Assembly: GCA_050251055.1 (NCBI GenBank) | Contig: JBFWNL010000005.1 | Coordinates: 226,451 to 290,450, forward strand | Length of the DNA stretch: 64,000 nt | Reading direction: 5' to 3' | DNA from: Bacteriovoracia bacterium | Lineage (GTDB): Bacteria; Bdellovibrionota; UBA1018; JBFWNL01 | Part shown: positions 1 to 64,000 of the stretch, piece by piece | Layout of the letters: each line of letters opens with the position of its first letter | Position numbering within the stretch: the stretch's first letter is position 1 | The notes under the pieces: model-generated | Database searches by the model: none | What the model saw: only the letters and a program-made list of their open reading frames with translations | Told to the model about the DNA's origin: nothing | Made by a program: the position numbers and the translations under genes

Positions 1-1
1 A

Positions 2-169
2 GTTATGGATAAGCACCCAGAATTTCTAAAACCACTTGCAGAGCAAACAGCTTTTGGTCGAATTGGTTTGCCTGATGATCTTGGGAAGGTTATCGCCAAT
101 TTACTATCGGATGATTTTGGATGGGTTACCGCTCAGGATATTGAAGTTTCTGGCGGGCACTTACTCTAA
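2..169 (+). CDS. SDR-family oxidoreductase, C-terminal fragment (runs off window)
   Basis: Manual translation ..AEQTAFGRIGLPDDLGKVIANLLSDDFGWVTAQDIEVSGGHLL*, the typical SDR C-terminus (GR.G.P.D...ITGQ.I.VDGG-like). Confidence 0.85.
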   Translation, partial: VMDKHPEFLKPLAEQTAFGRIGLPDDLGKVIANLLSDDFGWVTAQDIEVSGGHLL

Positions 170-194
170 CCAAAATTGAATCATTTTGTCGTTT

Positions 195-234
195 AAAAGA
201 GAACCCAGAATCCTATGCGGACTTCTGGGTTCTC
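195..234 (-). terminator. Intrinsic terminator
   Basis: Perfect 12-bp inverted repeat GAGAACCCAGAA/TTCTGGGTTCTC with an A-run on the left (U-tail on minus strand). Confidence 0.75.
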
Positions 235-246
235 AAACTGATTATT

Positions 247-277
247 TGGTGGAGGCCAAGACTCGATTGTCGAACCC
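247..277 (-). repeat. Possible att remnant resembling the tmRNA 3' end
   Basis: TGGTGGAG (identical to 63268-63275) followed by GTCGAACCC, next to a terminator; spacing differs from the tmRNA (22 vs 17 nt). Confidence 0.45.
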
Positions 278-341
278 GGAGTTCCGCGCCCCCCAATGAC
301 GACCTAATTTACACCAAATACCCAAGCATTGTCACCTGGCT

Positions 342-1034
342 TCAGCCTGAGGTCACTAAGCGATAACCGACTCCTGGTTCGGTAACTATTAGCTCTGGAA
401 CCGACTCATCGACTTGGAGTTTCTTTCTAATCTGCCCCATGTACACTCGCAAATACTGAGTGTGCTCAACCGAGTTGGGTCCCCATACCGTGTTCAACAG
501 CATTCGATGGGTCACAACTTTTCCAGCATTGTCGACCAGAACTTTAAGTAGATCGTATTCGGTTGCGGTTAGCTTTATGAGCTTGCCTTTGACCTTTACC
601 GTATGGCCCGCACGATCTACTTCAAGGGGGCCTTCTTTGAATAAAGGAGTTCCTTGTCCCTCGTGAGCGTGTCTAAGTGCGACTCGTATTCGCGCCAGAA
701 GTTCGGGAACACTAAAAGGTTTCGTCAGATAGTCATCAGCCCCATGATCGAGAGCTTTCACTTTGTCTTCATCCGCGTCCTGAACTGTCAGGACGATGAT
801 CGGTATTTTGCTCCACTCCCGAAGCTCCCTTAAGACCTCGTGACCACTTCTATCAGGCAATCCAAGATCAAGAATAACAAGGTCAGGGCGGAACGCGATT
901 GCAGACTGAATACCCTCTTGTGCCGAGTGGGCTTCACCGACCTCATATTGACCGGATTCAAGACTTGCTCGTAAGAACTTACAGATAGAAGTCTCGTCAT
1001 CAATAACTAGGATTTTGCTTTTCACATTTTTCAT
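342..1034 (-). CDS. kdpE: KDP operon response regulator KdpE
   Basis: Receiver (ILDLGLPD) plus OmpR winged helix (YLRVYMGQIRKKL, TEPGVGYR); follows kdpD. Confidence 0.95.
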   Translation of the reverse strand: MKNVKSKILVIDDETSICKFLRASLESGQYEVGEAHSAQEGIQSAIAFRPDLVILDLGLPDRSGHEVLRELREWSKIPIIVLTVQDADEDKVKALDHGADDYLTKPFSVPELLARIRVALRHAHEGQGTPLFKEGPLEVDRAGHTVKVKGKLIKLTATEYDLLKVLVDNAGKVVTHRMLLNTVWGPNSVEHTQYLRVYMGQIRKKLQVDESVPELIVTEPGVGYRLVTSG

Positions 1035-3721
1035 GGTCTTCCCTCAAGCATATTGTTCGGGAGATCGGATGTCTTCAGTTCTATCGTAAATGTCGCACCC
1101 GTGCGATCGATTCGATTACCGGCAGCAATTGAACCGCCATGTGCGTCCACAATACTTTTAGCTATTGATAAACCAAGCCCAGTTCCTCCTGGGGGTGAAC
1201 CGGAAACACGATGAAATTTGTCAAAGATACGTCCAAGCTCCGCCTCTGGAATTCCTCTGCCCTCATCGGTAACTTCGATTTTTGCCTTTCCATCACTACC
1301 AGCTGTGGTAACTGTAATCTTCGTTCCTGGCTGAGAGTAGGTGACGGCGTTGACAAGCAAATTCGCGAGGCTGTGTTCAAGCAGGCGATCGTCGCCCTCA
1401 CAAAAGATGTCCTTTTGAGATAGTTTAAGTTCTAGTTTATGGTTTGAGAAGAGTCTCTCAGACCTTCGAGCCGTCACTCGAACAAGATCATTCAAATCAA
1501 ACAATTCTCGCTTAATAGTGAGCACCCCCGAACTGAGACGGGACATATCGAGAAGGTTTTCGACAACACGATTAAGACGGTCCGCCGATCCTACAAGCTC
1601 CTGAGTGAGCGTTAAACGAGCCTCTTCTCTTGCAGCTGTTGCTGGGTCCTGGAGGGCTGTTGAAGCACCGATGATGCTGGTAAGTGGAGTTCTGAGCTCA
1701 TGAGAAACAGAGTTAAGAATAGTTTGATGAAGTTTTTCCGATTCGCGAAGAAGGTTCGCTGACTGTGCCTGCTCCTCGAATCGACTACGCTCCAAAGTTA
1801 TTGCGAGTTGGTTTGCAATCGTATCAAGCAGGTTTTCTTGGTCTAACGAAAGGGTCAATTCCTTTTTAGAGAACAGAACTAAAACTCCCACTGGATGATT
1901 ACGCCCAAGGAGCGGTAAGCAGAGACACTTGCTTGATACGAGGGTGTCTGTTCCCTGGCCGGATTTCTTCTTATGAAGAAAACACCAAGTAGCAACAGCA
2001 AAGTCCTTCTCTGATAACTTGCTTGCTCCTATATTTATTGGATCATCTGTCAGTGTTCCTTCTGCTTTCTCGACGAGGATGGCTACCCTAGCATTAAATA
2101 GTCGCTCGATGCAGTTACTTGCGCGATTGGCGATCTGCTTTTCATCCTCCGCTTCGGCAAACTCTTTAGCAAGTTCGTAGAGAATATTAGAGCGATGCTC
2201 TCTTTGCATGAGGTCCGCTTCCTGTCTGCGTATTCTTTTGGTCAAGTATCCGGCCACAATGGCGACTACGAACAAGACCAAACACATCATGGCATCTTCT
2301 GGTTCAGAAATTACAAAGGTGTAAAGCGGGGGCATGAAAAAGAAATTCCACACGAGCGCACTTAATATTGCCGAGAATAGAATGGGACCAAAAGTAGAAA
2401 GAGATGCAACCACGAGCACCAGCAGAAGAAAAATAAATCCGACGGCACGATAGCCAATGTAGTCTTTAATGGCATAGCTAAAAAAAGCCACACCAAAGAA
2501 AAACCACAAAGTATTCCAGTAGGGGATAAAACCAGTTTCAATTTTGGGCCAGGGGAATTTGAACCCTCTGAACATGGGTTTTCGCTCTTGGCGAATCACA
2601 TGCACGTCAATTTCACTTGTTTCTCGAACGAGCTGGTCAAGCACCGTTCCTCTAGCTAGAAGATCGCGGAAAAACCTCCGATCCGGTCGCCCCATAACTA
2701 TCTGAGAGACATTCTTTTCCAGTGCAACTCGCTTGAGTGCATTGGAAATTCTCAAATCTCTCGTTGTGACAATCTCAGCCCCAAGCTCCTTTGCTAGATT
2801 GATATTTTTTTTCAAAGTCTCTCGGTCTTCTTCGTTGAGTCTTTCTCCAGTATCCACATAAAGCGCGATCCAAGGGGCTTCTAAATTATACGCTTTACGT
2901 CTTGCCGCGCGGATCAATCTTCCCGAATAAGGGCTATGACTGATTGCAACCATCAGCCTTTCGTTGGTCTTCCATGGTCCGACGATCCCCTTAACCGTCA
3001 TTGAATCCTTCAGCTCAGTGTCGACCTTTTCAGCGGTGAAACGAAGTGCTAGTTCCCTTAAGGCTGTTAAATTTTCTTCTTTAAAGAAGTTTTTTGCCGC
3101 TTGTTCTGCGCGTTCACCAAGATAGACCTTGCCCTCTTTCAGTCGTTTGAGCAGTTCTTGCGGTGAGAGGTCGATCAACTCAAGTTGGTTGGCAAACTCT
3201 AAAATTGAATCGGGGACGGTCTCTTTAATAGGAACGCCGGTAATCTTCTGAACTAAGTCAGCACGACTTTCTATGTGTTGAACATTGAGGGTTGTATATA
3301 CATTGATCCCAGAATTAAGAAGCTCTTCCACATCTTGGTATCTCTTGGGATGTCGGCTTCCGGGCGCATTCGTGTGTGCAAGTTCATCAACCAATACAAG
3401 GGGCGGCTTCTCTTTCAAAATGCGATCGATGTCCATTTCTTCAAAGACGGTGCCCTTGTATTCGATCTTTTTTCTTGGAATGATTTCCATGCCGTGAAGA
3501 AGAGATTCGGTATCTGCTCTTTTGTGGGTCTCTACCAGACCAACAGCTACTTTGACTCCAGATCGCATTTGCTCTTGAGCAGCCCTAAGCATGGAGTAGG
3601 TTTTACCGACACCTGGACACATACCAAAAAAGATACGCAGATGCCCTCGCTCCTTACGCTTCTCAGCTTTCTTAATTGAACTGAGGAGTTCATCTGGATT
3701 GGGTCTGCGATCTTGGCTCAT
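1031..3721 (-). CDS. kdpD: Sensor histidine kinase KdpD
   Basis: N-terminal KdpD domain (GMCPGVGKTY, VDELAHTN), Usp domain, 4 TM segments, SHELRTPLT H-box, GTGLGLSI. Confidence 0.97.
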   Translation of the reverse strand: MSQDRRPNPDELLSSIKKAEKRKERGHLRIFFGMCPGVGKTYSMLRAAQEQMRSGVKVAVGLVETHKRADTESLLHGMEIIPRKKIEYKGTVFEEMDIDRILKEKPPLVLVDELAHTNAPGSRHPKRYQDVEELLNSGINVYTTLNVQHIESRADLVQKITGVPIKETVPDSILEFANQLELIDLSPQELLKRLKEGKVYLGERAEQAAKNFFKEENLTALRELALRFTAEKVDTELKDSMTVKGIVGPWKTNERLMVAISHSPYSGRLIRAARRKAYNLEAPWIALYVDTGERLNEEDRETLKKNINLAKELGAEIVTTRDLRISNALKRVALEKNVSQIVMGRPDRRFFRDLLARGTVLDQLVRETSEIDVHVIRQERKPMFRGFKFPWPKIETGFIPYWNTLWFFFGVAFFSYAIKDYIGYRAVGFIFLLLVLVVASLSTFGPILFSAILSALVWNFFFMPPLYTFVISEPEDAMMCLVLFVVAIVAGYLTKRIRRQEADLMQREHRSNILYELAKEFAEAEDEKQIANRASNCIERLFNARVAILVEKAEGTLTDDPINIGASKLSEKDFAVATWCFLHKKKSGQGTDTLVSSKCLCLPLLGRNHPVGVLVLFSKKELTLSLDQENLLDTIANQLAITLERSRFEEQAQSANLLRESEKLHQTILNSVSHELRTPLTSIIGASTALQDPATAAREEARLTLTQELVGSADRLNRVVENLLDMSRLSSGVLTIKRELFDLNDLVRVTARRSERLFSNHKLELKLSQKDIFCEGDDRLLEHSLANLLVNAVTYSQPGTKITVTTAGSDGKAKIEVTDEGRGIPEAELGRIFDKFHRVSGSPPGGTGLGLSIAKSIVDAHGGSIAAGNRIDRTGATFTIELKTSDLPNNMLEGRP

Positions 3722-3724
3722 AAA

Positions 3725-4264
3725 CTAAAACCTCTCATCGAGTGCGAGGTTAAGTTTGAGGACATTGACCCGAGGTTCACCTAAGACGCCAAACTGACGC
3801 CCCTCAATAAACGATGCCACCAGCCTACGCAGCTCGGCGATGTGATTCTCCTCCAGATCCCTTGCCTTAGCAATTCTTTCCAGCTGAAGCATCGCGGCCT
3901 TTGGAGAAATATGAGGGTCTAAGCCACTTGCAGAGGCAAACAGAAGGTCATACTCCAATCCTTGCGCCTTTCTCTCGGCTACTTTGGACTGGAGGTCTTT
4001 ACTTGTCGGCCCGAGGTTTGTCCCTCCTGACGGCATTGGATTGTAATCAATTGCCGATGGGCGAGACCAAAAGTATTTTTCGCTCCTGAAACTCTGACCG
4101 ATGAGTTCTGATCCCACAGCCTTGCCGCTTCGTTCGATGAGAGAACCACCGACTTGTCGAGCGAAAAGAGCCTTGGCAATCCCGGTGACTGCAAGCGGAT
4201 AAATCACCCCGGTGAGAACTGTGAAAACTATAAGTAACCGAATTCCAATCAAAATGTTTTTCAT
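3725..4264 (-). CDS. kdpC: K+-transporting ATPase subunit C
   Basis: [40 protein letters not shown] motifs. Confidence 0.97.
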
Positions 4265-6324
4265 ACAAGCCTCACAGCAACAAGAATAAAATCAATCAAT
4301 TTGATGCCAATGAATGGGGCGACTATTCCCCCCATCCCGTAAATCAAAAGATTCCTGCTTAAGAGTTGAGATGCGCCCAAAGCGCGGTATCGAACACCCC
4401 GTAATGCGAGGGGAATAAGAGCAACAATGACCAAGGCATTGAAAACTACCGCGCTCAAAATCGCCGACTGCGGGGAGTGAAGTCCCATCACATTGAGATT
4501 TGATAGAGGGCCTGCCTGCAGACTTTGAGTTGCATAGAGTGTCGCAAACAAAGCTGGGATGATAGCAAAGTATTTGGCAACATCATTGGCGACACTAAAC
4601 GTAGTGAGTGCCCCCCTTGTCATCAGTAGCTGTTTGCCCGTCTCGACAATTTCGATGAGCTTCGTCGGATTGCTATCGAGGTCGACCATATTGCCGGCTT
4701 CTCGTGCCGCCTGCGTCCCAGTGTTCATTGCAACGCCTACGTCAGCTTGGGCAAGTGCTGGAGCATCGTTTGTGCCATCACCAGTCATGGCGACCAAGTG
4801 ACCCTTGGCTTGCTCCTCACGAATTCGAGCGAGTTTAGTTTCTGGTGTGGCTTCGGCCATAAAATCATCGACGCCCGATTCGGCGGCAATAGATGCAGCG
4901 GTCAGTGGGTTGTCGCCAGTAATCATCACCGTTTTAATTCCCATGCGGCGAAGCTCAGCGAATCTTTCTTTTATACCGCCTTTAACAATGTCCTTGAGAA
5001 AAATAACCCCGAGGACTTTTTCATTCTCAGAAACCACAAGAGGCGTTCCTCCACTACGGGCTACCTTATCTACGCTATCTTTGACAGCACTTGGAACTTG
5101 TCCTTTCATTGCGGTGATATGCTTTTGAATGGCATCGAAAGCACCTTTGCGAATGACTTTGGCTCGATCGCCAACTTTCACATCAACGCCGCTCATGCGT
5201 GTTTGAGCCGTGAAGGGAACAAAGTCGAGATCGTGGGGTGTATGAGTTTGGCCTCGTAACCCGAACTTATCTTTGGCTAATATGACTATTGATCGGCCTT
5301 CGGGTGTTTCATCACTCAAAGATGCAAGCTGTGCTATTTCTCCAAGATACTTTGGCTCAACACCGGGAGCCGCCATAAATTCAGTAGCCATGCGATTGCC
5401 GAGCGTGATGGTCCCTGTTTTGTCGAGAAGTAGAACATCTATGTCACCAGCCGCCTCAACAGCGCGACCACTCGTGGCTATAACATTTTTTTGAATCAAT
5501 CTATCCATTCCACTAATACCGATCGCACTTAAAAGACCGCCTATGGTTGTTGGAATCAAACAAACAAGCAGTGCGATCAGTACAGGCACAGTGACAATCC
5601 CTGATAGGTCTTGTACCGCCGCCTGAGCCGAGTAGTCTGAGAAGAACTTGAGGGTGACGACTGCCAGCAGAAAAATGATTGTAAGACCAGATAGCAAAAT
5701 GCTGAGTGCAATTTCATTTGGTGTTTTTTGTCGCTTGGCCCCTTCAACGAGATGAATCATCCGGTCGAGAAAGCTATTCCCTTGAGCCGCTGTAATGCGA
5801 ATTTTAATGCGGTCACTTATGACCTTAGTTCCCCCAGTCACTGCACTTCGATCACCGCCACTTTCGCGAACAACAGGAGCAGATTCTCCTGTTATTGCAG
5901 ACTCATCGACCGTGCCGATCCCTTCAATAACCTCTCCGTCACCGGGGATGATGTCACCTGTTTCACAGACGACCACGTCACCAACTTTTAATTGGCTGGC
6001 ATTGATTTGAGTTTCTTTGTCGTCTTTAAGCAACCGAGCAACGGTGGTAGTACGAGTCTTTTTTAGACTCTCGGCCTGAGCTTTACCACGTCCTTCGGCA
6101 AGAGCTTCAGAAAAATTCGCAAAGAGGACGGTAAACCATAGCCAAATCGCAATTTGAATCTCAAAGGTAGTTGCTGATCCTGAGAGCAACGCTATCGTTG
6201 TGAGAGCCGCGCCGATTTCAGTGATAAACATCACGGGGTTTTTCACCTGCTCTCGTGGGTCAAGTTTTACAAACGAGTCCTTGATGGCCGTCAGCACGAG
6301 TTCTTTGTTTAAGAGTGTTGTCAT
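4261..6324 (-). CDS. kdpB: K+-transporting P-type ATPase subunit B
   Basis: [36 protein letters not shown]. Confidence 0.98.
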
Positions 6325-6336
6325 ATAAATTTCTCC

Positions 6337-8028
6337 CTAAAATGCTCTTCCTGCCTGCATAAGAAAGTGTTCGACGATTGGACCCAACGCCAGAGCCGGA
6401 AAGAACGTAAGTCCACCAACAATGAGAACAACTCCAATGAGCAAAACAACAAACAGAGCATTGTCAGTCGTAAATGTACCAAATGATGGTGGCGCAGATT
6501 TTTTCAAGGCCATTGACCCTGCAATCGCGAGTGCTGGTACGATGACCGCAAATCGACCGATGAGCATACACACGCCGAGTGCGATGTTATAATAAGGGGT
6601 ATTTGCATTGAGACCCGCAAAGGCACTCCCATTGTTGCCTGCAGCGGATGAAAAGGCGTATAGTATTTCTGTCAGCCCATGAGGACCTTTATTGGTAAGG
6701 CTTGAGAGGGCAACAGGTAAGACAGCTGAAATACCCGATCCTACAAGGATCAATGCGCTCGGAGCGAGAATCGCAAGGATCACCATTTGAATTTCACGAG
6801 ATTCAATTTTCTTACCGAGGTACTCAGGAGTTCTTCCGACCATCAATCCTGCGAGAAAAACAGTTAGAAGGACAAAAAGAAGCATTCCATAGAGGCCAGC
6901 TCCGACACCACCAAAGATGATTTCACCTAGCATGATATTTGTGAGAGCAACTGCACCTGAAATCGGAGATAAAGACGAGTGCATCGAGTTTACTGAACCG
7001 TTTGAGGCGGCAGTAGTAAATACAGACCAAAGAACACTGTTCGTCACCCCGAACCGAGTCTCTTTGCCTTCCATAACTGACGAAGTGCCAAGGACAGGAT
7101 TTGCTGAGTATTCGGACCAAAGTGACAACCCCAGTCCTCCAATCAACAATAGTGACATTGCAAGAAAGATGACGATCCCCTGTCTGCGGGCCTTAACGAT
7201 GACTCCAAAAGTGTACGCAAGAGCAGTTGGGATCAAAAGAATTGCAATGAGTTGAAGCCAGTTTGAAAAGGGTGTCGGGTTCTCAAATGGGTGGGCACTG
7301 TTTGCATTGAAAAATCCACCACCATTTGTACCCAACTGCTTGATGGCAATTTGTGAAGCTGCCGGTCCCAATGGGATCGTTTGAGCCGCGCCCTCAAGAG
7401 TCGTCGACTGGACAGGATCAGCGAAAGTTTGGATCACGCCCTGACTTGTTAGTACGATGGCAAATACGACTGAAAGTGGAAGGAGAATGTATACCACTCC
7501 TCTTGTTAGATCGACCCAGAAATTGCCAACCTTGCCAGATGTATTTGGAGCAAGTCCCCTGGCCAAGGCCACCGCCACAGCGATGCCTGTTGAGGCACTC
7601 ACAAAATTCTGTACTGTAAGTCCCATCATCTGAGTGAGATAGCTCAACATAGTCTCGCCAGAGTAGGCTTGCCAGTTTGTATTCGTCATAAAACTAATCG
7701 CTGTATTGAAGGCTAAATGCCAAGAAACATTGGGTGCACCTGTAGGATTCAGAGTTAAGCTTCCCTGAAGTATTTGAAGAACAAACACCATCACAAATCC
7801 AAAGAAGTTAAACCACAAGAGAGCCTTTGCGTAACCACGCCATGACATTTCTTCGCGTTCCGACACTCCACCTAACTTATAGAGGAGAACTTCAAGCGGA
7901 CGCGCTACTCGGCTCAGGAGCGTTCGTTGTCCCTCAAAGACCTTTGCCATGTAGGTCCCGAGTATCGGCGTGCAAACCGCGAGTGTTACGAGAGTTATGA
8001 CTACTTGAAAAACATCAAACTTGTTCAT
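6337..8028 (-). CDS. kdpA: K+-transporting ATPase subunit A
   Basis: TNTNWQAYSGE, LGTNGGGFFNANSAHPFENP, SNGSVNSMH, NNGSAFAG. Confidence 0.98.
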   Translation of the reverse strand: MNKFDVFQVVITLVTLAVCTPILGTYMAKVFEGQRTLLSRVARPLEVLLYKLGGVSEREEMSWRGYAKALLWFNFFGFVMVFVLQILQGSLTLNPTGAPNVSWHLAFNTAISFMTNTNWQAYSGETMLSYLTQMMGLTVQNFVSASTGIAVAVALARGLAPNTSGKVGNFWVDLTRGVVYILLPLSVVFAIVLTSQGVIQTFADPVQSTTLEGAAQTIPLGPAASQIAIKQLGTNGGGFFNANSAHPFENPTPFSNWLQLIAILLIPTALAYTFGVIVKARRQGIVIFLAMSLLLIGGLGLSLWSEYSANPVLGTSSVMEGKETRFGVTNSVLWSVFTTAASNGSVNSMHSSLSPISGAVALTNIMLGEIIFGGVGAGLYGMLLFVLLTVFLAGLMVGRTPEYLGKKIESREIQMVILAILAPSALILVGSGISAVLPVALSSLTNKGPHGLTEILYAFSSAAGNNGSAFAGLNANTPYYNIALGVCMLIGRFAVIVPALAIAGSMALKKSAPPSFGTFTTDNALFVVLLIGVVLIVGGLTFFPALALGPIVEHFLMQAGRAF

Positions 8029-8038
8029 AGACGAACTC

Positions 8039-8122
8039 CTAAAACCTGTCCGGATTGAACATCGCGTACGTTAGATAGACCAAAATGATGACTGCAATAA
8101 TTCCTGCGATTGTAAAACCCAT
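8039..8122 (-). CDS. kdpF: KdpF small membrane peptide (27 aa, absent from ORF track)
   Basis: Manual translation MGFTIAGIIAVIILVYLTYAMFNPDRF*, matching the KdpF YL.YA...PE(D)RF signature, directly upstream of kdpA. Confidence 0.92.
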   Translation of the reverse strand: MGFTIAGIIAVIILVYLTYAMFNPDRF

Positions 8123-8130
8123 GTTTCACC

Positions 8131-9288
8131 TCAAATTTGAAAGAGCAGAGCCACTAATGCTGTTAGTTGTGATTTGCTCGTTCCCTTATTGTCTTTGAAT
8201 GCACTTTGATTAGAACTGTCGTGTCTGACTTCGCCCCGAACTTCGAGCGGTGCGGTCGGCTTTAATCCATAAGTCAATGTGCCACTTTGTATAGTTTGAG
8301 ACGGGCCACCAAGAGTGTAGCCGCTCTGGTCACGGTAGATTTCGTATCTAGGGCTAATGTATGAATTGGTAGATAGTTGATACTTTATGGCAGCACTGCC
8401 CCCGTACCATTCGGCGTCTTGCGTATTGCTACTGACCGCGTCTCTCTCTGATCCCGTCAGCAAATCAATCGCAATCTGGATGTCCTGTGAAAGATTCAAT
8501 GTGCCGTTGAAGTCGTGGACGATCTTCCATGCGCCTTCATTTTGGGTCCGCTCGGGTCCACCAATAAAGTTGTAGATTAAAACCAAGTTCGACGCGGGTG
8601 TGTATTTTAACTGTAGACCGAGTGTCTTCGATGAATTGTTGTCATAAATGGAGTTCCAGCCGTTATAGACATAAAGGCTTGTGGTCAATTCATTCGGGAT
8701 AGCCTCATAACCAAACCGAACACCTGTATGCCAGAAGGGCATTCCGTAAGCCATCAGCGTCGAGCGGGAGTATTGCCAGTTATCCTTGGCCTTCACGGTC
8801 TCAAGTCCGACATGAGTGTACATCTTGCCCATTTCTAGAGTGAATCGAGGCGCTATTGAGGGCCGGTAGGTAAGAACCGCTTGACCAATGTGCTTTGAAA
8901 CTTCATCTACCGTTGTCCCACTTGTCGAAGATGCAGTTGCATTCAGATCAGCAAAGGGTCCGAAGTCAAAATCAGTAGTCAAACTCACATCCTCATGCTT
9001 TGCCTTTACGGTGATCTCAATGAGGCTCAACGTGAGCTGATTGTGATAGTTGTCATAGTAGCGATAGGTGTTGTTACCGGCTGGAATTGCGGCATCACTT
9101 GGTGTCGCTGCATTCGGAGGAGTGACTGGCGGAGGGTTATTGAAGTTATATCCATAGTAACCATCAAAGTACCCAGACCACTCGATCTTTTTATCTGGCT
9201 CCGAAGCTAGAGCGACCTTTGAGGCCGAACTCGCTAAAAGCAACGCTATCGTAAGTATGCGCAGTTCCATATGTCCTCCGTCATACAT
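8131..9288 (-). CDS. Putative outer-membrane beta-barrel porin (DUF1597/BBP2-like), first gene of kdp operon
   Basis: Signal peptide, SGYFDGYYGYNFNNP, GKMYTHVGLE, PFWHTG, NGWN motifs, amphipathic strands. Confidence 0.8.
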   Translation of the reverse strand: MYDGGHMELRILTIALLLASSASKVALASEPDKKIEWSGYFDGYYGYNFNNPPPVTPPNAATPSDAAIPAGNNTYRYYDNYHNQLTLSLIEITVKAKHEDVSLTTDFDFGPFADLNATASSTSGTTVDEVSKHIGQAVLTYRPSIAPRFTLEMGKMYTHVGLETVKAKDNWQYSRSTLMAYGMPFWHTGVRFGYEAIPNELTTSLYVYNGWNSIYDNNSSKTLGLQLKYTPASNLVLIYNFIGGPERTQNEGAWKIVHDFNGTLNLSQDIQIAIDLLTGSERDAVSSNTQDAEWYGGSAAIKYQLSTNSYISPRYEIYRDQSGYTLGGPSQTIQSGTLTYGLKPTAPLEVRGEVRHDSSNQSAFKDNKGTSKSQLTALVALLFQI

Positions 9289-9304
9289 AGATTAGACGTT
9301 TGAA

Positions 9305-9355
9305 CATAAGGGCCGCATAAAAAGGACGGCGATCTGTATAAAGAAAAAATAAAGA
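9305..9355 (-). promoter_or_regulatory. Candidate KdpE binding boxes
   Basis: Minus-strand TCTTTAT-N4-TCTTTAT (9338-9355) and TTTATG/CTTATG pair (9305-9321), each with 11-bp spacing, similar to T-rich KdpE direct repeats. Confidence 0.6.
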
Positions 9356-9380
9356 TTCACCGCCCTGATGGGCTGGTCTT

Positions 9381-9764
9381 TTATTCAAGACCAAGGTCGC
9401 CTTCAATTTCGTACACCCTAAAATCTTTCGTTTTTGCAAAAAGTGCGTCTTCTTTTAGATCAATTCCGTTTGCCCTTCTAAATCTTACGAATCGTTCCAT
9501 CACACGGGTGTTAAAGTCCTCGCTTAGGCCACCTTCCTTGAGCAGGTCCGCGATGTATCCGTCCATTGCCACGCCATACTCTGCTAAACGATTCACAAGG
9601 AATGTAAAGGCAAGAATAAGATCGAACTCGACAACAGCTACCCCTGTTTCCAAATCCGGAGTTTCAAACACCAAAATTGGATATTTTGTTTTTCGGTTGG
9701 CAACCAGAATTTTGCTCAACATTGGCACATCTATGCCCTTATGTTCTTTGTATTCTTGAAACAT
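9381..9764 (-). CDS. Hypothetical protein
   Basis: 127-aa ORF with AGAGGAG RBS, downstream of serine recombinase. Confidence 0.7.
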   Translation of the reverse strand: MFQEYKEHKGIDVPMLSKILVANRKTKYPILVFETPDLETGVAVVEFDLILAFTFLVNRLAEYGVAMDGYIADLLKEGGLSEDFNTRVMERFVRFRRANGIDLKEDALFAKTKDFRVYEIEGDLGLE

Positions 9765-9788
9765 GAAATCTCCTCTTGTTATGGTTGA

Positions 9789-11606
9789 CTATACTTTTCC
9801 TTCAATCATTGTGATTCTGCTTGGGATACTGCTTTCCTCTGAGGCAAAGCTAATTTTTGGAATGTTCAAAAACTCGTCAACAATCATGCACCCCTCAACA
9901 ATCCATGAGCTGTTGTTCTGATTGTGGTTCTTCTTGAGAGTACTTCGGTTGGCGACACACTTGAGGCCATTTGGAAATAGTTGCTTTAGATGAACGTTCG
10001 CCAATGCGGGATCGCACTCAAAATATTCGATCAACTTTTCAAACTTTGCTTTGAGGGCAAACGGCGTAAGAAGTAGTTTGTCCACATTAGCGAATCTAAG
10101 TGACCGAAGCCTGTTGGTGAAGAAAGTTACCTGACCTTCTTTTTCAGACAGAGCTTCTTTAATTGTCGCTGATGTATCACCGTGAGTTGTCACAAACTTC
10201 AGAAGGTTACTTAACTCACGTTCAGCATCCCGTCGTTTGATTTCAAGCGCTCTGATCTCTTCGGGTGCAACTCGCAACCGCGCCTTAATGATTTCGTTGG
10301 ACCGTTTGGTTGCAGATTCAAGATAAGCCGTTGACAACAGTACCGATGAGATTAAGTCACAGACCTTCTTCTCCGCTTTCTTACGGCTCATAAGGCGATT
10401 GTTCGAACAACGGCCTTTGTCTTTCCGGTGGTTCATATAGCAGCCGTAATAGCCGCCTTTCTGGCCGGTGATTTGGAGCATAGGAGAACCGCACTCTCCA
10501 CAGGTCAGAACTCCCGCCAAGAGAGTGTTCGACTTCGATCCTACTTGTTTGATCTCACGCGCGGTCGCCAATCTATTTCGAGTGCGCTTAAACTTCTCTT
10601 GGCTCATAGATAAGCGCGTTTGGACTTTGTTCCAAAGCTCTATGGGAACAATGACTAGGTCTTCGCGTACCTCAGATTTGCCGAGATGAGAAATCCATGC
10701 ATCTGTCGGATGATCGCGCTTCTCAAACTTCTCGGTGTCGGGATTAAGAACCCTTGATGTCTTACCCCATTCCCAAATTCCAATGTACTTCTTGCGAGAG
10801 AGAATCTTACCAATCGTGGTTGAACTCCAGTTGACCTCACGGCCCGAGATTTTCTTACCACGAGTCGTTGATGGAACTTGGCGCTTGTTAAACTCTTTAG
10901 CGATGGCGGCCTTTCCCATGCCACCCGCATAAAGCTGGAACATCTCGACGATGTGCTTTGACTGTTCTGGTTCAACAAAGATTTTGTAGTGTGATGGGAT
11001 TTCACGATCACCAACGAATCTGGTCTGAGTGGGCTCAGAGTAGTAACCGTAGCAAATATCCCCGGTGCTGTACCCCTTGAGGACACGAGCTTCTTGACCA
11101 CGCTTGGTTCGCTGAGCGTGAATGTCATTGCCCAGTTCGTTGACCAGCCCCTTTACTTGAAACAGAATCTTGGCGTTAGGGGACTCGGAACTCATGCCAT
11201 CGCAGAGACTATAGACCTCGTGACTGCGATGCTTGATCTTTCGATAGAACTTGTCGGTTTTACCCATTGAACGAAGAGTTCGAGACAGGTCGCAAACGAA
11301 ACTGACTTTCGCACGACCCTCATCAATGGCCGCGTTGTATTGTTCAAACCCATCGCGAGCGGCAATGCGGCCAGTTTCGGCTTCGTCTTTGAAAATCAAC
11401 TCTGGTGGGAATTCAATTCTATATTTCGACAAGGGATACTTGGTGAGAGTTACGCGTCCAGTGTCAACGTAGTAAATGACCCGAGCGATCTGATCGTTTG
11501 CTGACTCCGGGTTTTGCATATCCGAGCTGTACCTTGCATATACAGCCGCGTGAATGACCTCCCGCGTGTCCCCTTGTTCTTGTCGTCTCGATCTCTCGTA
11601 TGCCAT
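9789..11606 (-). CDS. Large serine recombinase (integrase)
   Basis: YARYSSDMQ catalytic motif, DLSR, recombinase domain (YGY, KYIGIWEWGK), Zn-ribbon LLAGVLTCGECGSPM...YYGC, coiled coil. Confidence 0.93.
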   Translation of the reverse strand: MAYERSRRQEQGDTREVIHAAVYARYSSDMQNPESANDQIARVIYYVDTGRVTLTKYPLSKYRIEFPPELIFKDEAETGRIAARDGFEQYNAAIDEGRAKVSFVCDLSRTLRSMGKTDKFYRKIKHRSHEVYSLCDGMSSESPNAKILFQVKGLVNELGNDIHAQRTKRGQEARVLKGYSTGDICYGYYSEPTQTRFVGDREIPSHYKIFVEPEQSKHIVEMFQLYAGGMGKAAIAKEFNKRQVPSTTRGKKISGREVNWSSTTIGKILSRKKYIGIWEWGKTSRVLNPDTEKFEKRDHPTDAWISHLGKSEVREDLVIVPIELWNKVQTRLSMSQEKFKRTRNRLATAREIKQVGSKSNTLLAGVLTCGECGSPMLQITGQKGGYYGCYMNHRKDKGRCSNNRLMSRKKAEKKVCDLISSVLLSTAYLESATKRSNEIIKARLRVAPEEIRALEIKRRDAERELSNLLKFVTTHGDTSATIKEALSEKEGQVTFFTNRLRSLRFANVDKLLLTPFALKAKFEKLIEYFECDPALANVHLKQLFPNGLKCVANRSTLKKNHNQNNSSWIVEGCMIVDEFLNIPKISFASEESSIPSRITMIEGKV

Positions 11607-12035
11607 CTATCCAACCACCTCATCACAAACCAAATTAAGTATGCCGTCGATTGCCTCCCACGCATTCTTTGATCGCGTGAAGCTGAATCTCAGCTCTATG
11701 TCGTCTTGACCTTGTTGCTTATTTCTTTGTTGAGATTTCTTTTTCAAGACACACGACTTGCATTGGGTCTCAACGCCACCGATCTTGGTTCGATTCCGGT
11801 GAAAGCTCTCAAATGTCTTCCACTCAAAACAAATCCGGCAGACGCGGCCCTCGTGGGTTATATCCCGTTTCTGCGCGGATGGTCCACGAAGAGGAAGCGA
11901 CTCGAAGCTGTTGATTTTGTTCGTGGAAGTGACGGCGAGGACGAATGTCATGCCGACAGCCGCACGAGAAGCAATCTGCAGCGATCCGAACATCAGTTTG
12001 AACCGTTTGATTTTGCAGGGGCTGAGTTCGATCAT
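11607..12035 (-). CDS. Zn-finger hypothetical protein
   Basis: CRIC...CKSC phage-type Zn finger; tightly coupled between rep and recombinase; start uncertain. Confidence 0.6.
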   Translation of the reverse strand: MIELSPCKIKRFKLMFGSLQIASRAAVGMTFVLAVTSTNKINSFESLPLRGPSAQKRDITHEGRVCRICFEWKTFESFHRNRTKIGGVETQCKSCVLKKKSQQRNKQQGQDDIELRFSFTRSKNAWEAIDGILNLVCDEVVG

Positions 12036-13108
12036 TGCTGTACCTCATTGTCAGCGGACTGACTGCCAGAATCTTGCTCACCGTCGTAACCAACATAGGG
12101 GTCATCGTCCCAAAAACTCAATGCAGCTACCGCTCTCTCTGGTTTGCCAAAAAAAGAACACATGTCGCGGAACCAAACTTTGTCGAGATCGACAGGATAA
12201 GGAACGGCTTGGACATATTTTGAGAAGTCTCTTTGAAACTTGCCGTTTGCGTTCACCTTTTTCCTCGCCAAGTGACCGCCTAACTCATTGGAAAGTGTCT
12301 GAGCTTGAACACAACGGATCAGTTCACTTCTGAGCTTCACCTCCGACAGGGAAGTGAAGTTCAATCCCTCTAAGCCAATTTTACGAAACGGTTTGTAGTA
12401 ACCCCACTCTTGGCGCTCTATGAGGTCAGGAAGTTGAGTCAAAAACTTGATAGGATTGTTTTTACCAGTGAGTTGAACTTCTAACCTTGTCAACGGCCCA
12501 GGAATTTTCTCTTTTTTCGCCTTATCATAGACCGACACCACTTCTGGGCTTCGACCAATCTGAAGGCCGTTAAGATGCTCACCGTTGTTATAGTATGCGC
12601 GGCAGAAATTCTTTCTTGTCGCATAGACAAACTTTTTAAGTACGTCGAAGTTATCCGGTATGTCTACGGCAAAGTCAGTTCTAACATTGTCTGCACTTTC
12701 ATATTCATTTCGACCGATCAATCCAATCAAAAATGATTTCATGTGGGCATAGTCACGAAAGTCACTAGGGTTGACCATAACCTTGCGGGAAGAAGGTTTG
12801 TCTTTTCCCCACATATGAAAACAAACTCTTTCTTCGTTAGGCCCTAAGACTCGAAATGTCCAACCGAGCTCAGGAAGTCTGGTAACTTCAGTACGCGCTC
12901 CAAGTCTGTCGGCCAAAGCTTCAACGTCGGAAAAGTGAATCTGTTCAACGGTGAGTAGGATCAACTTATCGATAAGACCTCTTGAACGACGTTCTAAACT
13001 CGTATCTTCAGTGTCATCGGCACTTGAAGCAATGTTAGATGAGTTATTGTCTCTTTGTTTGGGGTTGATATAGGCGGGCCTATTTTTCTTTCTCTTCAAA
13101 CGCGCCAT
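12032..13108 (-). CDS. Rep_trans-family rolling-circle initiator / MOBT-like relaxase
   Basis: RTDFAVD, LQIGRS...SVYDKAKKE, TRLEVQL motifs of the Rep_trans fold. Confidence 0.75.
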   Translation of the reverse strand: MARLKRKKNRPAYINPKQRDNNSSNIASSADDTEDTSLERRSRGLIDKLILLTVEQIHFSDVEALADRLGARTEVTRLPELGWTFRVLGPNEERVCFHMWGKDKPSSRKVMVNPSDFRDYAHMKSFLIGLIGRNEYESADNVRTDFAVDIPDNFDVLKKFVYATRKNFCRAYYNNGEHLNGLQIGRSPEVVSVYDKAKKEKIPGPLTRLEVQLTGKNNPIKFLTQLPDLIERQEWGYYKPFRKIGLEGLNFTSLSEVKLRSELIRCVQAQTLSNELGGHLARKKVNANGKFQRDFSKYVQAVPYPVDLDKVWFRDMCSFFGKPERAVAALSFWDDDPYVGYDGEQDSGSQSADNEVQQ

Positions 13109-13110
13109 GA

Positions 13111-14028
13111 TTAGTTCACCTCAACGACGGGCGAAGCTGGGCTGTCCGCAAGACTCGCATCGGTTCGATCAAAATTTTGTTTTTTGCAGAACACTTGGGT
13201 CTTGCCAGAAACCAAAGCAATAATGTGCATTGCTTCAATCCTCTGGATGCCCATGAACATGATGTCGCTATTGCCAATGATCGCGAGAGTTTTGGCGTAC
13301 TTTTGACCGTACTTTTTCAAATCGCCAAAGAGTTTAATTGCTTGATTCATGTACTCAGCGTCTCCCAATAGCAACTCTCGTTTTGTTGACTTAGTGGCAA
13401 CGTCTTTTGTTACCTCAAATGTTTTACTCTTAACCTGCTCAAGGACTGCATCTCTCTCACCCGGGTCGTCAGGACGGACAATTTGGTCGGCCTGTTTTTG
13501 GGTGATCTCTCCTTCGTCAAGGGCCTTTGCGACCTTAGGAGTCATGCGCTCGCCGATGCGGGTTTTTTCTGTGATCGAGTTCACTGACCGCCCGGTCTCT
13601 TTGGCGACCTTTTGGGCGAAACTAAAACTCTGAGAGTTTTTCTTTTTGCCCCGACCGGTGTCCTCTTTCGTTGTAACTTGCTTGGTCTCTTGCCAGTGCT
13701 TCTTGAGCCACGCGAGGGCCTTCATCTCCTCAGACTTCGTGTATGACTCTCGCTTCATGTTTTCGAAGATTCCAGCCGCAGTCTGAGCATTTTCTGTGTC
13801 AAACTCACGAACGACACAGTCGATCTTTTCCCATCCTAATTCTCGTGCGGCCCGAAGTCTTCGTTCTCCTGCGACAAGAAATTTGTCAGGGGTTATTACG
13901 ATCGGCTGAAGTAGACCGTTGGCGGCCATGTTCCTTTTGAGGTCCTCAATGTCGAAGCATTTCCTGAAGTTGTTCTTAACGACGACTTCAGTCGGGCTGA
14001 TTTTGATTCTCATATTTTTCAGTGACAT
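13111..14028 (-). CDS. ParB/Spo0J-family protein (start revised to 14028)
   Basis: GLLQPIVI, LVAGERRLRA, ENMKRE; AGGAG RBS before MSLKNMRI. Confidence 0.9.
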   Translation of the reverse strand: MSLKNMRIKISPTEVVVKNNFRKCFDIEDLKRNMAANGLLQPIVITPDKFLVAGERRLRAARELGWEKIDCVVREFDTENAQTAAGIFENMKRESYTKSEEMKALAWLKKHWQETKQVTTKEDTGRGKKKNSQSFSFAQKVAKETGRSVNSITEKTRIGERMTPKVAKALDEGEITQKQADQIVRPDDPGERDAVLEQVKSKTFEVTKDVATKSTKRELLLGDAEYMNQAIKLFGDLKKYGQKYAKTLAIIGNSDIMFMGIQRIEAMHIIALVSGKTQVFCKKQNFDRTDASLADSPASPVVEVN

Positions 14029-14257
14029 CGCTTTTCTCCTTGTTTGGCGTCTGTGTGTAACGGCCAAGCCCAGTGCGACCAAAAATCTGCAACACTCGGC
14101 TGCGGATAAAGGGCCACGAATCGGTATGACCGTAAGCTGATTGCAAATTGTTAAGGAGATTTCGGCGAGCGTAGTCGATGAAGTCTTCGAGTGATTGACC
14201 TTTGTACTGTTCGTCCATTCCAAAATCTCCGGTGTCCGTAAAACTCGGATGGACCAT
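13988..14257 (-). CDS. Small hypothetical protein (probably starts at MDEQYK)
   Basis: GGAG RBS before the internal ATG; fills the gap upstream of the revised parB start. Confidence 0.5.
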   Translation of the reverse strand: MVHPSFTDTGDFGMDEQYKGQSLEDFIDYARRNLLNNLQSAYGHTDSWPFIRSRVLQIFGRTGLGRYTQTPNKEKSDVTEKYENQNQPD

Positions 14258-14317
14258 ATAAGAGTCTGTGAATGATCGGTAAAAGTGATTAAGGAAATCC
14301 TTAACCTCTTAAGGCAC

Positions 14318-14995
14318 CTAGTCGAAATTGAATGGGATGTAGGGAGCCTGTCGTATGTATTTGGTCGCTGCTTTGAGGTCGTCTTCTACCTTTTTTGAGT
14401 TATTGCCTGGGCCTCGGTTATCGGGAGTCTCGTAAAAGCTAAGGAGTTCACTGGTGATCTGATAGTTGGTCAGCTCTGGATTTTCTTTTTTAAGATCGTG
14501 GGCCTTCAGGATGCGATCCAATAACTGAGTATCGGCTCGGGACCGAGTCTTCTTACCTACGGAGGCTTTGCTCTTTCGGTATTGATCTTGAAGTGAGAGC
14601 ATCTCTCGATTGAAATCAACGTCTTTGGATTTGAACAATTCAAGATCAACAGTAATGAGAGCGAACCTTTTCGAGTTCTCCTCACCGCTATCAGGGGGAC
14701 GGAAAAAAGTTAGTTCCTGGAAAGGCCCATCGCGTTTTGTCAGTTCCTCATATGTAAGAGGTCCCCACAGCGTAGCGGCCTCAAAATAAAAGACCAAATA
14801 CTTGGGAGGATTTTCATCTCTGTAGTCAAGAAAATCACTTATACCCCATAGCTTAAAGGCTCTAATGGAAAGGTCAGCGGTCAACGGATCATTGTCACCC
14901 ACAAGCGCATGGGCGTATTCATCATACATCGCCCTATATGCCATGTTCCTTCTCAAGAACTGCCAATTATAGAATGTTACTAAATCCCGCTCCAA
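14318..14995 (-). CDS. DUF6499-like transcriptional regulator
   Basis: N-terminal WQFLRRNMAY matches the W(E/Q)FLRRNPxY motif; C-terminal HTH-like segment (LTNYQITSEL). Confidence 0.6.
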   Translation of the reverse strand: MERDLVTFYNWQFLRRNMAYRAMYDEYAHALVGDNDPLTADLSIRAFKLWGISDFLDYRDENPPKYLVFYFEAATLWGPLTYEELTKRDGPFQELTFFRPPDSGEENSKRFALITVDLELFKSKDVDFNREMLSLQDQYRKSKASVGKKTRSRADTQLLDRILKAHDLKKENPELTNYQITSELLSFYETPDNRGPGNNSKKVEDDLKAATKYIRQAPYIPFNFD

Positions 14996-15207
14996 GAAAA
15001 CCGTTCCTTAAAAATCGATTAAATAACCCACTTAAAGGAATCAGACAAGCCTAGTGAAATACACTGCAGAAAAACCGCCTATTTGCTTAGTTTTTCAAAT
15101 TGATTTGATACATGCGACCCCCTCCTAAAAATTTGCTCGATTCTAGGTAGACTAGGTCAACGGACTGGCGCAGCTCAAAAGTCCTAAAATAAGAGACCCA
15201 CGTCTGG

Positions 15208-15822
15208 TTAGAGAACAGCATCAACTCTCGTCTGAGTCGCCGCAGTGAAGTGGAGATAGATCGCCGTTGTCGATGGACTTGCATGCCCCAAAAAACGCTG
15301 AACTTCGTGGAGTAAAAAACCACGGTTAAGCAAATGAGTCGCAAAGTGATGTCGAAGCCCATGAAAGTTGATTGATCTATTGATACCACAACGTCGTCGC
15401 CAAAATGAAAAACGCCTTTCGACGGTGAATCGACTGAAAGGGCGACTTGAACGGTTCAGGAACAGCCTCTGTGTTGGTTCAATCGACTGGTTCATTATCG
15501 TTGACTTAATTTTCAATAGCTCCGCGATTGCGCTCTTGCCGCGTTTTCCAAGAGGAATCACCCGTAACTTTGAACCCTTGCCAATGACCTTGATTGAGTT
15601 CTCACTAATGTCACCGATTTTTAGATTGCAGATTTCACTTACTCTCATGCCAGTTAGACTGCCGATTAAGACAAGAAAGAAGTCGTTGACGTGGTGGACT
15701 TTCTTTTTGGTTTGGATAGACTGATCCACAAAGGGTCTGATCGTTTTTAAAAGCAATTGCAGTTCTGATTCGGTCAAAATGCGATCTTCGGTCAACGTAT
15801 AGTTTCGCGGTTTTTGATTCAT
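15208..15822 (-). CDS. Small tyrosine recombinase (catalytic domain only, Xer/resolvase-like)
   Basis: TGMRVSEI, GKGSK.R, HGLRH.FATHL, LGHAS..TT.IY; AGGAGG RBS before MNQKP. Confidence 0.9.
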   Translation of the reverse strand: MNQKPRNYTLTEDRILTESELQLLLKTIRPFVDQSIQTKKKVHHVNDFFLVLIGSLTGMRVSEICNLKIGDISENSIKVIGKGSKLRVIPLGKRGKSAIAELLKIKSTIMNQSIEPTQRLFLNRSSRPFSRFTVERRFSFWRRRCGINRSINFHGLRHHFATHLLNRGFLLHEVQRFLGHASPSTTAIYLHFTAATQTRVDAVL

Positions 15823-15953
15823 ATTGAGTCCTCCTAGTTCGATAGGTCTCAAAACTCATTTTATGGACCAAACTGTGACCTGTCCCGCAAAAGGGGATTA
15901 TGGGCTCATATGGAGATCATGTAGAACTGCGAAGAAAATCAACGACTTCGAGC

Positions 15954-15987
15954 AAAAGGTCTCAGAATCTCAGTTCTGTGACCTTTT
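15954..15987. repeat. 14-6-14 inverted repeat (recombination site or bidirectional terminator)
   Basis: AAAAGGTCTCAGAA-tctcag-TTCTGTGACCTTTT, one mismatch. Confidence 0.6.
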
Positions 15988-16092
15988 AGATTAGTGACCG
16001 TGGACCCTGCGATTTGGTCGTCTTCATAGTCAAACTCCCTGGAGAGGACCTTGTGGTAGCGGAGGGTGCGAAGTCCCTAGACAGTTCGAGAG

Positions 16093-16500
16093 TCAGTCAA
16101 ACTTTGGAAGTGACCCATAAGGAATCGGTTCGGGTGTCACTGGGTTTTCCCTATAACCAAGGATTTTACGAATGTAGTCGTCTCTTCTGAACTGACGTAC
16201 CTCTTCAGGGTCCAAATCGAAGAGGGACAAAATCGTCCGTAAGTCTCCCATTGAAAGTTGCTTTAAGTTGTAGACCGACATTTTCTTTAGGTTCTGCCTA
16301 AAGTGCTCACGACGGACCCAGACCAGAAGTCGTTGGGCTTGTACTGATAGATTCTTGGCTCCGTTTGGTTTTGCTACTTTCTTCTTGGTCCTATACGGCT
16401 CAGATAATGGGTGCGCCGTGACTGCAACAAGAGGCTGAGGCGCATATTCGACGACTCTCGAATCGGGTTCTGCGTATCGGCTTCTTACAGGTCGTCTCAA
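16093..16500 (-). CDS. Hypothetical protein
   Basis: 135-aa ORF overlapping the stop of the upstream XRE gene by 4 nt. Confidence 0.55.
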   Translation of the reverse strand: MRRPVRSRYAEPDSRVVEYAPQPLVAVTAHPLSEPYRTKKKVAKPNGAKNLSVQAQRLLVWVRREHFRQNLKKMSVYNLKQLSMGDLRTILSLFDLDPEEVRQFRRDDYIRKILGYRENPVTPEPIPYGSLPKFD

Positions 16501-16766
16501 GTGATCCCCTCTGCCGAAAAACCAAAGGACCGTCTCACTCGCTCGATTGACTCCGTTGGTACGACGAACAGAGCCTCTGGTTTTACCTTGAAGATTCGCG
16601 CAAGTTTAATGGCGGTGTCGATTCTAGGAACCGTTATGCCTCTCTCAATCTTTGAGTACGCCTGCGGTGTCACACCCAGCAAACGAGCAACGTCGGCCTG
16701 ACTGATTTGAAAGTCTGGATTCCGTTCATTGTAAAACTGACGACATTTACGAACTCGATTCTCCAT
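16497..16766 (-). CDS. XRE/Cro-type HTH regulator
   Basis: SQADVARLLGVTPQAYSKIERGITVP. Confidence 0.9.
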   Translation of the reverse strand: MENRVRKCRQFYNERNPDFQISQADVARLLGVTPQAYSKIERGITVPRIDTAIKLARIFKVKPEALFVVPTESIERVRRSFGFSAEGIT

Positions 16767-17148
16767 GAGTCCCCCTTGTGAAAATCATAAACCATTTGAT
16801 GATGTTTGCCAAATCATAGCACCATCGTCGGATGCGCGAGCACTCGGAGTCTCTCAACTCACAAAGGCATACCCACTCAATTATTTATTCTTAGTATCTT
16901 TGTTATTGGGTAAACGTCCGCAAAGCCGCAATATGAAAACGAAAGATCAACTTTTGTTTCACCGTACTCTAGTACAATGAGTGCCAGACCATACCTTTTT
17001 TTAAGTTATTTTCTGTATATGTTCAAAATGAGGGAATATGCAGGTAGACGGGGGAGCGACCATCAACTGTAAGTTGATTTTTGCGCTGTAAGAGCGGGAT
17101 CGAAATTGGTGAACATTGGTGCAAGTTGCATCAAATGACCAATGGTCT

Positions 17149-18294
17149 TTACTGGTTCAGTTTCCGCTCGATCGCTTTGATTCTCTGGCTCAAACTTTTG
17201 AAGGCTGCACTTTGAAGTTGTCCGTTCAGGTACATTTGTACCAGTTGTTCCTTCGCCTCTTCATGCCCGCGATCCATTGCCGTGACTAACCATTGGACCG
17301 ATTTGACTAAATTCTCTTGAGTTCCTTGGCCTTCAAGGTAACAAATTCCAACGAAGTATTGTGAATCGAGATCACCCTTTTCCGCAGCTCGAAGGCTCCA
17401 TCGAAAGGCCTCAGCATTATTTTTCTCGACGCCATCCCCCCGAGAGTAAAGTGAACCAAGTAAGCCCATTGCTTCGACATTACCTTTCTGGGCAGCCCTC
17501 GTCGCCCAATAGAACGCCTTACCGAAATCTTGCGGCAGTCCGTAGTCAGAAGATTGATAAGTGACCGCGACCTTAGTCATCGCCGCTACATCGCCACTCT
17601 CAGCCTTTTTCAAGTTTACCTTTGCGATCTCTTCGAGTTTTTTGGTCTCAAAGGCATATTGCTTTTGATGCTCGGTGGGAGCACAACCATACTCTTTCGT
17701 TAGAGCTTCTCGATCTTTTACGGTTCCAACTTGCTGTTTGGCCAAGAGAACTCCTTGGTCATAGGCTCTGCAGAGATACTGAGCACCCATACGCTTGTCC
17801 TTGGCAATACAGTTCGATCCTTGAAAGAGCCAATTTGCTAGATTGAACTGGTACACTTTGTCACCGCCATCGGCTTTCTTCTGAACTGCACCAAACGATT
17901 CGCTTGTGGTGGACCATGCCTTACCGTCCCACCACTTTCTCTCTATGACGGAGCCGTCTTTACACTTGGGGTCGGACTCAATCGATGCGTCGATAGTTCT
18001 TTTGCATAACTTTGCTTCTGCTACATCATCGTCAATTCCTTTTGCCGCTGCGTAATGCGAGATTACGTCCCTCAATTTACGGGCGTTGCCAACATTGGCC
18101 TTCACTAAGGATTGGCAAAGGTCATCTAAGTGTTCATCGTCGTTTGCCACTTTACAGGCTATGGATTTTGAGACCATGAGGTTTTTCGAGTTGGCTTCGC
18201 AGTACACCTTCAAATCTGAAATGACTTCGGCGGCATCGGTAAACGGGACGGCAAACAGAATACCGACAATTAAGAAATAACGTGTCTTCATCAT
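17149..18294 (-). CDS. Secreted Sel1-like repeat protein
   Basis: Signal peptide; repeats KAFYWATRAAQKGNVEAMGLLGSLYSRGDGV, AFRWSLRAAEKGDLDSQYFVG..YLEGQG. Confidence 0.9.
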   Translation of the reverse strand: MMKTRYFLIVGILFAVPFTDAAEVISDLKVYCEANSKNLMVSKSIACKVANDDEHLDDLCQSLVKANVGNARKLRDVISHYAAAKGIDDDVAEAKLCKRTIDASIESDPKCKDGSVIERKWWDGKAWSTTSESFGAVQKKADGGDKVYQFNLANWLFQGSNCIAKDKRMGAQYLCRAYDQGVLLAKQQVGTVKDREALTKEYGCAPTEHQKQYAFETKKLEEIAKVNLKKAESGDVAAMTKVAVTYQSSDYGLPQDFGKAFYWATRAAQKGNVEAMGLLGSLYSRGDGVEKNNAEAFRWSLRAAEKGDLDSQYFVGICYLEGQGTQENLVKSVQWLVTAMDRGHEEAKEQLVQMYLNGQLQSAAFKSLSQRIKAIERKLNQ

Positions 18295-18386
18295 GTCTGT
18301 CTCCCTTTGGACAAAGTCTTCGACGTTCTCTGAACCCGTCTGACATATCGTCCAACTTTAGCAATAGCAGTAGCTACGCCTCGTTC

Positions 18387-18692
18387 TCACTTTGATCCCC
18401 ACTGGCGGATCGCCGTCGAATAGCTCGTCAGCTTTTCAAACTCGGACTTCGGCATCGAGGGGCCGATCTCGTGTAAGATATGAGCAACGGCTTCAAGTAT
18501 GCTGGTCAAGATTGCCTTGATGTGGGCTTGGTCTTCATCTTGAGATTGCCACCGTAGTCTCATTCGCCCCTCGTACAAGTTGAGGTAAAGACCAATGAGC
18601 TGCATTGACCTGCGATCGCTGACTTGATTGCGCCGAAGGATTGCATTGATCTCATCGAGGTGGTTTTCAAAGCATTGAAACGAGTCACTCAT
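18387..18692 (-). CDS. Hypothetical protein
   Basis: 101-aa ORF with 4-nt overlap to upstream XRE gene. Confidence 0.6.
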   Translation of the reverse strand: MSDSFQCFENHLDEINAILRRNQVSDRRSMQLIGLYLNLYEGRMRLRWQSQDEDQAHIKAILTSILEAVAHILHEIGPSMPKSEFEKLTSYSTAIRQWGSK

Positions 18693-19036
18693 TGGCCCTT
18701 CTTCTTTAGACGTCTTGCGGTAATCTCGAAGAAGCCAGAAAAGTCCGGCTCGTCTTGCACATCGAAAATTTCCCCAAGTGGAATTTCGCTAAAATCAGTT
18801 CGACCTTTTTGTCCGGTCAAGAGCCACTCAAAATCGCATTTGAGAGCGCGACAAAGTCTCTGGACCGCAAGAGCATCTGTCGGGTTTACGCCTGAGAGCC
18901 AATCACCGACTGTGGACGGAGGCACATCAGCCAGTTCCGCCGCAGCTTTCTGTGAAATGCCTCGATCCACCAAAACCGATTTGAGGTTTTGAGCAAACGG
19001 AGAATTAGATTTATGTTTTCTTACACGATCTCTCAT
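18689..19036 (-). CDS. XRE-family HTH regulator
   Basis: ISQKAAAELADVPPSTVGDWLSG...FEWLLTG. Confidence 0.9.
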   Translation of the reverse strand: MRDRVRKHKSNSPFAQNLKSVLVDRGISQKAAAELADVPPSTVGDWLSGVNPTDALAVQRLCRALKCDFEWLLTGQKGRTDFSEIPLGEIFDVQDEPDFSGFFEITARRLKKKGQ

Positions 19037-19063
19037 TCAAACCTTTTTGATACTCGTCGGTTC

Positions 19064-19145
19064 AACCGAACAGAGAACCAAGAGAAATCCGAAACCACGG
19101 TTCACGAACCGCGATCTCGGTTTTTCTTGTTCTGAGTTTTCGGTT
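19064..19145. promoter_or_regulatory. Long imperfect inverted repeat upstream of XRE gene
   Basis: ~40-bp arms centred on GGTTC-ac-GAACC (19099-19110). Confidence 0.5.
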
Positions 19146-19363
19146 TGGCTTCTTTGGCGGTCAGTTCCCTAGCGAGTTGTCTTAGCTGAAGCGTGACTGC
19201 GCCAAGCGTTGACGACAGAAGTTCGAGTTGTCGAGAGGTCGGTAATTTGTCAGTTTTGTTTTTCATCAAAACGAGGGACTATCCCGCTTCACTTCGACTT
19301 GGCTACAAAAAGGCAGTGACTCCGTGGCTCATTTGGATTGCATAGGGATTTACGATAGAAACA

Positions 19364-20185
19364 CTATTGGGCGGCAATGTACTCAAGAACTCTTTCTCCA
19401 AAGGAAGTTATCAGTGCAAAGTCGTTGCCGTTGATCTCTGACTTCGCGTGAATACAACCCTCTTGAATTAGCTCACTGAAACACGTTCTTGCATGAAAAA
19501 TCATGGCCTCGTCGGTGACCCCTTTGTTTTTGAGGTATTCCTTGGCAATACGAAACGCCCAGTCGTTGGAGATGTCCGGCGCATCTGTTGCATCCATCGT
19601 GGTAGGCTTCGAGCGGGCAATGGGCCAGTTATCTTTGTCCTTGAGGATCAAGAGAGATTTTAAGTCCATACGTGTAATGGTAGTTATCACTGCACGATGC
19701 GATTCAAACTCTTCACTTAGGTCGCTTTCAAGAACTCGCCTCAGTGAACTCGCTAACAATTCAATCGCTTCGGGAGATGGAATTTCAGACACCATCTTCG
19801 ACTCGATTTTCTTATAGAGTATGTTGCCTCGTGGATCAGCAATTAAGCTGGCAATACCCACGATAACCCGTTCAATGTCATCGGTTTTATTTAGGTAGGC
19901 CTCGAACAGCAGTTCCTTCTTCTTTTTCTCGACTGCCTCATCAATCTTTTCTTTAGTTTCAAGAATCCTCTTCGCTTTGTCTGCTCCCGGAATCAAGGAC
20001 ACGACCGTATCAACTATAGTTGCGGCGAGTTCCCTACCTTCGATTTCTAAGTTCTCATTGTTGGTCAATTCGATTGAATGAAGTCGATCTTCCAATGACT
20101 TCACAAGAGCCGCTCTTTTTTGAGGCTCAACAACTTCCACTTGAGGTGCCCGAGTGATCAATGTATTTTCATTTTTTGAACTCAT
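19364..20185 (-). CDS. Hypothetical protein, last gene of candidate defence operon
   Basis: AGGAG RBS, 9-nt gap after the nuclease gene; helical N-terminus and winged-helix-like C-terminus (ELIQEGCI...ITSFGERVLEYI). Confidence 0.7.
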   Translation of the reverse strand: MSSKNENTLITRAPQVEVVEPQKRAALVKSLEDRLHSIELTNNENLEIEGRELAATIVDTVVSLIPGADKAKRILETKEKIDEAVEKKKKELLFEAYLNKTDDIERVIVGIASLIADPRGNILYKKIESKMVSEIPSPEAIELLASSLRRVLESDLSEEFESHRAVITTITRMDLKSLLILKDKDNWPIARSKPTTMDATDAPDISNDWAFRIAKEYLKNKGVTDEAMIFHARTCFSELIQEGCIHAKSEINGNDFALITSFGERVLEYIAAQ

Positions 20186-20194
20186 AGCATCTCC

Positions 20195-20674
20195 TTAATC
20201 CAATCCTAACAAGTCCCATCGACCCAGATACTTATCATCGGAATCAACAAACTTTCTCATGGTGGTATCCTGTCGTGCCTGTCCCTTTTTTCCGGGAGTT
20301 TTGAGCCACGTTTGATGATCTCTTTTTATGAACTCGGCAATGACCTTGCTGGGAACCACATGGAACTCTGGGTACCTCGATTCAGTCCCAAGATTGACAA
20401 GAACGTAGAAGAAATTTGATCCGACTAAATCCTCGGCCTTCTTATTAAGAAGCCAATACTTGCGATAATCCTGGTTACTCTTCACTTGGATCGCTGCCGT
20501 TGTTGTAGCGGTCGCATTTGTGGCGAGAATGTCGACTCCCTTTGCATTTCGTAGCGTGATACATGCGAGATAGCCTCTGCGGCACAACTCGGCCGCCACC
20601 GAATATTCTCCGGCAACACCCGAAAGTCCTGATGAAATCTTCGTTGGTTTCTGAAACTTTGTTTGATGCTTCAT
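20195..20674 (-). CDS. PD-(D/E)XK-superfamily nuclease (start revised, ATGA overlap with ATPase)
   Basis: GVAGEYSVAAEL..RGY, GVDIL, IQVKS restriction-fold motifs. Confidence 0.8.
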   Translation of the reverse strand: MKHQTKFQKPTKISSGLSGVAGEYSVAAELCRRGYLACITLRNAKGVDILATNATATTTAAIQVKSNQDYRKYWLLNKKAEDLVGSNFFYVLVNLGTESRYPEFHVVPSKVIAEFIKRDHQTWLKTPGKKGQARQDTTMRKFVDSDDKYLGRWDLLGLD

Positions 20675-23124
20675 TGCTTGGGCCTTAGATTGAAGTTGAT
20701 GGTGCCACACTCACATCGAACTGTTTCGGGTTGCCCCTTAATGGGCGATACATAAAGCCATGCTTTGCACCCCCCACACTGGAGGGTTGCTATCAGAGCT
20801 TTGAACGCATCAAGAACCTTACGGAACTCGGGAGGCGAAAGATTGACCCACTCGTTGTAGTGAACCGACGCATTGACCGCCCATTGTTCAGCGTTTGTAG
20901 CCGTATACTTACTACCGAAGTCTGAACTCAGTGCCGACACCTTTTCAACCACGTCCTTCTGATTCCAAGAATTTGCTGCGGCATTGGCTTTCTTAAAGAT
21001 GTCTTTGATTCGACCAGCTACCGCTGGCATTAAATCACCCAGTTCGTAATTTGCAGTTGGCCGAGCTTCGACGGTAGCCCTTAGTTTGAAAGATAACTCT
21101 GCCATCAAAAACTCAAGGTAACGACGAAGGGTTCCAGCAGCGTCCGTAACCTTGCTTTCTCCTAGGTCTTTTTCAATTTCAGTCCACACTTCGCCCATGT
21201 CCCATGCTGCCGGGCCGTCAGCCACAGTCCATTTCCTGAAATGAAGAAGATTTTTGTTAGTCACAACACCTTCGAGACTTAGCTGTTTGCCCCAAACTTC
21301 ATCGTGCGTAGTAATGATGAGCTGCACACTCTGAAATTCAGTCTTCAATAACTTGCAAACCTCACGGCGGTGGCTTGAATCGACGGACATCAACACATCG
21401 TCCAGAAGGCATAGCGAGAAGGACTCTCCAAGTAGTCTTTTCGACAATGCTAAATAAAGGCAAAGGCCCATTCCATCTTGGTGGCCTTCGCTGTGATAGG
21501 CATTGGGCGGGAATTGTCCACGACCATAGAAATCAACTTCAAAATTGAGCGAGCCATCAGTGGGACTCAGCTTTGCCGAAAATCCCGCCTCGTCATCGCT
21601 GTTCAACATTTGATAGTAGCGGGCGAAATCCTTCTCAACCTGACTGTACAAAGTAGTTAGCGTTTTTTCGCTTACATTCGTAAAGTGAGCAAGAGTAGCT
21701 GTCGCAATCGCCGCTCGTTTCTTTTGGACATCATGCTCTGACCGAGCACTACGAAATAAGCGAAGTCTTTCATCCGCGAGAACAAGGTATTGTTTGGCAC
21801 CCTCTTCCGCAGTCAAATCCGGCAACTTATTTACTTCGGCCTCTAGGGTGTCCAAAAACCTTTTGGTGGTATCAGCGATACACGATTGAAGACCATTGAA
21901 GGCGTTCTTTGCACCGGCTAAGTTTTCAACCGGTCTCAACAACGACGCTTCTAAGTCACGAAGTTGAGATGCAGCTTCTTTAAGAGCCTTTTCGACTTCA
22001 ACCAGACCGAGAGTTTGAGCAACAGTCGTGAGTTGTTCAAAATCTGAGGCATTAGTACGAATTACCTGGACGGTTTCTGTTGCTGCTTTTTCGATGGCAG
22101 ACTTTACTGCGGCAGCCTGTTGCCCCTTCTTGATCTTTTCTTGAAGGTGCGTGCGGAGATCACCCTGATCCCATTCTTCGTCACAAAGAGGACAACTATC
22201 ATTTACGATTTTCAATAGGCCTTGCTCAAAAAATGTTTGCTGACTGAGACTTTGCAAGATTTCTGGATTCGACTCCAGGCTTATAATTGCATCAGAACCT
22301 TGCTTTTTTACGACCGAAGTTTTTCCCCAAGGTTTATCCAAATTAGTTTTCAGCTTTGACACTCGCACAGAGCAATCCGTTTTTGAAATCGTCCGTTTTT
22401 TTTCTTTCGAGTCGGAAGCAATGCCATCACTGACTTTGACATCAGCCGTAACATCGCTCAAAGCCGAAAGGCCGAGCAGTATTCGACGCTCGTTGACCGA
22501 CTTTAATAGAGCCTCCTTTGTGAGTTCGGGGAGTTTGAGGTGAGCAAGCAAGTCGGCTTTAGCCTTCGAGTGAGATGCGTCAGCGGCTTTTTCTTCACGA
22601 GCTGCAGTATTACTTGCCGTCTGCAGGCTCGCTCGTATTTTTCCGATGGAGTCTAATTTTAGGAGTTCTTGAACCTCTTTAGCTCTTTGGCCTGGCTCAG
22701 TTAAGATGAATCTCAAAATCTCTTTTCTCGAAAGCGAAAACTCGGGATGGGAAGTAATGAATTGAAGAGCCGCCTTAGTCTCAAGAGTTTCGGGAGTTAC
22801 CGTTGGTTTATTGTGAGCAGCGACGGTGCGCTCGACTGAAAACTTCGTTCCAGAAGGAAGGGACAAGTCCAGCACAACACGACACTTTTCTGGTGCGTCC
22901 TTACAATCGACATGAGGAGCATGACTCTTTACTGATACACCCGATGATCCTACCCCTGTCAGCCGTGTAATTGTGCCAGTTAGACCAAATTCGATCGCGT
23001 CGATAACTCCGCTTTTGCCACTTCCATTGGGACCTTTAATTACTAAGCTCTGTCCCCCAATAGGAATTTGAAGTTTTCTTATACCTCTGAAGTTCTCGAT
23101 AAGAATTGATTCCACCTTAATCAC
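20671..23124 (-). CDS. Rad50/SMC-like ABC ATPase with Zn-hook and extra C-terminal domain
   Basis: IENFRGI, Walker A GPNGSGKS, coiled coils around CPLC hook, signature HSEG, Walker B/D-loop LLDDVLMSVD, H-loop TTHD. Confidence 0.9.
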   Translation of the reverse strand: MIKVESILIENFRGIRKLQIPIGGQSLVIKGPNGSGKSGVIDAIEFGLTGTITRLTGVGSSGVSVKSHAPHVDCKDAPEKCRVVLDLSLPSGTKFSVERTVAAHNKPTVTPETLETKAALQFITSHPEFSLSRKEILRFILTEPGQRAKEVQELLKLDSIGKIRASLQTASNTAAREEKAADASHSKAKADLLAHLKLPELTKEALLKSVNERRILLGLSALSDVTADVKVSDGIASDSKEKKRTISKTDCSVRVSKLKTNLDKPWGKTSVVKKQGSDAIISLESNPEILQSLSQQTFFEQGLLKIVNDSCPLCDEEWDQGDLRTHLQEKIKKGQQAAAVKSAIEKAATETVQVIRTNASDFEQLTTVAQTLGLVEVEKALKEAASQLRDLEASLLRPVENLAGAKNAFNGLQSCIADTTKRFLDTLEAEVNKLPDLTAEEGAKQYLVLADERLRLFRSARSEHDVQKKRAAIATATLAHFTNVSEKTLTTLYSQVEKDFARYYQMLNSDDEAGFSAKLSPTDGSLNFEVDFYGRGQFPPNAYHSEGHQDGMGLCLYLALSKRLLGESFSLCLLDDVLMSVDSSHRREVCKLLKTEFQSVQLIITTHDEVWGKQLSLEGVVTNKNLLHFRKWTVADGPAAWDMGEVWTEIEKDLGESKVTDAAGTLRRYLEFLMAELSFKLRATVEARPTANYELGDLMPAVAGRIKDIFKKANAAANSWNQKDVVEKVSALSSDFGSKYTATNAEQWAVNASVHYNEWVNLSPPEFRKVLDAFKALIATLQCGGCKAWLYVSPIKGQPETVRCECGTINFNLRPKQ

Positions 23125-23303
23125 GAAACCTCCGGTGTGGAGGCAAAAATGACTTTTAATTCAGCTGGCGTAATCGAAGATTTGGTCTCGAAGTGCTTTT
23201 TCAAAAGATCAACGACATGGTTTGGTACGGCATCATCAGCCACCAGGTCCTTAAAGAACTGAGCTAAAATTTCTTCGACAAGTGCGGAATTTTCTTCTTT
23301 CAC
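23121..23303 (-). CDS. Small acidic protein coupled to the ATPase
   Basis: 60 aa, GTGA overlaps on both sides. Confidence 0.65.
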   Translation of the reverse strand: MKEENSALVEEILAQFFKDLVADDAVPNHVVDLLKKHFETKSSITPAELKVIFASTPEVS

Positions 23304-23953
23304 TGTATGACCTCAGCTAATGCGGCAGGAATCACCATGTTGCCGTTCTTGTCTCGAACCACTTTGCGAGATCGGGCATGGCTCATATAGATTGTGCACA
23401 TTCCAATTTGAGTTTTTTCCCCTTCGACTATTTCAGGAATCGTACGTTTGATGCCAAACAAGTAAAAGCCATGAGCTTCTAGCCCTTGAATCTCTTGAGA
23501 AAGTTGAAACTCAATTTTCAATCTTTTTACCGGGTCAGCATCATGCCATCTAACTATGTCCGCTTTTATGTGGGTGACGATGTCTGCCATAGCATTCACA
23601 GCCCGGATATCGTCGGCCCCATCGTGCTCTACTTGAAACCGGTACGCACCCTCGAAAATGTTAGTCAAATCTCTACCCGTAGTGAGTCGTGGCAACAGGT
23701 GTACCTTTTTTTGCGGGATCATTTTTTCTTGAGACTTAGAGGTCGGGTTCAGTTGCTTGACATCCATTCCAAATGCTTGGGCAACCCCCATCAATGTTTC
23801 AAATGATGCAGTCCCATCTTTCTCTAGCCTTTGTATTGTACGAAGGTTGACGCCAGCGACCTCTGCAAGCTGCCTCTGCGGCCATGCACGTTCTTCGCGT
23901 TCCTTTTTTACGAGTTTTGCTCTTCCAATATTTTTTGCCATTGTTTCTTCCAT
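23300..23953 (-). CDS. XRE-family HTH regulator with C-terminal domain
   Basis: WPQRQLAEVAGVNLRTIQRLEKDG. Confidence 0.88.
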   Translation of the reverse strand: MEETMAKNIGRAKLVKKEREERAWPQRQLAEVAGVNLRTIQRLEKDGTASFETLMGVAQAFGMDVKQLNPTSKSQEKMIPQKKVHLLPRLTTGRDLTNIFEGAYRFQVEHDGADDIRAVNAMADIVTHIKADIVRWHDADPVKRLKIEFQLSQEIQGLEAHGFYLFGIKRTIPEIVEGEKTQIGMCTIYMSHARSRKVVRDKNGNMVIPAALAEVIQ

Positions 23954-24104
23954 ACCGGTTCCTTTCGTTTTTCAAAAGAAAATAACCGGTTTGCCAAAAA
24001 GGTGTTACGACACGACGACGACAGTTATGCGACAGTATTATGACTAGGGTCAATACATGCTCGCCAAGTCATCAATCACCGTGGCTATTTGGCGGACCGC
24101 GGCT

Positions 24105-24485
24105 TTAGGGTATCGAAACCAGCGATCGTGCCACAGCCAAAACCGTCGCAAGTTCCTTGTCTCGCATTCGTCGAACCAACTCCAATAGCTCCTGCTCAGG
24201 CGTAACCACCTGTTGATATGTCCTCACACGTTCACGAAAAGTCCCGAGCTGAGTGCCATATACTTTCAATAGCTTCTTCAATTTATCGTGTTGAAGATCA
24301 ATCCGGCCTGTTTCGACGTGGGCGATATAGGTGTCTGACAATCCCACGGCTTCAGCAACTTTTCGCATCGACAGCCGTGCCTCTGCTCGCAGAAGTTTCA
24401 GAACCCGAGCTTCATCGGTCATTACAATTCGGTCACTGCGTTTTTTAGTCCGGTAAGTCTCAATCAAAATGCCTCCAAAATCCAA
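24105..24485 (-). CDS. XRE-family HTH regulator (paralog of 62646-62990)
   Basis: LSMRKVAEAVGLSDTYIAHVETGRIDL. Confidence 0.88.
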   Translation of the reverse strand: MDFGGILIETYRTKKRSDRIVMTDEARVLKLLRAEARLSMRKVAEAVGLSDTYIAHVETGRIDLQHDKLKKLLKVYGTQLGTFRERVRTYQQVVTPEQELLELVRRMRDKELATVLAVARSLVSIP

Positions 24486-24662
24486 AAGTCCCAGAAAAAA
24501 TGTCTACGTGTTTAGTTATCCCAGAGGTTTCCGCGCGGGCTACGAAAATGAAGCGAAAAATGGGCGCGGAACTGTGATTATGAGAGGCCGTAGGTGGTAG
24601 ATGGGGTCATGGGTTCAGTGCTGTCACCGAACGTCAACGTGTTGCTTTGATTCTTGTTTCTT

Positions 24663-24704
24663 AAAAAAGAAAACCCGAACTCGCTTTCGCGGAATCCGGG
24701 TTTC
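24663..24704 (-). terminator. Intrinsic terminator next to att site
   Basis: AAACCCG...CGGGTTT stem with A-run on the left. Confidence 0.6.
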
Positions 24705-24796
24705 AAAACTTGGAACATGGTGGAATCGGACACATTTGATTTGGAATCCATTACTTACGCCTCGTTTTTTCCTATTGTAGGAAAACTCAAGACATC

Positions 24797-26020
24797 TCAC
24801 GACATTCTCGCACTTGGGGCGGTGTTTTTGAATTCAAGTAGGTTCACTACATGATCCATAACTTGATCGTCACTAGTGTGTAAGAGTCGCATTGTTTCTG
24901 TTGCACCTTGCTCGTCGATACCTGCCATACGGATATATCGCTGCATGGTTTTAAGATCCTTCCATCCACAAATTTTCATGACCGTCGTCGGTGGAACACC
25001 ACTCGAAATTATCTGAGTGGCGAAACACGCTCTGAGGGTATGAAATTTTATGGACGTGAGGCCCTCGTCCAAACAGAACTTACGAAGTACAGCAGCTTGC
25101 ATTCCACGATCCCAATCACCGAATCTAGGAAGGACGTGGGACGAATTCCCAGTCTCCTTCTTAAGCTCTACTAAAAACCAGTAGAGTTCACCCGATATTG
25201 GGACAGTCCGCCAATACCCACCTTTAGTTGGCCCAGTGGCTTTGAACCGACCGTTGTAGGTTAGTACAACTCGAATCAAGCCATAGCGCCGCTTGTTTGT
25301 AGGTAATGACTCTTGCTTGCGAGCCTCCTCCTCAGGAATCAATTCAACGTTTGCCCAAGGAAGTGCATGAAGCTCTCCCGACCGCATTCCAGTCAAGAGC
25401 GCAACAGTCCACACCTTATACCAACGATGCCCACGCTCTTTGGATCGGGTCAGAAAGGTCTTGATTTCGGAAAGAGTGAGAATTTCAGGAAGCTTTTCTT
25501 CCTTATCTTTTCCAATATCAATTCCGTAAACCGGGCTGTGATGCACCCCGGTTACGTATCTCTCTTCAATTCCCCAACAGTAGATTTTGTTAATTGTGTT
25601 CCTAAGCTTTCTCAAAAAAGCGGTGTTCTTTCCTGCTTCCTGAGCAAACCTGAGAACTTCTCTACCGTCTCCTCGGTTTAAATCCTCGGCTGATTTTCCG
25701 AACCAAATCCGAGTCCAGCCTCGGACAAGAGCTGCGTAATCGACGATTGTAGTCCTGACCAAGTTTTCAAGACCGTAGGTGAGCTTGTCGTGCTCCCAAT
25801 CGTCGATAATTTCTTCCCAAGTTGCTCCCTTAAGTTCAAGTTTTGCAACTTGCTTTGAAAGCTCCAAGTGGAGTTTCTTTTCTTCTTGAATTGCCGCTTG
25901 CTCACTAGCCAGTCCTCTCATTCGACGCTGTAGTCGAAGATTTGGTCGTCTGCTGCTTTTCACGTCAACATACGCTTGCCAAAGGACGTGACCATTATGT
26001 TCATATTGACTTACTGCCAT
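24797..26020 (-). CDS. Tyrosine integrase of the ICE
   Basis: GMRSGE, FHTLR..FAT, CGWKDLKTMQRY (Trp at the second His position); N-terminal arm-binding-like region. Confidence 0.93.
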   Translation of the reverse strand: MAVSQYEHNGHVLWQAYVDVKSSRRPNLRLQRRMRGLASEQAAIQEEKKLHLELSKQVAKLELKGATWEEIIDDWEHDKLTYGLENLVRTTIVDYAALVRGWTRIWFGKSAEDLNRGDGREVLRFAQEAGKNTAFLRKLRNTINKIYCWGIEERYVTGVHHSPVYGIDIGKDKEEKLPEILTLSEIKTFLTRSKERGHRWYKVWTVALLTGMRSGELHALPWANVELIPEEEARKQESLPTNKRRYGLIRVVLTYNGRFKATGPTKGGYWRTVPISGELYWFLVELKKETGNSSHVLPRFGDWDRGMQAAVLRKFCLDEGLTSIKFHTLRACFATQIISSGVPPTTVMKICGWKDLKTMQRYIRMAGIDEQGATETMRLLHTSDDQVMDHVVNLLEFKNTAPSARMS

Positions 26021-26265
26021 TAGATACCTCTCCTTCTGAGCGATAGATCAAGCAGTGAGTCGAGTTCCGATCTTCGGAAATATAATCGGCGTCTCCATTT
26101 ATGCGCACGAATCTCTCCACGAGATACGGCAGTACGAAGTGCGCCAACTGTTTTTCGAAGATAGGCTGCGGCCTCTTCTGTAGTCATCCAAACCAATTTG
26201 TCAAAGAGCACATCTTTAGGGAGTTCTTCGAGTCCAACTCCCTTAGATTTAACTTCTACTTTCAT
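26020..26265 (-). CDS. Excisionase-like HTH_17 protein (start revised)
   Basis: WMTTEEAAAYLRKTVGALR...LYFRRSELD; stop overlaps integrase start. Confidence 0.85.
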   Translation of the reverse strand: MKVEVKSKGVGLEELPKDVLFDKLVWMTTEEAAAYLRKTVGALRTAVSRGEIRAHKWRRRLYFRRSELDSLLDLSLRRRGI

Positions 26266-26377
26266 ACCACTTTCCTCATGAAAACTCGAGAAAATCGGGT
26301 TGGCACATCCAACCCGCAGTGGCAAAAGCGTCTATAAAAACAGAGTAGATTTGCGAGTTGCAGCGGTCCGTCATGAA

Positions 26378-26797
26378 CTATGGAAATGTCGCTTCAGAGT
26401 TTTGATTTGCCTCTGAAAGCGTTTCTTTTGTGTCTAGGTTCTTTTGTTTTTTAATTCTCGGCTTTCGCTCCTTACGAGCAGTCGGTTTGGCGCTAATAAT
26501 GGCATCCAGACTCATGCTTTCGCCGCGAGAACGGGCCGCCTTCATCTCCTTGAGAGCATTCTGAAGGAACCGAATCTCGTTGTAATAAATGCTCGCTATG
26601 GTCTTTTCCTCATCAGAACTCAAAGGGGCTCTGTTTTCTAGAAGCCAATTGACCATGTCTTTTCGATTGATCGTGACGCCCCGGTTGTTAGCCATAATCT
26701 GTTCAATCTTTTGATCGACGCTCTTAAGCGCCTTTTCCCCTAAGCAAACACGATCCACCGGGCGAACTTTCTTCGATTTCAAGGTTGTATCGTCCAT
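26378..26797 (-). CDS. Hypothetical ICE protein
   Basis: 139-aa basic ORF ending the transfer operon. Confidence 0.7.
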   Translation of the reverse strand: MDDTTLKSKKVRPVDRVCLGEKALKSVDQKIEQIMANNRGVTINRKDMVNWLLENRAPLSSDEEKTIASIYYNEIRFLQNALKEMKAARSRGESMSLDAIISAKPTARKERKPRIKKQKNLDTKETLSEANQNSEATFP

Positions 26798-26802
26798 TCG
26801 TA

Positions 26803-27210
26803 TTACTCCTTACTGAAGGAACTAGGTTTATCAATGAGGTACAAATAGTGACCTTCCTCATACTGTCGCCCATCGTCCGATAGTTTGTCGGGCACCCAGA
26901 TGCTCTTTACCTGCGGATCATTCAACTGGGGGAACTTCGCAACTTTCTCATCTTTAGATGTCGCTTTGGGACCTTTCGATTCGTTGTTCTTATGAACAAT
27001 CAATCCGAACAACGCCCCCGTTGCCGCGCCGATCCCTGCACCTACAAGTGCGCTACTTCCTTTATCGCCCGCGCCGTATCCGATCAGAGCACCGCTTCCG
27101 GCTCCCACACCTGCGCCCAGCAGGACGCTATCGCGCATGGTTGCGCAGCCGCCGACCGCGGCCGCGCCGGCGGCCGCAAGAAGAATCACTCCGAATAACT
27201 GTCTCTTCAT
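26803..27210 (-). CDS. TraV/VirB7-like lipoprotein with glycine zipper
   Basis: Lipobox VGGC, Gly-zipper, C-terminal IWVPD...DG....GHYLYLID resembling TraV. Confidence 0.65.
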   Translation of the reverse strand: MKRQLFGVILLAAAGAAAVGGCATMRDSVLLGAGVGAGSGALIGYGAGDKGSSALVGAGIGAATGALFGLIVHKNNESKGPKATSKDEKVAKFPQLNDPQVKSIWVPDKLSDDGRQYEEGHYLYLIDKPSSFSKE

Positions 27211-27256
27211 AAAAATCTCCTTCTCAAATTTTCAATTTCCAAACCAGAAAGTGGCT

Positions 27257-28189
27257 TTAAGTTCCTAATAAGCGTGATTGGGTCGGGTGATCGCTATTTG
27301 AGCTTTGAGCCAAAGTTATTGTTTTGCTTGGCCTTGTCTTCGAATCGAGCAACACATTCTCGACACTACTGTGTTGGATTCGTGATGGAATTGTGTCGCT
27401 TCCACAGGCATACCCTTGGACGAGAGTTGAATAGAGGCTTTGGTTTTGATCAGCACCCAGAATGGGTTTTGAACTCCAGCCATGTTTTTTCAAATCCGAC
27501 AAAAGAAAGAACGAATGCTTCTTATGGTAACTAGGGTTCTTAGCTGCAAAGATTCTGGACATCATTTGAGCCAATGCTTTATTCCCAACAATCCACATGA
27601 CGCGAGCGATGCTAGTTTCACGGTCATAGAAATAGCTAACTGACTCGTACTCAGTCGGTACTTTCTTGCTGACTTCCACCTCTAATGAAAAGAGATGAGA
27701 GCCACCGGCCACCGGAATGGACCAATACCCGTCAGGCCTGTGGTTGTCGGGTGAAGGAACCCAGCTTGCCAACGCTTGAGAATGGTATCGTCGCAACTGC
27801 TGTTCAGTTATGAACTCTACACCTCTGGGAATCCCAGTAACCCATTCACCAAGGTGAACGGCCGTGACCAAGGTGTCGTGATTAATGTTTTCTGACTTGA
27901 AACCTGTTTCCTTGAGGGGAGGAAAAAGGTCTTTTACTGCTTCGAACCCTTTTTTGGTCAAAGTCCATACTTTAAACTGGCCGCGCTTTTCATGCTGGAG
28001 TTCGACAAATCCTGAACGTTGAAGACGCAACAGCCTGTGGTAAGTGGAGAAATGATAGTCTTCAAAATGGTTTCGAAAGAGGTGCGTGGCGAGTGTGTTG
28101 GTGGTTGCGACCTTCCAAAGCCAAAGAAAGCTTAAAATTGGAATATCGGTTTCAGTGCTGAGGCGAATGGGTTTTTTGCTTTTGTTCAT
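27257..28189 (-). CDS. Replication-relaxation (Replic_Relax) family protein
   Basis: N-terminal wHTH (RLLRLQRSGFV..WTLTKKG), HD, RPDG, LEVEVSKK; coupled to FtsK gene. Confidence 0.7.
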   Translation of the reverse strand: MNKSKKPIRLSTETDIPILSFLWLWKVATTNTLATHLFRNHFEDYHFSTYHRLLRLQRSGFVELQHEKRGQFKVWTLTKKGFEAVKDLFPPLKETGFKSENINHDTLVTAVHLGEWVTGIPRGVEFITEQQLRRYHSQALASWVPSPDNHRPDGYWSIPVAGGSHLFSLEVEVSKKVPTEYESVSYFYDRETSIARVMWIVGNKALAQMMSRIFAAKNPSYHKKHSFFLLSDLKKHGWSSKPILGADQNQSLYSTLVQGYACGSDTIPSRIQHSSVENVLLDSKTRPSKTITLAQSSNSDHPTQSRLLGT

Positions 28190-29733
28190 TTTGATTTCCT
28201 TTTCTTACCCGCCTGAAGAGCAGACGCGGATATACCGATCGTCTCGTTACCAGTTGTTTTGATAACGGGAAGGTTTTGGCTCGTGGTTTGTGCTTCCACA
28301 ATTTCCTGGGTGGTTTGGGTTGATTCTTCCCAGTGTGACAAAAGCAATTGCTTGACTTCATCTTCACTCAGCTCTGGAACCTGGACTTCAATCAAATCCA
28401 AACCGTTTCTCCAAATGGCTCGGCCTTTAATCGAAGGCAGATCAGCTGCACGAACACTGTCCAAAATGGTCATGCTCGATGCATTGTCGGCCATAGGAAA
28501 GCAGAGCCGTCCTTGGAGATTGGTTTTAGTGAGTGGATCAACAGCATTGCGGTCAGGGCGTTGGGTAGCCACGATAAGATGAATCCCAACTGCCCGACCT
28601 TGTGCGGCCAAAGTACTGGCGAGGCGACGTGCTTCCTGTGTTTGTTTCGAATCCAATTGGGAGCCGCCTGCGAGGAACAGTTCTGCGGCTTCGTCGATTA
28701 CGACAACGTGGCGACCAACAATGCTGCCTGCTCGCCAATCATCAGGATATTTCCGATCTTCGGTTTTCTTCGATAGGAAGACTTCAATGTTTTTGCATTC
28801 GTTTAGCTTGAGCAGCGAGGCTCTGTGTTCAATGGTTTGCTCCAGGATGCGCAAAGCGCTCACTGCTCCGTGGAGGTTCGAAACAACGTTTACGCGAGGG
28901 AGTTTTTCAAAAATCTGAAACTCCAAACCGCGTTTAAGGTCAATCAAAGTCAGTTCGGTGCCTGGATTATTTAGATAAAGCGTTGTGATCGCCTGTCGCA
29001 GGAACGTGGATTTACCAAAATTGGTCACACCGCCCACAAGCATGTGGGGTACTTCTTTAAGGTTAATGGTGATCCTTCCGGATCTAGAATCACCCACGAC
29101 GAAACAGTATTCTTTGTATTCGCCTAGATTTTCAAATCGAGAGGATGTGGGCATCGGAGCCGTAGCGTATTTGATGTCCAGGACACCCAAAGTGCGAATT
29201 TCGCGGAGATCATCCACATAAACTCTTAGGCTCGCACCGATTCGGTCCTTGGCTTTGTCAAAATCGGCGTACGGAATGCCATTCATTCTCAATCTGAGGT
29301 TTCGAGTCTGCTGGTCAATTGGCTTGTCCGAGATGAACGCTGGCAAACGATTCATCGGGGTTTTTAAACCTGCGTTGATAAAAGTTTCTGTGAGATTTTT
29401 TGTCAGGATCCGAAGCCGAACCGTTTGAATCATTCCCCAGCCAAGAAAGCCAGAGAGGCTCAACGTAATTGCATAGAGGAAGTAAATAAAATCAAAGCGA
29501 TGAATGAGAGAATAAAGAACGGTCGTTCGGGTTAATTTGAAAATGTAGTAGTCCAAACCCGTGACAACAAAAAGCGCACAGAACGCGCCAGCTGCCGCAC
29601 ATTTGTCTAACGGTAGAATCCTGGTTTTGATGCCAAAATAGATTTCAACCAAAGGTTGGATCGCCAGCCGAGCCCTGCGGATTAAGAGCGCTAGCCGCTG
29701 ATCTAGTGGCACCTGTCTTTGGTTTTCCCCCAT
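28186..29733 (-). CDS. FtsK/SpoIIIE-domain ATPase (putative coupling protein)
   Basis: Two N-terminal TM segments, PHMLVGGVTNFGKS, LIDLK, VVIDEAAE, GRAVGIHLIVATQRP. Confidence 0.9.
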   Translation of the reverse strand: MGENQRQVPLDQRLALLIRRARLAIQPLVEIYFGIKTRILPLDKCAAAGAFCALFVVTGLDYYIFKLTRTTVLYSLIHRFDFIYFLYAITLSLSGFLGWGMIQTVRLRILTKNLTETFINAGLKTPMNRLPAFISDKPIDQQTRNLRLRMNGIPYADFDKAKDRIGASLRVYVDDLREIRTLGVLDIKYATAPMPTSSRFENLGEYKEYCFVVGDSRSGRITINLKEVPHMLVGGVTNFGKSTFLRQAITTLYLNNPGTELTLIDLKRGLEFQIFEKLPRVNVVSNLHGAVSALRILEQTIEHRASLLKLNECKNIEVFLSKKTEDRKYPDDWRAGSIVGRHVVVIDEAAELFLAGGSQLDSKQTQEARRLASTLAAQGRAVGIHLIVATQRPDRNAVDPLTKTNLQGRLCFPMADNASSMTILDSVRAADLPSIKGRAIWRNGLDLIEVQVPELSEDEVKQLLLSHWEESTQTTQEIVEAQTTSQNLPVIKTTGNETIGISASALQAGKKRKSK

Positions 29734-29737
29734 AGGT

Positions 29738-30646
29738 TTATGATCCGCTTTCTTGGAAGAGGATGAGGATCGGAGTGCCGGCACTTACTTCGATGATTGG
29801 CGTTTTATTTTTCAGGCCAGACATGATTTCTTGCGACTGCTCTATTGAGGCGCGGCTTGCGCCATTGAGTAGCGCATTTTTTACGCTGGCCTTCTTCACC
29901 AAGACTCCTTGTTGGCCCTCGGTATCTTGAAGAGCCTCAGAGAATCCGCTAAAGAAGTTAAGGCCTACGCCTGCGGCTAACTTAAGTGCGTATTGTCCGA
30001 GTTTGGAGCCGTGAAGGCCGGCCACTTGGTCTTCTGAATCAACGGCTTCAGCTTGAACGTCGGTGAAAGAGCCGTCTTTAAAGATCAGCTTATAGAAGCG
30101 GATGAAGAGTCTTTCTTCGGTTGAGCTTCCCGAGCCCAGAAGGACCGCGCCTTCTTCAGCAAAAGTCTCTCCTCCAACAATCAAGGGCTCTTTAAGTCGG
30201 GCTTTTACTGGGCCGTTTGAGCCTCCCGTAATGAGTTCGCTTTTTACCAAGGCACCAGGTGGTATTTTGATGTTTCTTGGACGAGCAACAAGCTGTGGAC
30301 CGGGCAGTTTGTCGGGCATTCGGGATCTTGGGCCAGCTCTCTGCTTTTCCAATTGTCCTTGGGCGTCTTGGACACGAGAATAGGTACCAAGCTCGATAGC
30401 ATCGCTCGGAACAATCTGTTCCGGAGCTTGAAATGTCCCAGGAGAGCCCCCAGAAGAACTGGAGCTATCATTTGGATTTCCTTTAATAAGGATCGCTAAG
30501 ATCCCAATTCCCAGAGCTCCTAAGGCTGACCAAGCTTTCCAACCGGTTTTTTTTGAAGACTGGGTTCTATATAGGTTTCCTGAACCAAATTGACCTTTAA
30601 TGGTCGGCAAGGAAACAGCCTCAACTGTTGGTTTTTCATCTTCCAC
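29738..30646 (-). CDS. VirB10/TrbI-like T4SS protein (start revised)
   Basis: Single TM, low-complexity linker, IPPG..V...L, AGLHG, IEVSAGTPI.I.F. Confidence 0.75.
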   Translation of the reverse strand: MEDEKPTVEAVSLPTIKGQFGSGNLYRTQSSKKTGWKAWSALGALGIGILAILIKGNPNDSSSSSGGSPGTFQAPEQIVPSDAIELGTYSRVQDAQGQLEKQRAGPRSRMPDKLPGPQLVARPRNIKIPPGALVKSELITGGSNGPVKARLKEPLIVGGETFAEEGAVLLGSGSSTEERLFIRFYKLIFKDGSFTDVQAEAVDSEDQVAGLHGSKLGQYALKLAAGVGLNFFSGFSEALQDTEGQQGVLVKKASVKNALLNGASRASIEQSQEIMSGLKNKTPIIEVSAGTPILILFQESGS

Positions 30647-31058
30647 GAGATTGTCCTTTCTTTTGGGTGGGACGCGGAGCATCCCGCACAAGAATGATCG
30701 CGCTCCCCTCAGTAGGAGTCGCAATGAGATCGAAGCTGAACCGCCTTCCTAAGAGGTAGACGAAAAGGTTTGATCTGGACGCCGAACTTAACGGGGAAAT
30801 TGCGAGATCGTTTTCCACGTATTCCAAACCAAAGGAGCCACTTTTACCCAAAATTACCTTGGTGGGCTTGATGGGAAAGCTAAGAACGGTACCACGTGTA
30901 GAGACTGCAACACGCGCGACTTTCTCGTCATCTAAGGCCACAATTTTTACGTCTGCCGCAAAGACGCGATGAGAGAAAAAGACGCAGAGGAAAAGACTGA
31001 TCACAATTAAGAAAAAGAAATCTAAATCGGGACCTCGGTATTTATTTCTTTCGTTCAT
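30636..31058 (-). CDS. VirB9-like secreted T4SS component (short)
   Basis: Signal peptide, TVLSFP...VILG, SNLFVY...RFSFDL; between VirB8- and VirB10-like genes. Confidence 0.6.
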   Translation of the reverse strand: MNERNKYRGPDLDFFFLIVISLFLCVFFSHRVFAADVKIVALDDEKVARVAVSTRGTVLSFPIKPTKVILGKSGSFGLEYVENDLAISPLSSASRSNLFVYLLGRRFSFDLIATPTEGSAIILVRDAPRPTQKKGQSRGR

Positions 31059-31593
31059 TTGAATCTCCTTCCTTCGAAGTCGGACTGACTTTGGTCAAAA
31101 TGAGCCCGTAAGGATTGCTGGTAGTCCTAGTGACCGAAGAAACAGAGACCTGAAGTGGGAATGAGAACGCCGAACGGATGCTACCGACAGTGATCAAGCG
31201 GTCGGAATCGACAGATACGACTGAACCATTTTGGGTGATTGCATTGATGACGATACGCTGGCGCATCTCGCGGCGCTTGAACTCAGATTGCTCTTGTTCC
31301 CGATTCTTCATTTCATCAAGCGAGAGGTACTCGCTTAGAGCATTTGATTCGGTGTTGAATCGTTGGCTTAGTGCTTCACGAATGAACGATTCGATTTCGC
31401 TAGGTGTCCTAGCCTCCGTCCCCGAAACAATGACTGTCGAATAACATGAACGTTCGATGAGAAGCGGGTCCTTAAGAGCCGCTTTGATGGCGACAATCGA
31501 CAAAGCAGTGAACGCGATCGAGAGAGCGAGCAGTGCCGTTCGCAATGTCACATTTTGCGAAGACACCTTGGCCCATGCTTGTGAAAACCTCAT
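31042..31593 (-). CDS. VirB8/TraE-like T4SS protein
   Basis: Single N-terminal TM and C-terminal RTTSNPYGL.L motif. Confidence 0.7.
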   Translation of the reverse strand: MRFSQAWAKVSSQNVTLRTALLALSIAFTALSIVAIKAALKDPLLIERSCYSTVIVSGTEARTPSEIESFIREALSQRFNTESNALSEYLSLDEMKNREQEQSEFKRREMRQRIVINAITQNGSVVSVDSDRLITVGSIRSAFSFPLQVSVSSVTRTTSNPYGLILTKVSPTSKEGDSNERKK

Positions 31594-31627
31594 AAGAATA
31601 CCTCCTGGCTTGCAAACGATGCCGAAA

Positions 31628-32626
31628 TTAAGATTTTGGCGACGTTTTATCGGTCTGATTAGTCTGAGATTGAGCTTGGTAACGTTTCGTTATTCGGTGA
31701 AACGCTTGAGCTTTTTTGTGATCTCGATCAAGTTGCTCTTGATCCGATAATTTTTTCTTATTCGTGTCCTGAAAGTAATTTTCTTTGAGCTGACTGTATC
31801 CGGAACCTACGGCCTCACTCCCAGTAGAAGCACCCTTTTTGACCGTGGCCGTTGCAAGCTTGCCTGGATTAAAAAGAGCGGCACCAGCCGCCATGCCCAT
31901 CATGGATGAAGCCATAGACGCCATTCCTTTTGAGGTAAGTGCCGTCACAACGATGGGAGTAAAAAGCAGCGAAGCCGCGAGGATTAGATTGTACGCAATG
32001 ACCGTTAAGAAGTTGATGTTGTGCTCTGGTTTATTCATTTCACCCAGCGCCGAGCTCCACAGGAGAGCCGCAAGCACCGCCCAAACAATTTTCCATGCAC
32101 AAACTTCAAACAACGATCGGTAAAGAGCCTTAGTAGCAACAGCGGTGGAGGGCAAAATAAAAAGGGCGATTAGAATCGGAGAAAAAATAAAAAGAAGAAC
32201 CCAAACAAAAATCACTCCGGCATTGGCAATGTAGACCGAAATATAAAGGAGGAAGAATGTGATGAAGGAAAAGCCCAGCATCAAGGTTTCTTTCACGGAA
32301 GTCCAAGAGAACGTAAATTCACTAAGCTTGTCTCCCATCTTGTCGAGAACGAGATGGAAGTCATTATAGTTTCCAATCTGAGAAACGAGTGCGTCTGTTA
32401 CGTCACTCAGGGAATTGGTAACCTCGGGGTAGCTATTGAGAAGAATTGCGGCAACCAGCGTGCGTCCAATAAGTTGCGGAATCCACGGGACACCACCCAG
32501 CGGTAGTTTAAAGTATTCAATCACCACTCCTAGGACCAAAAGCAGAGATGCTAGTCCGTAAAACATGCCGTTGAAGATCGCGTGAATCTGTTTTGCTTCT
32601 TGTGCTAGCCAGTTTAAGTCTGTCAT
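31628..32626 (-). CDS. VirB6/TrbL-like inner-membrane protein
   Basis: Polytopic (FSPILIALFILPST), Ala/Gly-rich tail. Confidence 0.75.
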   Translation of the reverse strand: MTDLNWLAQEAKQIHAIFNGMFYGLASLLLVLGVVIEYFKLPLGGVPWIPQLIGRTLVAAILLNSYPEVTNSLSDVTDALVSQIGNYNDFHLVLDKMGDKLSEFTFSWTSVKETLMLGFSFITFFLLYISVYIANAGVIFVWVLLFIFSPILIALFILPSTAVATKALYRSLFEVCAWKIVWAVLAALLWSSALGEMNKPEHNINFLTVIAYNLILAASLLFTPIVVTALTSKGMASMASSMMGMAAGAALFNPGKLATATVKKGASTGSEAVGSGYSQLKENYFQDTNKKKLSDQEQLDRDHKKAQAFHRITKRYQAQSQTNQTDKTSPKS

Positions 32627-32629
32627 TGG

Positions 32630-33322
32630 TTAAAACCTCGGGAGCTGAAATGAAGTGTCTTGTTGTTTCATCGCGATACTGAGAGCGTTGGAGGTCTCAA
32701 GAGCATTTCGCGTTTGCTCTTTATCTTTCCTGTTCTCAATTGCGAGCGACTGCGCCTGTATCTTAAGCCCCGTCGCTTGTGCGCGAAGACTTTGGTTCAT
32801 AACGGTCAACATCACTCCCAAGGACTGAGCTGTGAGCTTCTGAGCACCGCCAGGAGAAACAAGCCTGCTCATCTGCTTGATGCTTTCGCCAATTTCGTCG
32901 ACATCTCGGGTGTACTTATAAATGGAGTTATTGAGTGCGACGGCTTCTGCAACACTTTGATCTGAGTCGTGTTGAACCTGGGCATCTCTTGATGGCACAA
33001 TCACTCCATAAATACGCTCCAAAGCTCGCACCGCTTCCTGTACTCGCTCCCAGTCCCGGTAAATACCCGGATCCGTCCCTGGCCCAATCGTCCTCATGAG
33101 GTTTAAAGAGTCGTTGATCCCTCGGTTGATGTCCCGAATGAGGGAGAGGGTGTCCTGACCGGTTCCCATAATTGATCTGAGCTGGGCCAACTGCTGAATT
33201 GCGTTTGCAAGAATCTGTGTGAGCACCGCAACATCGCCACCGAAAAGATCCGCTTTTGCTTGGTGAATGGGAGAAAGCAGGAAAGTAACAGCGAGGATAA
33301 ATGTGGAAATCTTTTTCTTCAT
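32630..33322 (-). CDS. VirB5/TrbJ-like protein
   Basis: Signal peptide (AKA|DLFGGD), Gln-rich helices, position after VirB4. Confidence 0.6.
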   Translation of the reverse strand: MKKKISTFILAVTFLLSPIHQAKADLFGGDVAVLTQILANAIQQLAQLRSIMGTGQDTLSLIRDINRGINDSLNLMRTIGPGTDPGIYRDWERVQEAVRALERIYGVIVPSRDAQVQHDSDQSVAEAVALNNSIYKYTRDVDEIGESIKQMSRLVSPGGAQKLTAQSLGVMLTVMNQSLRAQATGLKIQAQSLAIENRKDKEQTRNALETSNALSIAMKQQDTSFQLPRF

Positions 33323-35736
33323 GAACTCTCCTTTTCTGAAGCCGCGACTCCGCGGGGGAATAGTTCGGCTAGTTTTTTCAGCCGATCGACATGCGAAAGA
33401 GACGGATGGGAAGAAGTATGCTCATCAAGTGCAGCAAGATCTTTTGGGTCTGTGGTGGCAATCCAGTATTCAAGGGGCGTAGATTCAATGACGGCGACCG
33501 TCCGATTTGCCTGAGCCAAGAGGAATGCTTCGGAGTAACGCCCTTTGTCTTGTCTCAAAGACTTCACCAAAGAAATCTCGTTGGGGTTTAGGTTCAACAC
33601 CTCTTCTAATCGTTTTCCGTCGACCTGTTGCTGAAGGAGAAGCCACTTAATTGAACAGTTAGGAAGAATGGCTCCAGCGATCTTCGACTTCGCGAAGTCA
33701 TCCAGATCCTGAGAAATCGCGATTGCCGAGGCGTAGTATTTTCTAAAAGTTCGAAAAACCTCTTCGATGAATACAAGGCCAGAATCATTCTTCAGAAGTT
33801 TCCAGCACTCATCAAAAACCAGAAATTTCATTTTTCCGCGATCCCTTTGAATTTCGCGCCAAACGAAGTCTGTGATCATAAACAGGCAAACCGCTTGCAG
33901 ATCTGGAAACGATTCCATGCCCTTTAAGTCAAAAGCCACAATGGGGCGGTTCAGCTCGATGTTTGTTTCACGATCCAAGAACTGACCAAACGGCGTGTTT
34001 CCGCACCACGGCGACAGAATCCGCCCATAACGCTTCACCTCAACGTCGGGATGAGCGAGAAGTAAATCCTGTAGATCGCTGAGCCTAGGAGTTCGCGATT
34101 TTTCGTAAACGCGTTGGATTGCCTCTTCAATTTCAGCACGATGGAGTTTTGGAATGCGCGCCTCATGATCCTCTTTGGTCATGAGTTCAATAAGTGAGAC
34201 AAAGAATTTGATTTTCTGACTGGATGGGGCCGATTCACCTGGTCCAAGATCAAAGGGGTTAAGGCAAAGCCCCGCACCGATACCGAGAAGGACATATTGA
34301 CCATCGAGGTTTTCGCAAAGTTTTTTGTAGGACCCTCCTATATCGACGAAGTAGATCTTAGGGGCTTCTTTGAGTGTTTGTAGGAGCAATAAGTTGGTAA
34401 GGAAGCTTTTGCCTGACCCACTGGACCCCGAAATTAACTGATTAAAATTCGTTAGGCCGGGGTCAAACGGATCGAAGCCCAAGAGACTCCCCATTCTTGA
34501 ACGAAGGAGGATACTTGGCTTCGACATGCCCTCCCAGGGGCCATATAGAGGTAGAAGATCTGCCAGGTTAGAAGTCTTTACGGCCTTTGCTCGCTCTTTA
34601 GATCTGGTGTTAGGGATCGCGCATTCCGAAAAGATGTCAAAAGCCGCGATGCTTTCTTCCATTCCCTCGGCACCTGAGAGACTTCGAATGCACATAAGAG
34701 TTTGAGCGACCTTTTCTTCAAGCTCTCCCAGGTTGTTTGACCTCAAAAGGATGTTCAGACTGACACGAAAAACGTTTTCTCCTTGAGCAATCATTTGCTC
34801 TAAGAGGGTTTCTAAGTCCTGAAGTTTTGCTTCACTTTCGATGTCAGAAACACCAGATCGTTTTCCGCGTGCCATCGAAAATGCTAAACGTCTCTGGGTT
34901 TGGAGCTTTTCAAGCTCCTTAGTTTGATTTGGTACATGGACGGTCAAAAACAACCGTGAGTTAAATGGTAAGTCCCTCAACGCAGAGGCCATTCCGGCTA
35001 CCGTTCGATCAGGCAGAGTTTTTAGAGAAATAAGGCGATGGTGAACTTCACCGATTGAGAATCCGCGTTCGTAGACGCCTACGTCGCTGAACAGAAGCGA
35101 AGAGCGAATATCTTCCGGATCATATGTACCTAAAGAAACCGGTCGATCAGGATTCCACTGCTCATAGATAAGCTCCAAAACTCGATTGGTTTCAATACGT
35201 CTTACTTCCAAGCCCAGCGAAGCAATCGACTGAGAGACGTTCTCTCGAAGTTGCTCTAAAAGTTCGACTTCTCGAACCATTCGAGCATCGGCAATCTTTG
35301 GAAAGTTAGCGGGCTTCGACAAAAGCTTCGGTGCATCGACCAATGATCTCGTCAGAGGCTTTCTGACAAGAAGAAGGAGTTCGTGCTTGGGTATGAAGCC
35401 TTCGCCATCGAGAGTTCTAAGTTTTTCGATGCGTGCCCGGGTTAACGCTTGTGCTGCTTCTGTACTGGATTCTTGGATAAGAGATTCATGCACATCTAGA
35501 ACAGATGCGTTTCCACCCTTAATATCCTGGACAAACTGGAGGTCTATCTCAGGAGGAAGCCCGTTTAGAAATTGGGCCACGCCTTGGGTGATGGAATTGA
35601 TTGTTTCATCTGAGATACACGAAATATCGGTTGGCTTGATCTTAAGTGCAAATCCCAGAGATCCATCTTGGAACAAAAGGCAGTCTTGTTCGATGCCCCA
35701 AAGTTCCAGTTCATCTGCAAGTGCTAGAGAATTCAT
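33319..35736 (-). CDS. virB4: VirB4/TraC conjugation ATPase
   Basis: Walker A GSSGSGKS, FVDIGGSY, LNPF, Walker B FDECW, RTFRKY...ISQ. Confidence 0.93.
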   Translation of the reverse strand: MNSLALADELELWGIEQDCLLFQDGSLGFALKIKPTDISCISDETINSITQGVAQFLNGLPPEIDLQFVQDIKGGNASVLDVHESLIQESSTEAAQALTRARIEKLRTLDGEGFIPKHELLLLVRKPLTRSLVDAPKLLSKPANFPKIADARMVREVELLEQLRENVSQSIASLGLEVRRIETNRVLELIYEQWNPDRPVSLGTYDPEDIRSSLLFSDVGVYERGFSIGEVHHRLISLKTLPDRTVAGMASALRDLPFNSRLFLTVHVPNQTKELEKLQTQRRLAFSMARGKRSGVSDIESEAKLQDLETLLEQMIAQGENVFRVSLNILLRSNNLGELEEKVAQTLMCIRSLSGAEGMEESIAAFDIFSECAIPNTRSKERAKAVKTSNLADLLPLYGPWEGMSKPSILLRSRMGSLLGFDPFDPGLTNFNQLISGSSGSGKSFLTNLLLLQTLKEAPKIYFVDIGGSYKKLCENLDGQYVLLGIGAGLCLNPFDLGPGESAPSSQKIKFFVSLIELMTKEDHEARIPKLHRAEIEEAIQRVYEKSRTPRLSDLQDLLLAHPDVEVKRYGRILSPWCGNTPFGQFLDRETNIELNRPIVAFDLKGMESFPDLQAVCLFMITDFVWREIQRDRGKMKFLVFDECWKLLKNDSGLVFIEEVFRTFRKYYASAIAISQDLDDFAKSKIAGAILPNCSIKWLLLQQQVDGKRLEEVLNLNPNEISLVKSLRQDKGRYSEAFLLAQANRTVAVIESTPLEYWIATTDPKDLAALDEHTSSHPSLSHVDRLKKLAELFPRGVAASEKESS

Positions 35737-36059
35737 GAGCGCACATCCTTTCTTTTCAACGAGGGAGGAGTTTCAAACTGAGAGGGTTCTAGAAATGCGC
35801 TGAGGTACTTAGGTCTAAGTTGGTACTTCACCCAATGAACAAGAAAGTTGTCGGGCTTTCCCTTTTTTCCGACTCTTAAAACAATGGCGAGTGCCAAGGT
35901 CGGAAGCCAGACAAGCAACAACTTCATTCCAGTTGATGCGAAAAGAAAATTGAGGACCGATAGCGAGATGAAGATCGCAAGAACATCTGGAATTTCATAA
36001 CCGGCAATCAGTAACTTTTTGTCTAGACACTGGCTTACAGGCGTCGATCTTAGAGACAT
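35733..36059 (-). CDS. VirB3/TraL-like membrane protein
   Basis: Two TM segments, KKGKPDNFLVHW, coupled to virB4. Confidence 0.7.
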   Translation of the reverse strand: MSLRSTPVSQCLDKKLLIAGYEIPDVLAIFISLSVLNFLFASTGMKLLLVWLPTLALAIVLRVGKKGKPDNFLVHWVKYQLRPKYLSAFLEPSQFETPPSLKRKDVRS

Positions 36060-36082
36060 CTATTAAACCTCCGGAAAGCGTG

Positions 36083-36113
36083 CTGGCCCCTGAGGCGATT
36101 CCCCAGGAGCCAG
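36083..36113 (-). terminator. Stem-loop after pilin gene (attenuator/mRNA stabiliser)
   Basis: Minus-strand CTGGCTCCTGGGG-AATCG-CCTCAGGGGCCAG pairs fully using G-U; no U-tail. Confidence 0.65.
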
Positions 36114-36125
36114 TCACAACGATTG

Positions 36126-36416
36126 CTAGTGGATTAGAGATCGAACAAATTCGATAATGCTCGGAGCACCGAAGCCTACAACGGCTCCCATAATGGCAAG
36201 AATCAGGTGTGATCTCGCGTTAGGACTCCCCGTAAAAAAGGAGAACGCGGCAAAAACCAATCCCAAGATCCCAACCAGAGGAAGGATGACGTTGATGAGT
36301 TTCGATTGAACTGCGGCTAAACTAGATTCGACGCTACAAAATCCAAGAGACGGAAAGGCTACAACGCCTGCAACCACTAGGAGCGCAGGCAAATACTTTC
36401 GAATGGGCGCTTTCAT
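36126..36416 (-). CDS. VirB2/TrbC pilin
   Basis: Signal peptide plus two hydrophobic helices ending GAVVGFGAPSII. Confidence 0.8.
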   Translation of the reverse strand: MKAPIRKYLPALLVVAGVVAFPSLGFCSVESSLAAVQSKLINVILPLVGILGLVFAAFSFFTGSPNARSHLILAIMGAVVGFGAPSIIEFVRSLIH

Positions 36417-36511
36417 GAAACGACCTTTCTTGATCCCTATTCTAAGGATCAAAGATTGAGCGTTTTATGTCCTCGTATGAGGAGCGCGTGACTTAGAGAA
36501 CGGGACTAGGT

Positions 36512-36859
36512 CTATCGCTGTGGAAAGAGACTCATGAACACTCGCCCACGGGGAAACCTAAAGCGGATTTCCAAATGGGTTTTTAGGTCCCTAGGGATAA
36601 AACCGGTGCCGACAGGATTCTGGAACTTAACTCCTTCTTCCCCGTCAACTTTCTTTGCGAAAACTGTGTACCGACCTTCATCATCGCGTGTTCGAACGAG
36701 GTAGTAGGTCATACTGTAAAGCGACCATAGCTTCAGCGCATAGTAGGAGGAGCCCTCATCCGTGAGGGCGTGCCCTGCAGGAAACGCTAACGCCAACGTG
36801 CCACCTTGCTTTCGGCCAAAGACGAGTTCGTGTTTTGAAACGATCGGTCTTGGGTTCAT
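36512..36859 (-). CDS. Hypothetical beta-rich protein (start revised)
   Basis: GAGGA RBS before MNPRP; two related halves (PAGHAL.../PVGTGF...). Confidence 0.65.
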   Translation of the reverse strand: MNPRPIVSKHELVFGRKQGGTLALAFPAGHALTDEGSSYYALKLWSLYSMTYYLVRTRDDEGRYTVFAKKVDGEEGVKFQNPVGTGFIPRDLKTHLEIRFRFPRGRVFMSLFPQR

Positions 36860-36896
36860 AATTCCTCTCTCTTTTTTTAAATCTAAAACAAAGTGG

Positions 36897-37073
36897 CTAT
36901 TTGGTTTTTGGTCGCTTTTGCTCGAGACTCTCATTTTGCGAATTCAATTTTTCGATCTGAAGAAGTCGCCAGAGCTTTTCGATGTATTTCTGAACTCTGG
37001 GGTTGCGTTCTTTTTCGGATTTAGAAATGGTTTCGCAAAACTTCTGAAACTCCTTTTCTATTTGGTTCAACAC
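36897..37073 (-). CDS. Small hypothetical protein (58 aa, absent from ORF track)
   Basis: GAGGAG RBS, GTG start, MLNQIEKEFQKFCETISKSEKERNPRVQKYIEKLWRLL... Confidence 0.55.
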   Translation of the reverse strand: MLNQIEKEFQKFCETISKSEKERNPRVQKYIEKLWRLLQIEKLNSQNESLEQKRPKTK

Positions 37074-37221
37074 AATTGCTCCTCATCACGAGTCTTTCAG
37101 CAAAAGGGCGGTAACCCTCTCTGCAGCGACTGCCAGGTTACGATTTGAAACCAACTCACACACCGAAAGCGACCCTAGAAGTGCATAGAAGTCTTCTTTG
37201 AACTTCAGAATCATGAGTTTA

Positions 37222-37824
37222 TTAGTCATGGCGCACATCCTTTTGACGAAGAGGAACCTCAACATAGAAGTAATCCCCCATGACCGGGTCGTTCACGATG
37301 ACACAAAGTACGGCTTCTCCAACTAGAGCCTCCCGCGAGGCGCGACCACTGAGTCCGTTCACGTCGAGTCCGACAACTTTCTTATTGTCTGACCATTCGG
37401 ACCAAATGTTCGTTGCTCTCAAGGCCTGAATGAACTCCCCGTTTTTCAGAGCGATGTAGGGGTAGACGTCAGAGGTTTTTCCCCCGCGGTACTCCTTAGG
37501 TACGTCGAACGACATCGTGACTTGATTAACCATTGGGCCGTAGATAACGATCGCCGGAGCTACGCTAAGGTCGCTTTTGCTAGCCATCGGGACGGCAAGC
37601 CGGTACTTCCTTTTTCCGGTGTCCATTAGGTTCATCGAAAACGAGTGCTCCATGTTTCCGCTTTGGTAGCTCATGTCGATTCGCAGGAGATCTGTCCGAA
37701 CTCCCGTACCTTGGTCCGAATTGGACTGGGTATTGGGTTTCGGCGTGATTCGAGGCTGGATTGGTTCAGGTCCACAAGCAGATACAAGTACCGGGATAAG
37801 AATCATCAAAATCATCTTCTTCAT
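37222..37824 (-). CDS. Lipoprotein, unknown function
   Basis: MKKMILMILIPVLVSAC lipobox, GGAGG RBS. Confidence 0.8.
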   Translation of the reverse strand: MKKMILMILIPVLVSACGPEPIQPRITPKPNTQSNSDQGTGVRTDLLRIDMSYQSGNMEHSFSMNLMDTGKRKYRLAVPMASKSDLSVAPAIVIYGPMVNQVTMSFDVPKEYRGGKTSDVYPYIALKNGEFIQALRATNIWSEWSDNKKVVGLDVNGLSGRASREALVGEAVLCVIVNDPVMGDYFYVEVPLRQKDVRHD

Positions 37825-37838
37825 TTTTTCCTCCGAGG

Positions 37839-37979
37839 TTAGAAACGGTCTGAACGCATGAAACGCTCATGAAAATGGGGCCGTGAAGGCTCTTCATCTT
37901 CGCCTGGTTTTTTCTGTGTACTGGTGCAGCCGGTGAGAACTCCGATTGCTGCTAAGATAACGAATAGGTAGTTTTTCAT
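37839..37979 (-). CDS. Small lipoprotein (46 aa, absent from ORF track)
   Basis: MKNYLFVILAAIGVLTGCTSTQKKPGEDEEPSRPHFHERFMRSDRF*, AAGGAG RBS, LTGC lipobox. Confidence 0.75.
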   Translation of the reverse strand: MKNYLFVILAAIGVLTGCTSTQKKPGEDEEPSRPHFHERFMRSDRF

Positions 37980-37995
37980 TTTGACTCCTTGATTC

Positions 37996-38151
37996 CTAAA
38001 ATCGTTGAATTTGAAACCAATGCTTTTGAAAGTACTGATCTTTCATTTCCCGCAATGCTTGTTCTTGCTCGTAGGCCAATGCGTTTTGCTCTTGGATGAT
38101 TCCAAACACGCGTTTGGCTAGGTAAGAAAAGCCGCTAATGACCTTTTTCAT
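37996..38151 (-). CDS. Small hypothetical protein (51 aa, absent from ORF track)
   Basis: MKKVISGFSYLAKRVFGIIQEQ...; TAATG overlap with upstream gene, GGAGG RBS. Confidence 0.6.
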   Translation of the reverse strand: MKKVISGFSYLAKRVFGIIQEQNALAYEQEQALREMKDQYFQKHWFQIQRF

Positions 38152-38357
38152 TAGGCAACCTCCAATTCCTTAAATAGGTTGGTGCGTTTGAACTCGGGTC
38201 CGAGTTCTCGAAGAACCGTGTCAGGAAACTGGACGTAGTATTCCTCGTTTCCAAATTCCGGGGCGTAGTTGCAAGATGCGCAGTGAGAGTAACTTTTTAA
38301 CCTCTCATACGCATTGTCTCCGCAACGTGGACAGCAGCTCAGACTAATCGGCTTCAC
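38151..38357 (-). CDS. Zn-ribbon small protein, first gene of transfer operon
   Basis: CPRCG...HCASCNY. Confidence 0.7.
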   Translation of the reverse strand: MKPISLSCCPRCGDNAYERLKSYSHCASCNYAPEFGNEEYYVQFPDTVLRELGPEFKRTNLFKELEVA

Positions 38358-38493
38358 TTACTTTCTCTCTTTCCGAGGGAATCAAAACTGGGGATCAGTT
38401 TTGTTCTTCCCTCAATAAGGTAGTTGCAAGAAAGTGAGGTGTTTGTGCCAGGTGCCGCTAAGGGTTCGAATCAAATTGAAGTTTTGAAATTCT

Positions 38494-38635
38494 CGCGCAA
38501 AAAATGCGGAAAATGTTCAGGCAAAAATGCGCGAGATGTTGCGCACGTAAAACACTAAGTGACTATGATCATTGATGACTTTAAAAATTTTCATGTGCGC
38601 AGATTTCTGCGCACTTGCGCACCAAAAGTTGCGCA
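38494..38635. promoter_or_regulatory. Cluster of TGCGCA palindromes (candidate enhancer sites)
   Basis: GTGCGCAGA-TT-TCTGCGCAC 38595-38614; TGCGCG-N6-TGCGCA 38528-38545; further TGCGCA at 38616 and 38630. Confidence 0.7.
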
Positions 38636-38656
38636 TTTTTGCGAATCGAAGAATAG

Positions 38657-38702
38657 TAAAAAGAAAAGAAAAACCCGCAATGGATCCAGTCCATCACGGG
38701 TT
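38657..38702 (-). terminator. Intrinsic terminator of signalling operon
   Basis: Minus-strand AACCCGTGATGGA-CTGGA-TCCATTGCGGGTT followed by TTTCTTTTCTTTTT. Confidence 0.85.
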
Positions 38703-38730
38703 AAGCGTATGAATAGAAGTTTTTGTTTAA

Positions 38731-40086
38731 CTAAGCTTCAAGGCGACCCAAAACCGCGCGTAAGGTACTTTCTTTCATTCCCAAACGGGCTGCTGCCTGC
38801 CTTTGAGATCCCGCGGTTTTTACTGTGCTAAGAATGAAAGCTTCTTTTTCAGCACGATGACGGGCATCTAGATCGGCCAGGGTGGAAGGCGGATTGATCT
38901 GAAGATCAATATCTCGAAATCTTTGATCTAGTTCAGAAGGACCAATAATTGAATCTGATGAGTTCACTGCCAACTGGCTAACACAGCCTTCAAGCTCACC
39001 AACATTGCCAGGCCAAGGATAGCTTTCGAGTATTCGAATTGCCTTAACTCGAAACGATTTTCTCTTTCCGGTCTCCTTTAAAAACCGTTGGCAGAAATGT
39101 TCGACAAGCAAACCAATGTCTTCCGGACGTTCTCGAAGAGGTGGAACGTCAATGGTCAGAAATTTCAGTCGGTAATATAGGTCTGGCAAAAACGTGCCAT
39201 TTTCTAAACGATCAATCAAATCAGGCTTAGACGCCGCAATGATACGGCAAGAAATATTCGTTTCAACTGTAGCTCCAACTCTTCGGATTTTCTTTTCTCG
39301 AATCGCTCTGAGAAGCGCGGCCTGAGCCTTAAGACTTAAGTGATGGACTTCGTCGAGAAACACGGTGCCGGTCCCGGCCATCTCCAAGATACCAACTTTT
39401 CTGTTCGCTGCTCCTGTGAAAGCACCTTTTTCGTAGCCGAAAAGTTCTGATTCGACCAAATTTCCATCTGCGAATGCCGCGCAATTTACAGAGAAGAGCT
39501 GTTCCTTAGGTCCTCCGTGAATTGCTTTTGCTACCAACTCTTTTCCAGATCCGGTTTCGCCCAGAATTAGCACTGGTGCCGAATTTGAACGGTAAGAAAG
39601 GCATTTTTGAGCGACCTCTGCCATCTTCTGAGATTGACCGATCATCCCGACAGACTTGAGCAGCTCCGAGTTATAGGCTTTGTTTACAGTAGCCTTGAAG
39701 AGTTTCAAACTTTCATCGTATCTCTTACACGCTAGCTCTAATGCCGACTTTAAAGTTTCAAGGTCTTCGTCCTTATTGATGAAATCCACGGCGCCGAGCC
39801 TGTACATTTCTTTAAGCGCTTCTCGGGTATTATCGCACGAATATACGATAATAATCGTTTCGGCATTGATTTCGCGCATCTTTGCCGCCGTTATCGCTCC
39901 ATTCATTCGCGGCATTTGATAATCGAGGAGCACAACCGCGAAATCTCCTTCTGCGGCCGCCAATTTTGAAATTCCTTCTTCGCCCGAAGATGCGGTGTCT
40001 ACCCGGTAACCCCATTCTTCAAGTAAGGCCTCAGTGGCCTTCAAGTTAGAGACATCATCATCTACGGTTAAAATTCGGTATTTCAT
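38731..40086 (-). CDS. Sigma54-dependent (NtrC-family) response regulator
   Basis: Receiver LLDYQMP, GETGSGKE, intact GAFTGA, FLDE, DLYYRL, WPGNVGEL, Fis-type HTH. Confidence 0.96.
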   Translation of the reverse strand: MKYRILTVDDDVSNLKATEALLEEWGYRVDTASSGEEGISKLAAAEGDFAVVLLDYQMPRMNGAITAAKMREINAETIIIVYSCDNTREALKEMYRLGAVDFINKDEDLETLKSALELACKRYDESLKLFKATVNKAYNSELLKSVGMIGQSQKMAEVAQKCLSYRSNSAPVLILGETGSGKELVAKAIHGGPKEQLFSVNCAAFADGNLVESELFGYEKGAFTGAANRKVGILEMAGTGTVFLDEVHHLSLKAQAALLRAIREKKIRRVGATVETNISCRIIAASKPDLIDRLENGTFLPDLYYRLKFLTIDVPPLRERPEDIGLLVEHFCQRFLKETGKRKSFRVKAIRILESYPWPGNVGELEGCVSQLAVNSSDSIIGPSELDQRFRDIDLQINPPSTLADLDARHRAEKEAFILSTVKTAGSQRQAAARLGMKESTLRAVLGRLEA

Positions 40087-41522
40087 ACGCTCATTTCCCT
40101 TAAGGATTCTTGGAAACGTGGTTCAGCTTCAGGTTGAAACTGAATTCTAAATTCTGTGCCGACACTAAGCGCGCTATTGACTGCAATGGTAGCTTCGAAA
40201 TCGTCGCACAGTTTTTTTACAATTGTGAGGCCTAGTCCTGTCCCTCTAGCTGGTTTGGTCGTGAATTCGCCGTCGAAGATTTTATTAAGATGCTCTGTAG
40301 GAATGCCAGCACCATTGTCTTTAACTGTAAGGGTGGGATAGCCCTCTAAAGCCGAAACCAAAATTTCAATTCTTCCCGTATTGTTTTCTACGGCATCTAA
40401 GGAATTTCGAACTAAGTTGTCGATGATTCTGTAAAATTGGACCTTTGGAATCTTTGCGAATGCAGAGTTGGTTTCTATAGTGCAAGTAACTTCAATCCCA
40501 CGGACGTGAAAGTCCGGAGTTTTTTTAAGATCGTTAACGAATTCGGCCGCCTCGTGGCTTGGATCGCAACCTTCCAGGAGTACTCCTGAATTATGAAGAC
40601 CCGGTCCGATAACTTGAATCTGTCGAAGGATGTCACCCATTCTTTCCAGCGATCTTTGAGTTAGTTTTAATAGAACTGGATCAGCTAAGCCGGTGCGATT
40701 TGCCCTTGCGGCAAGAACGGTTAGAAACTTGGTTATTTGAGAGTACGGAGTTTTTAGGTCGTGCCCAATTTCTTTGACCATTGTCAGTTGTGTTTTCATT
40801 CGAGCGTCACGGGCCGCAATTTCGGTCAGCCGGGCAATGTCGAGGTGTAACTTGGAAACAGCCTGATCCACGGTCGTCATTTCGGTGAAAGGTACAAGGC
40901 TATTTTGTTGGGGATTAGTGGGAGTCTCTTTTATCCGCTTTGCCCATTTATCCATTGTGTCTTTTATCAAGGACACAGTTCGCTGTTGAGTTGATGAAAG
41001 GCCCAACGCAATAATAGAAAACACTACTCCTAAGAAAACTAAAAAGACGCTTAATAGCGGCCAGTTTTGTGGATTGTTAGTCCTCAGCTCGACATATCCG
41101 AATAAGCTCTCTTTAAGATCATCATTAAAATAAACCGGCTGAAGATAAGTAACGTACCCTGAAATCAAATCCCAACATGGCTTGCCAGGGGTTTTGCACT
41201 TGTTTGGAATATCGACCAAATCATTAGCGTAAATCGTTTTGTAATCGGGATCGCGAACAACCACGTATTCGCCTTCGCTGAGTCCTAAAGTTCGCTTCAT
41301 TTGAAATTGCGCATCGCGAATATTTTTATCTAAGATCATTGGTCTGAAAGCTCGTGCAACTGCTTGTGTAAGAGTTGAAATACGTGTTTCAGCCGAATGC
41401 ATCGAAAGGTAAAAGAAAAACGGAAGCGATACCGCAGCCGTCAGCGCTAAGCCTATCAAAGCCCACTTTTTTGATAAATGTTGCAATGCTGTAGAAAGGC
41501 TTTGCTGAACCGTGGGTTTCAT
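40083..41522 (-). CDS. Sensor histidine kinase
   Basis: Two TM segments flanking a ~110-aa periplasmic domain, HDLKTP H-box, NLVRNS, DNGAGI, GTGLGL. Confidence 0.93.
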
Positions 41523-43009
41523 TTGCCCGCCAATCCCTTGAAGCGGATTTTGGAGAAAGTCACTGATTCGTCGGAAGTTGGTATATCTCTAAAATCGAGT
41601 TCTGGACCCCCAATGGCCAAGGTAGACAGATGGAAGAGCGGAAGGACATGGCCCTTAATCGTTGCGTCGGTCATAATTGAGCGCATCATTTTGAGCCGTT
41701 TACTTGAGTCAGATTCTTTTCTCGCTGCATCCAATCGCGCAACGAACGGCTCATTTCCAGATCTAACAACAGGCGTATCACCTTCGAAGTAGTACGACAT
41801 CGCACCTTCTGGATCAGGATCGGCCATCCCCATAGTGCTGACATAAATGTCGTAATCACCTTTCCTTTTGTGTTCACCCAACTTATCGAGCGTCGTGAAG
41901 ATATATTCAGGCGCAATGCCTAAAGCATCAGTCAGAACGGCTTTGATGTTCTTTTGTAAGATGGGATTCACGCGAGTAGACGCGAGCAAAACTCTCAAAG
42001 GGGTCCGCTTGAATCGTTCAGGCATTGAATTGTTTGAGTTTGGAACTGGTGTAGGAAATGAATCGTCAAATAACTGATAGCCTATCGGGAACACTTGAGC
42101 GGTAGCGGAAAAGCCCGAAAGCCCTTCTGTGAGTTTGGTTCTGTTAATGCTCTTGTATAGATATCGAAATAAGGCCGTTCCATCTGCGGTTACAAAATTC
42201 TTAGATAGTTGAAGAAGAAAAATCTTATCTAAAGGACGAGTCCAAACTTCGTATTTTTTGCTTTTGTATGTCGACAGTAGGTCTCCCGGAATTAAAGAAT
42301 TTACTTCGACGAGATTTGCCCAGCTGTCCTCAAGCATCACTTTTTGCAAATCGAGGGTACCCTCTGGTTTCCGAATAATGATCTCCTCGGGCATTTTGTC
42401 ATTTCCGAAAATCCACTGAGGATTACGTTTTAAAACCAATTCTGCATTCGTGTCTTTGCTTAAGTAGAAAGCACCGGTTGTAGTGGAAAGGTCAACGTTA
42501 CCGTCAGCTTTCACCTTTAAGACGCCGAAGTTGGGTTCCGTAAGTTTTCCGAGAAGATTACTGGCGGACGTCGGTGTGGAGAGATGAAACTCAACTACGG
42601 ATTCGCTTGGAGCAGTTATGTCTTTAACAATATTTATAAGACTGCGCAGATCTTCCGGGTACTTTTTAAATCCTCGCTCGAAACTCTTTTTTACGTCAGC
42701 GGCAGTTAGTTTTGTGCCGTCCGACCATTTCACATCTTTTCGAAGCTTGAATCTGTAAACCTTTTCTGCGACTGCTTCCCACGATTCAGCGAGAGCGCCC
42801 ATGAATTGTTTGTCGTGGTCCCATTGTACGAGCCTCGACGCGAGTCCGTAAGATAGATCCATGTCCGGAATAGTTACAATCTGGACCGGATCCACCGGGT
42901 ACGAATACGACATGTAAGTTCGAACTTGTTTCATAGATCTCTTTTCAATTGCCTCTGCTGCCGAAACAAAAAATTGCACTGTCAGACACGCGAAAACCAA
43001 AAAACGCAT
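41519..43009 (-). CDS. Family-5 (OppA/DppA-like) periplasmic solute-binding protein, orphan
   Basis: Signal peptide, LAESWE...YRFKLRKDVKWSDGTKLTAADVKKSF, TGAFYL...LVLKRNP; no permease/ATPase nearby. Confidence 0.9.
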   Translation of the reverse strand: MRFLVFACLTVQFFVSAAEAIEKRSMKQVRTYMSYSYPVDPVQIVTIPDMDLSYGLASRLVQWDHDKQFMGALAESWEAVAEKVYRFKLRKDVKWSDGTKLTAADVKKSFERGFKKYPEDLRSLINIVKDITAPSESVVEFHLSTPTSASNLLGKLTEPNFGVLKVKADGNVDLSTTTGAFYLSKDTNAELVLKRNPQWIFGNDKMPEEIIIRKPEGTLDLQKVMLEDSWANLVEVNSLIPGDLLSTYKSKKYEVWTRPLDKIFLLQLSKNFVTADGTALFRYLYKSINRTKLTEGLSGFSATAQVFPIGYQLFDDSFPTPVPNSNNSMPERFKRTPLRVLLASTRVNPILQKNIKAVLTDALGIAPEYIFTTLDKLGEHKRKGDYDIYVSTMGMADPDPEGAMSYYFEGDTPVVRSGNEPFVARLDAARKESDSSKRLKMMRSIMTDATIKGHVLPLFHLSTLAIGGPELDFRDIPTSDESVTFSKIRFKGLAGK

Positions 43010-43021
43010 ACAACGCTTTCG

Positions 43022-43059
43022 TAGTAGGCATTTCGAAGGTGAATTCGAGATGCCTACTA
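43022..43059. repeat. 16-bp stem-loop between peptide gene and binding-protein gene
   Basis: TAGTAGGCATTTCGAA-ggtgaa-TTCGAGATGCCTACTA, one mismatch. Confidence 0.8.
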
Positions 43060-43072
43060 TTTCGATTTGGGT

Positions 43073-43216
43073 TTACTTTTCGCAGGTAGCGCCACTACCT
43101 GCTTCACGACTATGTTCTCCAGCCTGCGCGGCGAGCCCGAGAAGTGATTTCGCACCTCCAGAGAACGCAGTGAGTGCCAAAAGAACTGCTACGATTGACT
43201 TCTTGAGGAAAGACAT
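43073..43216 (-). CDS. Putative secreted precursor peptide (47 aa)
   Basis: GAAAGGGG RBS; MSFLKKSIVAVLLALTAFSGGAKSLLGLAAQA|GEHSREAGSGATCEK with Sec-like signal and AQA site; directly after YcaO gene. Confidence 0.75.
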   Translation of the reverse strand: MSFLKKSIVAVLLALTAFSGGAKSLLGLAAQAGEHSREAGSGATCEK

Positions 43217-43238
43217 AAAACCCCTTTCTTCCTCTACG

Positions 43239-44279
43239 TTATGGGACAAAATGCGGGAGAGAGCACAATGCCCTCCCTCCACAAACTTTTTCTAAATGTT
43301 CAAAGTTGATCCAGCCACGAGAAGCGGCCGCTTCCGCGCTTCCAAAAAATAGATCCTGCACTTCCTTGCTGGCGCAATGTGCGACGAAAAGAGGGCCAAA
43401 CTGGAAGTCAGAAAAAGAGCTTTTCGGCAGCTTGTTCTTCAGTGCTCTGGAGCGTTCATTCCAATTTCTTGATGCTGCTGAGAACAAAATCGAATTTCCA
43501 AACAACCAAGTAGGGAGCTTAGAGTGATATGCGTAGTAGACGGAGTGGCCTTCAGGGGAGCTTGGTTTGTCCAAATCAGGAGGAGAAATAAATCCTTGTT
43601 CAGCAAAATCGGCAATTCTGCAAACTTCGGCCAGCGCTCTTTCAATGGCTCCTCGCAGAGAACTCGATGAAGCTTGGGAGGAAAAAGCAAAACCATCTTT
43701 GTCCTGCAAAATGGTTACAACACTAGGTGCAGTTCCTAATGTTGAAGTCAAAATTCTGAGCTGGTTAAAGCGCGGTGCGAGGCTCAGTTCTTTTGATGCC
43801 CATTCAATTAGGTCTTTCGGTAAGGTGTGGGCGGCTATTTCGAGAAATGGGGTCTGACTGAGCCAATGGAGCAAAATTGAATCCCGCTCCAGTAGTTCCG
43901 TTTGCGCTGCCGCTCGAGCTTTCTGGGGAGTTAGATGCGCGGCCCAGCCGCTGGAAGACCTAAGGTCTGGATTGAGTTTCTTGGCTAATTTGAAAACACA
44001 ACGTTCAACCGCCTCTGAGATACTCTTCTGAAGCGCCAAAAGTTCAAAATCGCTTTCACCGTAACCGGATGCGACCACTTCGCCTTCAGCCTCAATCTTT
44101 GTCATGATCGAGTGCCTATTAAATCTGTAGCCCTGCATGCGTTTAGCGGGGCTAGAGGCAGTGATCTTGAATGTCAGAGGGGACAGACCGGGAAAAGTGA
44201 ATTGAACGCCCTTAAAGAATTCTGTGAGCTTTTGGCTTACGAGCACGGACCGGATGATTTCTATAATGCTCAGGCTCAC
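43239..44279 (-). CDS. Stand-alone YcaO-like enzyme (start revised to GTG 44279)
   Basis: SGYGES...ALQKSISEAVER, SSGWAAH...ELLERDS, AIERALAE ATP/Mg motifs; Pro-containing C-terminus LPHFVP; AAAGGAG RBS. Confidence 0.85.
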   Translation of the reverse strand: MSLSIIEIIRSVLVSQKLTEFFKGVQFTFPGLSPLTFKITASSPAKRMQGYRFNRHSIMTKIEAEGEVVASGYGESDFELLALQKSISEAVERCVFKLAKKLNPDLRSSSGWAAHLTPQKARAAAQTELLERDSILLHWLSQTPFLEIAAHTLPKDLIEWASKELSLAPRFNQLRILTSTLGTAPSVVTILQDKDGFAFSSQASSSSLRGAIERALAEVCRIADFAEQGFISPPDLDKPSSPEGHSVYYAYHSKLPTWLFGNSILFSAASRNWNERSRALKNKLPKSSFSDFQFGPLFVAHCASKEVQDLFFGSAEAAASRGWINFEHLEKVCGGRALCSLPHFVP

Positions 44280-44317
44280 AGGTACTCCTTTCAGAAAGTT
44301 CACTCGCGGAACATTAG

Positions 44318-44334
44318 AGCAACCCCTGAGCCAA
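44318..44334 (-). promoter_or_regulatory. Sigma54 -24/-12 promoter of the ycaO operon
   Basis: Minus-strand TTGGCTCAGGGGTTGCT, exact GG-N10-GC spacing. Confidence 0.8.
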
Positions 44335-44430
44335 TCACTGATGCAACGTATAGAATCTGGCTAAGCGTCCGAAGAGTAAGGGCTTTTAACTCCTATGACG
44401 CAATAAGTCAAATATTTGTTTGAGGTCAAA

Positions 44431-44620
44431 AATGCGCAAGTTATTGCGCATTTAGTTCGAGATGATAGGGGCCTGTGGCGAAAAAGCTAAACGCTTCCAA
44501 ATAGATATGCGCAAGATAAAGAGGTGCGCAGGAAACTGCGCACCTCTAGACTGGCATCCTAAAAAAGCTATGGAAAACAAATATTTACCCAACCCACGAC
44601 CATGCGCAAGAAAGTGCGCT
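44431..44620. promoter_or_regulatory. TGCGCA-N6-TGCGCA palindromes (candidate enhancer sites)
   Basis: 44433-44450, 44525-44542 (11-bp perfect arms), 44603-44620 (one mismatch), half-site at 44508; 100-290 bp upstream of the sigma54 promoter. Confidence 0.75.
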
Positions 44621-44711
44621 AGACGAAGCCGGTTACTTCAAGAGCCGCTCAAGGTCAGTCGAATGCTCCCTGCGACTGAATTCGGGTCATTGGGCTCAAA
44701 GTCGGTCTAAT

Positions 44712-45248
44712 CTACTTTAAGAACACTTCGTCAACTGGTGTTTTTGCGACATGGTTCACATAATTACTGAGCGTTTTCATCGCTACGCCGAGCATGACCT
44801 CTAAAACATGTTTTTGTGTATAGCCTTGAGAGAAAAAGGCGGAAAGGTCTTGCTCACTTGGATTACCTCTTGAAGAGACAATATTTTTTGTAAATGCGCC
44901 TAATGCGTTTAATTTGGGATCTGCAAGGGTAGCCCCCATCTTAATCTTCTCAATGCTATCAGAGTCCATTTTTGCAATATTTCTAGCCAACATAGAGTGC
45001 GCTGCTAAACAATAACCACACTCGTTTTCCTTGCTGACAGACAGAAGAACAACCTGTTGTTCGATGGGTGAAAACGACGTTTTTGAGAAAAAATCAGAAA
45101 GCGCGAGATAAGAACTTAATACCGCCTTACTCTCAGCCATGACTCCCATGAGATTAGGAACAAAAGACATGGCCCCCTTTACGCCTTCCAAAAGTGATTT
45201 GCTTTCACTTGGACTTGTTTCTGGTGAATGAACTTTAAAATCTGACAT
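44712..45248 (-). CDS. Carboxymuconolactone decarboxylase/AhpD-family protein
   Basis: FVPNLMGVMAES, ENECGYCLAAH, KTLSNYVNH. Confidence 0.9.
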   Translation of the reverse strand: MSDFKVHSPETSPSESKSLLEGVKGAMSFVPNLMGVMAESKAVLSSYLALSDFFSKTSFSPIEQQVVLLSVSKENECGYCLAAHSMLARNIAKMDSDSIEKIKMGATLADPKLNALGAFTKNIVSSRGNPSEQDLSAFFSQGYTQKHVLEVMLGVAMKTLSNYVNHVAKTPVDEVFLK

Positions 45249-45262
45249 GATTTTCTCCTTTT

Positions 45263-45292
45263 ACCCTAATGTTTATATGTAAACATTAGGGT
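45263..45292. promoter_or_regulatory. Operator palindrome 1 (probable MarR site)
   Basis: ACCCTAATGTTTA-TATG-TAAACATTAGGGT; 20-bp core identical at 59404. Confidence 0.8.
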
Positions 45293-45395
45293 GAGCAAGC
45301 GGTGAATTGCTTAAACGAGAATGAAGCGGCGCGGCTGGCTTCTTAGCTGGGATACCGCTTCAAGAAACGGACGAACAAAGCTACAATCAAACAAG

Positions 45396-45863
45396 ATGTC
45401 CGAGAAACGTAAGCCGCCCAAAAAACTTGCTGCCATGACGGAGCTTCTGGAAGATCCTCAAGTCCAGTCGTGGCTGGCTATTATGGGCGCCTTCAAATCT
45501 GTTTTGACTGAACTTGAAAAAGGTCTAATGGGTGACGGCTTACATGTTTCCAGGTTTCAAATTCTATTTTATCTTTACTTCCAGCCGCCGCTCTCTGCGG
45601 CTGATATTGCTCGAAAGCTTTTGGTGACTCGAGGGAATATTTCGATGTTTTTAAAGAGGCTTGAGAAGGACAAGCAAATCGTGGTTTGCCCAACCAGTCC
45701 TAGCATGCAAAGACCTCTTTACAGACTCAGTGAAGAAGCTGAACGTCAGTTCGAAAAAATCTTTCCCGACCATATCAAGAGGGTGAAAAAACTTGTTCCT
45801 GCTTTGCCTAAAGCGGTCGTTCAGTCTTTGCACAAGCTCGGCAAGGCTGATTCTGAAATCTAG
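45396..45863 (+). CDS. MarR-family regulator (start uncertain)
   Basis: SRFQILFYLYF..LSAADIARKLLVTRGNISMFLKRLEK. Confidence 0.88.
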   Translation: MSEKRKPPKKLAAMTELLEDPQVQSWLAIMGAFKSVLTELEKGLMGDGLHVSRFQILFYLYFQPPLSAADIARKLLVTRGNISMFLKRLEKDKQIVVCPTSPSMQRPLYRLSEEAERQFEKIFPDHIKRVKKLVPALPKAVVQSLHKLGKADSEI

Positions 45864-46303
45864 ATCGCAGCAATCGTTATCTGTTTTAGAGTTTGAAGCG
45901 AATCCTGTGGCAATACAGGCATGGAAGCTTTCACCCTCCGTATGTGAGCCGGCAGGAGTTTTTCGAAAAATGCGTTGCCTTTGATTGTAAGCATGTAACA
46001 CGGACGCTTTGCTGAAGATGATTCAGGGCACTTCGTCACAAGGCCATCTGCAATCATTCGCCGTAAAAACATAGACATGTTCGACCTGGTTACAAGCATT
46101 TTTCGTGAAAGCTCGATTGGAGCTAGAGACCCTTCAAAATAAAGAAAAAAGAGAAGCTGGAATCTTGAATAGGTGCAGCCATCTTTCAAGAGTGCTTCCT
46201 CAAAAGCTCTGTAAAGAGTTTGGAATGCGTTCATCAGGGCGCGCCACGATTCGACCTCCGATGACTTCAAGAGTGAAGATAGCTTTTTTTTTGAGGTTTT
46301 CAA
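45860..46303 (-). CDS. MarR-family regulator, paralog of the convergent gene
   Basis: SRFQLLFFLYF..LAPIELSRKMLVTRSNMSMFLRRMIADGLV. Confidence 0.88.
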   Translation of the reverse strand: MKTSKKKLSSLLKSSEVESWRALMNAFQTLYRAFEEALLKDGCTYSRFQLLFFLYFEGSLAPIELSRKMLVTRSNMSMFLRRMIADGLVTKCPESSSAKRPCYMLTIKGNAFFEKLLPAHIRRVKASMPVLPQDSLQTLKQITIAAI

Positions 46304-46306
46304 AAA

Positions 46307-47095
46307 CTACTTCACCTCGTTCAGGTTCCAGTCGTAATCGAGATAGGAAATTTTTGAAGATTTGAGAATGGCTTCTTTGGCTGACTGACTAAGATTACTT
46401 CTCTGAGCAAGGAACTGTCTTAAATCTTTTTCTTCGCCGAAATCCGATCCATACCACTTGAAAATCGATGAAAGATGGAGGGTGTTCGTGGCTTGATCAT
46501 ATTTATTGAAGCTAAAGTTATTCACAAAATGTCGGGCAGCCATTTCAAGTTGCTCATCGAGGCGACTCGCCTCAAACGGAACCCTCTGCAGCGGCGGACA
46601 GCCAATGGATGCGCAATTTACGGCAAAATGAATTCTTGGTTCTTTGTAATCTTTTCTGAGAATTTCATGCTCAATTCGGTCGAGGCTAGATTCCTCACCT
46701 AAAAATTGAAAAAACTTCATTTTCCAAGGATTCCCAAAAATCCCTCCAATCTTTTTAATCGAGGACACGGGATAATTTTCAACGACTAGCTGAAGAGTAA
46801 ACGAATTGTAAGCGTTAATAAGAAAAGCAATTTGCTCGTCTTTAGGCCAGGCCTTGAATCTACTGAGGCTAATCGCTGAAACTGACTTGTTAAACTCGAT
46901 GAGTTTTGAGGGGTCTTTTTTAAGGACCGCATACTTCACTTTTGTACTTTGGCCGGACTCAACAACATTCATCTCAAGCAGTTTTCGGTACACCGAGTAA
47001 TCGAAGGTATCGGTACTAGCGCGAACCGAAATTCCCCCTAAGGACAGAAAAATCATCAAAAAAGCAAAGTTGATTCTTGAGAGTCTAGACTTCAT
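46307..47095 (-). CDS. DUF547 domain protein
   Basis: AFLINAYN, LDRIEHEILR, EPRIHFAVNCASIGCPPL, SSIFKWY, YDWNLN. Confidence 0.92.
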   Translation of the reverse strand: MKSRLSRINFAFLMIFLSLGGISVRASTDTFDYSVYRKLLEMNVVESGQSTKVKYAVLKKDPSKLIEFNKSVSAISLSRFKAWPKDEQIAFLINAYNSFTLQLVVENYPVSSIKKIGGIFGNPWKMKFFQFLGEESSLDRIEHEILRKDYKEPRIHFAVNCASIGCPPLQRVPFEASRLDEQLEMAARHFVNNFSFNKYDQATNTLHLSSIFKWYGSDFGEEKDLRQFLAQRSNLSQSAKEAILKSSKISYLDYDWNLNEVK

Positions 47096-47113
47096 AATGT
47101 TTATATATTAACT
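47095..47113. promoter_or_regulatory. Operator palindrome 2 (degenerate)
   Basis: TAATGTTTATATATTAACT in the 26-bp divergent gap. Confidence 0.65.
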
Positions 47114-47121
47114 TTTACGGC

Positions 47122-49272
47122 ATGGGGCAAGTGGGCAAACTCAAAAAGACTATCATCATCCTCCTTATGGCTGCGGGCATCATTTGGGCGTTTAGAGCAT
47201 TTGGGCTCGGAGAATACCTTTCTTTTGGGTATCTCAAAGCAAACGCGTCTGCACTCCAGTCGCAAGTTGGTCAGCGGCCGATTTTTAGCACGGCCCTATA
47301 CTTTATCCTTTATGTTTTAGTGGCAGCTTTTTCGTTACCCGGTGCCGCTGTACTCACTCTAGCGGGCGGCGCGCTTTTTGGATTTGCGCAGGGACTTGTC
47401 TTAGTTTCTTTTGCAAGTACCGCTGGGGCGACCATCGCATTCCTCTTGTCTCGCTACTTTCTTAAAGATTGGGTTGAGAAACAGTTTGGATCAAAGATTC
47501 AAACCATTCAGGAGGGAGTTCAGAGAGACGGTGCTTTTTATCTTTTCTCGCTGAGACTTGTGCCCCTCTTTCCTTTTTTCTTGGTGAACCTCCTCATGGG
47601 ACTTACGCCCATGCGGATATGGACTTACTACTGGGTTAGTCAAATAGGAATGCTTGCGGGGACTGCGGCTTATGTGAATGCAGGTACAGAGCTTTCAAAA
47701 ATTGAATCATTAAGCGGAATTGTTTCTCCAGGTCTACTTGGCGCATTCGCAGTATTGGGACTTCTTCCAGTTTTTTCAAAATGGGTTCTTAATTCACTAA
47801 AGAGTGGAAAAGTTTATTCTGATTTTAAAAAACCCGCGCAATTTGACTACAACATGATTGTCATCGGTGCGGGCTCTGCGGGACTTGTAACATCCTATAT
47901 TGCAGCTGCGCTAAAAGCTCGTGTTGCGCTGATTGAAAAACACAAGATGGGTGGAGACTGTCTGAACACAGGCTGTGTACCAAGTAAGGCTTTGATTAAG
48001 AGTGCAAAGGTTGCCCATTTATCACGCAAACTTTCGCAATACGGACTTGAAGCCAGTCCCGCAAAAGTTGATTTTGCCAGAGTCATGGAAAGAGTGTCGG
48101 GAGTTATTAAGAAGATTGAACCTCATGATTCTGTAGAACGTTACTCAAGCCTTGGTGTTGAGTGCATTGAAGGCGCTGCTACCATTGAAAGTCCTTTTGC
48201 TGTTCGGGTGAACGGAAAGACTCTCACCACTAAAAATATCGTTATTGCCACAGGTGCAAGGCCTCTTGTTCCTAAAATCCCAGGATTAGAAAACGTTCCC
48301 CACTACACAAGTGATACGATTTGGGCATTGAGGCAGCAGCCTTCGCGTCTTTTAGTGCTTGGAGGAGGTCCTATCGGCTGTGAGCTGGCCCAATCCTTTG
48401 CAAGGCTTGGATCAAAAGTCACTCAGGTTGAAATGGCTCCACGCCTTATGATTCGCGAAGACGTTGATGTTTCCGCTCACATTGAAGCTACTTTTAGAAG
48501 TGAGGGAATTGATGTTCGCTGTTCTCATAAGGCCCTTGAGTTTTCGAGTAGAGACAATCGTAGCTTTCTTAAGTGTGAAACCAAGGACGGAAACGTTGAA
48601 ATCGAATTTGATGCTGTTCTTTTAGCTCTTGGAAGAGTGGCTAATACCAAGGGATTCGGATTGGAAACTCTGGGCATTGAGAACTCTCCTCGTGGCACCC
48701 TCACTCATGATCCATTTCTCAGAACCAAATTTCCCAACGTCTATGTTTGCGGTGATGTAGCTGGACCTTATCAATTCACACATACAGCGGCTCACCAAGC
48801 TTGGTACGCTTCTGTAAATGCGCTGCTTGCTCCTTTTGTAAAATTTAAAGCAGATTACCGCGTGATTCCTTGGTGCACCTTTTCTGATCCAGAAGTTGCA
48901 CGAGTTGGAATTAATGAAGCAGAAGCCAAAGAGCAAAAGCTTGATGTGGAAGTCGTCAAGTACGGTATTGATGATTTAGATCGTGCCATTGCAGATTCAG
49001 AAGACGAAGGCTTCGTAAAAGTCATCGTTCAAAAAGGGTCAGATAAAATTCTGGGAGCGACAATTGTAGGCGCTCACGCGGGCGACATGATCACTGAATT
49101 TGTGAGCGCCATGAAACACGGAATTGGTCTGAATAAGATCTTAGGCACTATACATATTTATCCCACCCATTCTGAAGCCAACAAGTTCGCGGCGGGCCTT
49201 TGGAAGCAAAAGAATAAGCCTGAAAACCTATTACGATGGGTTGAGAAGTTTCACTCATGGAGAAGGAATTAA
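47122..49272 (+). CDS. DedA/VTT (SNARE-associated) domain fused to FAD-dependent pyridine nucleotide-disulfide oxidoreductase (LpdA/MerA-like)
   Basis: LRLVPLFPFFLVN; GAGSAG, GGDCLNTGCVPSK, GGGPIG, HIYPTHSE. Confidence 0.92.
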   Translation: MGQVGKLKKTIIILLMAAGIIWAFRAFGLGEYLSFGYLKANASALQSQVGQRPIFSTALYFILYVLVAAFSLPGAAVLTLAGGALFGFAQGLVLVSFASTAGATIAFLLSRYFLKDWVEKQFGSKIQTIQEGVQRDGAFYLFSLRLVPLFPFFLVNLLMGLTPMRIWTYYWVSQIGMLAGTAAYVNAGTELSKIESLSGIVSPGLLGAFAVLGLLPVFSKWVLNSLKSGKVYSDFKKPAQFDYNMIVIGAGSAGLVTSYIAAALKARVALIEKHKMGGDCLNTGCVPSKALIKSAKVAHLSRKLSQYGLEASPAKVDFARVMERVSGVIKKIEPHDSVERYSSLGVECIEGAATIESPFAVRVNGKTLTTKNIVIATGARPLVPKIPGLENVPHYTSDTIWALRQQPSRLLVLGGGPIGCELAQSFARLGSKVTQVEMAPRLMIREDVDVSAHIEATFRSEGIDVRCSHKALEFSSRDNRSFLKCETKDGNVEIEFDAVLLALGRVANTKGFGLETLGIENSPRGTLTHDPFLRTKFPNVYVCGDVAGPYQFTHTAAHQAWYASVNALLAPFVKFKADYRVIPWCTFSDPEVARVGINEAEAKEQKLDVEVVKYGIDDLDRAIADSEDEGFVKVIVQKGSDKILGATIVGAHAGDMITEFVSAMKHGIGLNKILGTIHIYPTHSEANKFAAGLWKQKNKPENLLRWVEKFHSWRRN

Positions 49273-49274
49273 AT

Positions 49275-49688
49275 ATGCATTACGATAACGGCTTCGAACA
49301 CAAACTAGAAAAATCGCTTCTTTGCCTTAGGCTAGGAGTGTTTTTGGTCATGTTCATGTGGACTCTAGATAAATTCGTAAACCCTGAGCACGCTCTTGGA
49401 GTATTTGAAAAATTCTACTTTCTAGGAGGCTTTTCAAAACAACTTCTGTTTGTATTTGCTGGAGCGGAGATGCTCATCCTTGCGGCATTCCTTATTGGAT
49501 ATAAAAAAACTCTTAGCTACGGATTTGTGCTTGGCTTCCATTTTATTTCGACAATTTCTTCTTACAAACAATACTTAAACCCATGGCAGGGAGCGAGTCT
49601 GTTGTTTTTTGCCGCTTGGCCAATGTTGGCCGCGTGCTTTGCATTGTTTTGGTTGAGGGACTATGACAAACGTTTCAGTATCACCTAA
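49275..49688 (+). CDS. DoxX-like membrane protein
   Basis: LRLGVFLVMFMWTLDKF; four TM segments. Confidence 0.7.
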   Translation: MHYDNGFEHKLEKSLLCLRLGVFLVMFMWTLDKFVNPEHALGVFEKFYFLGGFSKQLLFVFAGAEMLILAAFLIGYKKTLSYGFVLGFHFISTISSYKQYLNPWQGASLLFFAAWPMLAACFALFWLRDYDKRFSIT

Positions 49689-50664
49689 AATCGAAAGTCG
49701 AATTCCTGGCTTCTCAAAACTGCTTCAAGAAAAAGGACTGAGACTTTCCAGATCTGCGGTTACCACTCTCCAGGTTAATCTTGGCAAACTTTGCAATCAG
49801 GCTTGTCGGCACTGCCACGTTGAAGCCGGTCCCACAAAAACAAAAGAGAATATGAATGAGGAGACTTTTAGTCGTCTAAAAATACTTATTCAGAACTCAC
49901 ACGATCTTCAAACTATCGACATCACTGGAGGCGCCCCCGAACTAAATCCTCATTTTCGCGATCTCGTCAGTTTTGCAAATTCTCGCGGAATCGACGTTAT
50001 TGATCGCTGTAATTTGACTGTTCTATTTGAAAAAGGACAAGAAGATACAGCCGCGTTCTTGGCCGCCCAGAGGGTGCAGGTTGTCGCCTCTTTGCCCTGT
50101 TACTCAAGAGACAATGTAGACAAACAGCGCGGGAACGGAGTCTTTGAAAAAAGTATTAAGGCGCTGAGACTACTGAATGAGCTTGGTTTTGGTGTTGAGG
50201 GTTCAGGCCTAAAGCTACACCTTGTTTATAATCCACTTGGTCCTAGTCTGCCCCCAGAACAAAGAAAACTCGAACTTAAGTACAAGGAAGAACTTAAGGA
50301 AGATTTTGGCGTTTCGTTTAACCAACTTTTTACGATCACGAATATGCCTATCAAACGATTCCTGGATGATCTAAACCGCGCTGGGCGTTTACAGGAATAC
50401 ATGGAACTTCTCGTTAGCAGCTTCAACTCTTCAGCCGTTGATGGAGTTATGTGCCGAAGCCTGCTTTCAGTTTCTTGGGATGGGCGACTTTTTGATTGCG
50501 ACTTTAATCAAATGCTTGAATTGAGAATGAGTCCCAAACTTTCAAAGTCGATTTTTGAAATCGAATCATTTGATGAGTTTAAAAATACAAACATTTCAGT
50601 TGCGAATCATTGCTACGGCTGTACGGCTGGAAGCGGCAGCTCGTGCACGGGCGCACTCATTTAA
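49663..50664 (+). CDS. arsS: Arsenosugar biosynthesis radical SAM enzyme ArsS
   Basis: LQVNLGKLCNQACRHCHV, TGGAPE, DRCNL, SLPCY, C-terminal HCYGCTAGSGSSC; adjacent to arsM. Confidence 0.9.
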   Translation: MTNVSVSPKIESRIPGFSKLLQEKGLRLSRSAVTTLQVNLGKLCNQACRHCHVEAGPTKTKENMNEETFSRLKILIQNSHDLQTIDITGGAPELNPHFRDLVSFANSRGIDVIDRCNLTVLFEKGQEDTAAFLAAQRVQVVASLPCYSRDNVDKQRGNGVFEKSIKALRLLNELGFGVEGSGLKLHLVYNPLGPSLPPEQRKLELKYKEELKEDFGVSFNQLFTITNMPIKRFLDDLNRAGRLQEYMELLVSSFNSSAVDGVMCRSLLSVSWDGRLFDCDFNQMLELRMSPKLSKSIFEIESFDEFKNTNISVANHCYGCTAGSGSSCTGALI

Positions 50665-50673
50665 GATAAGGAG

Positions 50674-51735
50674 ATGAATATGGAAACCATGTCAGAAAAT
50701 ACCAAAAAAGAAGTGCAGGAATATTACGGAAAAGTTCTTGCCACGAACAAGGACCTAAAGACCAATGCCTGCTGTCTTGCGGATTCTGTGCCTCATTATC
50801 AGAAGGCATATCTCTCTCGCATTCATGAAGAGGTTCTTGAAAAGTTCTACGGGTGCGGTTCACCGATCCCTCACGCCTTAGAAGGTAAATCAGTTCTTGA
50901 TCTGGGCAGTGGCAGTGGTCGCGATTCATTCTTGATTGCGGCGCTTGCTGGCCCAACTGGACGGGTGATTGGCGTGGACATGACCGATGAACAGCTTGCT
51001 GTGGCTGAAAAACATCGTGACTACCATGTTAAACAATTTGGACTTAAGGACGCTTGTATTCAGTTTAAAAAAGGATTCATCGAAGACCTGAAAGCTTTGG
51101 ATATACCGGATGAATCGCTTGATGTAGTAGTCTCAAACTGCGTGATCAACTTGTCGCCAAACAAAGAGCAGGTTTTTCGTGAGATATTTAGAGTCCTTAA
51201 ACCTGGTGGAGAACTTTACTTTTCGGATATTTTTTCGACTCGTCGACTGCCTGAGAGTTTCAAATCGGATTCGGTCCTTGTGGGCGAATGTTTGGGTAGC
51301 GCTCTCTACACTGAAGACTTCAGGCGAATGATGTTAAAAATTGGCGTTAGCGATTTTAGAATTGTTAAAAGCTCCCTTGTTACGATTAATGATCCAGCAA
51401 TCGAAGCTCGAATCGGAAAGACGCAGTTTCTATCTAACACTGTTAGAGCTTTCAAAATGAATCTAGAAGATCGTTGTGAAGACTTTGGGCAGGTCGCTAC
51501 TTACAAAGGCGGCATTCCCTATTCTGAAGAACTCTTTATGTTGGACGATCATCATATTTTTGAAAAGAATCGTCCCATGCTTGTCTGTGGCAATACTGCA
51601 GACATGCTCTCAAAGAGCAGATATGGAAAGTTTTTCGAAGTTAGAGGCGACAAGCAAAGTCACTTTGGGCTCTTTGATTGTGCTCCTATTCAGGGCGCGG
51701 CTCAGGTGGGAATCCAAGCCGGAGCCTGCTGCTAA
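50674..51735 (+). CDS. arsM: Arsenite S-adenosylmethionine methyltransferase
   Basis: DLKTNACC, FYGCGSP, LDLGSGSGRD, SNCVINLSP, GECL, EDRCED, VCGNT. Confidence 0.92.
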   Translation: MNMETMSENTKKEVQEYYGKVLATNKDLKTNACCLADSVPHYQKAYLSRIHEEVLEKFYGCGSPIPHALEGKSVLDLGSGSGRDSFLIAALAGPTGRVIGVDMTDEQLAVAEKHRDYHVKQFGLKDACIQFKKGFIEDLKALDIPDESLDVVVSNCVINLSPNKEQVFREIFRVLKPGGELYFSDIFSTRRLPESFKSDSVLVGECLGSALYTEDFRRMMLKIGVSDFRIVKSSLVTINDPAIEARIGKTQFLSNTVRAFKMNLEDRCEDFGQVATYKGGIPYSEELFMLDDHHIFEKNRPMLVCGNTADMLSKSRYGKFFEVRGDKQSHFGLFDCAPIQGAAQVGIQAGACC

Positions 51736-52595
51736 TGCTAGCAATCATCGGTGGTACCGGACTCTATAATTTGCCAAATGTAAAAATAGTTTCCGAAGAA
51801 ATAGTAGAAACTCCTTTCGGAACGCCTTCGGGTCCTATCATACGAGCAAGACTCGACGACAAGGAACTTCTGTTTTTGGCAAGACATGGTGTCGGCCATA
51901 AGTTTCTTCCTGGTGAAGTTAACTACCGAGCCAATATCTTTGCCTTAAAGAAGGCCGGCACTAAAACTGTGCTTTCGGTTTCTGCAGTTGGTAGCCTAAG
52001 AGAAAATCTTCATCCTGGAGATCTGGTAGCCATCGATCAATACCTTGATTTTACAAAAGGCAAAAGAATCTCCACTTTCTTTGGTGAAGGCATCGCAGGG
52101 CACATTACTGGAGCCTATCCGGTATCAAAGCTTCTGCAGCAATTGATTTTAGAAGTTGGAAATAGCCTGATGTTTCAGAAACGAAAAATTCACACCTCCG
52201 GAACCTATGTTTGTGTCGAAGGTCCAAGGCTCGGGACGCGAGCTGAGAGCCTCATGTTTCGCACTCTTGGGGCAGACATAGTGGGGATGACAAACGTTCC
52301 AGAATGCTTTCTGGCAAGAGAAGCACAAATCGCTTACGCATCGGTTGGCGTTGTCACTGACTACGATAGTTGGCAAGATGATCCGAGCCAGCATGTCGAT
52401 GTCTCAAAGATCTTTGCACTCTATTCAGAGGCATTGAGCGATGTTGTCCGTCTCATAGAATCACTTATTGTTCGCTATAGTTCATCCGCGATTGAGGAAT
52501 GTCCAAGCCGAACAGCTCTCAAACATAGCATTTTGACTGACGAGAACCGTCTCACACACGATTCAAAAGAACTCTTGAAAGTATTGAGGCTTTAA
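51735..52595 (+). CDS. MTAP-family purine nucleoside phosphorylase
   Basis: IIGGTGLY, LARHG, VNYRANI, SAVGSL, EGPR, GMTNVPE, VTDYD. Confidence 0.92.
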   Translation: MLAIIGGTGLYNLPNVKIVSEEIVETPFGTPSGPIIRARLDDKELLFLARHGVGHKFLPGEVNYRANIFALKKAGTKTVLSVSAVGSLRENLHPGDLVAIDQYLDFTKGKRISTFFGEGIAGHITGAYPVSKLLQQLILEVGNSLMFQKRKIHTSGTYVCVEGPRLGTRAESLMFRTLGADIVGMTNVPECFLAREAQIAYASVGVVTDYDSWQDDPSQHVDVSKIFALYSEALSDVVRLIESLIVRYSSSAIEECPSRTALKHSILTDENRLTHDSKELLKVLRL

Positions 52596-52597
52596 AA

Positions 52598-53293
52598 ATG
52601 AAGCCTACGGTCAAGCTTTCAGTAATCATTCCTACGCGAGAGTTTGAGTCCAATATTTCTAGTTTAGTAGGATCGATAGAGTCCAATCTTAAAGGTTCAT
52701 CGATCTCTTTTGAAATTCTTGTTTCATACCCAGAGGGCTGTGCCCTTAGTTCAGATCTTAAGGGTCTTTCGGCTCAATTTCTTGCGTGTCCAAGGATTGG
52801 TCGCAGTTACCAGTTGAATCATGCGACAGACACCGCAAAAGGTGATTGGCTGCTCTTTTTGCACGCTGACTCGGTTCTTGATTCCTCTTGCTTAAAGAAG
52901 CTTGTTGATGTGATCGAATCACCTGAGACTTCTCGCGATAGTCTCTACTATTTTTGGTTGCGCTTTGATTCGGATGGTCCACAAATGTGTGCACTCAATG
53001 CTGCGTTTGCGAATCTCAGATCCATGTATTTTAGATTACCATTTGGGGACCAAGGATTTTTACTTCTACGAGATTCATTTCTTAAAATCGGGGCTTTCCC
53101 CACCAAATATGCCTCCGGCGAAGATCACGCGTTTGTTCAAAAGGCAAAAAGTGAAAATATTTCGATCAAGCCAATCGGAGCGTGGATCAAAACTAGCGCC
53201 CGTAAATATCAAAAATTAGGCTGGCTTCAGGTAACCCTTAAGCACCTTTATCTGACAGCTAAGCAGGAAGTGTTACGAGTGGGCTTGCGATGA
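52598..53293 (+). CDS. Family-2 glycosyltransferase (TIGR04283-like, arsenosugar-associated)
   Basis: LSVIIP, LLFLHADS, LPFGDQG, ED, TSARKY. Confidence 0.85.
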   Translation: MKPTVKLSVIIPTREFESNISSLVGSIESNLKGSSISFEILVSYPEGCALSSDLKGLSAQFLACPRIGRSYQLNHATDTAKGDWLLFLHADSVLDSSCLKKLVDVIESPETSRDSLYYFWLRFDSDGPQMCALNAAFANLRSMYFRLPFGDQGFLLLRDSFLKIGAFPTKYASGEDHAFVQKAKSENISIKPIGAWIKTSARKYQKLGWLQVTLKHLYLTAKQEVLRVGLR

Positions 53294-53931
53294 AGAAGTT
53301 ACGCTTCGCTCTAGCTGTATTCGTAAAAACTCCGGGCTTAAGCCCCATTAAGACCCGACTTGCCAAGAGCATTGGAGAGTCGCAAGCCTTAAAAGTTTAT
53401 CAAAAATGCCTTGAAATGACTCAATCCAAAATTGATCGCCTTGTTGTCGAATCTTCACAGATTATTATTCCGTATTGGGCAGTCGCAGAAAAAGAAGGTC
53501 TTACGGATGCACATTGGAAAACCTGGAATCGTATCTATCAAGGCGAAGGAGAGCTTGGAGATCGACTGAGTCAAGTTTACGACCAACTACTTTGCCAGTT
53601 TGACGGAGTCATTTTGATGGGTGCCGATTCCCCGCTTTTTCCTTCGGCTGAACTCCAAGATGGGATCTCGTGGCTTGCAAATAATGAATTTGGAGCGCTT
53701 GTTGGTCCTACGTTGGATGGAGGCTATTACTCGTTTGGATTTCGCAAGCCTGTTCCGAAGTCAATCTGGACTTCGGTTCCCTACAGCACATCAACAACTT
53801 TAGCCTCATTTCTCGACTTACTCCCTAGTCAAATTGAGAAGAAATTTTTGAGCAAACATTGGGACGTGGATACCGAGGACGATTTTAGGCGTCTCGAACG
53901 TGAGGTTCCCGATTTTATGGAAGGAACTTGA
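53290..53931 (+). CDS. DUF2064/TIGR04282 CofC-like transferase
   Basis: FVKTP...KTRLA, QGEGELGDRL, GADSP, GPTLDGGYY, DVDTEDD. Confidence 0.88.
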   Translation: MKKLRFALAVFVKTPGLSPIKTRLAKSIGESQALKVYQKCLEMTQSKIDRLVVESSQIIIPYWAVAEKEGLTDAHWKTWNRIYQGEGELGDRLSQVYDQLLCQFDGVILMGADSPLFPSAELQDGISWLANNEFGALVGPTLDGGYYSFGFRKPVPKSIWTSVPYSTSTTLASFLDLLPSQIEKKFLSKHWDVDTEDDFRRLEREVPDFMEGT

Positions 53932-53934
53932 AAA

Positions 53935-55059
53935 ATGGAAATTGCAATCTTTTTAGCGGTCATCATTCTTGCCTACGTGAATGGAGCTAACGATAACTTC
54001 AAAGGAGTTTCAACCCTGTACGGTGGCGGAGTTCTTAACTACAAAGAAGCTCTCGTCTGGAGTAGCATTTCGACAGCCGTTGGCTGCCTTGGAGCTGTCT
54101 TACTTGTGCAGGGACTCGCAAAAAAATTCGGCGGAGCAGGCCTTGTTGATTCTAGCCTTCTCAACAATCCCATGCTTCCGCTAAGCGTTGCAATGGCCGC
54201 ACTTGCAACTGTGGGACTTGCCACCAAACTTGGATTCCCCATTTCAACAACTCATGCACTTTTGGGGTCACTTGCAGGTGTTGGGTTTTCTCTAGGCCTT
54301 GCTGATGGCTTCGAGAGACAATTGGGCGCTCTTTTTCTCCCGTTGTTGCTAAGTCCCCTAATAGCGGCTCTCATAGCTTGTTTTGGTTGGATGTCCTTTC
54401 GAAGGCTCAAGGGAGCAAGTGCATCTCAAAGCCCGATTGAAGACTCATGTGTTTGTGCTAGCCAAGGTCTAGCGTTGTCGAGCAACGCGGCTTTTTCAAG
54501 CACCGTTGCGATTCCAGCTCTTACCTATGCAAGTATTAGCTCTTGTAAGCAGAGAGGGCTCACTGAAATTGTGCGCCTTCCGAAACGCGATCTTATTCAT
54601 CTTGGCAGCGCATTTGCTGTTTGTGCAGCTCGTGGGCTTAACGATGCCCCCAAAATTGCTGGCCTCTTGCTCTTAACCTCTCATAAGGGCGTGAGTCTCA
54701 CTAGCTACTCAGCTATTTCCATAGCAATGGTCTTGGGTGGAGTTTTTCATTCCCACAAGATCGCTGAACGGATGAGCGTTAAGGTGGCGCAAATGAGTGA
54801 AAAAAGTTCCGTCTGGAATAACTTGGTAACGAGTTCACTCGTCTTATTTGCTTCGAAGCTTGGGGTTCCAGTTTCTACAACGCATACCTCTGTTGGAAGT
54901 ATAGCTGGAACTGGGAAGTCAGAGGGAAAACTTCAATTTTTTGAGCTTAGTAAAATTCTCGGAGCATGGATTCTCACTCTACCTTGCGCCTTTGTCATAG
55001 CGTACCTACTCTCAAAAAGTGTTCCTGCTCTGAGCTCATTCGAGGTTCTGACAAGATGA
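53935..55059 (+). CDS. PiT-family inorganic phosphate/oxyanion transporter
   Basis: NGANDN, PISTTHAL, GLNDAPK, PVSTTH; Cys-containing loop (SCVC, SSC). Confidence 0.9.
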   Translation: MEIAIFLAVIILAYVNGANDNFKGVSTLYGGGVLNYKEALVWSSISTAVGCLGAVLLVQGLAKKFGGAGLVDSSLLNNPMLPLSVAMAALATVGLATKLGFPISTTHALLGSLAGVGFSLGLADGFERQLGALFLPLLLSPLIAALIACFGWMSFRRLKGASASQSPIEDSCVCASQGLALSSNAAFSSTVAIPALTYASISSCKQRGLTEIVRLPKRDLIHLGSAFAVCAARGLNDAPKIAGLLLLTSHKGVSLTSYSAISIAMVLGGVFHSHKIAERMSVKVAQMSEKSSVWNNLVTSSLVLFASKLGVPVSTTHTSVGSIAGTGKSEGKLQFFELSKILGAWILTLPCAFVIAYLLSKSVPALSSFEVLTR

Positions 55060-55667
55060 TTGATAACGGCTTTCGCGCAATTCTACCTCGTTATGTTCAG
55101 CCTCTTCTTCGGCTGTATCAGAGACTAGGACTTAGCCCGAACGCTGTAACAATTCTGGGTTGTTTCTTCGGAATAGTGTCTGCTGCAATTGTCGCCCAAG
55201 AATATTTTGTTATTGGCGCTGCAATCTGGTGGTTAGGCAGACTTCTTGATGGCACCGATGGTATTTATGCTCGTCACCTCAATCACTCTTCAAAGTTTGG
55301 CGCTTTCCTAGACATTAATTGTGACATGCTTGCGTACTGCGCGATGATTTTAGCCTTTGCAAAAGTGTGGCCTGAGCACTTTTTAATTTGGATCTCTATC
55401 GTCATCTTATACGTCCTTTGTATTTCAGGAGCTTTGTCACTCGGAAGCTTGCAGGGAGCATCGCTCAAATCGAATAATCGAAAACTTCACTTAGCAGCTG
55501 GCCTCGCAGAAGGTGGCGAGACAGGAATTTTTTATACGATATGCCTTCTGTTGCCGGCATACATTCATTCGCTCAGTCTCGCTTGGATCGGAGTTCTAGC
55601 CGTTACCGTTGTAGCTAGAACTGTCATCGCATTCCAGACTCTTAAGCAAGATACGGAGTCAAAATGA
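55056..55667 (+). CDS. CDP-alcohol phosphatidyltransferase
   Basis: SPNAVT, DGTDGIYAR...SKFGAFLDINCD. Confidence 0.92.
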   Translation: MIDNGFRAILPRYVQPLLRLYQRLGLSPNAVTILGCFFGIVSAAIVAQEYFVIGAAIWWLGRLLDGTDGIYARHLNHSSKFGAFLDINCDMLAYCAMILAFAKVWPEHFLIWISIVILYVLCISGALSLGSLQGASLKSNNRKLHLAAGLAEGGETGIFYTICLLLPAYIHSLSLAWIGVLAVTVVARTVIAFQTLKQDTESK

Positions 55668-56365
55668 TAGGAAATCGCGAACTCGTACTTGTTGGTGCGG
55701 CGCTTGTCTTGATCTTGCTTGGATTCTTTTTTCCACTACGCCGATTTTCTCGAAACCAAGCCATTCGCCATTTACTATTTCATGCTTTTTTTTCAGGAAT
55801 CGTTTTAGCTGAGGTCGCAGCTTTAGAAAGATTTAGAGTTTTTGAGGGAAGCTTTTTTAGCCTTCAAAGCCTTGGTCCCCTCTGGTTCAGGGTTTTGATA
55901 TGCATTCTTGTGCTAGATCTTTTTTCCTACTTCTGGCATCGCCTCAACCACACTTGGTCTTGGCTTTGGAGGTGGCACAAGTTTCATCACCAAGCGGAGG
56001 CAATGGACCCACTTGCTGCGTATCGCTTTCATCCGATTGAGGTCTTTTTCGGATACCAGTTACGAGCCACGTTGATTTGGTTGCTAGGCTTTGGTGCTGA
56101 TGAAATTTCAACATTTGTCATTTTGTATGGCGTGCTCAATCTCTTTCAGCATTCTAACTTTCGCATTCAACCAACTGTCCAAACATTTCTATCAAAGATT
56201 GTTGTCACACCGAATCTTCATCATGTGCATCATTTGAGAGATCGCGGCTCTCAAAACAGTAATTATTCAACAATTTTTATTTTTTGGGACAAGCTATTCG
56301 GCACCTACACCGAGCCGGGAGTTGTCCGGGAAAATGACATCGGTCTAGATTGGAGTTCTAAATGA
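55664..56365 (+). CDS. Sterol desaturase/fatty-acid hydroxylase family protein
   Basis: His boxes HRLNH, HKFHH, RFHP.E, HHVHH; NYS...WDKLFGT. Confidence 0.92.
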   Translation: MIGNRELVLVGAALVLILLGFFFPLRRFSRNQAIRHLLFHAFFSGIVLAEVAALERFRVFEGSFFSLQSLGPLWFRVLICILVLDLFSYFWHRLNHTWSWLWRWHKFHHQAEAMDPLAAYRFHPIEVFFGYQLRATLIWLLGFGADEISTFVILYGVLNLFQHSNFRIQPTVQTFLSKIVVTPNLHHVHHLRDRGSQNSNYSTIFIFWDKLFGTYTEPGVVRENDIGLDWSSK

Positions 56366-56760
56366 CGGCTGCAATAACTTTAATGAAAACTATTTTTTCT
56401 ATGAAATTTCCTTGGAACCTTTGGGTCGCAATCATGGCCGTGGTGAACATGGCGCTTGGGATTCTGTATTTCTCAATGCTGGAAGGAAAGCTGACCCTTG
56501 CGGCATTTATGGGGTCGTTTGCTGTAATGACAGTAATTTTTTCTAAATTCGGCTTCGTGAGGCTCCTTGGACTGGGCCATGTACTTTTTTGGACCCCACT
56601 TTGTATTTGGCTCTTAACAAGACTTCAAGATGGACAATATGATTTAGCGATCGGTCTGAAGACCTGGGTATACTGTGTACTCGTTGTTAATATCCTATCG
56701 CTTTTGATTGATTACGCTGATGTGATTCGCTACCTGCGAGGCGAAAGATCGGCACTTTGA
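56362..56760 (+). CDS. Membrane protein
   Basis: Four TM segments, GFVRLLGLGH, ATGA overlap. Confidence 0.75.
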   Translation: MTAAITLMKTIFSMKFPWNLWVAIMAVVNMALGILYFSMLEGKLTLAAFMGSFAVMTVIFSKFGFVRLLGLGHVLFWTPLCIWLLTRLQDGQYDLAIGLKTWVYCVLVVNILSLLIDYADVIRYLRGERSAL

Positions 56761-57995
56761 TCATGCTTCAATCACTTCTCGGAATTTTTGTTTTCATTGG
56801 AATTGCGGCACTTTTTTCGAAAGGACGAAGAGCAATTTCTTGGAAGTTTGTGGCTATAGCGCTGCTGTTGCAGTTTGTTGCAGCTTTTGTATTTTTAAAA
56901 ATCAGTTTCTTCACTGATGCGTTTTCTATTTTGAACAAGGGAGTCATTTTAATCCAGAATGTTACGGATCGATCCTCTCAATTTCTTTTTGGTTATCTCG
57001 CTGGTGGCCAGACTCCCTTTGAGGCCATTGCTCCTGAAAATGGATTTATAGTTGTCTTTAGAGTTCTTCCTCTAATTGTCGTCGTCAGCGCCATCTCAGC
57101 GTTATTATTTCATTGGCGGATTATTCCATTGGTTGTTGGGCTACTTGGAAGGGCTCTACAGAAAACACTTGGGCTGAGCGGCGACTTGAGCCTTGGTAGT
57201 GCGGCAACGGTATTCTTTGGAACAATTGAAGCTCCTTTGCTTATTAGATCTTACTTAAGCAACATGAGTCGCTCAGATCTCTTTGCTCTCATCAGCTGTT
57301 CTATGGCGACGGTCTCAGGCACGGTGATGGTACTTTATTCAAGTGTATTAGGAAGCGTCGTGCCTAATCCACTTACACACCTGCTCGTCGCGTCGATTAT
57401 GAGCGTGCCCGCAGCGCTCTTGCTTGCGCGAGTTATAATTCCCCAGCAAACTTTAGCGAGAGATGATCAGACCATTTATAAAATCAAAAGTCCTTACTCA
57501 GGATCTTTCGATGCCATAACCAAAGGAATTCAAGAAGGCATGGGAATGGTCCTTGGAATTATTGGCACCATTTTGGTTTTCTTTGCTTTGATTTACCTTG
57601 TGAACGAAATGCTTGGAGCCTTATGTCCGACTCTTTCACTCGAAGGAATTGTTGGGACCATATTAAGGCCGTTTCTTTGGCTGACGGGAGTCAGCTGGGA
57701 AGAATCGCAGATCGCCGGAAAACTTATGGGCACAAAAATCATTCTTAATGAATTCGTCGCATACCTTGAGCTTTCAAAGTCTTCGACGCTAATCTCTGAA
57801 CACTCAAGACTACTTTTGAGTTATGCACTTTCTGGTTTTGCAAACATAGGAAGCGTTGGCATTATTATAGGTGGCCTATCGTCTATCGTGCCTGACAGGC
57901 GGGTTGAGTTGACATCATTGACTTTACTTAGCCTCCTGAGCGGAAATCTTGCCACGCTTATGACTGCAGCCGTAGTAAACTTTATAGCAACTTGA
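56757..57995 (+). CDS. NupC/CNT nucleoside:cation symporter
   Basis: EAPLLIR, MATVSG, LNEFVAY, GFAN.GS. Confidence 0.92.
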   Translation: MIMLQSLLGIFVFIGIAALFSKGRRAISWKFVAIALLLQFVAAFVFLKISFFTDAFSILNKGVILIQNVTDRSSQFLFGYLAGGQTPFEAIAPENGFIVVFRVLPLIVVVSAISALLFHWRIIPLVVGLLGRALQKTLGLSGDLSLGSAATVFFGTIEAPLLIRSYLSNMSRSDLFALISCSMATVSGTVMVLYSSVLGSVVPNPLTHLLVASIMSVPAALLLARVIIPQQTLARDDQTIYKIKSPYSGSFDAITKGIQEGMGMVLGIIGTILVFFALIYLVNEMLGALCPTLSLEGIVGTILRPFLWLTGVSWEESQIAGKLMGTKIILNEFVAYLELSKSSTLISEHSRLLLSYALSGFANIGSVGIIIGGLSSIVPDRRVELTSLTLLSLLSGNLATLMTAAVVNFIAT

Positions 57996-58307
57996 TTAAG
58001 ATTTTTTAGCTTTTTTAGTTTTGGGCATACCAAACTCATGCCGCAACAAAGAAACTAAAGCATGCGCTTCACGACGATGGTTCGCCGAGGCCTTGGTCCA
58101 GATCACTCCGTCTAAGCAGCAAGCTATTCCAAGAAACGCATTCGCATTTAGTCTTTCTGGAAAATATTGGACCCATTTTCGACAGGTTTCCTCAAATCCA
58201 AGCGACTGAATCTGATCAAGATACAATATCCCTATAGATTCAAATTCTTTGTAAGTAACTGGTCCAAAATTTTTCATTCCCTTGAGCGGAACACGTTTTG
58301 TATTCAC
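57996..58307 (-). CDS. TfoX C-terminal-like small protein
   Basis: MKNFGP...ESIGI...LG, GIACCLDGVIW. Confidence 0.65.
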   Translation of the reverse strand: MNTKRVPLKGMKNFGPVTYKEFESIGILYLDQIQSLGFEETCRKWVQYFPERLNANAFLGIACCLDGVIWTKASANHRREAHALVSLLRHEFGMPKTKKAKKS

Positions 58308-58310
58308 CCG

Positions 58311-58721
58311 TTAGAGCCCCTGCGGCCGTTCAGCACTGAATTTAGAAATGCGAAGTTTAATTTCAGTGAAAACTGATTGGAAATTCTCTAGAGTATTTGT
58401 GAGAGCTGGGTCAGGCATGGGCCAATGAAGTTTTTCTGCTTTTGTGTTTGGCAAAACTGGACACACTTCTTCAGCGCAAAGAGTAATCACAAAATCTACT
58501 GAGTTTGTGAATTCATCAGGCAAATCACTAACCTTTTTTGACCAAAGTGAACTTGTGTCGATGTCATTTGCCTTTAGGCATTCTATCGTAAGAGGATGAA
58601 CCGACTTGGGCATTGAACCGGCGCTAAAGATTTGTGCGTCTTTCTTAAAAACTGATTTAGCTATAGCTTCTGCCAATTGACTTCGGGCCGAATTGGCCAC
58701 ACACATAAAAAGTATCTTCAT
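58311..58721 (-). CDS. arsC: Thioredoxin-type arsenate reductase (LMW-PTP fold)
   Basis: ILFMCVANSARSQLAE, ITLCAEEVCP, HWPMPDP. Confidence 0.9.
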   Translation of the reverse strand: MKILFMCVANSARSQLAEAIAKSVFKKDAQIFSAGSMPKSVHPLTIECLKANDIDTSSLWSKKVSDLPDEFTNSVDFVITLCAEEVCPVLPNTKAEKLHWPMPDPALTNTLENFQSVFTEIKLRISKFSAERPQGL

Positions 58722-59398
58722 TTGTCATCATCGTAAAACTGAAGCATTAATTCGTCTATTCGCAGCGAAAATTGAGCGTCAGAGTTGTCACCATCCGATT
58801 CCAGCCATAGTCCAAGGCTTGGCGGTAGACTCTCTGAATAACTTCGTTGAAGTTCAAAAGGACCTATTCCATCAATTTCCAGTGCGACTTCTTCTTTAAT
58901 GAGATCTGTATCCGGATGGAGGCGCTGCTTCCAATTCGAAGGTGTAGATTTTTGTCCCACAACCGACAACTCAAGGTGCCCAAGTTTTCGCCCCTGGGAC
59001 CTTGCTAGGTTGTCGAGCTCCGTAATCCATTTCGGAGCAAAAATCCTCTGGAGAGCATTTAGTTGTTTTGGACCCTCAACAGCGGGACCCACTCTAAGCA
59101 CGAAGTCATCTTTGCCAGGCTTCATGCTTGGAAGCTCCAAGAGCACGCCCTTCACGCGAAGATTTTTCAATTTTGCTGGCTTCTCGAAGGGATAAATGAG
59201 GGGAGAAGCGCTTTTATTGACATGGATGCTGAGCTTAGCTTCAGAGAATTTGTACTCCGTTGGCGGGATTTTCGAGTAACTCAAACGCAACCATTTAGCT
59301 TCCAGATTTTGAGCGGGAATCAGTACGAGGTCGCGAGCCAGCACGGTTGTTGAGCCCATTATCAATGTCACGCAGAGCGTTAGTCGGAAAATAATCAT
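58718..59398 (-). CDS. Secreted hypothetical protein (DUF3047-like)
   Basis: Signal peptide; KDDFVLRVG, GLWLESDGDNS. Confidence 0.6.
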   Translation of the reverse strand: MIIFRLTLCVTLIMGSTTVLARDLVLIPAQNLEAKWLRLSYSKIPPTEYKFSEAKLSIHVNKSASPLIYPFEKPAKLKNLRVKGVLLELPSMKPGKDDFVLRVGPAVEGPKQLNALQRIFAPKWITELDNLARSQGRKLGHLELSVVGQKSTPSNWKQRLHPDTDLIKEEVALEIDGIGPFELQRSYSESLPPSLGLWLESDGDNSDAQFSLRIDELMLQFYDDDK

Positions 59399-59403
59399 CT
59401 CTT

Positions 59404-59423
59404 TAATGTTTATATGTAAACAT
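59404..59423. promoter_or_regulatory. Operator palindrome 3
   Basis: TAATGTTTATATGTAAACAT identical to 45267-45286, in a divergent gap. Confidence 0.8.
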
Positions 59424-59461
59424 ATACACTACTCAAAGACAACCTAAAGGAGGAGATAAAA

Positions 59462-59884
59462 ATGAAACGTTTACTAATGATCGGAGCGATGGTTTTTTCC
59501 GCAGCATCTTTCGCTGATGGATTTAAAGTGGGCTTAGGGGGTTACTGCCCTGTTGGATTTGTGAAGGCCGGAAAGCCAGTTTTTGGCGATCCAAATTTCG
59601 CATCAGAATACAAGGGAACCACATATTACAACTCAAGCGAGGGCGCAAAAAAGATGTTTGATGCCGACCCTGAGAGCTTCGTCGGGGCTGTTCAATATAA
59701 GGGTTACTGCGCAACTGGGCTCGCTATGGGAAAGAAACTTGAAAGCGATCCCAAATTTTTTGAGCGAGTGAATGGTAAAGTCTACTTCTTCAGCAGCGCT
59801 GAGGCACAACAGACGTTTTCGAAAAGCTCCAAAAAATATATTGCTGACGCCGACAAAGCTTGGGCGAAGCTTCCTCAGGAATAG
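59462..59884 (+). CDS. Secreted YHS-domain protein
   Basis: GGYCPV...EYKGTTYY.SS...FDADPE, QYKGYCA. Confidence 0.85.
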   Translation: MKRLLMIGAMVFSAASFADGFKVGLGGYCPVGFVKAGKPVFGDPNFASEYKGTTYYNSSEGAKKMFDADPESFVGAVQYKGYCATGLAMGKKLESDPKFFERVNGKVYFFSSAEAQQTFSKSSKKYIADADKAWAKLPQE

Positions 59885-59892
59885 GACTGAAT

Positions 59893-60480
59893 ATGAAAAA
59901 ATTCCTAGCCCTAAGTATTATTTCGTTTAGTTCGATTATTGCGCATGCTGAGTCTTATAAGCTCGATGAATCACACACGACGATTGGCTTTAAAGTGAAA
60001 CACTTGGTCATCTCCACTGTTACTGGCCGCTTCAACAAATTTGAGGGCAGCGGTAACTTCGATGAAAAAACGAAAACGCTTAAAGACTTAAAGGCTACAA
60101 TTCAGGTGAGTTCAATCGACACAAATGAATCCGACAGAGACAAACATCTCAAAAGCCCTGAATTCTTTAATGCAGATAAATTTCCTACCATCACGGCTGA
60201 GATCAAATCTGCAAATTTCGCAAAGGCCGATGACGACAGTCTTAAGCTCAGGCTTAAAATTCGCGATGTCACCAAGGATGTAGATTTTGTTGCAAAATTC
60301 CTTGGAACCGTCACTGACCCATGGGGAAATAAGCGCATAGCTTTTGAAGGAAAAGGAAAAGTTAATCGAAAAGACTTTGGCGTTTCTTGGAACAAAACCC
60401 TCGACAAAGGGGGCGTCATGGTCGACGACATGGTTGAAATCTTTATTGAGGGTGAGGCAATTGCCGAGGCTAAGAAATAG
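59893..60480 (+). CDS. YceI-family polyisoprenoid-binding protein
   Basis: HTTIGFKVKHL, SIDT...RDKHLKS.EFF, DPWG, NRKDFG. Confidence 0.95.
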   Translation: MKKFLALSIISFSSIIAHAESYKLDESHTTIGFKVKHLVISTVTGRFNKFEGSGNFDEKTKTLKDLKATIQVSSIDTNESDRDKHLKSPEFFNADKFPTITAEIKSANFAKADDDSLKLRLKIRDVTKDVDFVAKFLGTVTDPWGNKRIAFEGKGKVNRKDFGVSWNKTLDKGGVMVDDMVEIFIEGEAIAEAKK

Positions 60481-60499
60481 TCATCGGAAAAAGGAGAAA

Positions 60500-60781
60500 A
60501 TGGATATGGAAACAACGAAACGTAAACTTATGACCGGAGCCGCAGTAGCAGGACTTGCTCTTGCTATTTCTGCTTGCTCATCCACCAATAAGGCAAGCAC
60601 CGCTTCAGCAGGAAGCGATGCCACTGGCGAATGTCATGGCGTCAATAGCTGCAAAGGCACCGGAGAATGTGGTGGAAAAGGACATTCTTGTGCCGGAAAA
60701 AACTCCTGCAAAGGAGCGGGCTGGCTAAAACTTAGTAAGTCTCAATGCGATGCCAAAGGTGGCACCTTCAAAGAGGGCTGA
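60500..60781 (+). CDS. Bufferin-type (BufA2-like) Cys-rich precursor with lipobox
   Basis: AAGGAG RBS; ISAC lipobox; CHGVNSCKG..ECGG..HSCAGKNSCKG.GW...C. Confidence 0.85.
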   Translation: MDMETTKRKLMTGAAVAGLALAISACSSTNKASTASAGSDATGECHGVNSCKGTGECGGKGHSCAGKNSCKGAGWLKLSKSQCDAKGGTFKEG

Positions 60782-60783
60782 TT

Positions 60784-61617
60784 TTGACGGCAAAAGTCGG
60801 GGTGGGCCTAAGGCCCACCCATTATCCTTATATACAGTCTAATTGGCCCACTGAAGTGGATCACTTTGAAGTGATTTCTGAGAACTACATGTACTCAAGG
60901 GGAAGGCCACTAGAGACCCTGCTTAGAATTCGTGAGCGCTATCCTATTCTTGCCCACGGAGTTTCCATGTCCATCATGTCTGCAGACGGTGTGCCGGAGG
61001 ACTATTTAGAAAAACTTCGTGATTTTTACTCTCTAATTGAGCCAAAAGTTTGCTCAGATCATTTGTGCTGGACTGGAAACGCGCACAATAACATTCACGA
61101 CCTTCTTCCTTTTCCTTTTACAAAGTCTTTTCTTGAACTTGCCATTACTAATATTTCAAAGGTTCAGGATTACCTAGGTAGGTCAATGGCCTTCGAGAAT
61201 CTTTCGGCCTACATTTCCTTTGGGGAATCCAATTATTCCGAATGGGACTTTCTAGTTCAGGCTTGCAAAACTACCGGAGCGAAAATCCTTCTTGATCTAA
61301 ACAATATCTGGGTCAACGCCACCAATTTTAAATTTGATCCGCAAGAATACATTGACGCAATTCCATTAGACATAATCGCGCAAATTCACCTGGGTGGTCC
61401 AACCGACACCGGAAAATTTCTTTTCGACACGCATTCCACTGAAGTGCCCGAAAAGGTGTGGCATCTTCTAATGACTAATTCACAGCGGTTTTCTCACATT
61501 CCAGTCATCGTCGAACGAGATGATGAGATTCCTGATTTTCCCATGTTGCTCGATGAACTGAGGCATGCCCGCCAGATACTTGTGCCCAGCCAAAGGAAGA
61601 CAAATGCTTCCTTCTGA
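60784..61617 (+). CDS. DUF692 multinuclear non-heme iron oxidase (MNIO, BufB-like)
   Basis: GVGLRP.HY, EVISENY, HGVSMSI, SDHLCW, HDLLP, EN, LDLNN, QIHLGG, DTH, ERDD. Confidence 0.95.
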   Translation: MTAKVGVGLRPTHYPYIQSNWPTEVDHFEVISENYMYSRGRPLETLLRIRERYPILAHGVSMSIMSADGVPEDYLEKLRDFYSLIEPKVCSDHLCWTGNAHNNIHDLLPFPFTKSFLELAITNISKVQDYLGRSMAFENLSAYISFGESNYSEWDFLVQACKTTGAKILLDLNNIWVNATNFKFDPQEYIDAIPLDIIAQIHLGGPTDTGKFLFDTHSTEVPEKVWHLLMTNSQRFSHIPVIVERDDEIPDFPMLLDELRHARQILVPSQRKTNASF

Positions 61618-62377
61618 GTTTCAAAAGCTCATGTCGGCTGCAATTTTAGAGCGCGACGCTTCGAAAATGAAAGGGCTTTCGTGCCGAGCGGCGGGCACTC
61701 TTGAGCTTCAAGAGGCTGTTGAAGTCTATTCTGCGGGTTATCCGGCAAGGCTTTTTGAAGCTCTTGGGGAAACCTATGAAACTATCTGGAAAGTTCTTGG
61801 AGATGAAGACTTTCAGTCACTCTGCATGGCTTACATCGAAAAGCATCCATCTCAGTATAGGAATTTATCTGACTATGGTGACGACTTTTCAGACTACATT
61901 CGAGACTATTTTCCAGAAGACAAGGTTCGCGATTTGCTCGTTGACTTAGCAAAATTTGAGTGGACATTTAAAGAGGGCTTTCACGTGAAATTCGAGAAAT
62001 CATTTGAATTCACAAGTCTCAAATATATTAATCCTATAGAACTCCAGTTTCAGCTTCTCAGCAGCCTTTCGACGCTCTCGCTTAGATTTTCGGTTCATAA
62101 ACTGCACGGAATAGAGGGAGACGCGGATCGTTTTTTAGAGATTTTGAGTCTACCCAGTCCCGTGAGTCTAGCGCTTATTCGGTCGCAAAATGGAGTGGCT
62201 ACAAAAGAAATTTCCTCGCCCCTCTTAGAGTTTCTCCAGACCCTTACTTCAAAGTCTTTTAATCTTGATGACCTTGCTTCTTTCTGTGGATTTAACCCTG
62301 AAAAAGTTCAGTGCCTTATTAGGGAAATGGCCTCGCTCGGATTTCTCGCGCACGTCGATGTGGGTGAGACGAACTAA
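61604..62377 (+). CDS. DUF2063 MNIO partner protein (BufC/HvfC-like)
   Basis: VYSAGYPARL.EAL...Y, YIEKHPS...L.DYG, DLAKFEW. Confidence 0.88.
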   Translation: MLPSEFQKLMSAAILERDASKMKGLSCRAAGTLELQEAVEVYSAGYPARLFEALGETYETIWKVLGDEDFQSLCMAYIEKHPSQYRNLSDYGDDFSDYIRDYFPEDKVRDLLVDLAKFEWTFKEGFHVKFEKSFEFTSLKYINPIELQFQLLSSLSTLSLRFSVHKLHGIEGDADRFLEILSLPSPVSLALIRSQNGVATKEISSPLLEFLQTLTSKSFNLDDLASFCGFNPEKVQCLIREMASLGFLAHVDVGETN

Positions 62378-62443
62378 GGATTTATCGATTATTGAAATTG
62401 GCCCTCAAGCGGCGCCTGCAGTTACTTCAGTGACCTATTTTAA

Positions 62444-62626
62444 TCAGCGATTTCTGGTCGGACTCACAAGTGCACCATTGAGAGCTTTCAGGCTAACTAA
62501 CCCTTTTTTAGTAGCCTCAGCAGCGTTTCGTCTCATGGATACGACTGCGTCTGTAAGGCCGCCGGCGAGCGCTAGATAGAAGGTATATCTGATCAGATTT
62601 GACAACAATTGACTTAAAGAAGGCAT
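62444..62626 (-). CDS. Small hypothetical protein
   Basis: 60 aa, GGAGG RBS, follows XRE gene. Confidence 0.55.
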   Translation of the reverse strand: MPSLSQLLSNLIRYTFYLALAGGLTDAVVSMRRNAAEATKKGLVSLKALNGALVSPTRNR

Positions 62627-62645
62627 TTAAGGGTTCCTCCAGTTT

Positions 62646-62990
62646 TTAGCGGACGAAGCTAGTAAGTACGCCATGTACTGCGCGAAGTTTGGTTTCATCG
62701 ATTTTTTCGAGCAGGCTTCGGCATTCTTCTTTGAGGTCCACAACGGGAATGGGCTTACCTTCGCGGTATTGCTGAAACTCCTCTAACGTAAAGCCATAAG
62801 CTTCGATGATTTTGGAGATTCGGCATTCAGTCAGATCTAATCGGCCGTGCTCTATGTGGTTGATGAAGGTATCGGAAAGTCCAATGAGACTCCCTGCCTG
62901 GCGCATCGAAATGCTTTTGGATTTGCGGAAAAACCGAAGGATTTTTCCTTCAAGGGTTGGATTCGCCTGGCTCGTTCGTTTGGTTTTCAT
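62646..62990 (-). CDS. XRE-family HTH regulator
   Basis: ISMRQAGSLIGLSDTFINHIEHGRLDL. Confidence 0.9.
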   Translation of the reverse strand: MKTKRTSQANPTLEGKILRFFRKSKSISMRQAGSLIGLSDTFINHIEHGRLDLTECRISKIIEAYGFTLEEFQQYREGKPIPVVDLKEECRSLLEKIDETKLRAVHGVLTSFVR

Positions 62991-63116
62991 GTCGCATTCT
63001 TCCTTTCATGGTTTGGAAAAATGCTCTTCGCGCTAAGCGCCTAGCATTCAATAATTTTGAATGGCTACGCTGCTTAGTGGATTGGTTTGGAAAACGATTT
63101 TCTTTTTCTTCCCCTG

Positions 63117-63175
63117 TAGGAAAAAAGTAGGAAGAAAATAGGAAATCTAAGACATGTCCCGACATGTCGAGACAT
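63117..63175. repeat. Phased direct repeats (integrase arm/Xis-type sites)
   Basis: TAGGAA at 63117/63128/63139 and GACAT at 63151/63161/63171; related sequence at 24769-24805. Confidence 0.65.
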
Positions 63176-63267
63176 ACAAAAGGGCCGCGATCTCGACTCA
63201 GCTGCCGATAAAATCGCGTTTAACATTCAGTGGTTAAAATTCACCGAACCAAATGTGCCCAATAAAA

Positions 63268-63618
63268 TGGTGGAGACGGTGGGAGTCGAACCCACGTCCG
63301 AAAGTCATCCATCGCTGGCATCTACATGTGTAGTTCGTGTCTTGGATTGATAGCCGGGCGTCCACGAACAAACTTCCGGCTACCTCCGCAGACTTTAGTT
63401 TCGCCTAAGCGCCATCTGCGAGAACGTCTAGGCTAGCCCACTAAATGACGAGTATTCCGGATCCATGGGCGAGACCCGGGTACTCGTGTCGCTTAATTAA
63501 TTAAGCGGCAAGTGCGTAATCGTTGCCAATTACAAGTGTCGCCTTTTTTACGAGGCCTGACGACAACCTCGACATGCCACCAGGACTTCAAGACTCCCGT
63601 CGAAGCCGTGTCGTCCCC
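63268..63618 (-). ncRNA. ssrA: tmRNA
   Basis: 5' GGGGACGACACGGCTTCGAC, 3' GTGGGTTCGACTCCCACCGTCTCCACCA, 351 nt; tag GNDYALAA* at 63501-63527. Confidence 0.97.
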
Positions 63619-63662
63619 AGGGTTCTAGCTATAACACAAAAACCCCGGGGACGGGGGTAGGA

Positions 63663-64000
63663 CTAGGGTGCGTTACTGAGGAGGTAGCGCACTTCACAGA
63701 GGTAAAAATCTTGGGTGCCGGGGCGCGACCAGGTGCATTCCATTTGGCCGGACTTTCGCGTGACAGGACCGCTTTTGTTCATGATGGGGGGCAGGCTCGG
63801 GACAGGGCTCATTTTCGCAAAGAGGTCCTGGGCGGTTTTGCCGGTGAAGCGAATGGCGCCAGATCGAAGAATCGCCCCTTCCGGCAGTTCTTCGACGGTG
63901 TCGTAAATTCTCACGACTTGGGTTTGGGTGATGTCGCCTTTGCATTCACTGCTCCAGGTCGCCCGGACGACACCATTCGGCACGGCAAGAGGGGTTTCCT
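63663..64000 (-). CDS. Hypothetical host protein, 3' part (frame open to window edge)
   Basis: Open frame; visibly higher GC than the island DNA. Confidence 0.6.
   Translation of the reverse strand, partial: ETPLAVPNGVVRATWSSECKGDITQTQVVRIYDTVEELPEGAILRSGAIRFTGKTAQDLFAKMSPVPSLPPIMNKSGPVTRKSGQMECTWSRPGTQDFYLCEVRYLLSNAP

Follow-up and report, generated by a model that had tools for sequence, protein, structure and literature searches.

Signalling and transfer operons on a mobile element

The stretch of DNA that we analysed, 64 kb in length and referred to here as the window, contains an island of foreign base composition (GC 46% versus 58%) with a tmRNA gene at its edge. Judged by this edge and by its genes for TraC/VirB4, TrbI, an FtsK-like ATPase, an HTH_17 protein and an integrase, the island is an integrative conjugative element; neither a relaxase nor an oriT was identified on it. 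The host is a predatory-type bacterium. The locus consists of a signalling operon, which specifies a YcaO-like enzyme, a small candidate precursor peptide, a binding protein, a kinase and an NtrC-type activator, and of a type IV transfer operon:

43239-44279, minus strand: YcaO-like protein of 346 aa, with the GTG at 44279 behind AAAGGAG as its assumed start
43073-43216, minus strand: small ORF, 47 aa, candidate signal-peptide precursor with a hydrophobic N-terminus and a Gly/Ser-rich tail ending in GSGATCEK
41519-43009, minus strand: family-5 solute-binding protein (peptide-binding type)
40083-41522, minus strand: sensor histidine kinase
38731-40086, minus strand: NtrC-type activator with a receiver, an AAA+ sigma-54 interaction domain containing GAFTGA, and a C-terminal Fis-type helix-turn-helix
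38672-38702, minus strand: intrinsic terminator ending the signalling operon (13-pair stem and T run)
38375-38413, minus strand: predicted stem-loop in the transfer-operon 5' leader (-22.9 kcal/mol, z -4.75)
38151-38357, minus strand: first transfer-operon gene, a 68-aa zinc-ribbon protein for which homologues were found
24797-38150, minus strand: rest of the transfer and integration gene string (pilin-like, TraL-like, TraC/VirB4 ATPase, TrbI-like, FtsK-like ATPase, excisionase-type HTH, integrase)

The YcaO-like protein matched PF02624 at 44 bits (cut-off 25.7) and scored far under the cut-off of the SagD-type model. A small ORF comparable to the candidate precursor occupies the same gap in 16 of the 16 loci examined, with the ...[ST]C-type tail kept. 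The product of 38731-40086 has the features of a bacterial enhancer-binding protein, namely an AAA+ domain (PF00158, E 3.9e-53) with GAFTGA at residue 221, a receiver domain (PF00072, E 3.4e-22) and a C-terminal segment (...QRQAAARLGMKESTLRAVLGRL) taken as the helix-turn-helix from the alignment; a profile search for HTH_8 gave no match under E 0.001 in this protein, and HTH_8 was found in relative L047. The activator shows no orthology to named regulators such as NtrC, ZraR, AtoC or LuxO by the NCBIfam equivalog models, all of whose scores fell far below their cut-offs (the best, ZraR, at 276 bits against 760).

Paired TGCGCA sites and the signalling-operon promoter

Allowing at most one mismatch, TGCGCA-N6-TGCGCA occurs five times in the window (at 38528, 38596, 44433, 44525 and 44603), and all five copies fall in two intergenic regions, one before the signalling operon and one between the terminator of that operon and the transfer operon. 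The sites (given without strand), together with the elements that lie between the first cluster and the signalling operon, are as follows:

44603-44620: distal paired site TGCGCA-N6-TGCGCT, one mismatch, ~300 bp 5' of the predicted start site
44525-44542: exact pair TGCGCA-N6-TGCGCA
44508-44513: lone TGCGCA half-site, 11 bp from the 44525 pair
44433-44450: exact pair, promoter-proximal, ~100 bp from the -24 box
44406-44418, plus strand: IHF-like sequence, one mismatch to WATCAANNNNTTR
44318-44333, minus strand: signalling-operon promoter of canonical sigma-54 type (TGGCTC-N5-TTGCT), with correct GG-N10-GC spacing
38596-38635: site cluster, comprising an exact pair (38596-38613) and TGCGCA at 38616 and 38630
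38528-38545: paired site TGCGCG-N6-TGCGCA, one mismatch
38494-38510: degenerate pair CGCGCA-N5-TGCGGA

The preliminary description had placed three palindromes 100-290 bp upstream of a correctly spaced sigma-54 promoter, and two related ones with half-sites before the first transfer-operon gene; both arrangements are present in the sequence as described. The motif count that it proposed, across window and genome, revealed enrichment: 0.18 paired sites would be expected in the window, and none of 100 shuffles reached the five observed. Single TGCGCA words number 22 in the window (15.4 +/- 3.5 expected), with 11 of the 22 concentrated in 38540-38635 and 44433-44608. The 3.77-Mb genome holds 34 paired sites with at most one mismatch, six of them exact, and three of the six lie in the window; the genome-wide motif count revealed no second such cluster, and among the spacings of 0 to 20 tried genome-wide, N6 was the only one with more than two exact pairs. 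By eye, the remaining three exact sites are in stretches that look like coding DNA. Two exact sites outside the window have near-identical contexts ~900 bp apart, resembling, again by eye, paralogous genes.

It is highly improbable that the repeats are due to chance or are structural elements (RNA or DNA hairpins, terminator-like) that bind no regulatory protein. A terminator scan did pick out short hairpins with trailing T runs at two of the pairs, as such an explanation would have it, but the stems are just 6 bp, 38000-45000 gave no Rfam match, the shuffles did not reach the observed count, and the YGCGCR half-site sequence itself, beyond mere complementarity, is kept in the window and in the related loci L001, L002, L005 and L028.

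The signalling-operon promoter (TGGCTC-AGGGG-TTGCT, 44333-44318) matches 10 of 11 sigma-54 consensus positions and lies 53 nt 5' of the GTG start at 44279, which is preceded by the ribosome-binding site AAAGGAG. The genome contains rpoN in single copy and 36 canonical TGGCA[CT]-N5-TTGC[AT] elements, versus 1-7 for other spacings. With multiple dyads at above-chance frequency 100-290 bp 5' of this promoter, the region has the anatomy of upstream activator sequences. The near-consensus IHF site noted earlier at 44406-44418 is present, but we give it little weight, as evidence no better than chance level, because the window contains 78 matches with one mismatch to WATCAANNNNTTR, or one every 821 bp. 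Four HU/IHF-family genes are found in the genome.

Palindrome classes in related elements

Across Bdellovibrionota and Oligoflexia loci, both the four-gene operon and the sigma-54 promoter ahead of it are conserved. Besides the window, 11 of 12 related loci from genomes and 6 of 10 from metagenomes have the promoter; L002 has no recognisable sigma-54 promoter before its YcaO gene, and a pattern search did not find GAFTGA in the L005 activator. The palindrome upstream of the promoter is lineage-specific, with YGCGCR-N6-YGCGCR, CGACGAA..TTCGTCG, ACGCA..TGCGT and CATTCAAA..TTTGAATG types, and each lineage has one type before the signalling and transfer operons alike. These classes were assigned by eye on printed sequence, the exception being a 7-mer count in which the motif words were the top shared 7-mers of both promoters in five of five tandem loci. 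The recognition helices of the activators (xES[ST]LR, P[AV][ST]TL[RK]S and [RK]PSSL[NQ]T) sort in the same way as the palindromes, and that of L006 groups with those of L009 and L033 despite 45-49% overall identity; this covariation is not fully independent evidence because it partly follows overall phylogeny. Such lineage-specific pairs of site and recognition helix would constitute a natural set of orthogonal activator-operator pairs.

Several further DNA-binding genes reside on the island, and the palindromes might be operators for the product of one of these, for instance a MarR protein (45321-46303), the 68-aa zinc-ribbon protein or an HTH protein encoded close to the integrase. We regard this as decidedly unlikely. 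Among the genes queried in L001-L012 and L028-L037, conservation around the sites is limited to the operon and the transfer genes, and no relatives of the CMD-like gene (44712-45248) or the MarR gene (45860-46303) were found beside the operon there; of the two MarR genes and the integrase-proximal HTH genes, it was this MarR gene that the queries covered, the other MarR gene lying at 45321-45863. Moreover, L001 retains the class I motif and has no zinc-ribbon homologue, multiple dyads 100-300 bp 5' of a sigma-54 promoter are typical of activator sites, and it is the recognition helix of the activator that the motif class tracks.

We therefore consider it probable, at roughly two in three, that the island's NtrC-type activator (38731-40086) uses the paired TGCGCA sites as its upstream activator sequences, which would link self-amplifying signalling to conjugation. 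The earlier attribution of the sites to this encoded activator gains support from their anatomy, their position and the lineage tracking of the recognition helix. The arrangement resembles that of the NtrC (NR-I) sites at glnAp2 and of other activator sequences of the NtrC family, where a GG-N10-GC promoter is preceded at 100-300 bp by several dyads of ~17-18 bp; like NtrC, the activator combines receiver, AAA+ (GAFTGA) and Fis-type helix-turn-helix domains. As with NtrC, autoregulation would be possible, and a positive loop is structurally feasible here because the activator gene is part of the operon that the activator would activate. Unlike in the NtrC system, the site is TGCGCA-N6-TGCGCA and differs from the NtrC consensus, the pairs are 70-100 bp apart, and a mobile element carries the whole, in association with a putative peptide-sensing module. 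The shared-site system is a variant of a known enhancer architecture; the surprising part is the architecture of the transfer promoter.

The transfer-operon promoter and the proposed circuit

No canonical sigma-54 promoter was found before the transfer operon, nor did a promoter scan of 38100-38800 find a sigma-70-like promoter. This region instead contains the following element:

38425-38462, minus strand: transfer-operon promoter element CTTA-N8-TGGCAC-N15-TTGCA, with sigma-54-type boxes one helical turn too distant

The element amounts to GG-N20-GC, which breaks the GG-N10-GC rule, and is the single exact genomic occurrence of TGGCAC-N14/15-TTGCA. A TGGCAC box precedes the transfer genes in 22 of the 38 distinct related elements scored; TGGCAC paired with TTGC[AT] was not found in the flank examined of 16 of the 38, five of which have a TGGCAC box there. 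The spacer is N15 in the window and 14 relatives (N14 in one), N3 in three and N4 in three, and one relative's promoter is reduced to the TGGCAC box alone. Judged by eye, TTGCA keeps much the same distance from a conserved GTGAGAGG-like leader whereas the TGGCAC box shifts, so the two boxes appear to be separable modules.

We think that TGGCAC-N15-TTGCA is most likely a promoter of the sigma-54 type, its -24 box matching the consensus and its -12 box lying out of register. Spacing deletions abolish the activity of the nifH promoter, and by that rule the N15, N3 and N4 spacings should not work with sigma-54. The activator might bind both clusters without the transfer operon being transcribed by sigma-54 polymerase. 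Another factor would then read the boxes, for example a protein encoded by the element or a member of the sigma-70 family (TTGGCA-17 bp-TGCAAY), and the activator would act indirectly or negatively, for instance by forming a barrier, by serving as an anti-repressor or by drawing sigma-54 polymerase off into a silent complex. The spacing of closer relatives (N15, N3 or N4, never N5), the background-level number of N15 elements genome-wide (2, compared with 36 for N5) and the modular behaviour of the two boxes fit that alternative, which we nevertheless judge unlikely. The boxes are the exact sigma-54 -24 and -12 consensus, an activator gene lies nearby (adjacent in 10 of 14 extended loci and in L047), and distant relatives have either canonical -24/-12 spacing (L065/L090) or N5 with TTGTC (L055/L091). 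The -10-like TGCAAY lacks an A at position 2, and no sigma-factor gene was present among the element genes scanned. In addition, activators of the NtrC-type family, to our knowledge, act only through sigma-54. The suggestion that the activator also switches on the conjugation genes depends upon an unproven promoter type because the promoter there is TGGCAC-N15-TTGCA rather than canonical sigma-54.

In the circuit that we propose, hosted by the low-GC integrative conjugative element, the YcaO-like enzyme would mature the small exported peptide, which the periplasmic binding protein and the kinase would sense. Phosphorylated activator would assemble on the 44433-44620 sites and drive the sigma-54 promoter at 44333-44318, and activation of the signalling operon would raise expression of the activator's own operon in a positive feedback loop. 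The activator would also bind the 38494-38635 sites and turn on the transfer operon via TGGCAC-N15-TTGCA, a promoter that may fire only at high activator levels because its -12 box is out of register.

Coupling of transfer to a secreted signal with feedback is established for TraR/TraI of the Ti plasmid, the enterococcal pheromone plasmids and RapI-PhrI of ICEBs1, and LuxO provides the example of an NtrC-type activator at the end of a quorum-sensing relay in a sigma-54 circuit. We know of no quorum or pheromone system in which a conjugative element brings together a YcaO-type peptide maturase and a family-5 binding protein with a kinase and a sigma-54 activator, and a literature search found no description of this combination. 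RteB, a further element-encoded regulator, is a member of the NtrC family. PMC3809561 describes a kinase and response regulator, encoded by the element, that are needed for excision and transfer, with RteB activating a downstream regulatory gene in a cascade from RteC to the excision operon to tra; there the operon of RteB is not among its targets and is instead subject to translational attenuation. In contrast to this cascade, the sites described here stand immediately in front of the transfer operon and of the operon that encodes the activator, and the input resembles a modified peptide. Among sigma-54 promoters of E. coli, PMC12316311 lists dcuD, xapB p3 and glpQ as combining a -24 box that fits the consensus with a poor -12 box. 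The transfer promoter likewise has a strong TGGCA-type -24 box and a deviant -12 region, but differs in that many independent elements conserve a perfect TTGCA at a distance 10 bp too long (or 1-2 bp too short).

We tentatively raise the possibility that transfer operons throughout this family of Bdellovibrionota elements use a new promoter architecture, in which mis-spaced sigma-54 boxes (N15, or 1-2 bp too close) are fed by the element's own enhancer-binding protein and read by sigma-54 polymerase under strong activator input or by another factor; given its input from the YcaO peptide, the binding protein and the kinase, the whole would amount to a peptide-based quorum circuit governing conjugation in predatory Gram-negative bacteria. 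If correct, the wiring is complete and testable, from signal peptide, sensor and sigma-54 activator to DNA sites and two target promoters, and shows how a conjugative element family in predatory bacteria decides on transfer. The out-of-register promoter challenges the textbook fixed spacing of sigma-54 promoters and could reveal promoter geometry as a setter of activation threshold: were sigma-54 polymerase to use mis-spaced promoters, a built-in threshold would permit conjugation only once the peptide-signalling loop has latched. A marker protein of the element family is present in 34 of 401 sampled genomes of the phylum.

An island carrying adjacent signalling and transfer operons

G+C content is ~46% over almost the whole window (G000:C5:226451-290450, on contig C5 of the host genome) as compared with ~58% in the remaining genome, and it returns to the genome level at a tmRNA gene, where the low-GC stretch ends. 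Given this composition and this boundary, we conclude that the low-GC stretch, a 68-kb insertion beside the tmRNA gene, is one island or a tandem series of islands occupying a classical integration site. The transfer genes, which include those for a TraC/VirB4 ATPase, a TrbI-like protein and an FtsK-like ATPase, form a single string with the signalling operon directly upstream on the same strand. The features are as follows:

63268-63618, minus strand: tmRNA gene
43239-44279, minus strand: YcaO-like protein
43073-43216, minus strand: small ORF, 47 aa from its ATG, in the gap between the YcaO-like and binding-protein genes
41519-43009, minus strand: family-5 solute-binding protein
40083-41522, minus strand: histidine kinase
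38731-40086, minus strand: NtrC-type activator; its domains are a receiver, an AAA+ (GAFTGA) and, at the C-terminus, a helix-turn-helix
38702-38672, minus strand: intrinsic terminator with a 13-pair stem, 3' of the activator gene
38462-38425, minus strand: conserved element CTTA-N8-TGGCAC-N15-TTGCA, 68 nt before the first transfer gene
from 38357 down, minus strand: transfer gene string, one long run
24797-26325, minus strand: excisionase-type helix-turn-helix gene and integrase gene, ending the transfer gene string

The island also holds a kdp operon with KdpD/KdpE (342-8028), ParB-like genes, additional integrases and a serine recombinase. A gene for a peptide-modifying enzyme of the MbnB/TglH/ChrH type, followed by a DUF2063 gene (60745-62377, plus strand), is a second modified-peptide locus, unrelated to the YcaO one.

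About 40 proteins are related to the YcaO-like protein, and the names of several derive from Bacteriovorax or Bdellovibrionota assemblies. Aligning 34 of the relatives led to 26 genome loci, with L001-L012 as the clear relatives, and to 14 metagenome loci, with L028-L037 as the clear relatives; many relatives come from fragmentary metagenome assemblies. The four-gene operon is kept in L001-L003, L005, L006, L008-L010, L030, L031 and L033; shorter contigs retain part of it. In L005 the activator (10146-11483) has no match to the GAFTGA pattern, while the rest of the protein aligns. The N-terminus of the 47-aa ORF product is hydrophobic and resembles a signal peptide, while its Gly/Ser-rich C-terminus ends in GSGATCEK; all 16 related loci examined contain comparable ORFs, whose tails are of the [ST]C type or rich in Gly. 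The product is likely the precursor of the sensed peptide.

Paired TGCGCA sites and the signalling-operon promoter

All five TGCGCA-N6-TGCGCA palindromes of the preliminary description are present in the sequence, at 38528, 38596, 44433, 44525 and 44603, and counting the motif across window and genome bore out their enrichment. Of the 22 TGCGCA copies in the window, 11 fall within 38540-38635 and 44433-44608. The paired form, allowing at most one mismatch, occurs five times against 0.18 expected, only in those two stretches, and none of 100 shuffles attained five paired sites. Genome-wide there are 34 paired sites with at most one mismatch; six are exact, three of them in this window, and N6 is the sole spacing with more than two exact TGCGCA pairs in the genome. 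As the three other exact sites lie within stretches that read by eye as coding DNA, we found no further members of the regulon in the host chromosome among them. Two exact matches on another contig of the host genome (C6:90416 and C6:91342) are ~900 bp apart in near-identical coding-like contexts, probably paralogous genes judged by eye, and we treated them as coding coincidences rather than regulatory sites.

The correctly spaced sigma-54 promoter proposed for the signalling operon was confirmed as TGGCTC-N5-TTGCT at 44333-44318, 53 nt 5' of a GTG start codon that is served by a strong ribosome-binding site; transcription is predicted to begin near 44307. The host genome encodes rpoN in single copy and contains 36 TGGCA[CT]-N5-TTGC[AT] sites, compared with 1-7 at each other spacing from 0 to 25, so the host clearly uses canonical sigma-54 promoters. 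The window and 11 of the 12 genome loci, all but L002, have a canonical promoter (TGGCyC-N5-TTGCT) 43-111 nt ahead of the YcaO gene, and so do six of the 10 metagenome loci; in the remaining four, the upstream sequence is short or absent, or there is a TGGCAG variant. The IHF site described between enhancer and promoter is indeed present as an IHF-like sequence, but the window contains equally good matches at a rate of one per 821 bp, and we therefore gave it little weight.

Lineage-specific palindromes before both operons

The palindromes upstream of the conserved sigma-54 promoter vary between lineages, mostly as read by eye. By eye, the window, L001, L002, L005 and L028 share a YGCGCR-N6-YGCGCR class, L004, L006, L009 and L033 a CGACGAA..TTCGTCG class, and L003, L011, L012 and L030 dyads of the ACGCA..TGCGT type, with a variant in L031; the L010 palindrome, likewise read by eye, is CATTCAAA..TTTGAATG. 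The recognition helices of the activators fall into the same groups (xES[ST]LR, P[AV][ST]TL[RK]S and [RK]PSSL[NQ]T). L006 has its helix and motif in common with L009 and L033, though overall identity is 45-49%, no closer than to other classes. This co-grouping of motif and helix is the pattern expected were the encoded activator reading these sites.

The same motif was said to precede the transfer operon. Transfer genes lie downstream of the signalling operon on the same strand in the window, L002, L010, L082 and L083, and upstream and divergent in L004, L005, L009, L031 and L033; in every one of these loci the lineage's own palindrome is found by eye upstream of the first transfer gene. In all five tandem loci the motif words are the most frequent 7-mers common to both upstream regions, a comparison that ranks words only, as its random-piece controls overlapped the test region and are hence uninformative as a statistic.

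As to which protein binds the palindromes, L001-L012 and L028-L037 show no relative beside the operon of the CMD-like gene or, of the two MarR genes, of the one queried (45860-46303), and L001 retains the motif without a homologue of the zinc-ribbon protein. Comparison of these loci thus makes the activator the most economical candidate. In L001, predicted activator sites before the transfer operon (9099-9311) lie in ~100-bp units that are apparently tandem duplicates, and the first transfer-operon gene (9387-9905, plus strand) encodes by eye a DksA/TraR-like C4 zinc-finger motif, replacing the 68-aa zinc-ribbon protein.

Judged from domain content, the YcaO-like enzyme would modify the 47-aa ORF product, the binding protein and kinase would sense the exported peptide, and the kinase would phosphorylate the activator. 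The activator, acting on the TGCGCA pairs, would then drive its own operon through the sigma-54 promoter, the autoinduction proposed in the preliminary description and a step that the comparative data support; at a sufficient level it may switch on the transfer operon too. The anatomy is that of NtrC-family upstream activator sequences, and the activator has no orthology to any named activator. Among systems of mobile elements, the closest in function is RteA/RteB of CTnDOT, which, in the portion of PMC3809561 consulted, acts via a cascade without autoregulation. Literature searches turned up no account of a circuit based on sigma-54 or YcaO in conjugative elements from Bdellovibrionota.

The transfer-operon promoter

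No canonical sigma-54 promoter scoring at least 9/11 precedes the transfer operon in the window or L001-L012, and no sigma-70-type promoter was found in 38100-38800. The N15 element at 38462-38425, for which a transcription start near 38414-38417 is predicted, recurs before the transfer genes of L001 (as N14), L002, L004, L005, L009, L010, L031 and L033, of five more elements found via a transfer-operon marker protein, and of one with permuted modules (activator, 139-aa protein, binding protein, YcaO, kinase). The spacer sequence of these promoters is not conserved by eye. Exact TGGCAC-N15-TTGCA occurs once in this genome, and the strict pattern in five of 401 genomes of the phylum versus one for a reversed control. 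N15 was rejected as a general host promoter class (two sites, which is background, versus 36 for N5), and pattern matches in genome G281 (L045) and in L026 lie in unrelated contexts and were taken as chance.

Other spacings are found among the relatives: TGGCAC-N3-TTGCA and TGGCAC-N4-TTGCT in three loci each, and TGGCAC without a second box in one. L065/L090, a distant relative, has the -24/-12 spacing of canonical promoters, and in L055/L091 an N5 spacer is followed by TTGTC in place of TTGCA. Ten of the 14 extended loci have an adjacent activator gene, as does L047. For 16 of the 38 related elements scored, a TGGCAC box paired with TTGC[AT] was not found in the flank covered; five of these 16 do have a TGGCAC box there. 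We read the transfer promoter, from sequence, as belonging to a putative sigma-54-type family in which the -24 box is fixed and the -12 box out of register. The sigma-54 spacers described in the literature portions consulted are 4-7 nt only, and neither these nor the consulted part of PMC12316311, where validated sigma-54 promoters whose -12 region is poor are listed, mentions a displaced consensus -12 box. A factor other than the sigma-54 polymerase may read this promoter instead.

A conserved CCTTAGCC-like box (44352-44360, minus strand) lies 28 nt upstream of the signalling promoter's -24 box, and at the same position in L003, L006, L011, L012, L028, L030, L032 and L036; CTTA likewise stands ahead of the transfer promoter's TGGCAC box, 8 nt away. 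Known RNA families gave no match in 38000-45000 at E up to 1. Just downstream of TTGCA, a strong stem-loop is predicted in the transfer-operon leader (38375-38413, minus strand; -22.9 kcal/mol, z -4.75), and L002 and L010 have hairpins at the same leader position with, by eye, an ACAAA-like loop.

Follow-up and report, generated by a model that had tools for sequence, protein, structure and literature searches.

Our analysis points, on balance, to a self-activating peptide-signal circuit belonging to a conjugative-type T4SS gene cluster of Bdellovibrionota, a reading to which we give somewhat more credence than doubt. From sequence comparison, its NtrC-type activator seems to switch on its own operon and probably also the neighbouring DNA-transfer machinery. 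In the window (the whole analysed stretch of 64,000 nucleotides, whose numbering is used here), five genes lie on the minus strand at 38731-44334 and encode a minimal YcaO, a 47-aa peptide, an orphan family-5 binding protein (SBP), a two-TM kinase and an NtrC-type activator. Gaps of 22 nt (YcaO-peptide) and 63 nt (peptide-SBP) are followed by two overlaps of 4 nt each (SBP/kinase and kinase/activator), and a terminator-like hairpin of 13 pairs with a T-run was found by folding directly 3' of the activator gene (38672..38702, minus strand). The initial annotation had described five co-oriented, tightly coupled genes between a sigma-54 promoter and a terminator, with a stand-alone YcaO, a peptide bearing a signal sequence, an SBP lacking an ABC permease and an activator with an intact GAFTGA motif; these elements are all borne out by the data given here.

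The order YcaO-peptide-SBP-kinase-activator is kept in every Bdellovibrionota locus whose contig is long enough (L011/L022, L012/L030, L013/L032, L020, L021, L023, L026, L028, L029, L031, L033, L037, L038, L039, L046, L050 and L053); the initial annotation had named a lack of such conservation as grounds for refutation. A similarly designed small ORF fills the gap between ycaO and the SBP gene in the loci of relatives, and all five parts are retained even by a distant variant (L016), in which the peptide gene precedes ycaO. The module occurs in 23 of 401 genomes of the phylum and in 20 of 204 genera, a patchy distribution that fits a mobile module. The stretch itself is present in two DNA runs only.

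The first gene (43239..44279, minus strand) encodes a stand-alone YcaO-domain protein of minimal type (346 aa), as judged by Pfam, alignment, an AF2 model and Foldseek. Translation probably starts at a GTG at 44279, preceded by AAAGGAG, in an ORF that is readable from 44303. The Pfam YcaO match (E 2.2e-11; 44.1 bits, cut-off 25.7) covers profile positions 113-257 of 325 only; E89, E92, R93, E128, E131 and R132 are invariant in an alignment of 100 relatives, i.e. the ExxER motifs are kept, and the profile of the protein matches the MJ1094 YcaO at 2.6e-11. The AF2 model (pLDDT 96.5) has a YcaO fold, with the best 40 Foldseek matches in the PDB all being YcaO structures, McbD among them, at 12-15% identity to the solved enzymes. 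Searches for a partner, TfuA or a dehydrogenase found none, which makes any assignment of the chemistry a guess. The C-terminus reads PHFVP and differs from the PxPxP motif that has been tied to azoline formation (accessible part of 10.1101/2025.07.11.664356).

The 47-aa precursor-like peptide (43073..43216, minus strand) was recognized as an ORF whose homologues in other loci, likewise small ORFs, occupy the corresponding position; a Shine-Dalgarno-like GGAAGAAAGGGG stands ahead of its ATG, and it has no family match in Pfam or NCBIfam. Its layout comprises a signal-peptide-like N-terminus, a conserved KSLL motif, AQA, a variable middle and a C-terminal GSGATCEK. All 15 short-class loci share this design, with MSxxK, about 14 hydrophobic residues, S-G/S-x-K/R-x-L and an A-x-A-like site, followed by a middle part that varies and an end rich in Gly; L25 is near-invariant in the alignment of the 15. 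When 5.8 billion proteins were searched with a profile of the precursor, 15 relatives came back (E 4e-14 to 3e-4), every one of them unnamed or 'hypothetical'. The comparison supports a real conserved gene of precursor-like design, with a predicted Sec leader. Cys is absent from the last five residues in 5 of the 15 aligned precursors, which end in GGTG[IM], GNTGI, GGHGA or APSSG.

A modelled complex of YcaO and precursor, with ATP and Mg included, scored 0.61 (runs 0.60, 0.61 and 0.70), against 0.01 for the best of three controls. Among 80 solved complexes 58 attain the score mark, as do 2 of 110 mismatched pairs; these counts are only a rough guide here, with our own alignments used and small molecules included in the model. 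The runs share at least 69% of contacts, with a partner pLDDT of at least 63, and the tightest contacts join peptide residues 21-30, i.e. the conserved motif, to YcaO residues 12-22, 39-42, 58-60 and 79-83, while the C-terminal core (residues 37-47) is not confidently placed. The model thus supports binding of the conserved peptide motif to the N-terminal domain of the YcaO, and it may partly draw on memory, because peptide-bound YcaO structures are in the PDB (6peu, 4v1t, 6gos). This predicted binding, together with the fact that the YcaO and peptide genes are neighbours in every locus, including that in which they have changed places, speaks against a scenario in which the YcaO modifies another protein (e.g. 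a component of the T4SS, or the SBP) while the peptide serves as a secreted ligand without modification or as a small membrane protein. We consider that scenario quite improbable, although in L027/L028, L041, L043 and L046 the place of the short peptide is taken by a larger secreted protein (about 100-120 aa), and a second minimal YcaO of the genome adjoins another two-component system and is preceded by an unassigned 219-aa ORF. Non-RiPP roles of YcaO proteins are also noted in the accessible part of PMC8442711.

With the peptide as substrate, the YcaO N-terminal domain would bind the K/R-x-L-L motif of the precursor in the cytoplasm, and the enzyme would spend ATP on activating an amide of the peptide backbone close to the Gly-rich C-terminus. 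The most likely product, at the G-[ST]-C or G-T-G end, would be an oxazoline or thiazoline; further oxidation is not expected, the dehydrogenase being absent. Self-induced production of antimicrobial peptides is exemplified by nisin, and an azoline-containing linear peptide could likewise be mainly a weapon of this predatory phylum, with SBP, kinase and activator merely auto-inducing its production. The combination of a YcaO with a Gly/Ser/Thr/Cys-rich core does resemble linear azol(in)e peptides, and McbD is among the fold matches, but genes for immunity, export, leader proteolysis or dehydrogenation are missing from the operon, each core is very short and offers one or two possible ring positions, and it is a T4SS operon that the module has as its conserved neighbour. 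We therefore give this option very little credence.

In the signalling circuit that we favour, the signal-peptide-like segment would send the peptide via Sec to the periplasm, with cleavage probably after the A-x-A site. There the orphan SBP may capture it and act as a co-receptor that switches the kinase, a step suggested by the conserved gene order. The SBP (41519..43009, minus strand; 496 aa with signal peptide) belongs to family 5, cluster C (SBP_bac_5, E 4.6e-29); its gene lies over 100 kb from the nearest BPD_transp_1 match of the contig, and in L013/L032 the SBP gene is frameshifted and in two parts. NikA, OppA, MppA and CntA are alike neighbours of its modelled fold, which does not separate peptide from metal-chelate ligands. 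The kinase (40083..41522, minus strand; 479 aa; HATPase_c, E 1.4e-21), whose start overlaps the SBP stop, has two hydrophobic segments around a predicted periplasmic loop of about 113 residues. The NCBIfam search of the operon gave weak matches to the LuxQ and LuxO models.

Quorum sensing requires that the signal leaves the cell. The operon encodes a Sec-type leader and no exporter or outer-membrane component, and the processed peptide, with at least about 14 residues, is large for passive passage of the outer membrane. The modified peptide might instead be kept in the periplasm of its producer as a co-ligand or reporter for a metal, an oxidant or pH, with an azoline, a thiol or a His-bearing tail as the reactive part. 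If the SBP-kinase pair reads the state of such a peptide, the circuit would report an environmental condition and not cell density. The best TM-score of the SBP fold is that to CntA, a metal-staphylopine binder (0.80), NikA follows at 0.75, and among the partial NCBIfam matches those to nickel and opine-metal binders are the best; most precursor cores contain a His or a Cys. Neither residue is universal in the cores, however, OppA-type peptide binders fit the SBP fold about equally, and the output consists of the operon itself and the T4SS operon, without metal or redox genes. We regard this cell-autonomous sensor as rather unlikely.

Import is a further conceivable fate of the peptide. Enterococcal PrgZ passes its pheromone to a chromosomal Opp/Dpp permease, and the orphan SBP could do likewise here while the kinase senses something else. 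Permeases could be borrowed, since the four other family-5 SBPs of the genome adjoin permeases, and the family-5 SBP AapF (entry 7kz9, among the fold matches) captures a signalling molecule. Such import is nonetheless very improbable in our judgement: the SBP and kinase genes are direct neighbours wherever the locus is complete, L016 included, with SBP stop and kinase start overlapping in the window, and the operon is without a cytoplasmic peptide receptor.

The activator (38731..40086, minus strand; 451 aa) combines a receiver, a Sigma54_activat domain (E 3.9e-53) with EKGAFTGA, a lid domain and a C-terminal HTH with the recognition helix KESTLR. A sigma-54 (-24/-12) promoter, TGGCTCAGGGGTTGCT (44318..44333, minus strand), lies 39 nt before the ycaO start with one mismatch to TGGCAC-N5-TTGCW. 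The window holds 34 matches to the pattern with up to two mismatches against 29 expected, so that a single match is not above chance; a canonical sigma-54 promoter nevertheless precedes ycaO in 23 of the 24 homologous loci having upstream sequence, L050 being the exception. Upstream of this promoter, by 100-270 nt, lie three dyads on the minus strand: the proximal TGCGCAATAACTTGCGCA (44433..44450, about 100 nt upstream) and TGCGCAGTTTCCTGCGCA (44525..44542) match TGCGCA-N6-TGCGCA perfectly, and the distal AGCGCACTTTCTTGCGCA (44603..44620), a candidate enhancer (UAS), has one mismatch. The dyad at 44525..44542 also folds as a hairpin and could terminate the upstream gene at 44712-45248. The 3.77 Mb genome contains six perfect sites, three flanking the operon and three inside coding regions, and 28 one-mismatch dyads, 2 of which flank the operon. 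Among the 12 loci with a readable activator C-terminus, four dyad classes match four classes of activator recognition helix, and this co-variation points to autoregulation. The activator, as the partner of the kinase, would bind these dyads and drive its own sigma-54 promoter, closing a positive feedback loop that is well supported by the comparison.

Downstream of the operon, the first gene of a T4SS-type operon (38151..38357, minus strand; by ORF and locus comparison) encodes a 68-aa Cys-rich zinc-ribbon-like protein and is followed by a TraC/VirB4 gene (33319-35736) and by TrbI, TraL-like, pilin-like and FtsK-like genes, an integrase and a serine recombinase. The initial annotation had placed the module upstream of an ICE transfer operon; transfer genes, integrase and recombinase are indeed present, but a relaxase and element ends were not identified. 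In 13 loci the module has T4SS genes no more than 7 kb away, which either follow the activator gene or run divergently from ycaO, and the association of module and T4SS is thus supported as conserved in two different gene arrangements.

Ahead of the T4SS operon stands a promoter-like element, TGGCAC-N15-TTGCA (38425..38450, minus strand), with perfect sigma-54 hexamers that are 10 nt too distant. A spacing of N15 recurs in 8 further loci, whereas L020 has N14 and 3 loci have N3; since none of these is N5, the element is at most a putative sigma-54 promoter. Two dyads on the minus strand precede the element: TGCGCAGAAATCTGCGCA (38596..38613) is a perfect match adjoined by an N8 variant at 38616-38635, and TGCGCAACATCTCGCGCA (38528..38545), about 80 nt upstream of the element, has one mismatch. 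The dyad type specific to each locus returns at this position in all 6 tandem loci that were inspected (window, L020, L029, L032, L039 and L050), and likewise in L022. Comparison therefore favours an activator that may also work at identical dyads before the adjacent T4SS operon; if it does so, the DNA-transfer machinery is coupled to a peptide signal. The earlier reading of synthase, signal, receptor and output in one operon is upheld as far as the conserved module, the precursor design and the modelled YcaO binding go, and is weakened by an SBP fold that is not peptide-specific and by the non-canonical transfer promoter.

This architecture was not found described in the open-access literature, in agreement with the initial annotation. 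The agr-type circuits are self-activated operons with a precursor, a modifying enzyme, a membrane histidine kinase and a response regulator. Like the window operon, staphylococcal agr keeps these parts together, and its regulator feeds back on its own promoter; in contrast, the window operon has no AgrB/AgrD homology, uses a YcaO and a Sec-signal-peptide-like leader, and adds a periplasmic SBP, a sigma-54 activator, a Gram-negative host and a T4SS output. In LuxP-LuxQ and CBP-ChiS, a periplasmic binding protein is the co-receptor of a membrane kinase in a quorum- or oligomer-sensing pathway, a pairing similar to that proposed here, but the ligands are AI-2 or chitin oligosaccharides and not a ribosomal peptide, and the signal synthase is encoded outside the receptor operon. 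Mobile elements time their transfer by signal-sensing modules of their own, as in pCF10 (PrgZ), ICEBs1 (PhrI) and the Ti plasmid (TraR). The orphan OppA-like PrgZ of pCF10 parallels the SBP of the window, whereas the pCF10 and ICEBs1 peptides are unmodified and imported to cytoplasmic regulators in Gram-positive hosts, unlike the surface sensing via a kinase proposed here; TraR responds to acyl-homoserine lactones in Gram-negative hosts, whereas the candidate signal of the window is a peptide. Methanobactin likewise pairs a heterocycle-bearing ribosomal peptide, made with the modifying enzymes MbnBC, with a dedicated OppA/NikA-like binding protein, the family-5 SBP MbnE, which serves copper uptake with a TonB receptor; its operons are without a kinase or sigma-54 activator, and the window is without metal-uptake genes.

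AioR is a sigma-54 dependent regulator. In the accessible parts of PMC7565993 and PMC5908839, AioX-AioS-AioR senses arsenite through a periplasmic binding protein, a transmembrane kinase and a regulator, a sensing unit without a transporter as proposed for the window, but AioX belongs to another SBP family and senses an external inorganic oxyanion, whereas the candidate ligand of the window is encoded in its own operon. Bottromycin and streptamidine (PMC8442711) and the daptide YcaO (10.1101/2025.07.11.664356), as far as the accessible parts of these sources describe them, represent stand-alone YcaO RiPP pathways in which a YcaO that lacks a fused E1-like or RRE partner adjoins a short precursor and modification falls at or close to a peptide terminus, as proposed here. 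These clusters are of antibiotic type, come from actinobacteria and include proteases, exporters and tailoring enzymes, whereas the window YcaO, at 346 aa, is shorter and belongs to a signalling operon without tailoring genes.

Folding also placed a strong stem-loop of 17 pairs in the interval between the peptide and SBP genes (43021..43060, minus strand), and a comparable hairpin is present in 7 of the 14 loci folded.

The module occupies 38731-44334 on the minus strand of the window, where five genes are arranged head to tail: a YcaO-domain protein (43239-44279; Pfam YcaO, E 2.2e-11), a 47-aa ORF without any family match (43073-43216), a family-5 solute-binding protein (SBP; 41519-43009; SBP_bac_5, E 4.6e-29), a histidine kinase with a HATPase_c domain (40083-41522) and an NtrC-type activator (38731-40086). 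The start of ycaO is most likely the GTG at 44279, which is preceded by AAAGGAG. The SBP and kinase genes, and likewise the kinase and activator genes, overlap by 4 bases, and the remaining gaps measure 22 nt and 63 nt. A sigma-54 promoter, TGGCTCAGGGGTTGCT, lies 39 nt upstream of the ycaO start, and beyond the 3' end of the activator gene lies a hairpin of 13 pairs with a T-run. The initial annotation, made from the sequence of the window, had described five co-oriented, tightly coupled genes between a sigma-54 promoter and a terminator, and every item of this description is confirmed. The kinase has the two proposed membrane segments, i.e. two hydrophobic stretches separated by a loop of ~113 residues, and the activator combines a receiver domain, an AAA+ domain (Sigma54_activat, E 3.9e-53) with the intact GAFTGA motif already reported, and a C-terminal HTH, as expected of an NtrC-type bEBP. 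SBP, membrane kinase and bEBP are co-encoded and conserved together, as in three-component sensors.

Between the peptide and SBP genes a 17-pair stem-loop was found at 43021-43060, with a strong or comparable hairpin in 7 of the 14 loci folded (window included). Hairpins that follow bacteriocin structural genes raise the transcript ratio of the structural gene; by analogy, the stem-loop may shift the transcript ratio toward the peptide over the receptor. No RNA datasets carrying the window stretch are listed, and its DNA carriers comprise two runs from a single landfill-metagenome study, from which the stretch may itself derive.

A search with sigma-54 consensus at two or fewer mismatches returned 34 matches in the window against 29 expected, such that a single match is not above chance. 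The promoter match in the window alone is thus insufficient, and it is the comparison across loci that lifts the module beyond chance. YcaO was found in 10 of 41 related genomes searched, in 15 loci of a species-representative genome scan and in 12 further loci of a metagenome scan. Fourteen of the 15 species-representative loci are labelled Bdellovibrionota (Bacteriovorax, Oligoflexia, Bdellovibrionia, Bdellovibrionales) and one Lysobacteraceae. Conservation of gene order across Bdellovibrionota had been named as a check on the initial reading, and the order YcaO, gap, SBP, kinase, activator is indeed constant wherever the contig reaches far enough. Even a distant variant (locus L016, 22-33% identity) keeps all five parts, with a small secreted-peptide gene directly upstream of ycaO. 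A YcaO profile search of 1.84 billion representatives recovered 351 relatives at E <= 1e-10, of which 91 reach E <= 1e-30; among the 150 matches listed, nearly all full-length relatives are 300-390 aa long. The neighbours in the protein atlas are unnamed YcaO-like clusters, mostly from Bdellovibrionota, and the family has a patchy distribution across this phylum (23 of 401 genomes, 20 of 204 genera). In one locus (L013/L032:6633-8097) a frameshift divides the SBP gene into two ORFs, by decay or assembly error.

The best-supported part of the module is its regulatory logic. The ycaO promoter shows the -24 GG, the -12 GC and the fixed spacing TGGCAC-N5-TTGC of sigma-54 promoters, and a canonical promoter of this kind (TGG[CT]-N8-TTGCT type) is located 30-70 nt before ycaO in 23 of the 24 loci with upstream sequence. 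The exception is the otherwise collinear locus L050 (G113:C1), where the dyads (see below) are kept and the ycaO sigma-54 core is absent, apparently by a deletion of ~17 bp relative to the window. The genome of the window carries one rpoN gene. Upstream of the promoter, at a distance of one hundred to a few hundred nt, are inverted repeats (dyads), whose sequence depends on the locus and tracks the predicted recognition helix of the locus's activator: helix (N/K)ES(S/T)LR is found with TGCGC[AG]-N6-[TC]GCGCA, P(A/R)(T/S)TL(R/K)S with GACGA...TCGTC, PS(K/L)LHYY with TTCAA...TTGAA, and P(T/P)STFYD with TTCCGGAA-type dyads. The perfect TGCGCA-N6-TGCGCA dyad exists at six sites in the 3.77-Mb genome, three of which flank the module; of 28 one-mismatch dyads, two do so. 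The three perfect dyads away from the module were set aside as regulon members, all being located inside coding regions: one falls inside an ORF on contig C2 of the same genome and two in paralogous DksA/TraR-like genes, where they encode MR[MI]RLRN and are taken as chance operator matches arising from that peptide. These two genes form a tandem zinc-finger pair on contig C6 (L035, G000:C6:86000-96000; 4181-4657 and 5107-5517). Because the dyads track the recognition helices and cluster at the module, the activator almost certainly binds them and activates its own operon, as judged from sequence comparison. Our confidence in this autoregulation is higher than in the mechanism as a whole. Locus L022 has three more dyads of its class on the downstream side of the activator gene (13372-13558), which hints at one more target operon.

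The transfer operon that the initial annotation had placed next to the module is borne out in its main components. Downstream of the activator gene a T4SS-type operon encodes a 68-aa zinc-ribbon-like protein, lipoproteins, pilin-like and TraL-like proteins, TraC/VirB4, TrbI (VirB10) and an FtsK-like coupling ATPase; further along follow an integrase, ParB, an SMC-like protein and a serine recombinase. No relaxase family match was obtained among the proteins scanned (part of the ORFs), and the window's sole tRNA-type gene is a tmRNA (63268-63618). Hallmarks of mobile elements left of the T4SS genes span 9789-26020, namely a large serine recombinase (9789-11606), a ParB-like gene (13111-14223), an 817-aa SMC/AAA_23-like protein (20671-23124), an HTH_3 regulator and a tyrosine integrase (24797-26020); kdpA and kdpB are located at 4261-8028.

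In 13 loci the module has homologous T4SS genes at a distance of no more than 7 kb: they are situated downstream of the activator in six (window, L029, L032, L039, L050, L053) and diverge from ycaO in seven (L021, L022, L023/L051, L024, L045, L046, L047). The flanks are short in the remaining loci. Each of the six tandem loci examined (window, L020, L029, L032, L039, L050), and L022 as well, repeats its own dyad type 80-230 nt ahead of the T4SS promoter region. From these positions we infer that the activator would control the T4SS operon as well.

The T4SS promoter region itself contains perfect sigma-54 hexamers at the wrong spacing, departing from the fixed N5. TGGCAC-N15-TTGCA precedes the T4SS operon in the window (38425-38450) and in eight loci (L022:4867, L023:1507, L024:4562, L029:12837, L032:7347, L038:14724, L039:10192, L050:4891); the spacer is N14 in L020:9388 and N3 in L045:375, L046:6462 and L047:452. 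On its downstream side the mis-spaced element is accompanied by a hairpin and by GTGAGAGG, which is conserved. With the clade consensus, no canonical sigma-54 promoter that could serve the T4SS operon of the window was found in 38357-38730 or in the rest of 24000-46000, leaving the mis-spaced element as the only candidate there. Reading the element as a sigma-70/ECF promoter (TTGGCA-17-TGCAAT) fits the N15 class and does not fit the N3 class, and we know of no promoter class that explains both spacings (N15/N14 and N3). L022 also has a canonical N5 promoter, with its own dyads, toward the T4SS side.

The enzyme of the module is a true but divergent, minimal, stand-alone YcaO, which follows from its motifs, its fold and its low identity to known structures together with the lack of the usual companions. 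The Pfam profile PF02624 scores 44.1 bits (cut-off 25.7), covering profile positions 113-257 of 325 only, and the genome search agrees. Both ExxER motifs (E89, E92, R93 and E128, E131, R132) are invariant in 100 relatives and align with EAIER and EIIERD of MJ1094; the conserved acidic ExxE(R) motifs of YcaO proteins bind ATP/Mg2+. In a Foldseek search of the PDB with the AF2 model (pLDDT 96.5) the best 40 matches are all YcaO structures, at 12-15% identity, led by the M. kandleri enzyme 6ci7 (E 4.3e-9, TM 0.58), and profile matches include MJ1094, the M. kandleri and E. coli YcaO, MusD, TruD, McbD and LynD. The C-terminal PxPxP motif, tied to azoline formation in 10.1101/2025.07.11.664356, is absent: the protein ends LPHFVP, and the family consensus at the C-terminus is N-x-x-P-H-x-V-x with a nearly invariant H343. 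TIGR03604, the profile for azoline cyclodehydratases, reaches 35.8 bits where the cut-off is 219, and the operon contains no E1-like/Ocin-ThiF-like or RRE partner. No match to a SagB-type dehydrogenase (TIGR03605) or to TfuA (PF07812), the companion of YcaO in thioamide formation, was obtained in the 93.5%-complete genome. The reaction cannot be named from sequence; our simplest guess would be azoline formation at a Cys, Thr or Ser of the peptide's C-terminus.

A second minimal YcaO paralogue (345 aa) is encoded outside the window on contig C5 of the same genome (L049:6863-7900), with an unassigned 219-aa ORF upstream and a facing pair of OmpR-type regulator and histidine kinase, and the YcaO-like genes of L019 and L034 are likewise paired with kinases. 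Minimal YcaOs beside two-component systems may thus be a wider theme in the phylum.

In every locus the gap between YcaO and SBP holds a small ORF, and a Shine-Dalgarno sequence precedes it in all four first-found copies. The 15 short-class sequences aligned begin with MSxxK followed by ~14 hydrophobic residues, an S-G/S-x-K/R-x-L-L motif with a nearly invariant L25, an A-x-A-like site, a middle part variable in length and sequence, and a Gly-rich end. Ten of them carry a Cys among their five C-terminal residues (G-[ST]-C-x, GCACH, GCTGT); the five without it end in GGHGA (L021), GGTGM (L029), GGTGI (L031), APSSG (L013) and GNTGI (L039). A profile search returned 15 relatives, all unnamed or 'hypothetical', and close relatives retain GG[ST]CE while the middle part drifts. 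In L027/L028, L041, L043 and L046 a secreted protein of ~100-120 aa is encoded in place of the peptide; therefore the product is not always a short peptide. The L046 protein has a textbook signal peptide (APAMA end before QEA), which supports reading the N-terminus of the short peptides as a Sec leader. The small ORF is short, adjoins the gene of a modifying enzyme and pairs a conserved leader with a variable core; it is a gene of RiPP-precursor design, with modification of the core putative.

Binding of the peptide leader by the enzyme is supported by structure prediction. A complex of YcaO, ATP, Mg and precursor was modelled alongside three controls and scored 0.61 (runs 0.60, 0.61 and 0.70), compared to 0.01 for the best of the controls. 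Of 80 solved complexes 58 attain this mark, and of 110 mismatched pairs 2 do so, counts that apply only roughly here (own alignments, small molecules included). The runs share at least 69% of contacts, with a partner pLDDT of 63 or more. The contacts predicted with confidence are those between peptide residues 21-30, where the conserved motif with L25 lies, and YcaO residues 12-22, 39-42, 58-60 and 79-83, which belong to the enzyme's N-terminal helix and strands; the core (residues 37-47) is placed without confidence. The PDB holds peptide-bound YcaO structures and model memory is possible, though the enzyme is very distant from those. In this model the N-terminal 84 residues of the enzyme may stand in for a partner protein in leader binding.

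On the receptor side, the SBP carries a signal peptide, and the SBP_bac_5 match covers its N-terminal part only. Its AF2 model (pLDDT 87.8) finds NikA, OppA, CntA and MppA at E 1e-29 to 1e-28, and the fold is about equally near NikA, OppA, MppA, CntA (TM 0.80), AgaA and AapF; neither sequence nor fold comparison separates the ligand class. It diverges most among the 11 family-5 SBPs that pass the cut-off in the genome, and four of the others adjoin permeases. The initial annotation was right that it has no ABC permease: the nearest BPD_transp_1 match is more than 100 kb away on contig C5, and the homologous locus maps, built with the window's proteins, show none of the permeases that would be expected beside the binding protein of an ABC importer. 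A role as kinase co-receptor is suggested by the constant gene adjacency, with start/stop overlap in the window, as its sole basis.

Peptide signals whose making, modification and sensing are encoded in one operon are well established in Gram-positives; to our knowledge such circuits are hardly known in Gram-negatives, which mostly use small diffusible molecules. The module shares with agr-type autoinducing peptides the circuit logic only, and none of its five proteins matches the AgrB or AgrD families. With AioXSR and LuxPQ it has in common the receptor logic of binding-protein/kinase/activator sensors, and with pheromone-timed conjugation systems the biological theme. None of these is homologous to the module in its entirety, which lacks several of the features that define each. 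The claim that no system with this architecture has been described agrees with a search of open-access literature, which found no paper on the module; the clade might be included in the YcaO networks supplementary to PMC8442711 and 10.1101/2025.07.11.664356.

The full mechanism would comprise five steps: YcaO modifies the peptide, the peptide is exported by Sec, SBP and kinase sense it, the activator feeds back on its own operon, and it acts on the T4SS operon. We consider this sequence of steps somewhat favoured by the present data, and are less confident about the chemistry, the SBP ligand and cell-to-cell signalling. More tentative, and rather doubtful in its entirety, is the reading of the module as a new Gram-negative peptide pheromone on mobile elements of Bdellovibrionota, Sec-exported and modified by a minimal YcaO, sensed outside the cytoplasm by SBP, kinase and activator, auto-amplifying and gating conjugative transfer; it would bring with it enhancer-dependent promoters in which the gap between the -24 and -12 hexamers is 10 nt too wide or 2 nt too narrow. 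If the module works as proposed, it would be a compact Gram-negative counterpart of the Gram-positive peptide circuits, would give the YcaO family a role in signalling and, in a predatory phylum, would reveal how a mobile element times the building of its transfer machinery; five genes, one promoter and one operator would then make up a minimal portable peptide-responsive switch. The co-varying classes of operator and recognition helix offer ready-made orthogonal regulator-operator pairs, and the mis-spaced sigma-54-like element at the transfer operon poses a separate puzzle of promoter recognition.

Upstream of the module, 44712-47095 holds an AhpD/CMD-like gene (a weak match, below cut-off), two divergent MarR-family regulators and a DUF547 protein; beyond these lie a VTT-domain/pyridine-nucleotide-disulfide-oxidoreductase fusion and then a radical-SAM DUF3641 gene.

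Follow-up and report, generated by a model that had tools for sequence, protein, structure and literature searches.

A conserved five-gene cassette, in which a YcaO-family enzyme is followed by a short peptide with a Sec-type N-terminus, an OppA-like binding protein, a histidine kinase and a sigma54-dependent regulator, was found in the window, the whole 64,000-nucleotide stretch of Bdellovibrionota DNA that we analysed. We give an even chance to the reading that the peptide is the precursor of an autoinducer that is modified by YcaO in the cytoplasm, exported through the Sec pathway, and controls its own production and probably conjugation genes. The first-pass annotation had described the peptide outside this gene context. 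The genes of the cassette are as follows.

43239 to 44279, minus strand: standalone YcaO-family enzyme, 346 amino acids (Pfam, AF2 model)
43073 to 43216, minus strand (read from 43216 to 43073): putative precursor peptide gene, 47 codons for 47 amino acids, stop codon within the range
41519 to 43009, minus strand: periplasmic solute-binding protein (family 5, OppA-like) that has a signal peptide of its own (Pfam SBP_bac_5, 4.6e-29)
40083 to 41522, minus strand: membrane histidine kinase (Pfam HATPase_c, synteny)
38731 to 40086, minus strand: NtrC-type sigma54-dependent response regulator with receiver, AAA+ and HTH parts (Pfam)

The 47-residue sequence proposed in the first-pass annotation matched the translation of its range exactly, on the minus strand, which had not been specified. 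The ycaO stop codon (TAA at 43239) is separated by 22 nt from the peptide ATG at 43216, which is preceded by GAGGAAGAAAGGGG. As had been suspected, the open reading frame track starts in the wrong place, listing a 69-amino-acid frame that begins at a GTG (43282) and runs over the 3′ end of ycaO; the ATG at 43216 is the right start because all orthologues begin at this position. The expectation that annotation would miss the gene was not borne out: the protein collection already lists the 47-amino-acid product (P0138), and database entries for orthologues carry the name 'hypothetical protein'. On the question raised earlier of whether homologous YcaO genes are followed by an equivalent small ORF, we found one in 23 of 27 loci, encoding a hydrophobic N-terminus and lying 10–29 nt past the YcaO stop in 22 of them and 135 nt past it in one. 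In the four loci without it, the YcaO hit is among the most distant or is truncated, and the remaining cassette is lacking as well. This recurrence is far beyond chance, and the peptide ORF is a real gene. The order YcaO–peptide–binding protein was present in 14 of 18 and 8 of 11 loci, with the binding-protein gene after the peptide gene in 22, and the kinase and regulator came next wherever the contig continued. The window peptide, four peptides of a sister group with longer products (the long group) and 13 orthologues had no family match in Pfam or NCBIfam.

Throughout the family, the peptides combine a Sec-type N-terminus, a short conserved motif (K-S-L-L-G-L-A in the window) and a C-terminal [small/Pro]-[Ser/Thr]-[Cys/Ser] site. 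The 47-residue peptide divides into the following parts.

N-terminus: n-region MSFLKK (K5/K6), then h-region SIVAVLLALTAF with an uncharged run from I8 to F18
Between h-region and core: S-G-G-AKSLLGLAAQA segment, with S19-G20-G21 and A30-Q31-A32
C-terminal part: core GEHSREAGSGATCEK

The N-terminus has the layout that defines a Sec signal (positive n-region, h-region of 7–15 residues, polar c-region with small residues at −3/−1). An uncharged run occurred within the first 40 residues in all 90 distinct family members and was preceded by K/R in 89; its median length was 15.5 residues, and in 88 of 90 members it was no longer than 17, which is short for a membrane anchor. In the long group, AFA, AHA, ALA or AKA stands immediately behind the h-region, giving a classical AXA signal followed by a domain of about 65 residues. 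The earlier proposal that a Sec-type signal takes the place of a RiPP leader therefore holds for the n/h/c layout but not as a simple substitution, because a conserved recognition segment lies behind the signal: residues 21–29, between the hydrophobic core and AQA, are conserved, with Leu25 invariant.

A similar qualification applies to the Ser, Thr and Cys residues that had been pointed out near the C-terminus. They form a conserved site, G-x-[ST]-C near the C-terminus in 8 of 11 short-group peptides and P-[ST]-[CS] inside the last 16 residues in 62 of 66 long-group peptides, but the Cys is not universal and the preceding Ser/Thr is better kept. Cys was missing from 3 of 11 short and 19 of 66 long peptides (13 with PSS, 2 with PTS and 4 without the motif), which makes it uncertain which residue would be modified. 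Among close relatives, the last ~10 residues are kept and the linker varies.

The enzyme encoded upstream begins at a GTG (44279) with an AAGGAG Shine-Dalgarno sequence, another possible GTG start lying at 44303. It matched Pfam YcaO (PF02624) at 44.1 bits against a cut-off of 25.7, over residues 114–253 only. Its AF2 model (pLDDT 94.4, pTM 0.92) gave 42 Foldseek matches at E ≤ 0.001, of which the best 41 were YcaO enzymes (E 1e-9, TM 0.5–0.59). The best structural matches (4q86, 6ci7, 6peu, 6gri and 4v1v) share 12–16% identity with it, and at the sequence level its relatives among solved structures were marginal (E 0.004 and 0.0075). In 38 YcaO sequences, residues E75, E89, E92, R93, E128, E131, R132, D133, E218, R221 and H343 are invariant, and all 38 end in P-H-x-[VI]-x. 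In YcaO enzymes, the acidic and Arg motifs bind ATP/Mg and the conserved C-terminal tail reaches the active site; the motifs found here align with the equivalent motifs of MJ1094. Judging from the predicted fold and the invariant Glu/Arg motifs, the enzyme looks active.

Assignment to the SagD-type TOMM subfamily was rejected (NCBIfam 35.8 against a cut-off of 219). The genes scanned around the cassette included neither an E1-like/RRE partner nor an FMN dehydrogenase, so the cassette should not be classed with the classical TOMMs. The arrangement that characterises azol(in)e RiPPs, a precursor with a Cys/Ser/Thr core encoded beside a cyclodehydratase, is present; given the missing dehydrogenase and E1-like/RRE partner, the product would be a labile azoline, or else the enzyme may carry out another YcaO reaction. 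The cassette shares its fold, its acidic motifs and a Ser/Thr/Cys core next to Gly with azoline-forming YcaO systems (microcin B17 McbBCD, the cyanobactin enzymes LynD/TruD and standalone archaeal YcaO). It differs from them in its low identity (12–16%), in having no E1-like/RRE partner, dehydrogenase, TfuA, ABC exporter or leader protease, and in a precursor that carries a Sec signal plus a short recognition motif.

A predicted complex of YcaO, ATP, Mg and the peptide further supported a partnership between the two products. Using its own alignments and with the ligands riding along, unlike the calibration, this prediction scored 0.71 (runs 0.80, 0.71 and 0.61) against 0.48 for the best control, a margin of 0.23 where 0.20 was required. 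Among solved complexes the mark applied is attained in 116 of 157 cases, and among mismatched pairs in 2 of 215; the pass may come partly from likeness, since solved YcaO–peptide complexes exist. The runs shared at least 66% of contacts, with a partner pLDDT of at least 66. Contacts with the least error joined peptide residues 21–29 to YcaO residues 15–22, 39–43, 58–61 and 79–84, and the modelled core (32–47) touched YcaO residues 93, 221–226 and 346. The model thus supports docking of the conserved motif on the YcaO N-terminal domain, with the core near conserved active-site residues.

These observations bear on the idea that the small ORF encodes an exported or membrane-anchored sensor accessory that modulates the kinase or the binding protein while YcaO acts elsewhere. 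There are known cases of histidine kinases modulated by small membrane or periplasmic proteins, one of them described in PMC12239555, and the ~65-residue domain of the long group could fold independently. However, the ORF always lies right behind ycaO, within 10–29 nt in 22 loci, and the C-terminal Ser/Thr-Cys/Ser site is kept across peptides that are otherwise unalignable. The complex model also favours binding, with the core placed at conserved YcaO residues, and a stable anchor would need longer uncharged runs. We therefore consider a sensor accessory very unlikely.

On the reading of the peptide as a YcaO substrate destined for export, both AQA and S-G-G are plausible cut sites for signal peptidase I. 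In several orthologues, the residue at −3 of the AQA position (H, E, D or N) is unfavourable. S-G-G had earlier been offered as an alternative double-glycine cut, which fails because the GG is not conserved among orthologues. As a double-glycine leader for a C39 peptidase it was likewise rejected, with SGS, STS, TSG or YGN in the orthologues and no C39 exporter in the locus. The earlier remark that no protease or exporter is encoded nearby agrees with the Pfam-scanned genes, among which we found none; signal peptidase I genes are present in the host genome. Cytoplasmic modification followed by Sec export is the most economical reading of the conserved YcaO partner, the Sec layout, the Ser/Thr-Cys site, the lack of a dedicated exporter or protease, the signal peptidase I genes and the complex model.

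The closest parallel in biogenesis is provided by bufferins and oxazolins, MNIO-modified peptides that likewise bear a Sec-type signal instead of a classical leader, undergo Cys modification in the cytoplasm and leave by the general pathway without a dedicated transporter. At least one account calls a Sec signal on a RiPP precursor 'highly unusual' for bacterial RiPPs (PMC12452194). Those systems differ from the cassette in using MNIO plus DUF2063 where the cassette has YcaO, an ATP-dependent backbone activator. They also differ in genomic company, copper homeostasis genes as against a binding protein, a kinase and a sigma54 regulator, and the cassette peptide offers a single short C-terminal core site.

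The genes downstream suggest how an exported peptide could be sensed. The solved chains nearest to the binding protein are of the OppA type (E 7e-10), and no ABC permease or ATPase adjoins its gene. Two hydrophobic segments read from the kinase sequence enclose about 115 residues in the periplasm. The regulator matched Pfam Sigma54_activat (3.9e-53) and Response_reg (3.4e-22). This succession of periplasmic binding protein, membrane kinase and sigma54-dependent response regulator resembles LuxP-LuxQ-LuxO of Vibrio AI-2 signalling. LuxPQO differs in responding to a furanosyl borate rather than a ribosomal peptide, and the cassette's binding protein is an OppA-like member of family 5. With neither a LuxU nor a hybrid kinase seen, and a regulator score of 210 bits against the LuxO model, far under the cut-off of 800, the cassette is not an orthologue. 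Agr-type and lantibiotic autoinduction similarly run from a modified ribosomal peptide through a kinase/regulator pair to the peptide's own operon; the present cassette differs from them in having no AgrB-like or LanT-like processing or export, an extra periplasmic binding protein and a sigma54-dependent output.

Lantibiotic autoinduction also illustrates a different interpretation, in which the modified, Sec-exported peptide is an effector, either an antimicrobial or a bufferin-like metal binder, and the two-component system merely regulates or auto-induces it. The products of YcaO enzymes are mostly antimicrobial or bioactive azol(in)e peptides, which speaks for an effector. In several orthologues His often occurs near the core, but it is not conserved and is absent near the site in the long group. 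The NCBIfam best matches of the binding protein include nickel and metallophore binders, far below their cut-offs, but the protein has no transporter partner and is always encoded directly ahead of the kinase. The Sec-signal RiPPs known from PMC12452194 are copper-binding bufferins and oxazolins, and an MNIO pair lies in the same island as the cassette. Against these points, no immunity gene, exporter or dehydrogenase was found among the scanned genes, the peptide offers just one short modifiable site, and the cassette is linked to type IV secretion system (T4SS) modules with which it has dyads in common. An effector role consequently appears unlikely to us.

In the region upstream of ycaO we identified the following candidate control elements of the operon.

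44433 to 44619, minus strand: three TGCGCA-N6-TGCGCA palindromic dyads (44433–44450, 44525–44542 and 44604–44619), seen in the sequence
44318 to 44333, minus strand: sigma54-type promoter TGGCTCAGGGGTTGCT (−24 GG / −12 GC), upstream of ycaO

Just 5′ of ycaO, 12 of 14 loci have a sigma54-type site, as do 7 of another 8; the background is 1310 such sites over the two strands of the 3.77-Mb host genome, which also carries rpoN. A sigma54-type promoter and dyads lie ahead of ycaO and the peptide gene, and a sigma54 activator is encoded in the same operon. The three dyads are putative upstream activator sites for this regulator. Exact dyads number only 6 in the 3.77-Mb genome, 2 of them upstream of ycaO and 1 at 38596, and 5 of 5 dyads in 19 kb fall inside two regulatory regions. 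The HTH class of the regulator matched the dyad class across loci (5 of 5 and 7 of 7), a correlation that amounts to about one independent event because only two clades are involved. Two cassettes that differ in core, dyads and HTH coexist in one genome, and each of them adjoins a T4SS module.

Taken as an autoinducer circuit, the cassette would operate as follows. The sigma54 promoter would drive transcription of the operon, and the standalone YcaO would bind the AKSLLGLA segment just past the hydrophobic core of the peptide in the cytoplasm and, with ATP, form one or two azolines at the C-terminal Ser/Thr-Cys site by cyclodehydration. The N-terminal Sec-type signal would carry the peptide across SecYEG, and signal peptidase I would cleave after S-G-G, leaving a 26-mer, or after A-Q-A, leaving the 15-mer foreseen in the first-pass annotation. 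The orphan OppA-like protein would then bind the free peptide in the periplasm and alter the activity of the histidine kinase. The phosphorylated sigma54 activator may act on the TGCGCA dyads ahead of its own operon, which would create positive feedback, and also on those ahead of the mobile element's T4SS row.

The genes and sites of this row are listed below.

38520 to 38650, minus strand: second TGCGCA cluster, with dyads at 38528–38545 and 38596–38613, ahead of the zinc-ribbon ORF with which the T4SS row starts
27257 to 38357, minus strand: co-directional gene row (Pfam)
38357 to 38151, minus strand: zinc-ribbon ORF heading the row, followed by small ORFs, lipoproteins and VirB2/B3-like genes
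33319 to 35736, minus strand: TraC/VirB4 (Pfam)
29738 to 30724, minus strand: TrbI (Pfam)
28186 to 29784, minus strand: FtsK-like coupling protein (Pfam)

Pfam and NCBIfam searches with the ORFs at 38151–38357, 37222–37824 and 36512–36934 gave sub-threshold matches only. The island also holds two tyrosine integrases and a serine recombinase, and its GC content is 46% compared with 58% in the remaining genome, the low-GC tract extending from about 219.5 kb of the contig (C5) to the contig end. No relaxase was identified in the island and no tRNA at its border. With a T4SS, a coupling protein, a recombinase and distinct composition, the features by which an ICE is recognised, the window is a conjugative-element-like island. 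The same island contains an MNIO pair, and a Cys-rich ORF ahead of its MbnB gene had no match in Pfam.

Within the fetched flanks, 11 of 23 loci have T4SS modules near the cassette; many flanks of the remaining loci are short contigs. In the window and L039 the T4SS row follows downstream of the regulator; in L020, L021, L029, L037, L043, L049 and L053 it is divergent from ycaO. Dyads common to the ycaO and T4SS upstream regions occur in the window, L021, L028 and L038. It is conceivable, though quite unlikely in our judgement, that the cassette is a real peptide signal carried as mobile-element cargo, controlling itself or unlinked genes and not tied to conjugation. Such cargo would fit the presence of T4SS genes beside only 11 of 23 loci, the other neighbours flanking the cassette in L022, L024 and L026, and the finding that no canonical sigma54 −24/−12 element lies upstream of the T4SS row at the score used, which makes direct activation of the T4SS genes uncertain. 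It is less easily reconciled with the same dyads standing upstream of the T4SS row in the window, L021 and L028, with a T4SS linkage that survives rearrangement from downstream of the regulator to divergent from ycaO, and with the many T4SS-less flanks that are short contigs.

A circuit tied to conjugation would have a precedent in the Phr pheromones (RapI-PhrI of ICEBs1, Rap-Phr* of pLS20), which are encoded as Sec-signal pre-pro-peptides on conjugative elements, have an active C-terminus, are sensed via an OppA-family binding protein and control transfer genes. The cassette resembles them in its short Sec-signal precursor on a conjugative element, its proposed C-terminal active part and its OppA-family protein. 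Phr peptides differ in being unmodified and imported, binding cytoplasmic RRNPP receptors in Firmicutes, whereas the cassette has a YcaO partner, a permease-less binding protein and a membrane kinase acting on a sigma54 activator in Bdellovibrionota.

More tentatively, the cassette may represent a previously undescribed class of Gram-negative pheromone, YcaO-heterocyclised and Sec-exported, whose leader is a signal peptide plus a recognition motif and whose sensing runs from an orphan OppA-like protein through a kinase to a sigma54 activator. On conjugative elements of predatory Bdellovibrionota it would sense the density of its own carriers and switch the T4SS, with lineage-specific cores, dyads and HTHs forming insulated channels, even in one genome. 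We found no published description of the cassette at title and abstract level. To our knowledge, Sec-signal RiPP precursors have so far been tied to MNIO enzymes (bufferins, oxazolins), extracellularly sensed ribosomal peptide signals are rare in Gram-negative bacteria, and nothing comparable has been described for Bdellovibrionota. If the proposal is true, the YcaO example would indicate that the Sec-signal RiPP strategy arose more than once and that a single leader can combine a signal peptide with an enzyme-recognition motif. It would also supply naturally orthogonal peptide/receptor/operator sets and, if the T4SS is gated by the cassette, a Gram-negative counterpart of Phr/pheromone control of conjugation. 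With five genes, one promoter and defined operator dyads, the cassette is compact; the predictions that follow from it are clear, and a laboratory host could be used to reconstruct it.

Two hairpins were also recorded, one within and one behind the operon.

43021 to 43060, minus strand: RNA hairpin with an 11-bp stem between the peptide and binding-protein genes (−21.9 kcal/mol, z −5.1), a possible attenuator or stabiliser
38648 to 38703, minus strand: intrinsic-terminator-like hairpin with a T-run after the regulator gene, read from the sequence

The first of these was rejected as a general feature of the cassette, as only 4 of the 8 loci tested have a comparable hairpin behind the peptide gene. 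A conserved TTGGCAC...TTGCAAT element was observed ahead of the T4SS row in two spacings, the N15 form of which fits a sigma70 −35/−10 pair.

The peptide, a 47-residue product of the minus strand, is encoded exactly as the first-pass annotation had read it, and it lies within a cassette made up of the following features.

44333-44318, minus strand: canonical sigma54 promoter (TGGC-N8-TTGCT; window copy TGGCTCAGGGGTTGCT), just 5′ of ycaO
44279, minus strand: GTG start of the YcaO-family gene (346 aa), with Shine-Dalgarno AAGGAG
43073..43216, minus strand: peptide gene, its ATG (43216) 22 nt past the TAA stop of the YcaO-family gene and preceded by a purine-rich ribosome-binding stretch
3′ of the peptide gene, same strand: stable hairpin (-21.9 kcal/mol, z -5.1), present in only 4 of 8 loci
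same strand: family-5 solute-binding protein with its own signal peptide (Pfam, 4.6e-29), nearest solved chains OppA-type
same strand, after the binding protein: membrane histidine kinase (Pfam)
same strand, after the kinase: NtrC-type sigma54-dependent response regulator (Pfam)

The mechanical ORF list lengthens the peptide frame to a GTG at 43282, within the YcaO gene. The ATG proposed in the first-pass annotation is the right start, because the orthologues begin at that position. Its expectation that annotation would overlook the frame was not borne out, since gene callers do find such ORFs: the protein collection already includes the window's product and several orthologues, some under the label 'hypothetical protein'. 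No Pfam or NCBIfam family was found for the peptide.

YcaO homologue loci were gathered both by a class-wide genome search and by scanning the contigs of named genomes. The former gave a match at E<=1e-10 in 17 of 127 genomes, that of the window included, and in 11 of 75 high-quality genomes. The latter gave 19 loci, 17 of them labelled as Bdellovibrionota lineages or 'Deltaproteobacteria' and the other two as 'Lysobacteraceae' and 'Pseudomonadota'. When a small ORF was sought behind these homologues, one with a hydrophobic N-terminus was found 10-29 nt past the YcaO stop in 22 of 27 loci and 135 nt past it in one more; the four loci without it (L033-L036) hold the weakest or truncated YcaO matches and also lack the rest of the cassette. 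The peptide ORF is thus almost certainly a real gene. The binding protein, kinase and sigma54 regulator behind it, which the initial description of the locus had left out, belong to the same arrangement: the order YcaO-peptide-binding protein recurs in 14 of 18 loci of one set and 8 of 11 of a second (one of which duplicates a first-set locus), and the kinase and regulator come next wherever the contig runs on. In one locus an IS element (rve integrase core and HTH_21; L046:2384-3240) stands between the peptide and binding-protein genes, and this cassette may be disrupted. In another, a nitroreductase-family gene (Pfam; L026:9420-10193) follows the regulator, and a similar-looking frame is visible in L028.

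The peptides fall into a short form of 47-60 aa (11 aligned, including the window peptide) and a long form of about 95-115 aa. The aligned short forms begin with M-S-x-x-K-K, followed by a hydrophobic run, a small-residue turn (SGG, SGS or STS) and a segment with an invariant Leu (Leu25 of the window peptide, within AKSLLGLA). Behind this come a variable linker, a Gly-rich stretch and, in 8 of the 11, [ST]-C at 0-2 residues from the end; the three exceptions end in GGTGGHGA, GTGGTGI and GAPSSG. Long forms carry a classical signal with AXA directly past the hydrophobic run, a conserved domain of about 65 residues, an invariant Pro and then [ST]-[CS]. A long-form profile search returned 66 clusters, none of them named, and P-[ST]-[CS] lies within the last 16 residues in 62 (47 PSC, 13 PSS, 2 PTS), the other four keeping P-S. 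Of the C-terminal Ser, Thr and Cys to which attention had been drawn, the residue kept universally is, judging by the alignments, Ser/Thr; Cys is found in most orthologues, not all. In one short-form lineage, close relatives differ in the linker but preserve the final ten residues (GIKG[HQ]GG[ST]CE), as expected if function resides in the C-terminal end.

Across 90 distinct family members, an uncharged run was present within the first 40 residues in every case and was preceded by Lys or Arg in 89. Its median length is 15.5 residues, with 88 members at 17 or fewer, a length usual for a Sec signal and on the short side for a membrane anchor. Signal peptidase I is encoded at three places in the genome, and the peptide is very probably exported by Sec. 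Two cut sites of the window peptide fit the -3/-1 rule. At S19-G20-G21|A22 the position is canonical and, in an alignment read by eye, 9 of 11 orthologues retain the small residues. Most orthologues do show an AXA-like triplet close to the site originally proposed, A30-Q31-A32|G33, but several of them carry H, E, D or N at the aligned -3 position. Taking the long form as a guide, we slightly favour S-G-G|A as the predicted site; trimming may follow. SGG was also considered as a double-glycine leader, as suggested earlier, and was rejected because GG is not conserved among orthologues.

The YcaO protein passes the Pfam YcaO cut-off over its central part only and lies far under that of the SagD-type TOMM model; its start agrees with collection entry P0002. 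Sequence alone gave only marginal PDB matches. The AlphaFold model is confident (pLDDT 94.4), and its best structural matches are solved YcaO enzymes at 12-16% identity (E. coli, M. kandleri and M. jannaschii YcaO, McbD and LynD). Alignment of 38 relatives showed invariant Glu/Arg motifs (E89-x2-E92-R93, E128-x2-E131-R132-D133 and E218-x2-R221) and a conserved C-terminal P-H-x-[VI]-x. Among the genes scanned nearby there was no E1-like/RRE partner, dehydrogenase or TfuA and, as the first-pass annotation had stated, no protease or exporter.

A complex with ATP and Mg was predicted, using the alignments of YcaO and of the short-form peptides. It scored 0.71 (runs 0.80, 0.71 and 0.61) against 0.48 for the best control, with at least 66% of contacts shared between runs and partner pLDDT of at least 66. 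Of 157 solved complexes, 116 attain this mark, as do 2 of 215 mismatched pairs. These counts carry over only approximately to a job with custom alignments and added ligands, and resemblance to solved complexes can raise a score past the mark. In the model, the least-error contacts join peptide residues 21-29 (G-A-K-S-L-L-G-L-A) to YcaO 15-22, 39-43, 58-61 and 79-84, while residues 32-47 touch YcaO 93, 96-97, 107-110, 221-226 and the C-terminal 346, beside the invariant motifs. The prediction supports YcaO-peptide binding and points to a leader-like recognition sequence in the segment that follows the hydrophobic core. The Sec-type N-terminus stands as first described; rather than replacing a leader, it would precede a short one, the precursor consisting of signal peptide plus leader. 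We consider the peptide a probable YcaO substrate. From what YcaO enzymes do, azoline formation would take place at the Ser/Thr-Cys site, or YcaO may carry out another reaction on the peptide instead.

The sigma54 promoter lies directly 5′ of ycaO in 12 of 14 loci (one miss lacks upstream sequence, the other a nearby site) and in 7 of 8 further loci; counting both strands, the 3.77-Mb genome holds 1310 sites of this score, a density of roughly one per 5.7 kb of strand. The genome contains rpoN. The binding protein has neither an ABC permease nor an ATPase beside it. On balance we lean towards the peptide being the ligand of the adjacent binding protein, through which it would drive a self-activating sigma54 circuit. 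RiPP precursors bearing Sec signals are on record among the MNIO-modified bufferins and oxazolins, and the feature is called highly unusual (PMC12452194). In the literature searched, we found no description of a Sec-signal precursor of a YcaO-modified RiPP. The nearest functional analogues are LuxP-LuxQ-LuxO logic, Agr-type autoinduction and the Phr-type pheromones of Gram-positive conjugative elements, which are made as Sec pre-pro-peptides, are active in their C-terminal part and are bound by an OppA-family protein. The parts are known; the combination and the host phylum are new, a judgement based on comparative genomics and one structure-model test.

Three palindromic dyads (TGCGCA-N6-TGCGCA), putative operators, lie 100-300 nt upstream of the window promoter. 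Exact dyads number only six genome-wide. Two stand before ycaO and one at 38520-38650, where TGCGCA hexamers cluster immediately beyond the terminator of the regulator gene and ahead of the zinc-ribbon ORF that opens the type IV secretion (T4SS) gene row. Other loci have their own dyads, again before both ycaO and the T4SS-side gene: GCGCG-N6-CGCGC in L021, ATTCA-N6-TGAAT in L028, TTCAG...CTGAA (five copies) in L029 and TTCAA...TTGAA in L037; those of L038 lie before ycaO and after the regulator. A third GCGCG-N6/8-CGCGC cluster downstream of the regulator gene (L021:13931-14102) hints at a further regulated unit. Regulators of HTH class '..ES[ST]LR' go with GCGC dyads (5/5) and those of class 'P..L[HQS]Y' with TTCA dyads (7/7), a match that amounts to roughly one independent observation because two clades are involved. 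No canonical -24/-12 element was found before the T4SS row. A TTGGCAC...TTGCAAT motif is conserved upstream of its zinc-ribbon gene (window 38420-38455, minus strand), with N15 in five loci (window, L021, L028, L039, L043) and N3/4 in five others (L029, L037, L049, L051, L053); neither spacing fits a sigma54 pair, and the N15 form fits a sigma70 -35/-10 pair. That the circuit also governs the T4SS genes is a tentative reading, to which we give slightly less than even weight.

T4SS module homologues, or the leading zinc-ribbon gene, occur within the fetched flanks of 11 of 23 cassette loci: downstream of the regulator in the window, L039 and L028, divergent from ycaO in L020, L021, L029, L037, L043, L049 and L053, and farther upstream in L051. 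Of the other 12, four were scanned (L022, L024 and L026 with longer flanks, and L046), and eight are short contigs or unscanned. The L022 flanks hold plasmid-partition, recombinase and reverse-transcriptase genes, and those of L024 restriction- and transposase-associated domains. In one genome, G005, there are two complete cassettes, L029 and L037; both adjoin a T4SS module, and they differ in peptide core (…EPSCWTAPF and …GQPSCVGGL), dyads and regulator HTH; by sequence, this is what insulated signalling channels would look like.

The window has about 46% GC against 58% for the genome. The switch falls at about 219.5 kb of the contig, 7 kb ahead of the window, and the low-GC island runs at least 71 kb to the contig end, with no tRNA at its near border. 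It encodes TraC/VirB4, TrbI, an FtsK-like coupling ATPase, two tyrosine integrases, a serine recombinase, ParB and cargo genes; no relaxase was recognised in it. The island might be a chimeric join in the MAG. Apparent island cargo includes a complete kdpABC operon with kdpD/kdpE two-component genes and an OmpL-like porin (342-9288, minus strand). At 60500-62377 (plus strand), an MbnB/TglH/ChrH-family MNIO gene (60745-61617) and a DUF2063 gene (61565-62377) follow a Cys-rich small ORF with a signal-like N-terminus and no Pfam match (60500-60781). The arrangement resembles that of bufferins, so the island may encode, as a second Sec-signal RiPP, one of a kind already known. At 49663-51735 (plus strand), the gene for a radical-SAM protein carrying DUF3641 is followed by that for a SAM methyltransferase ending in Cys-Cys. 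Two MarR genes and, at 47122-49272, a gene for a pyridine-nucleotide disulphide oxidoreductase joined to a VTT domain are nearby, together a possible metalloid or redox cargo cluster.
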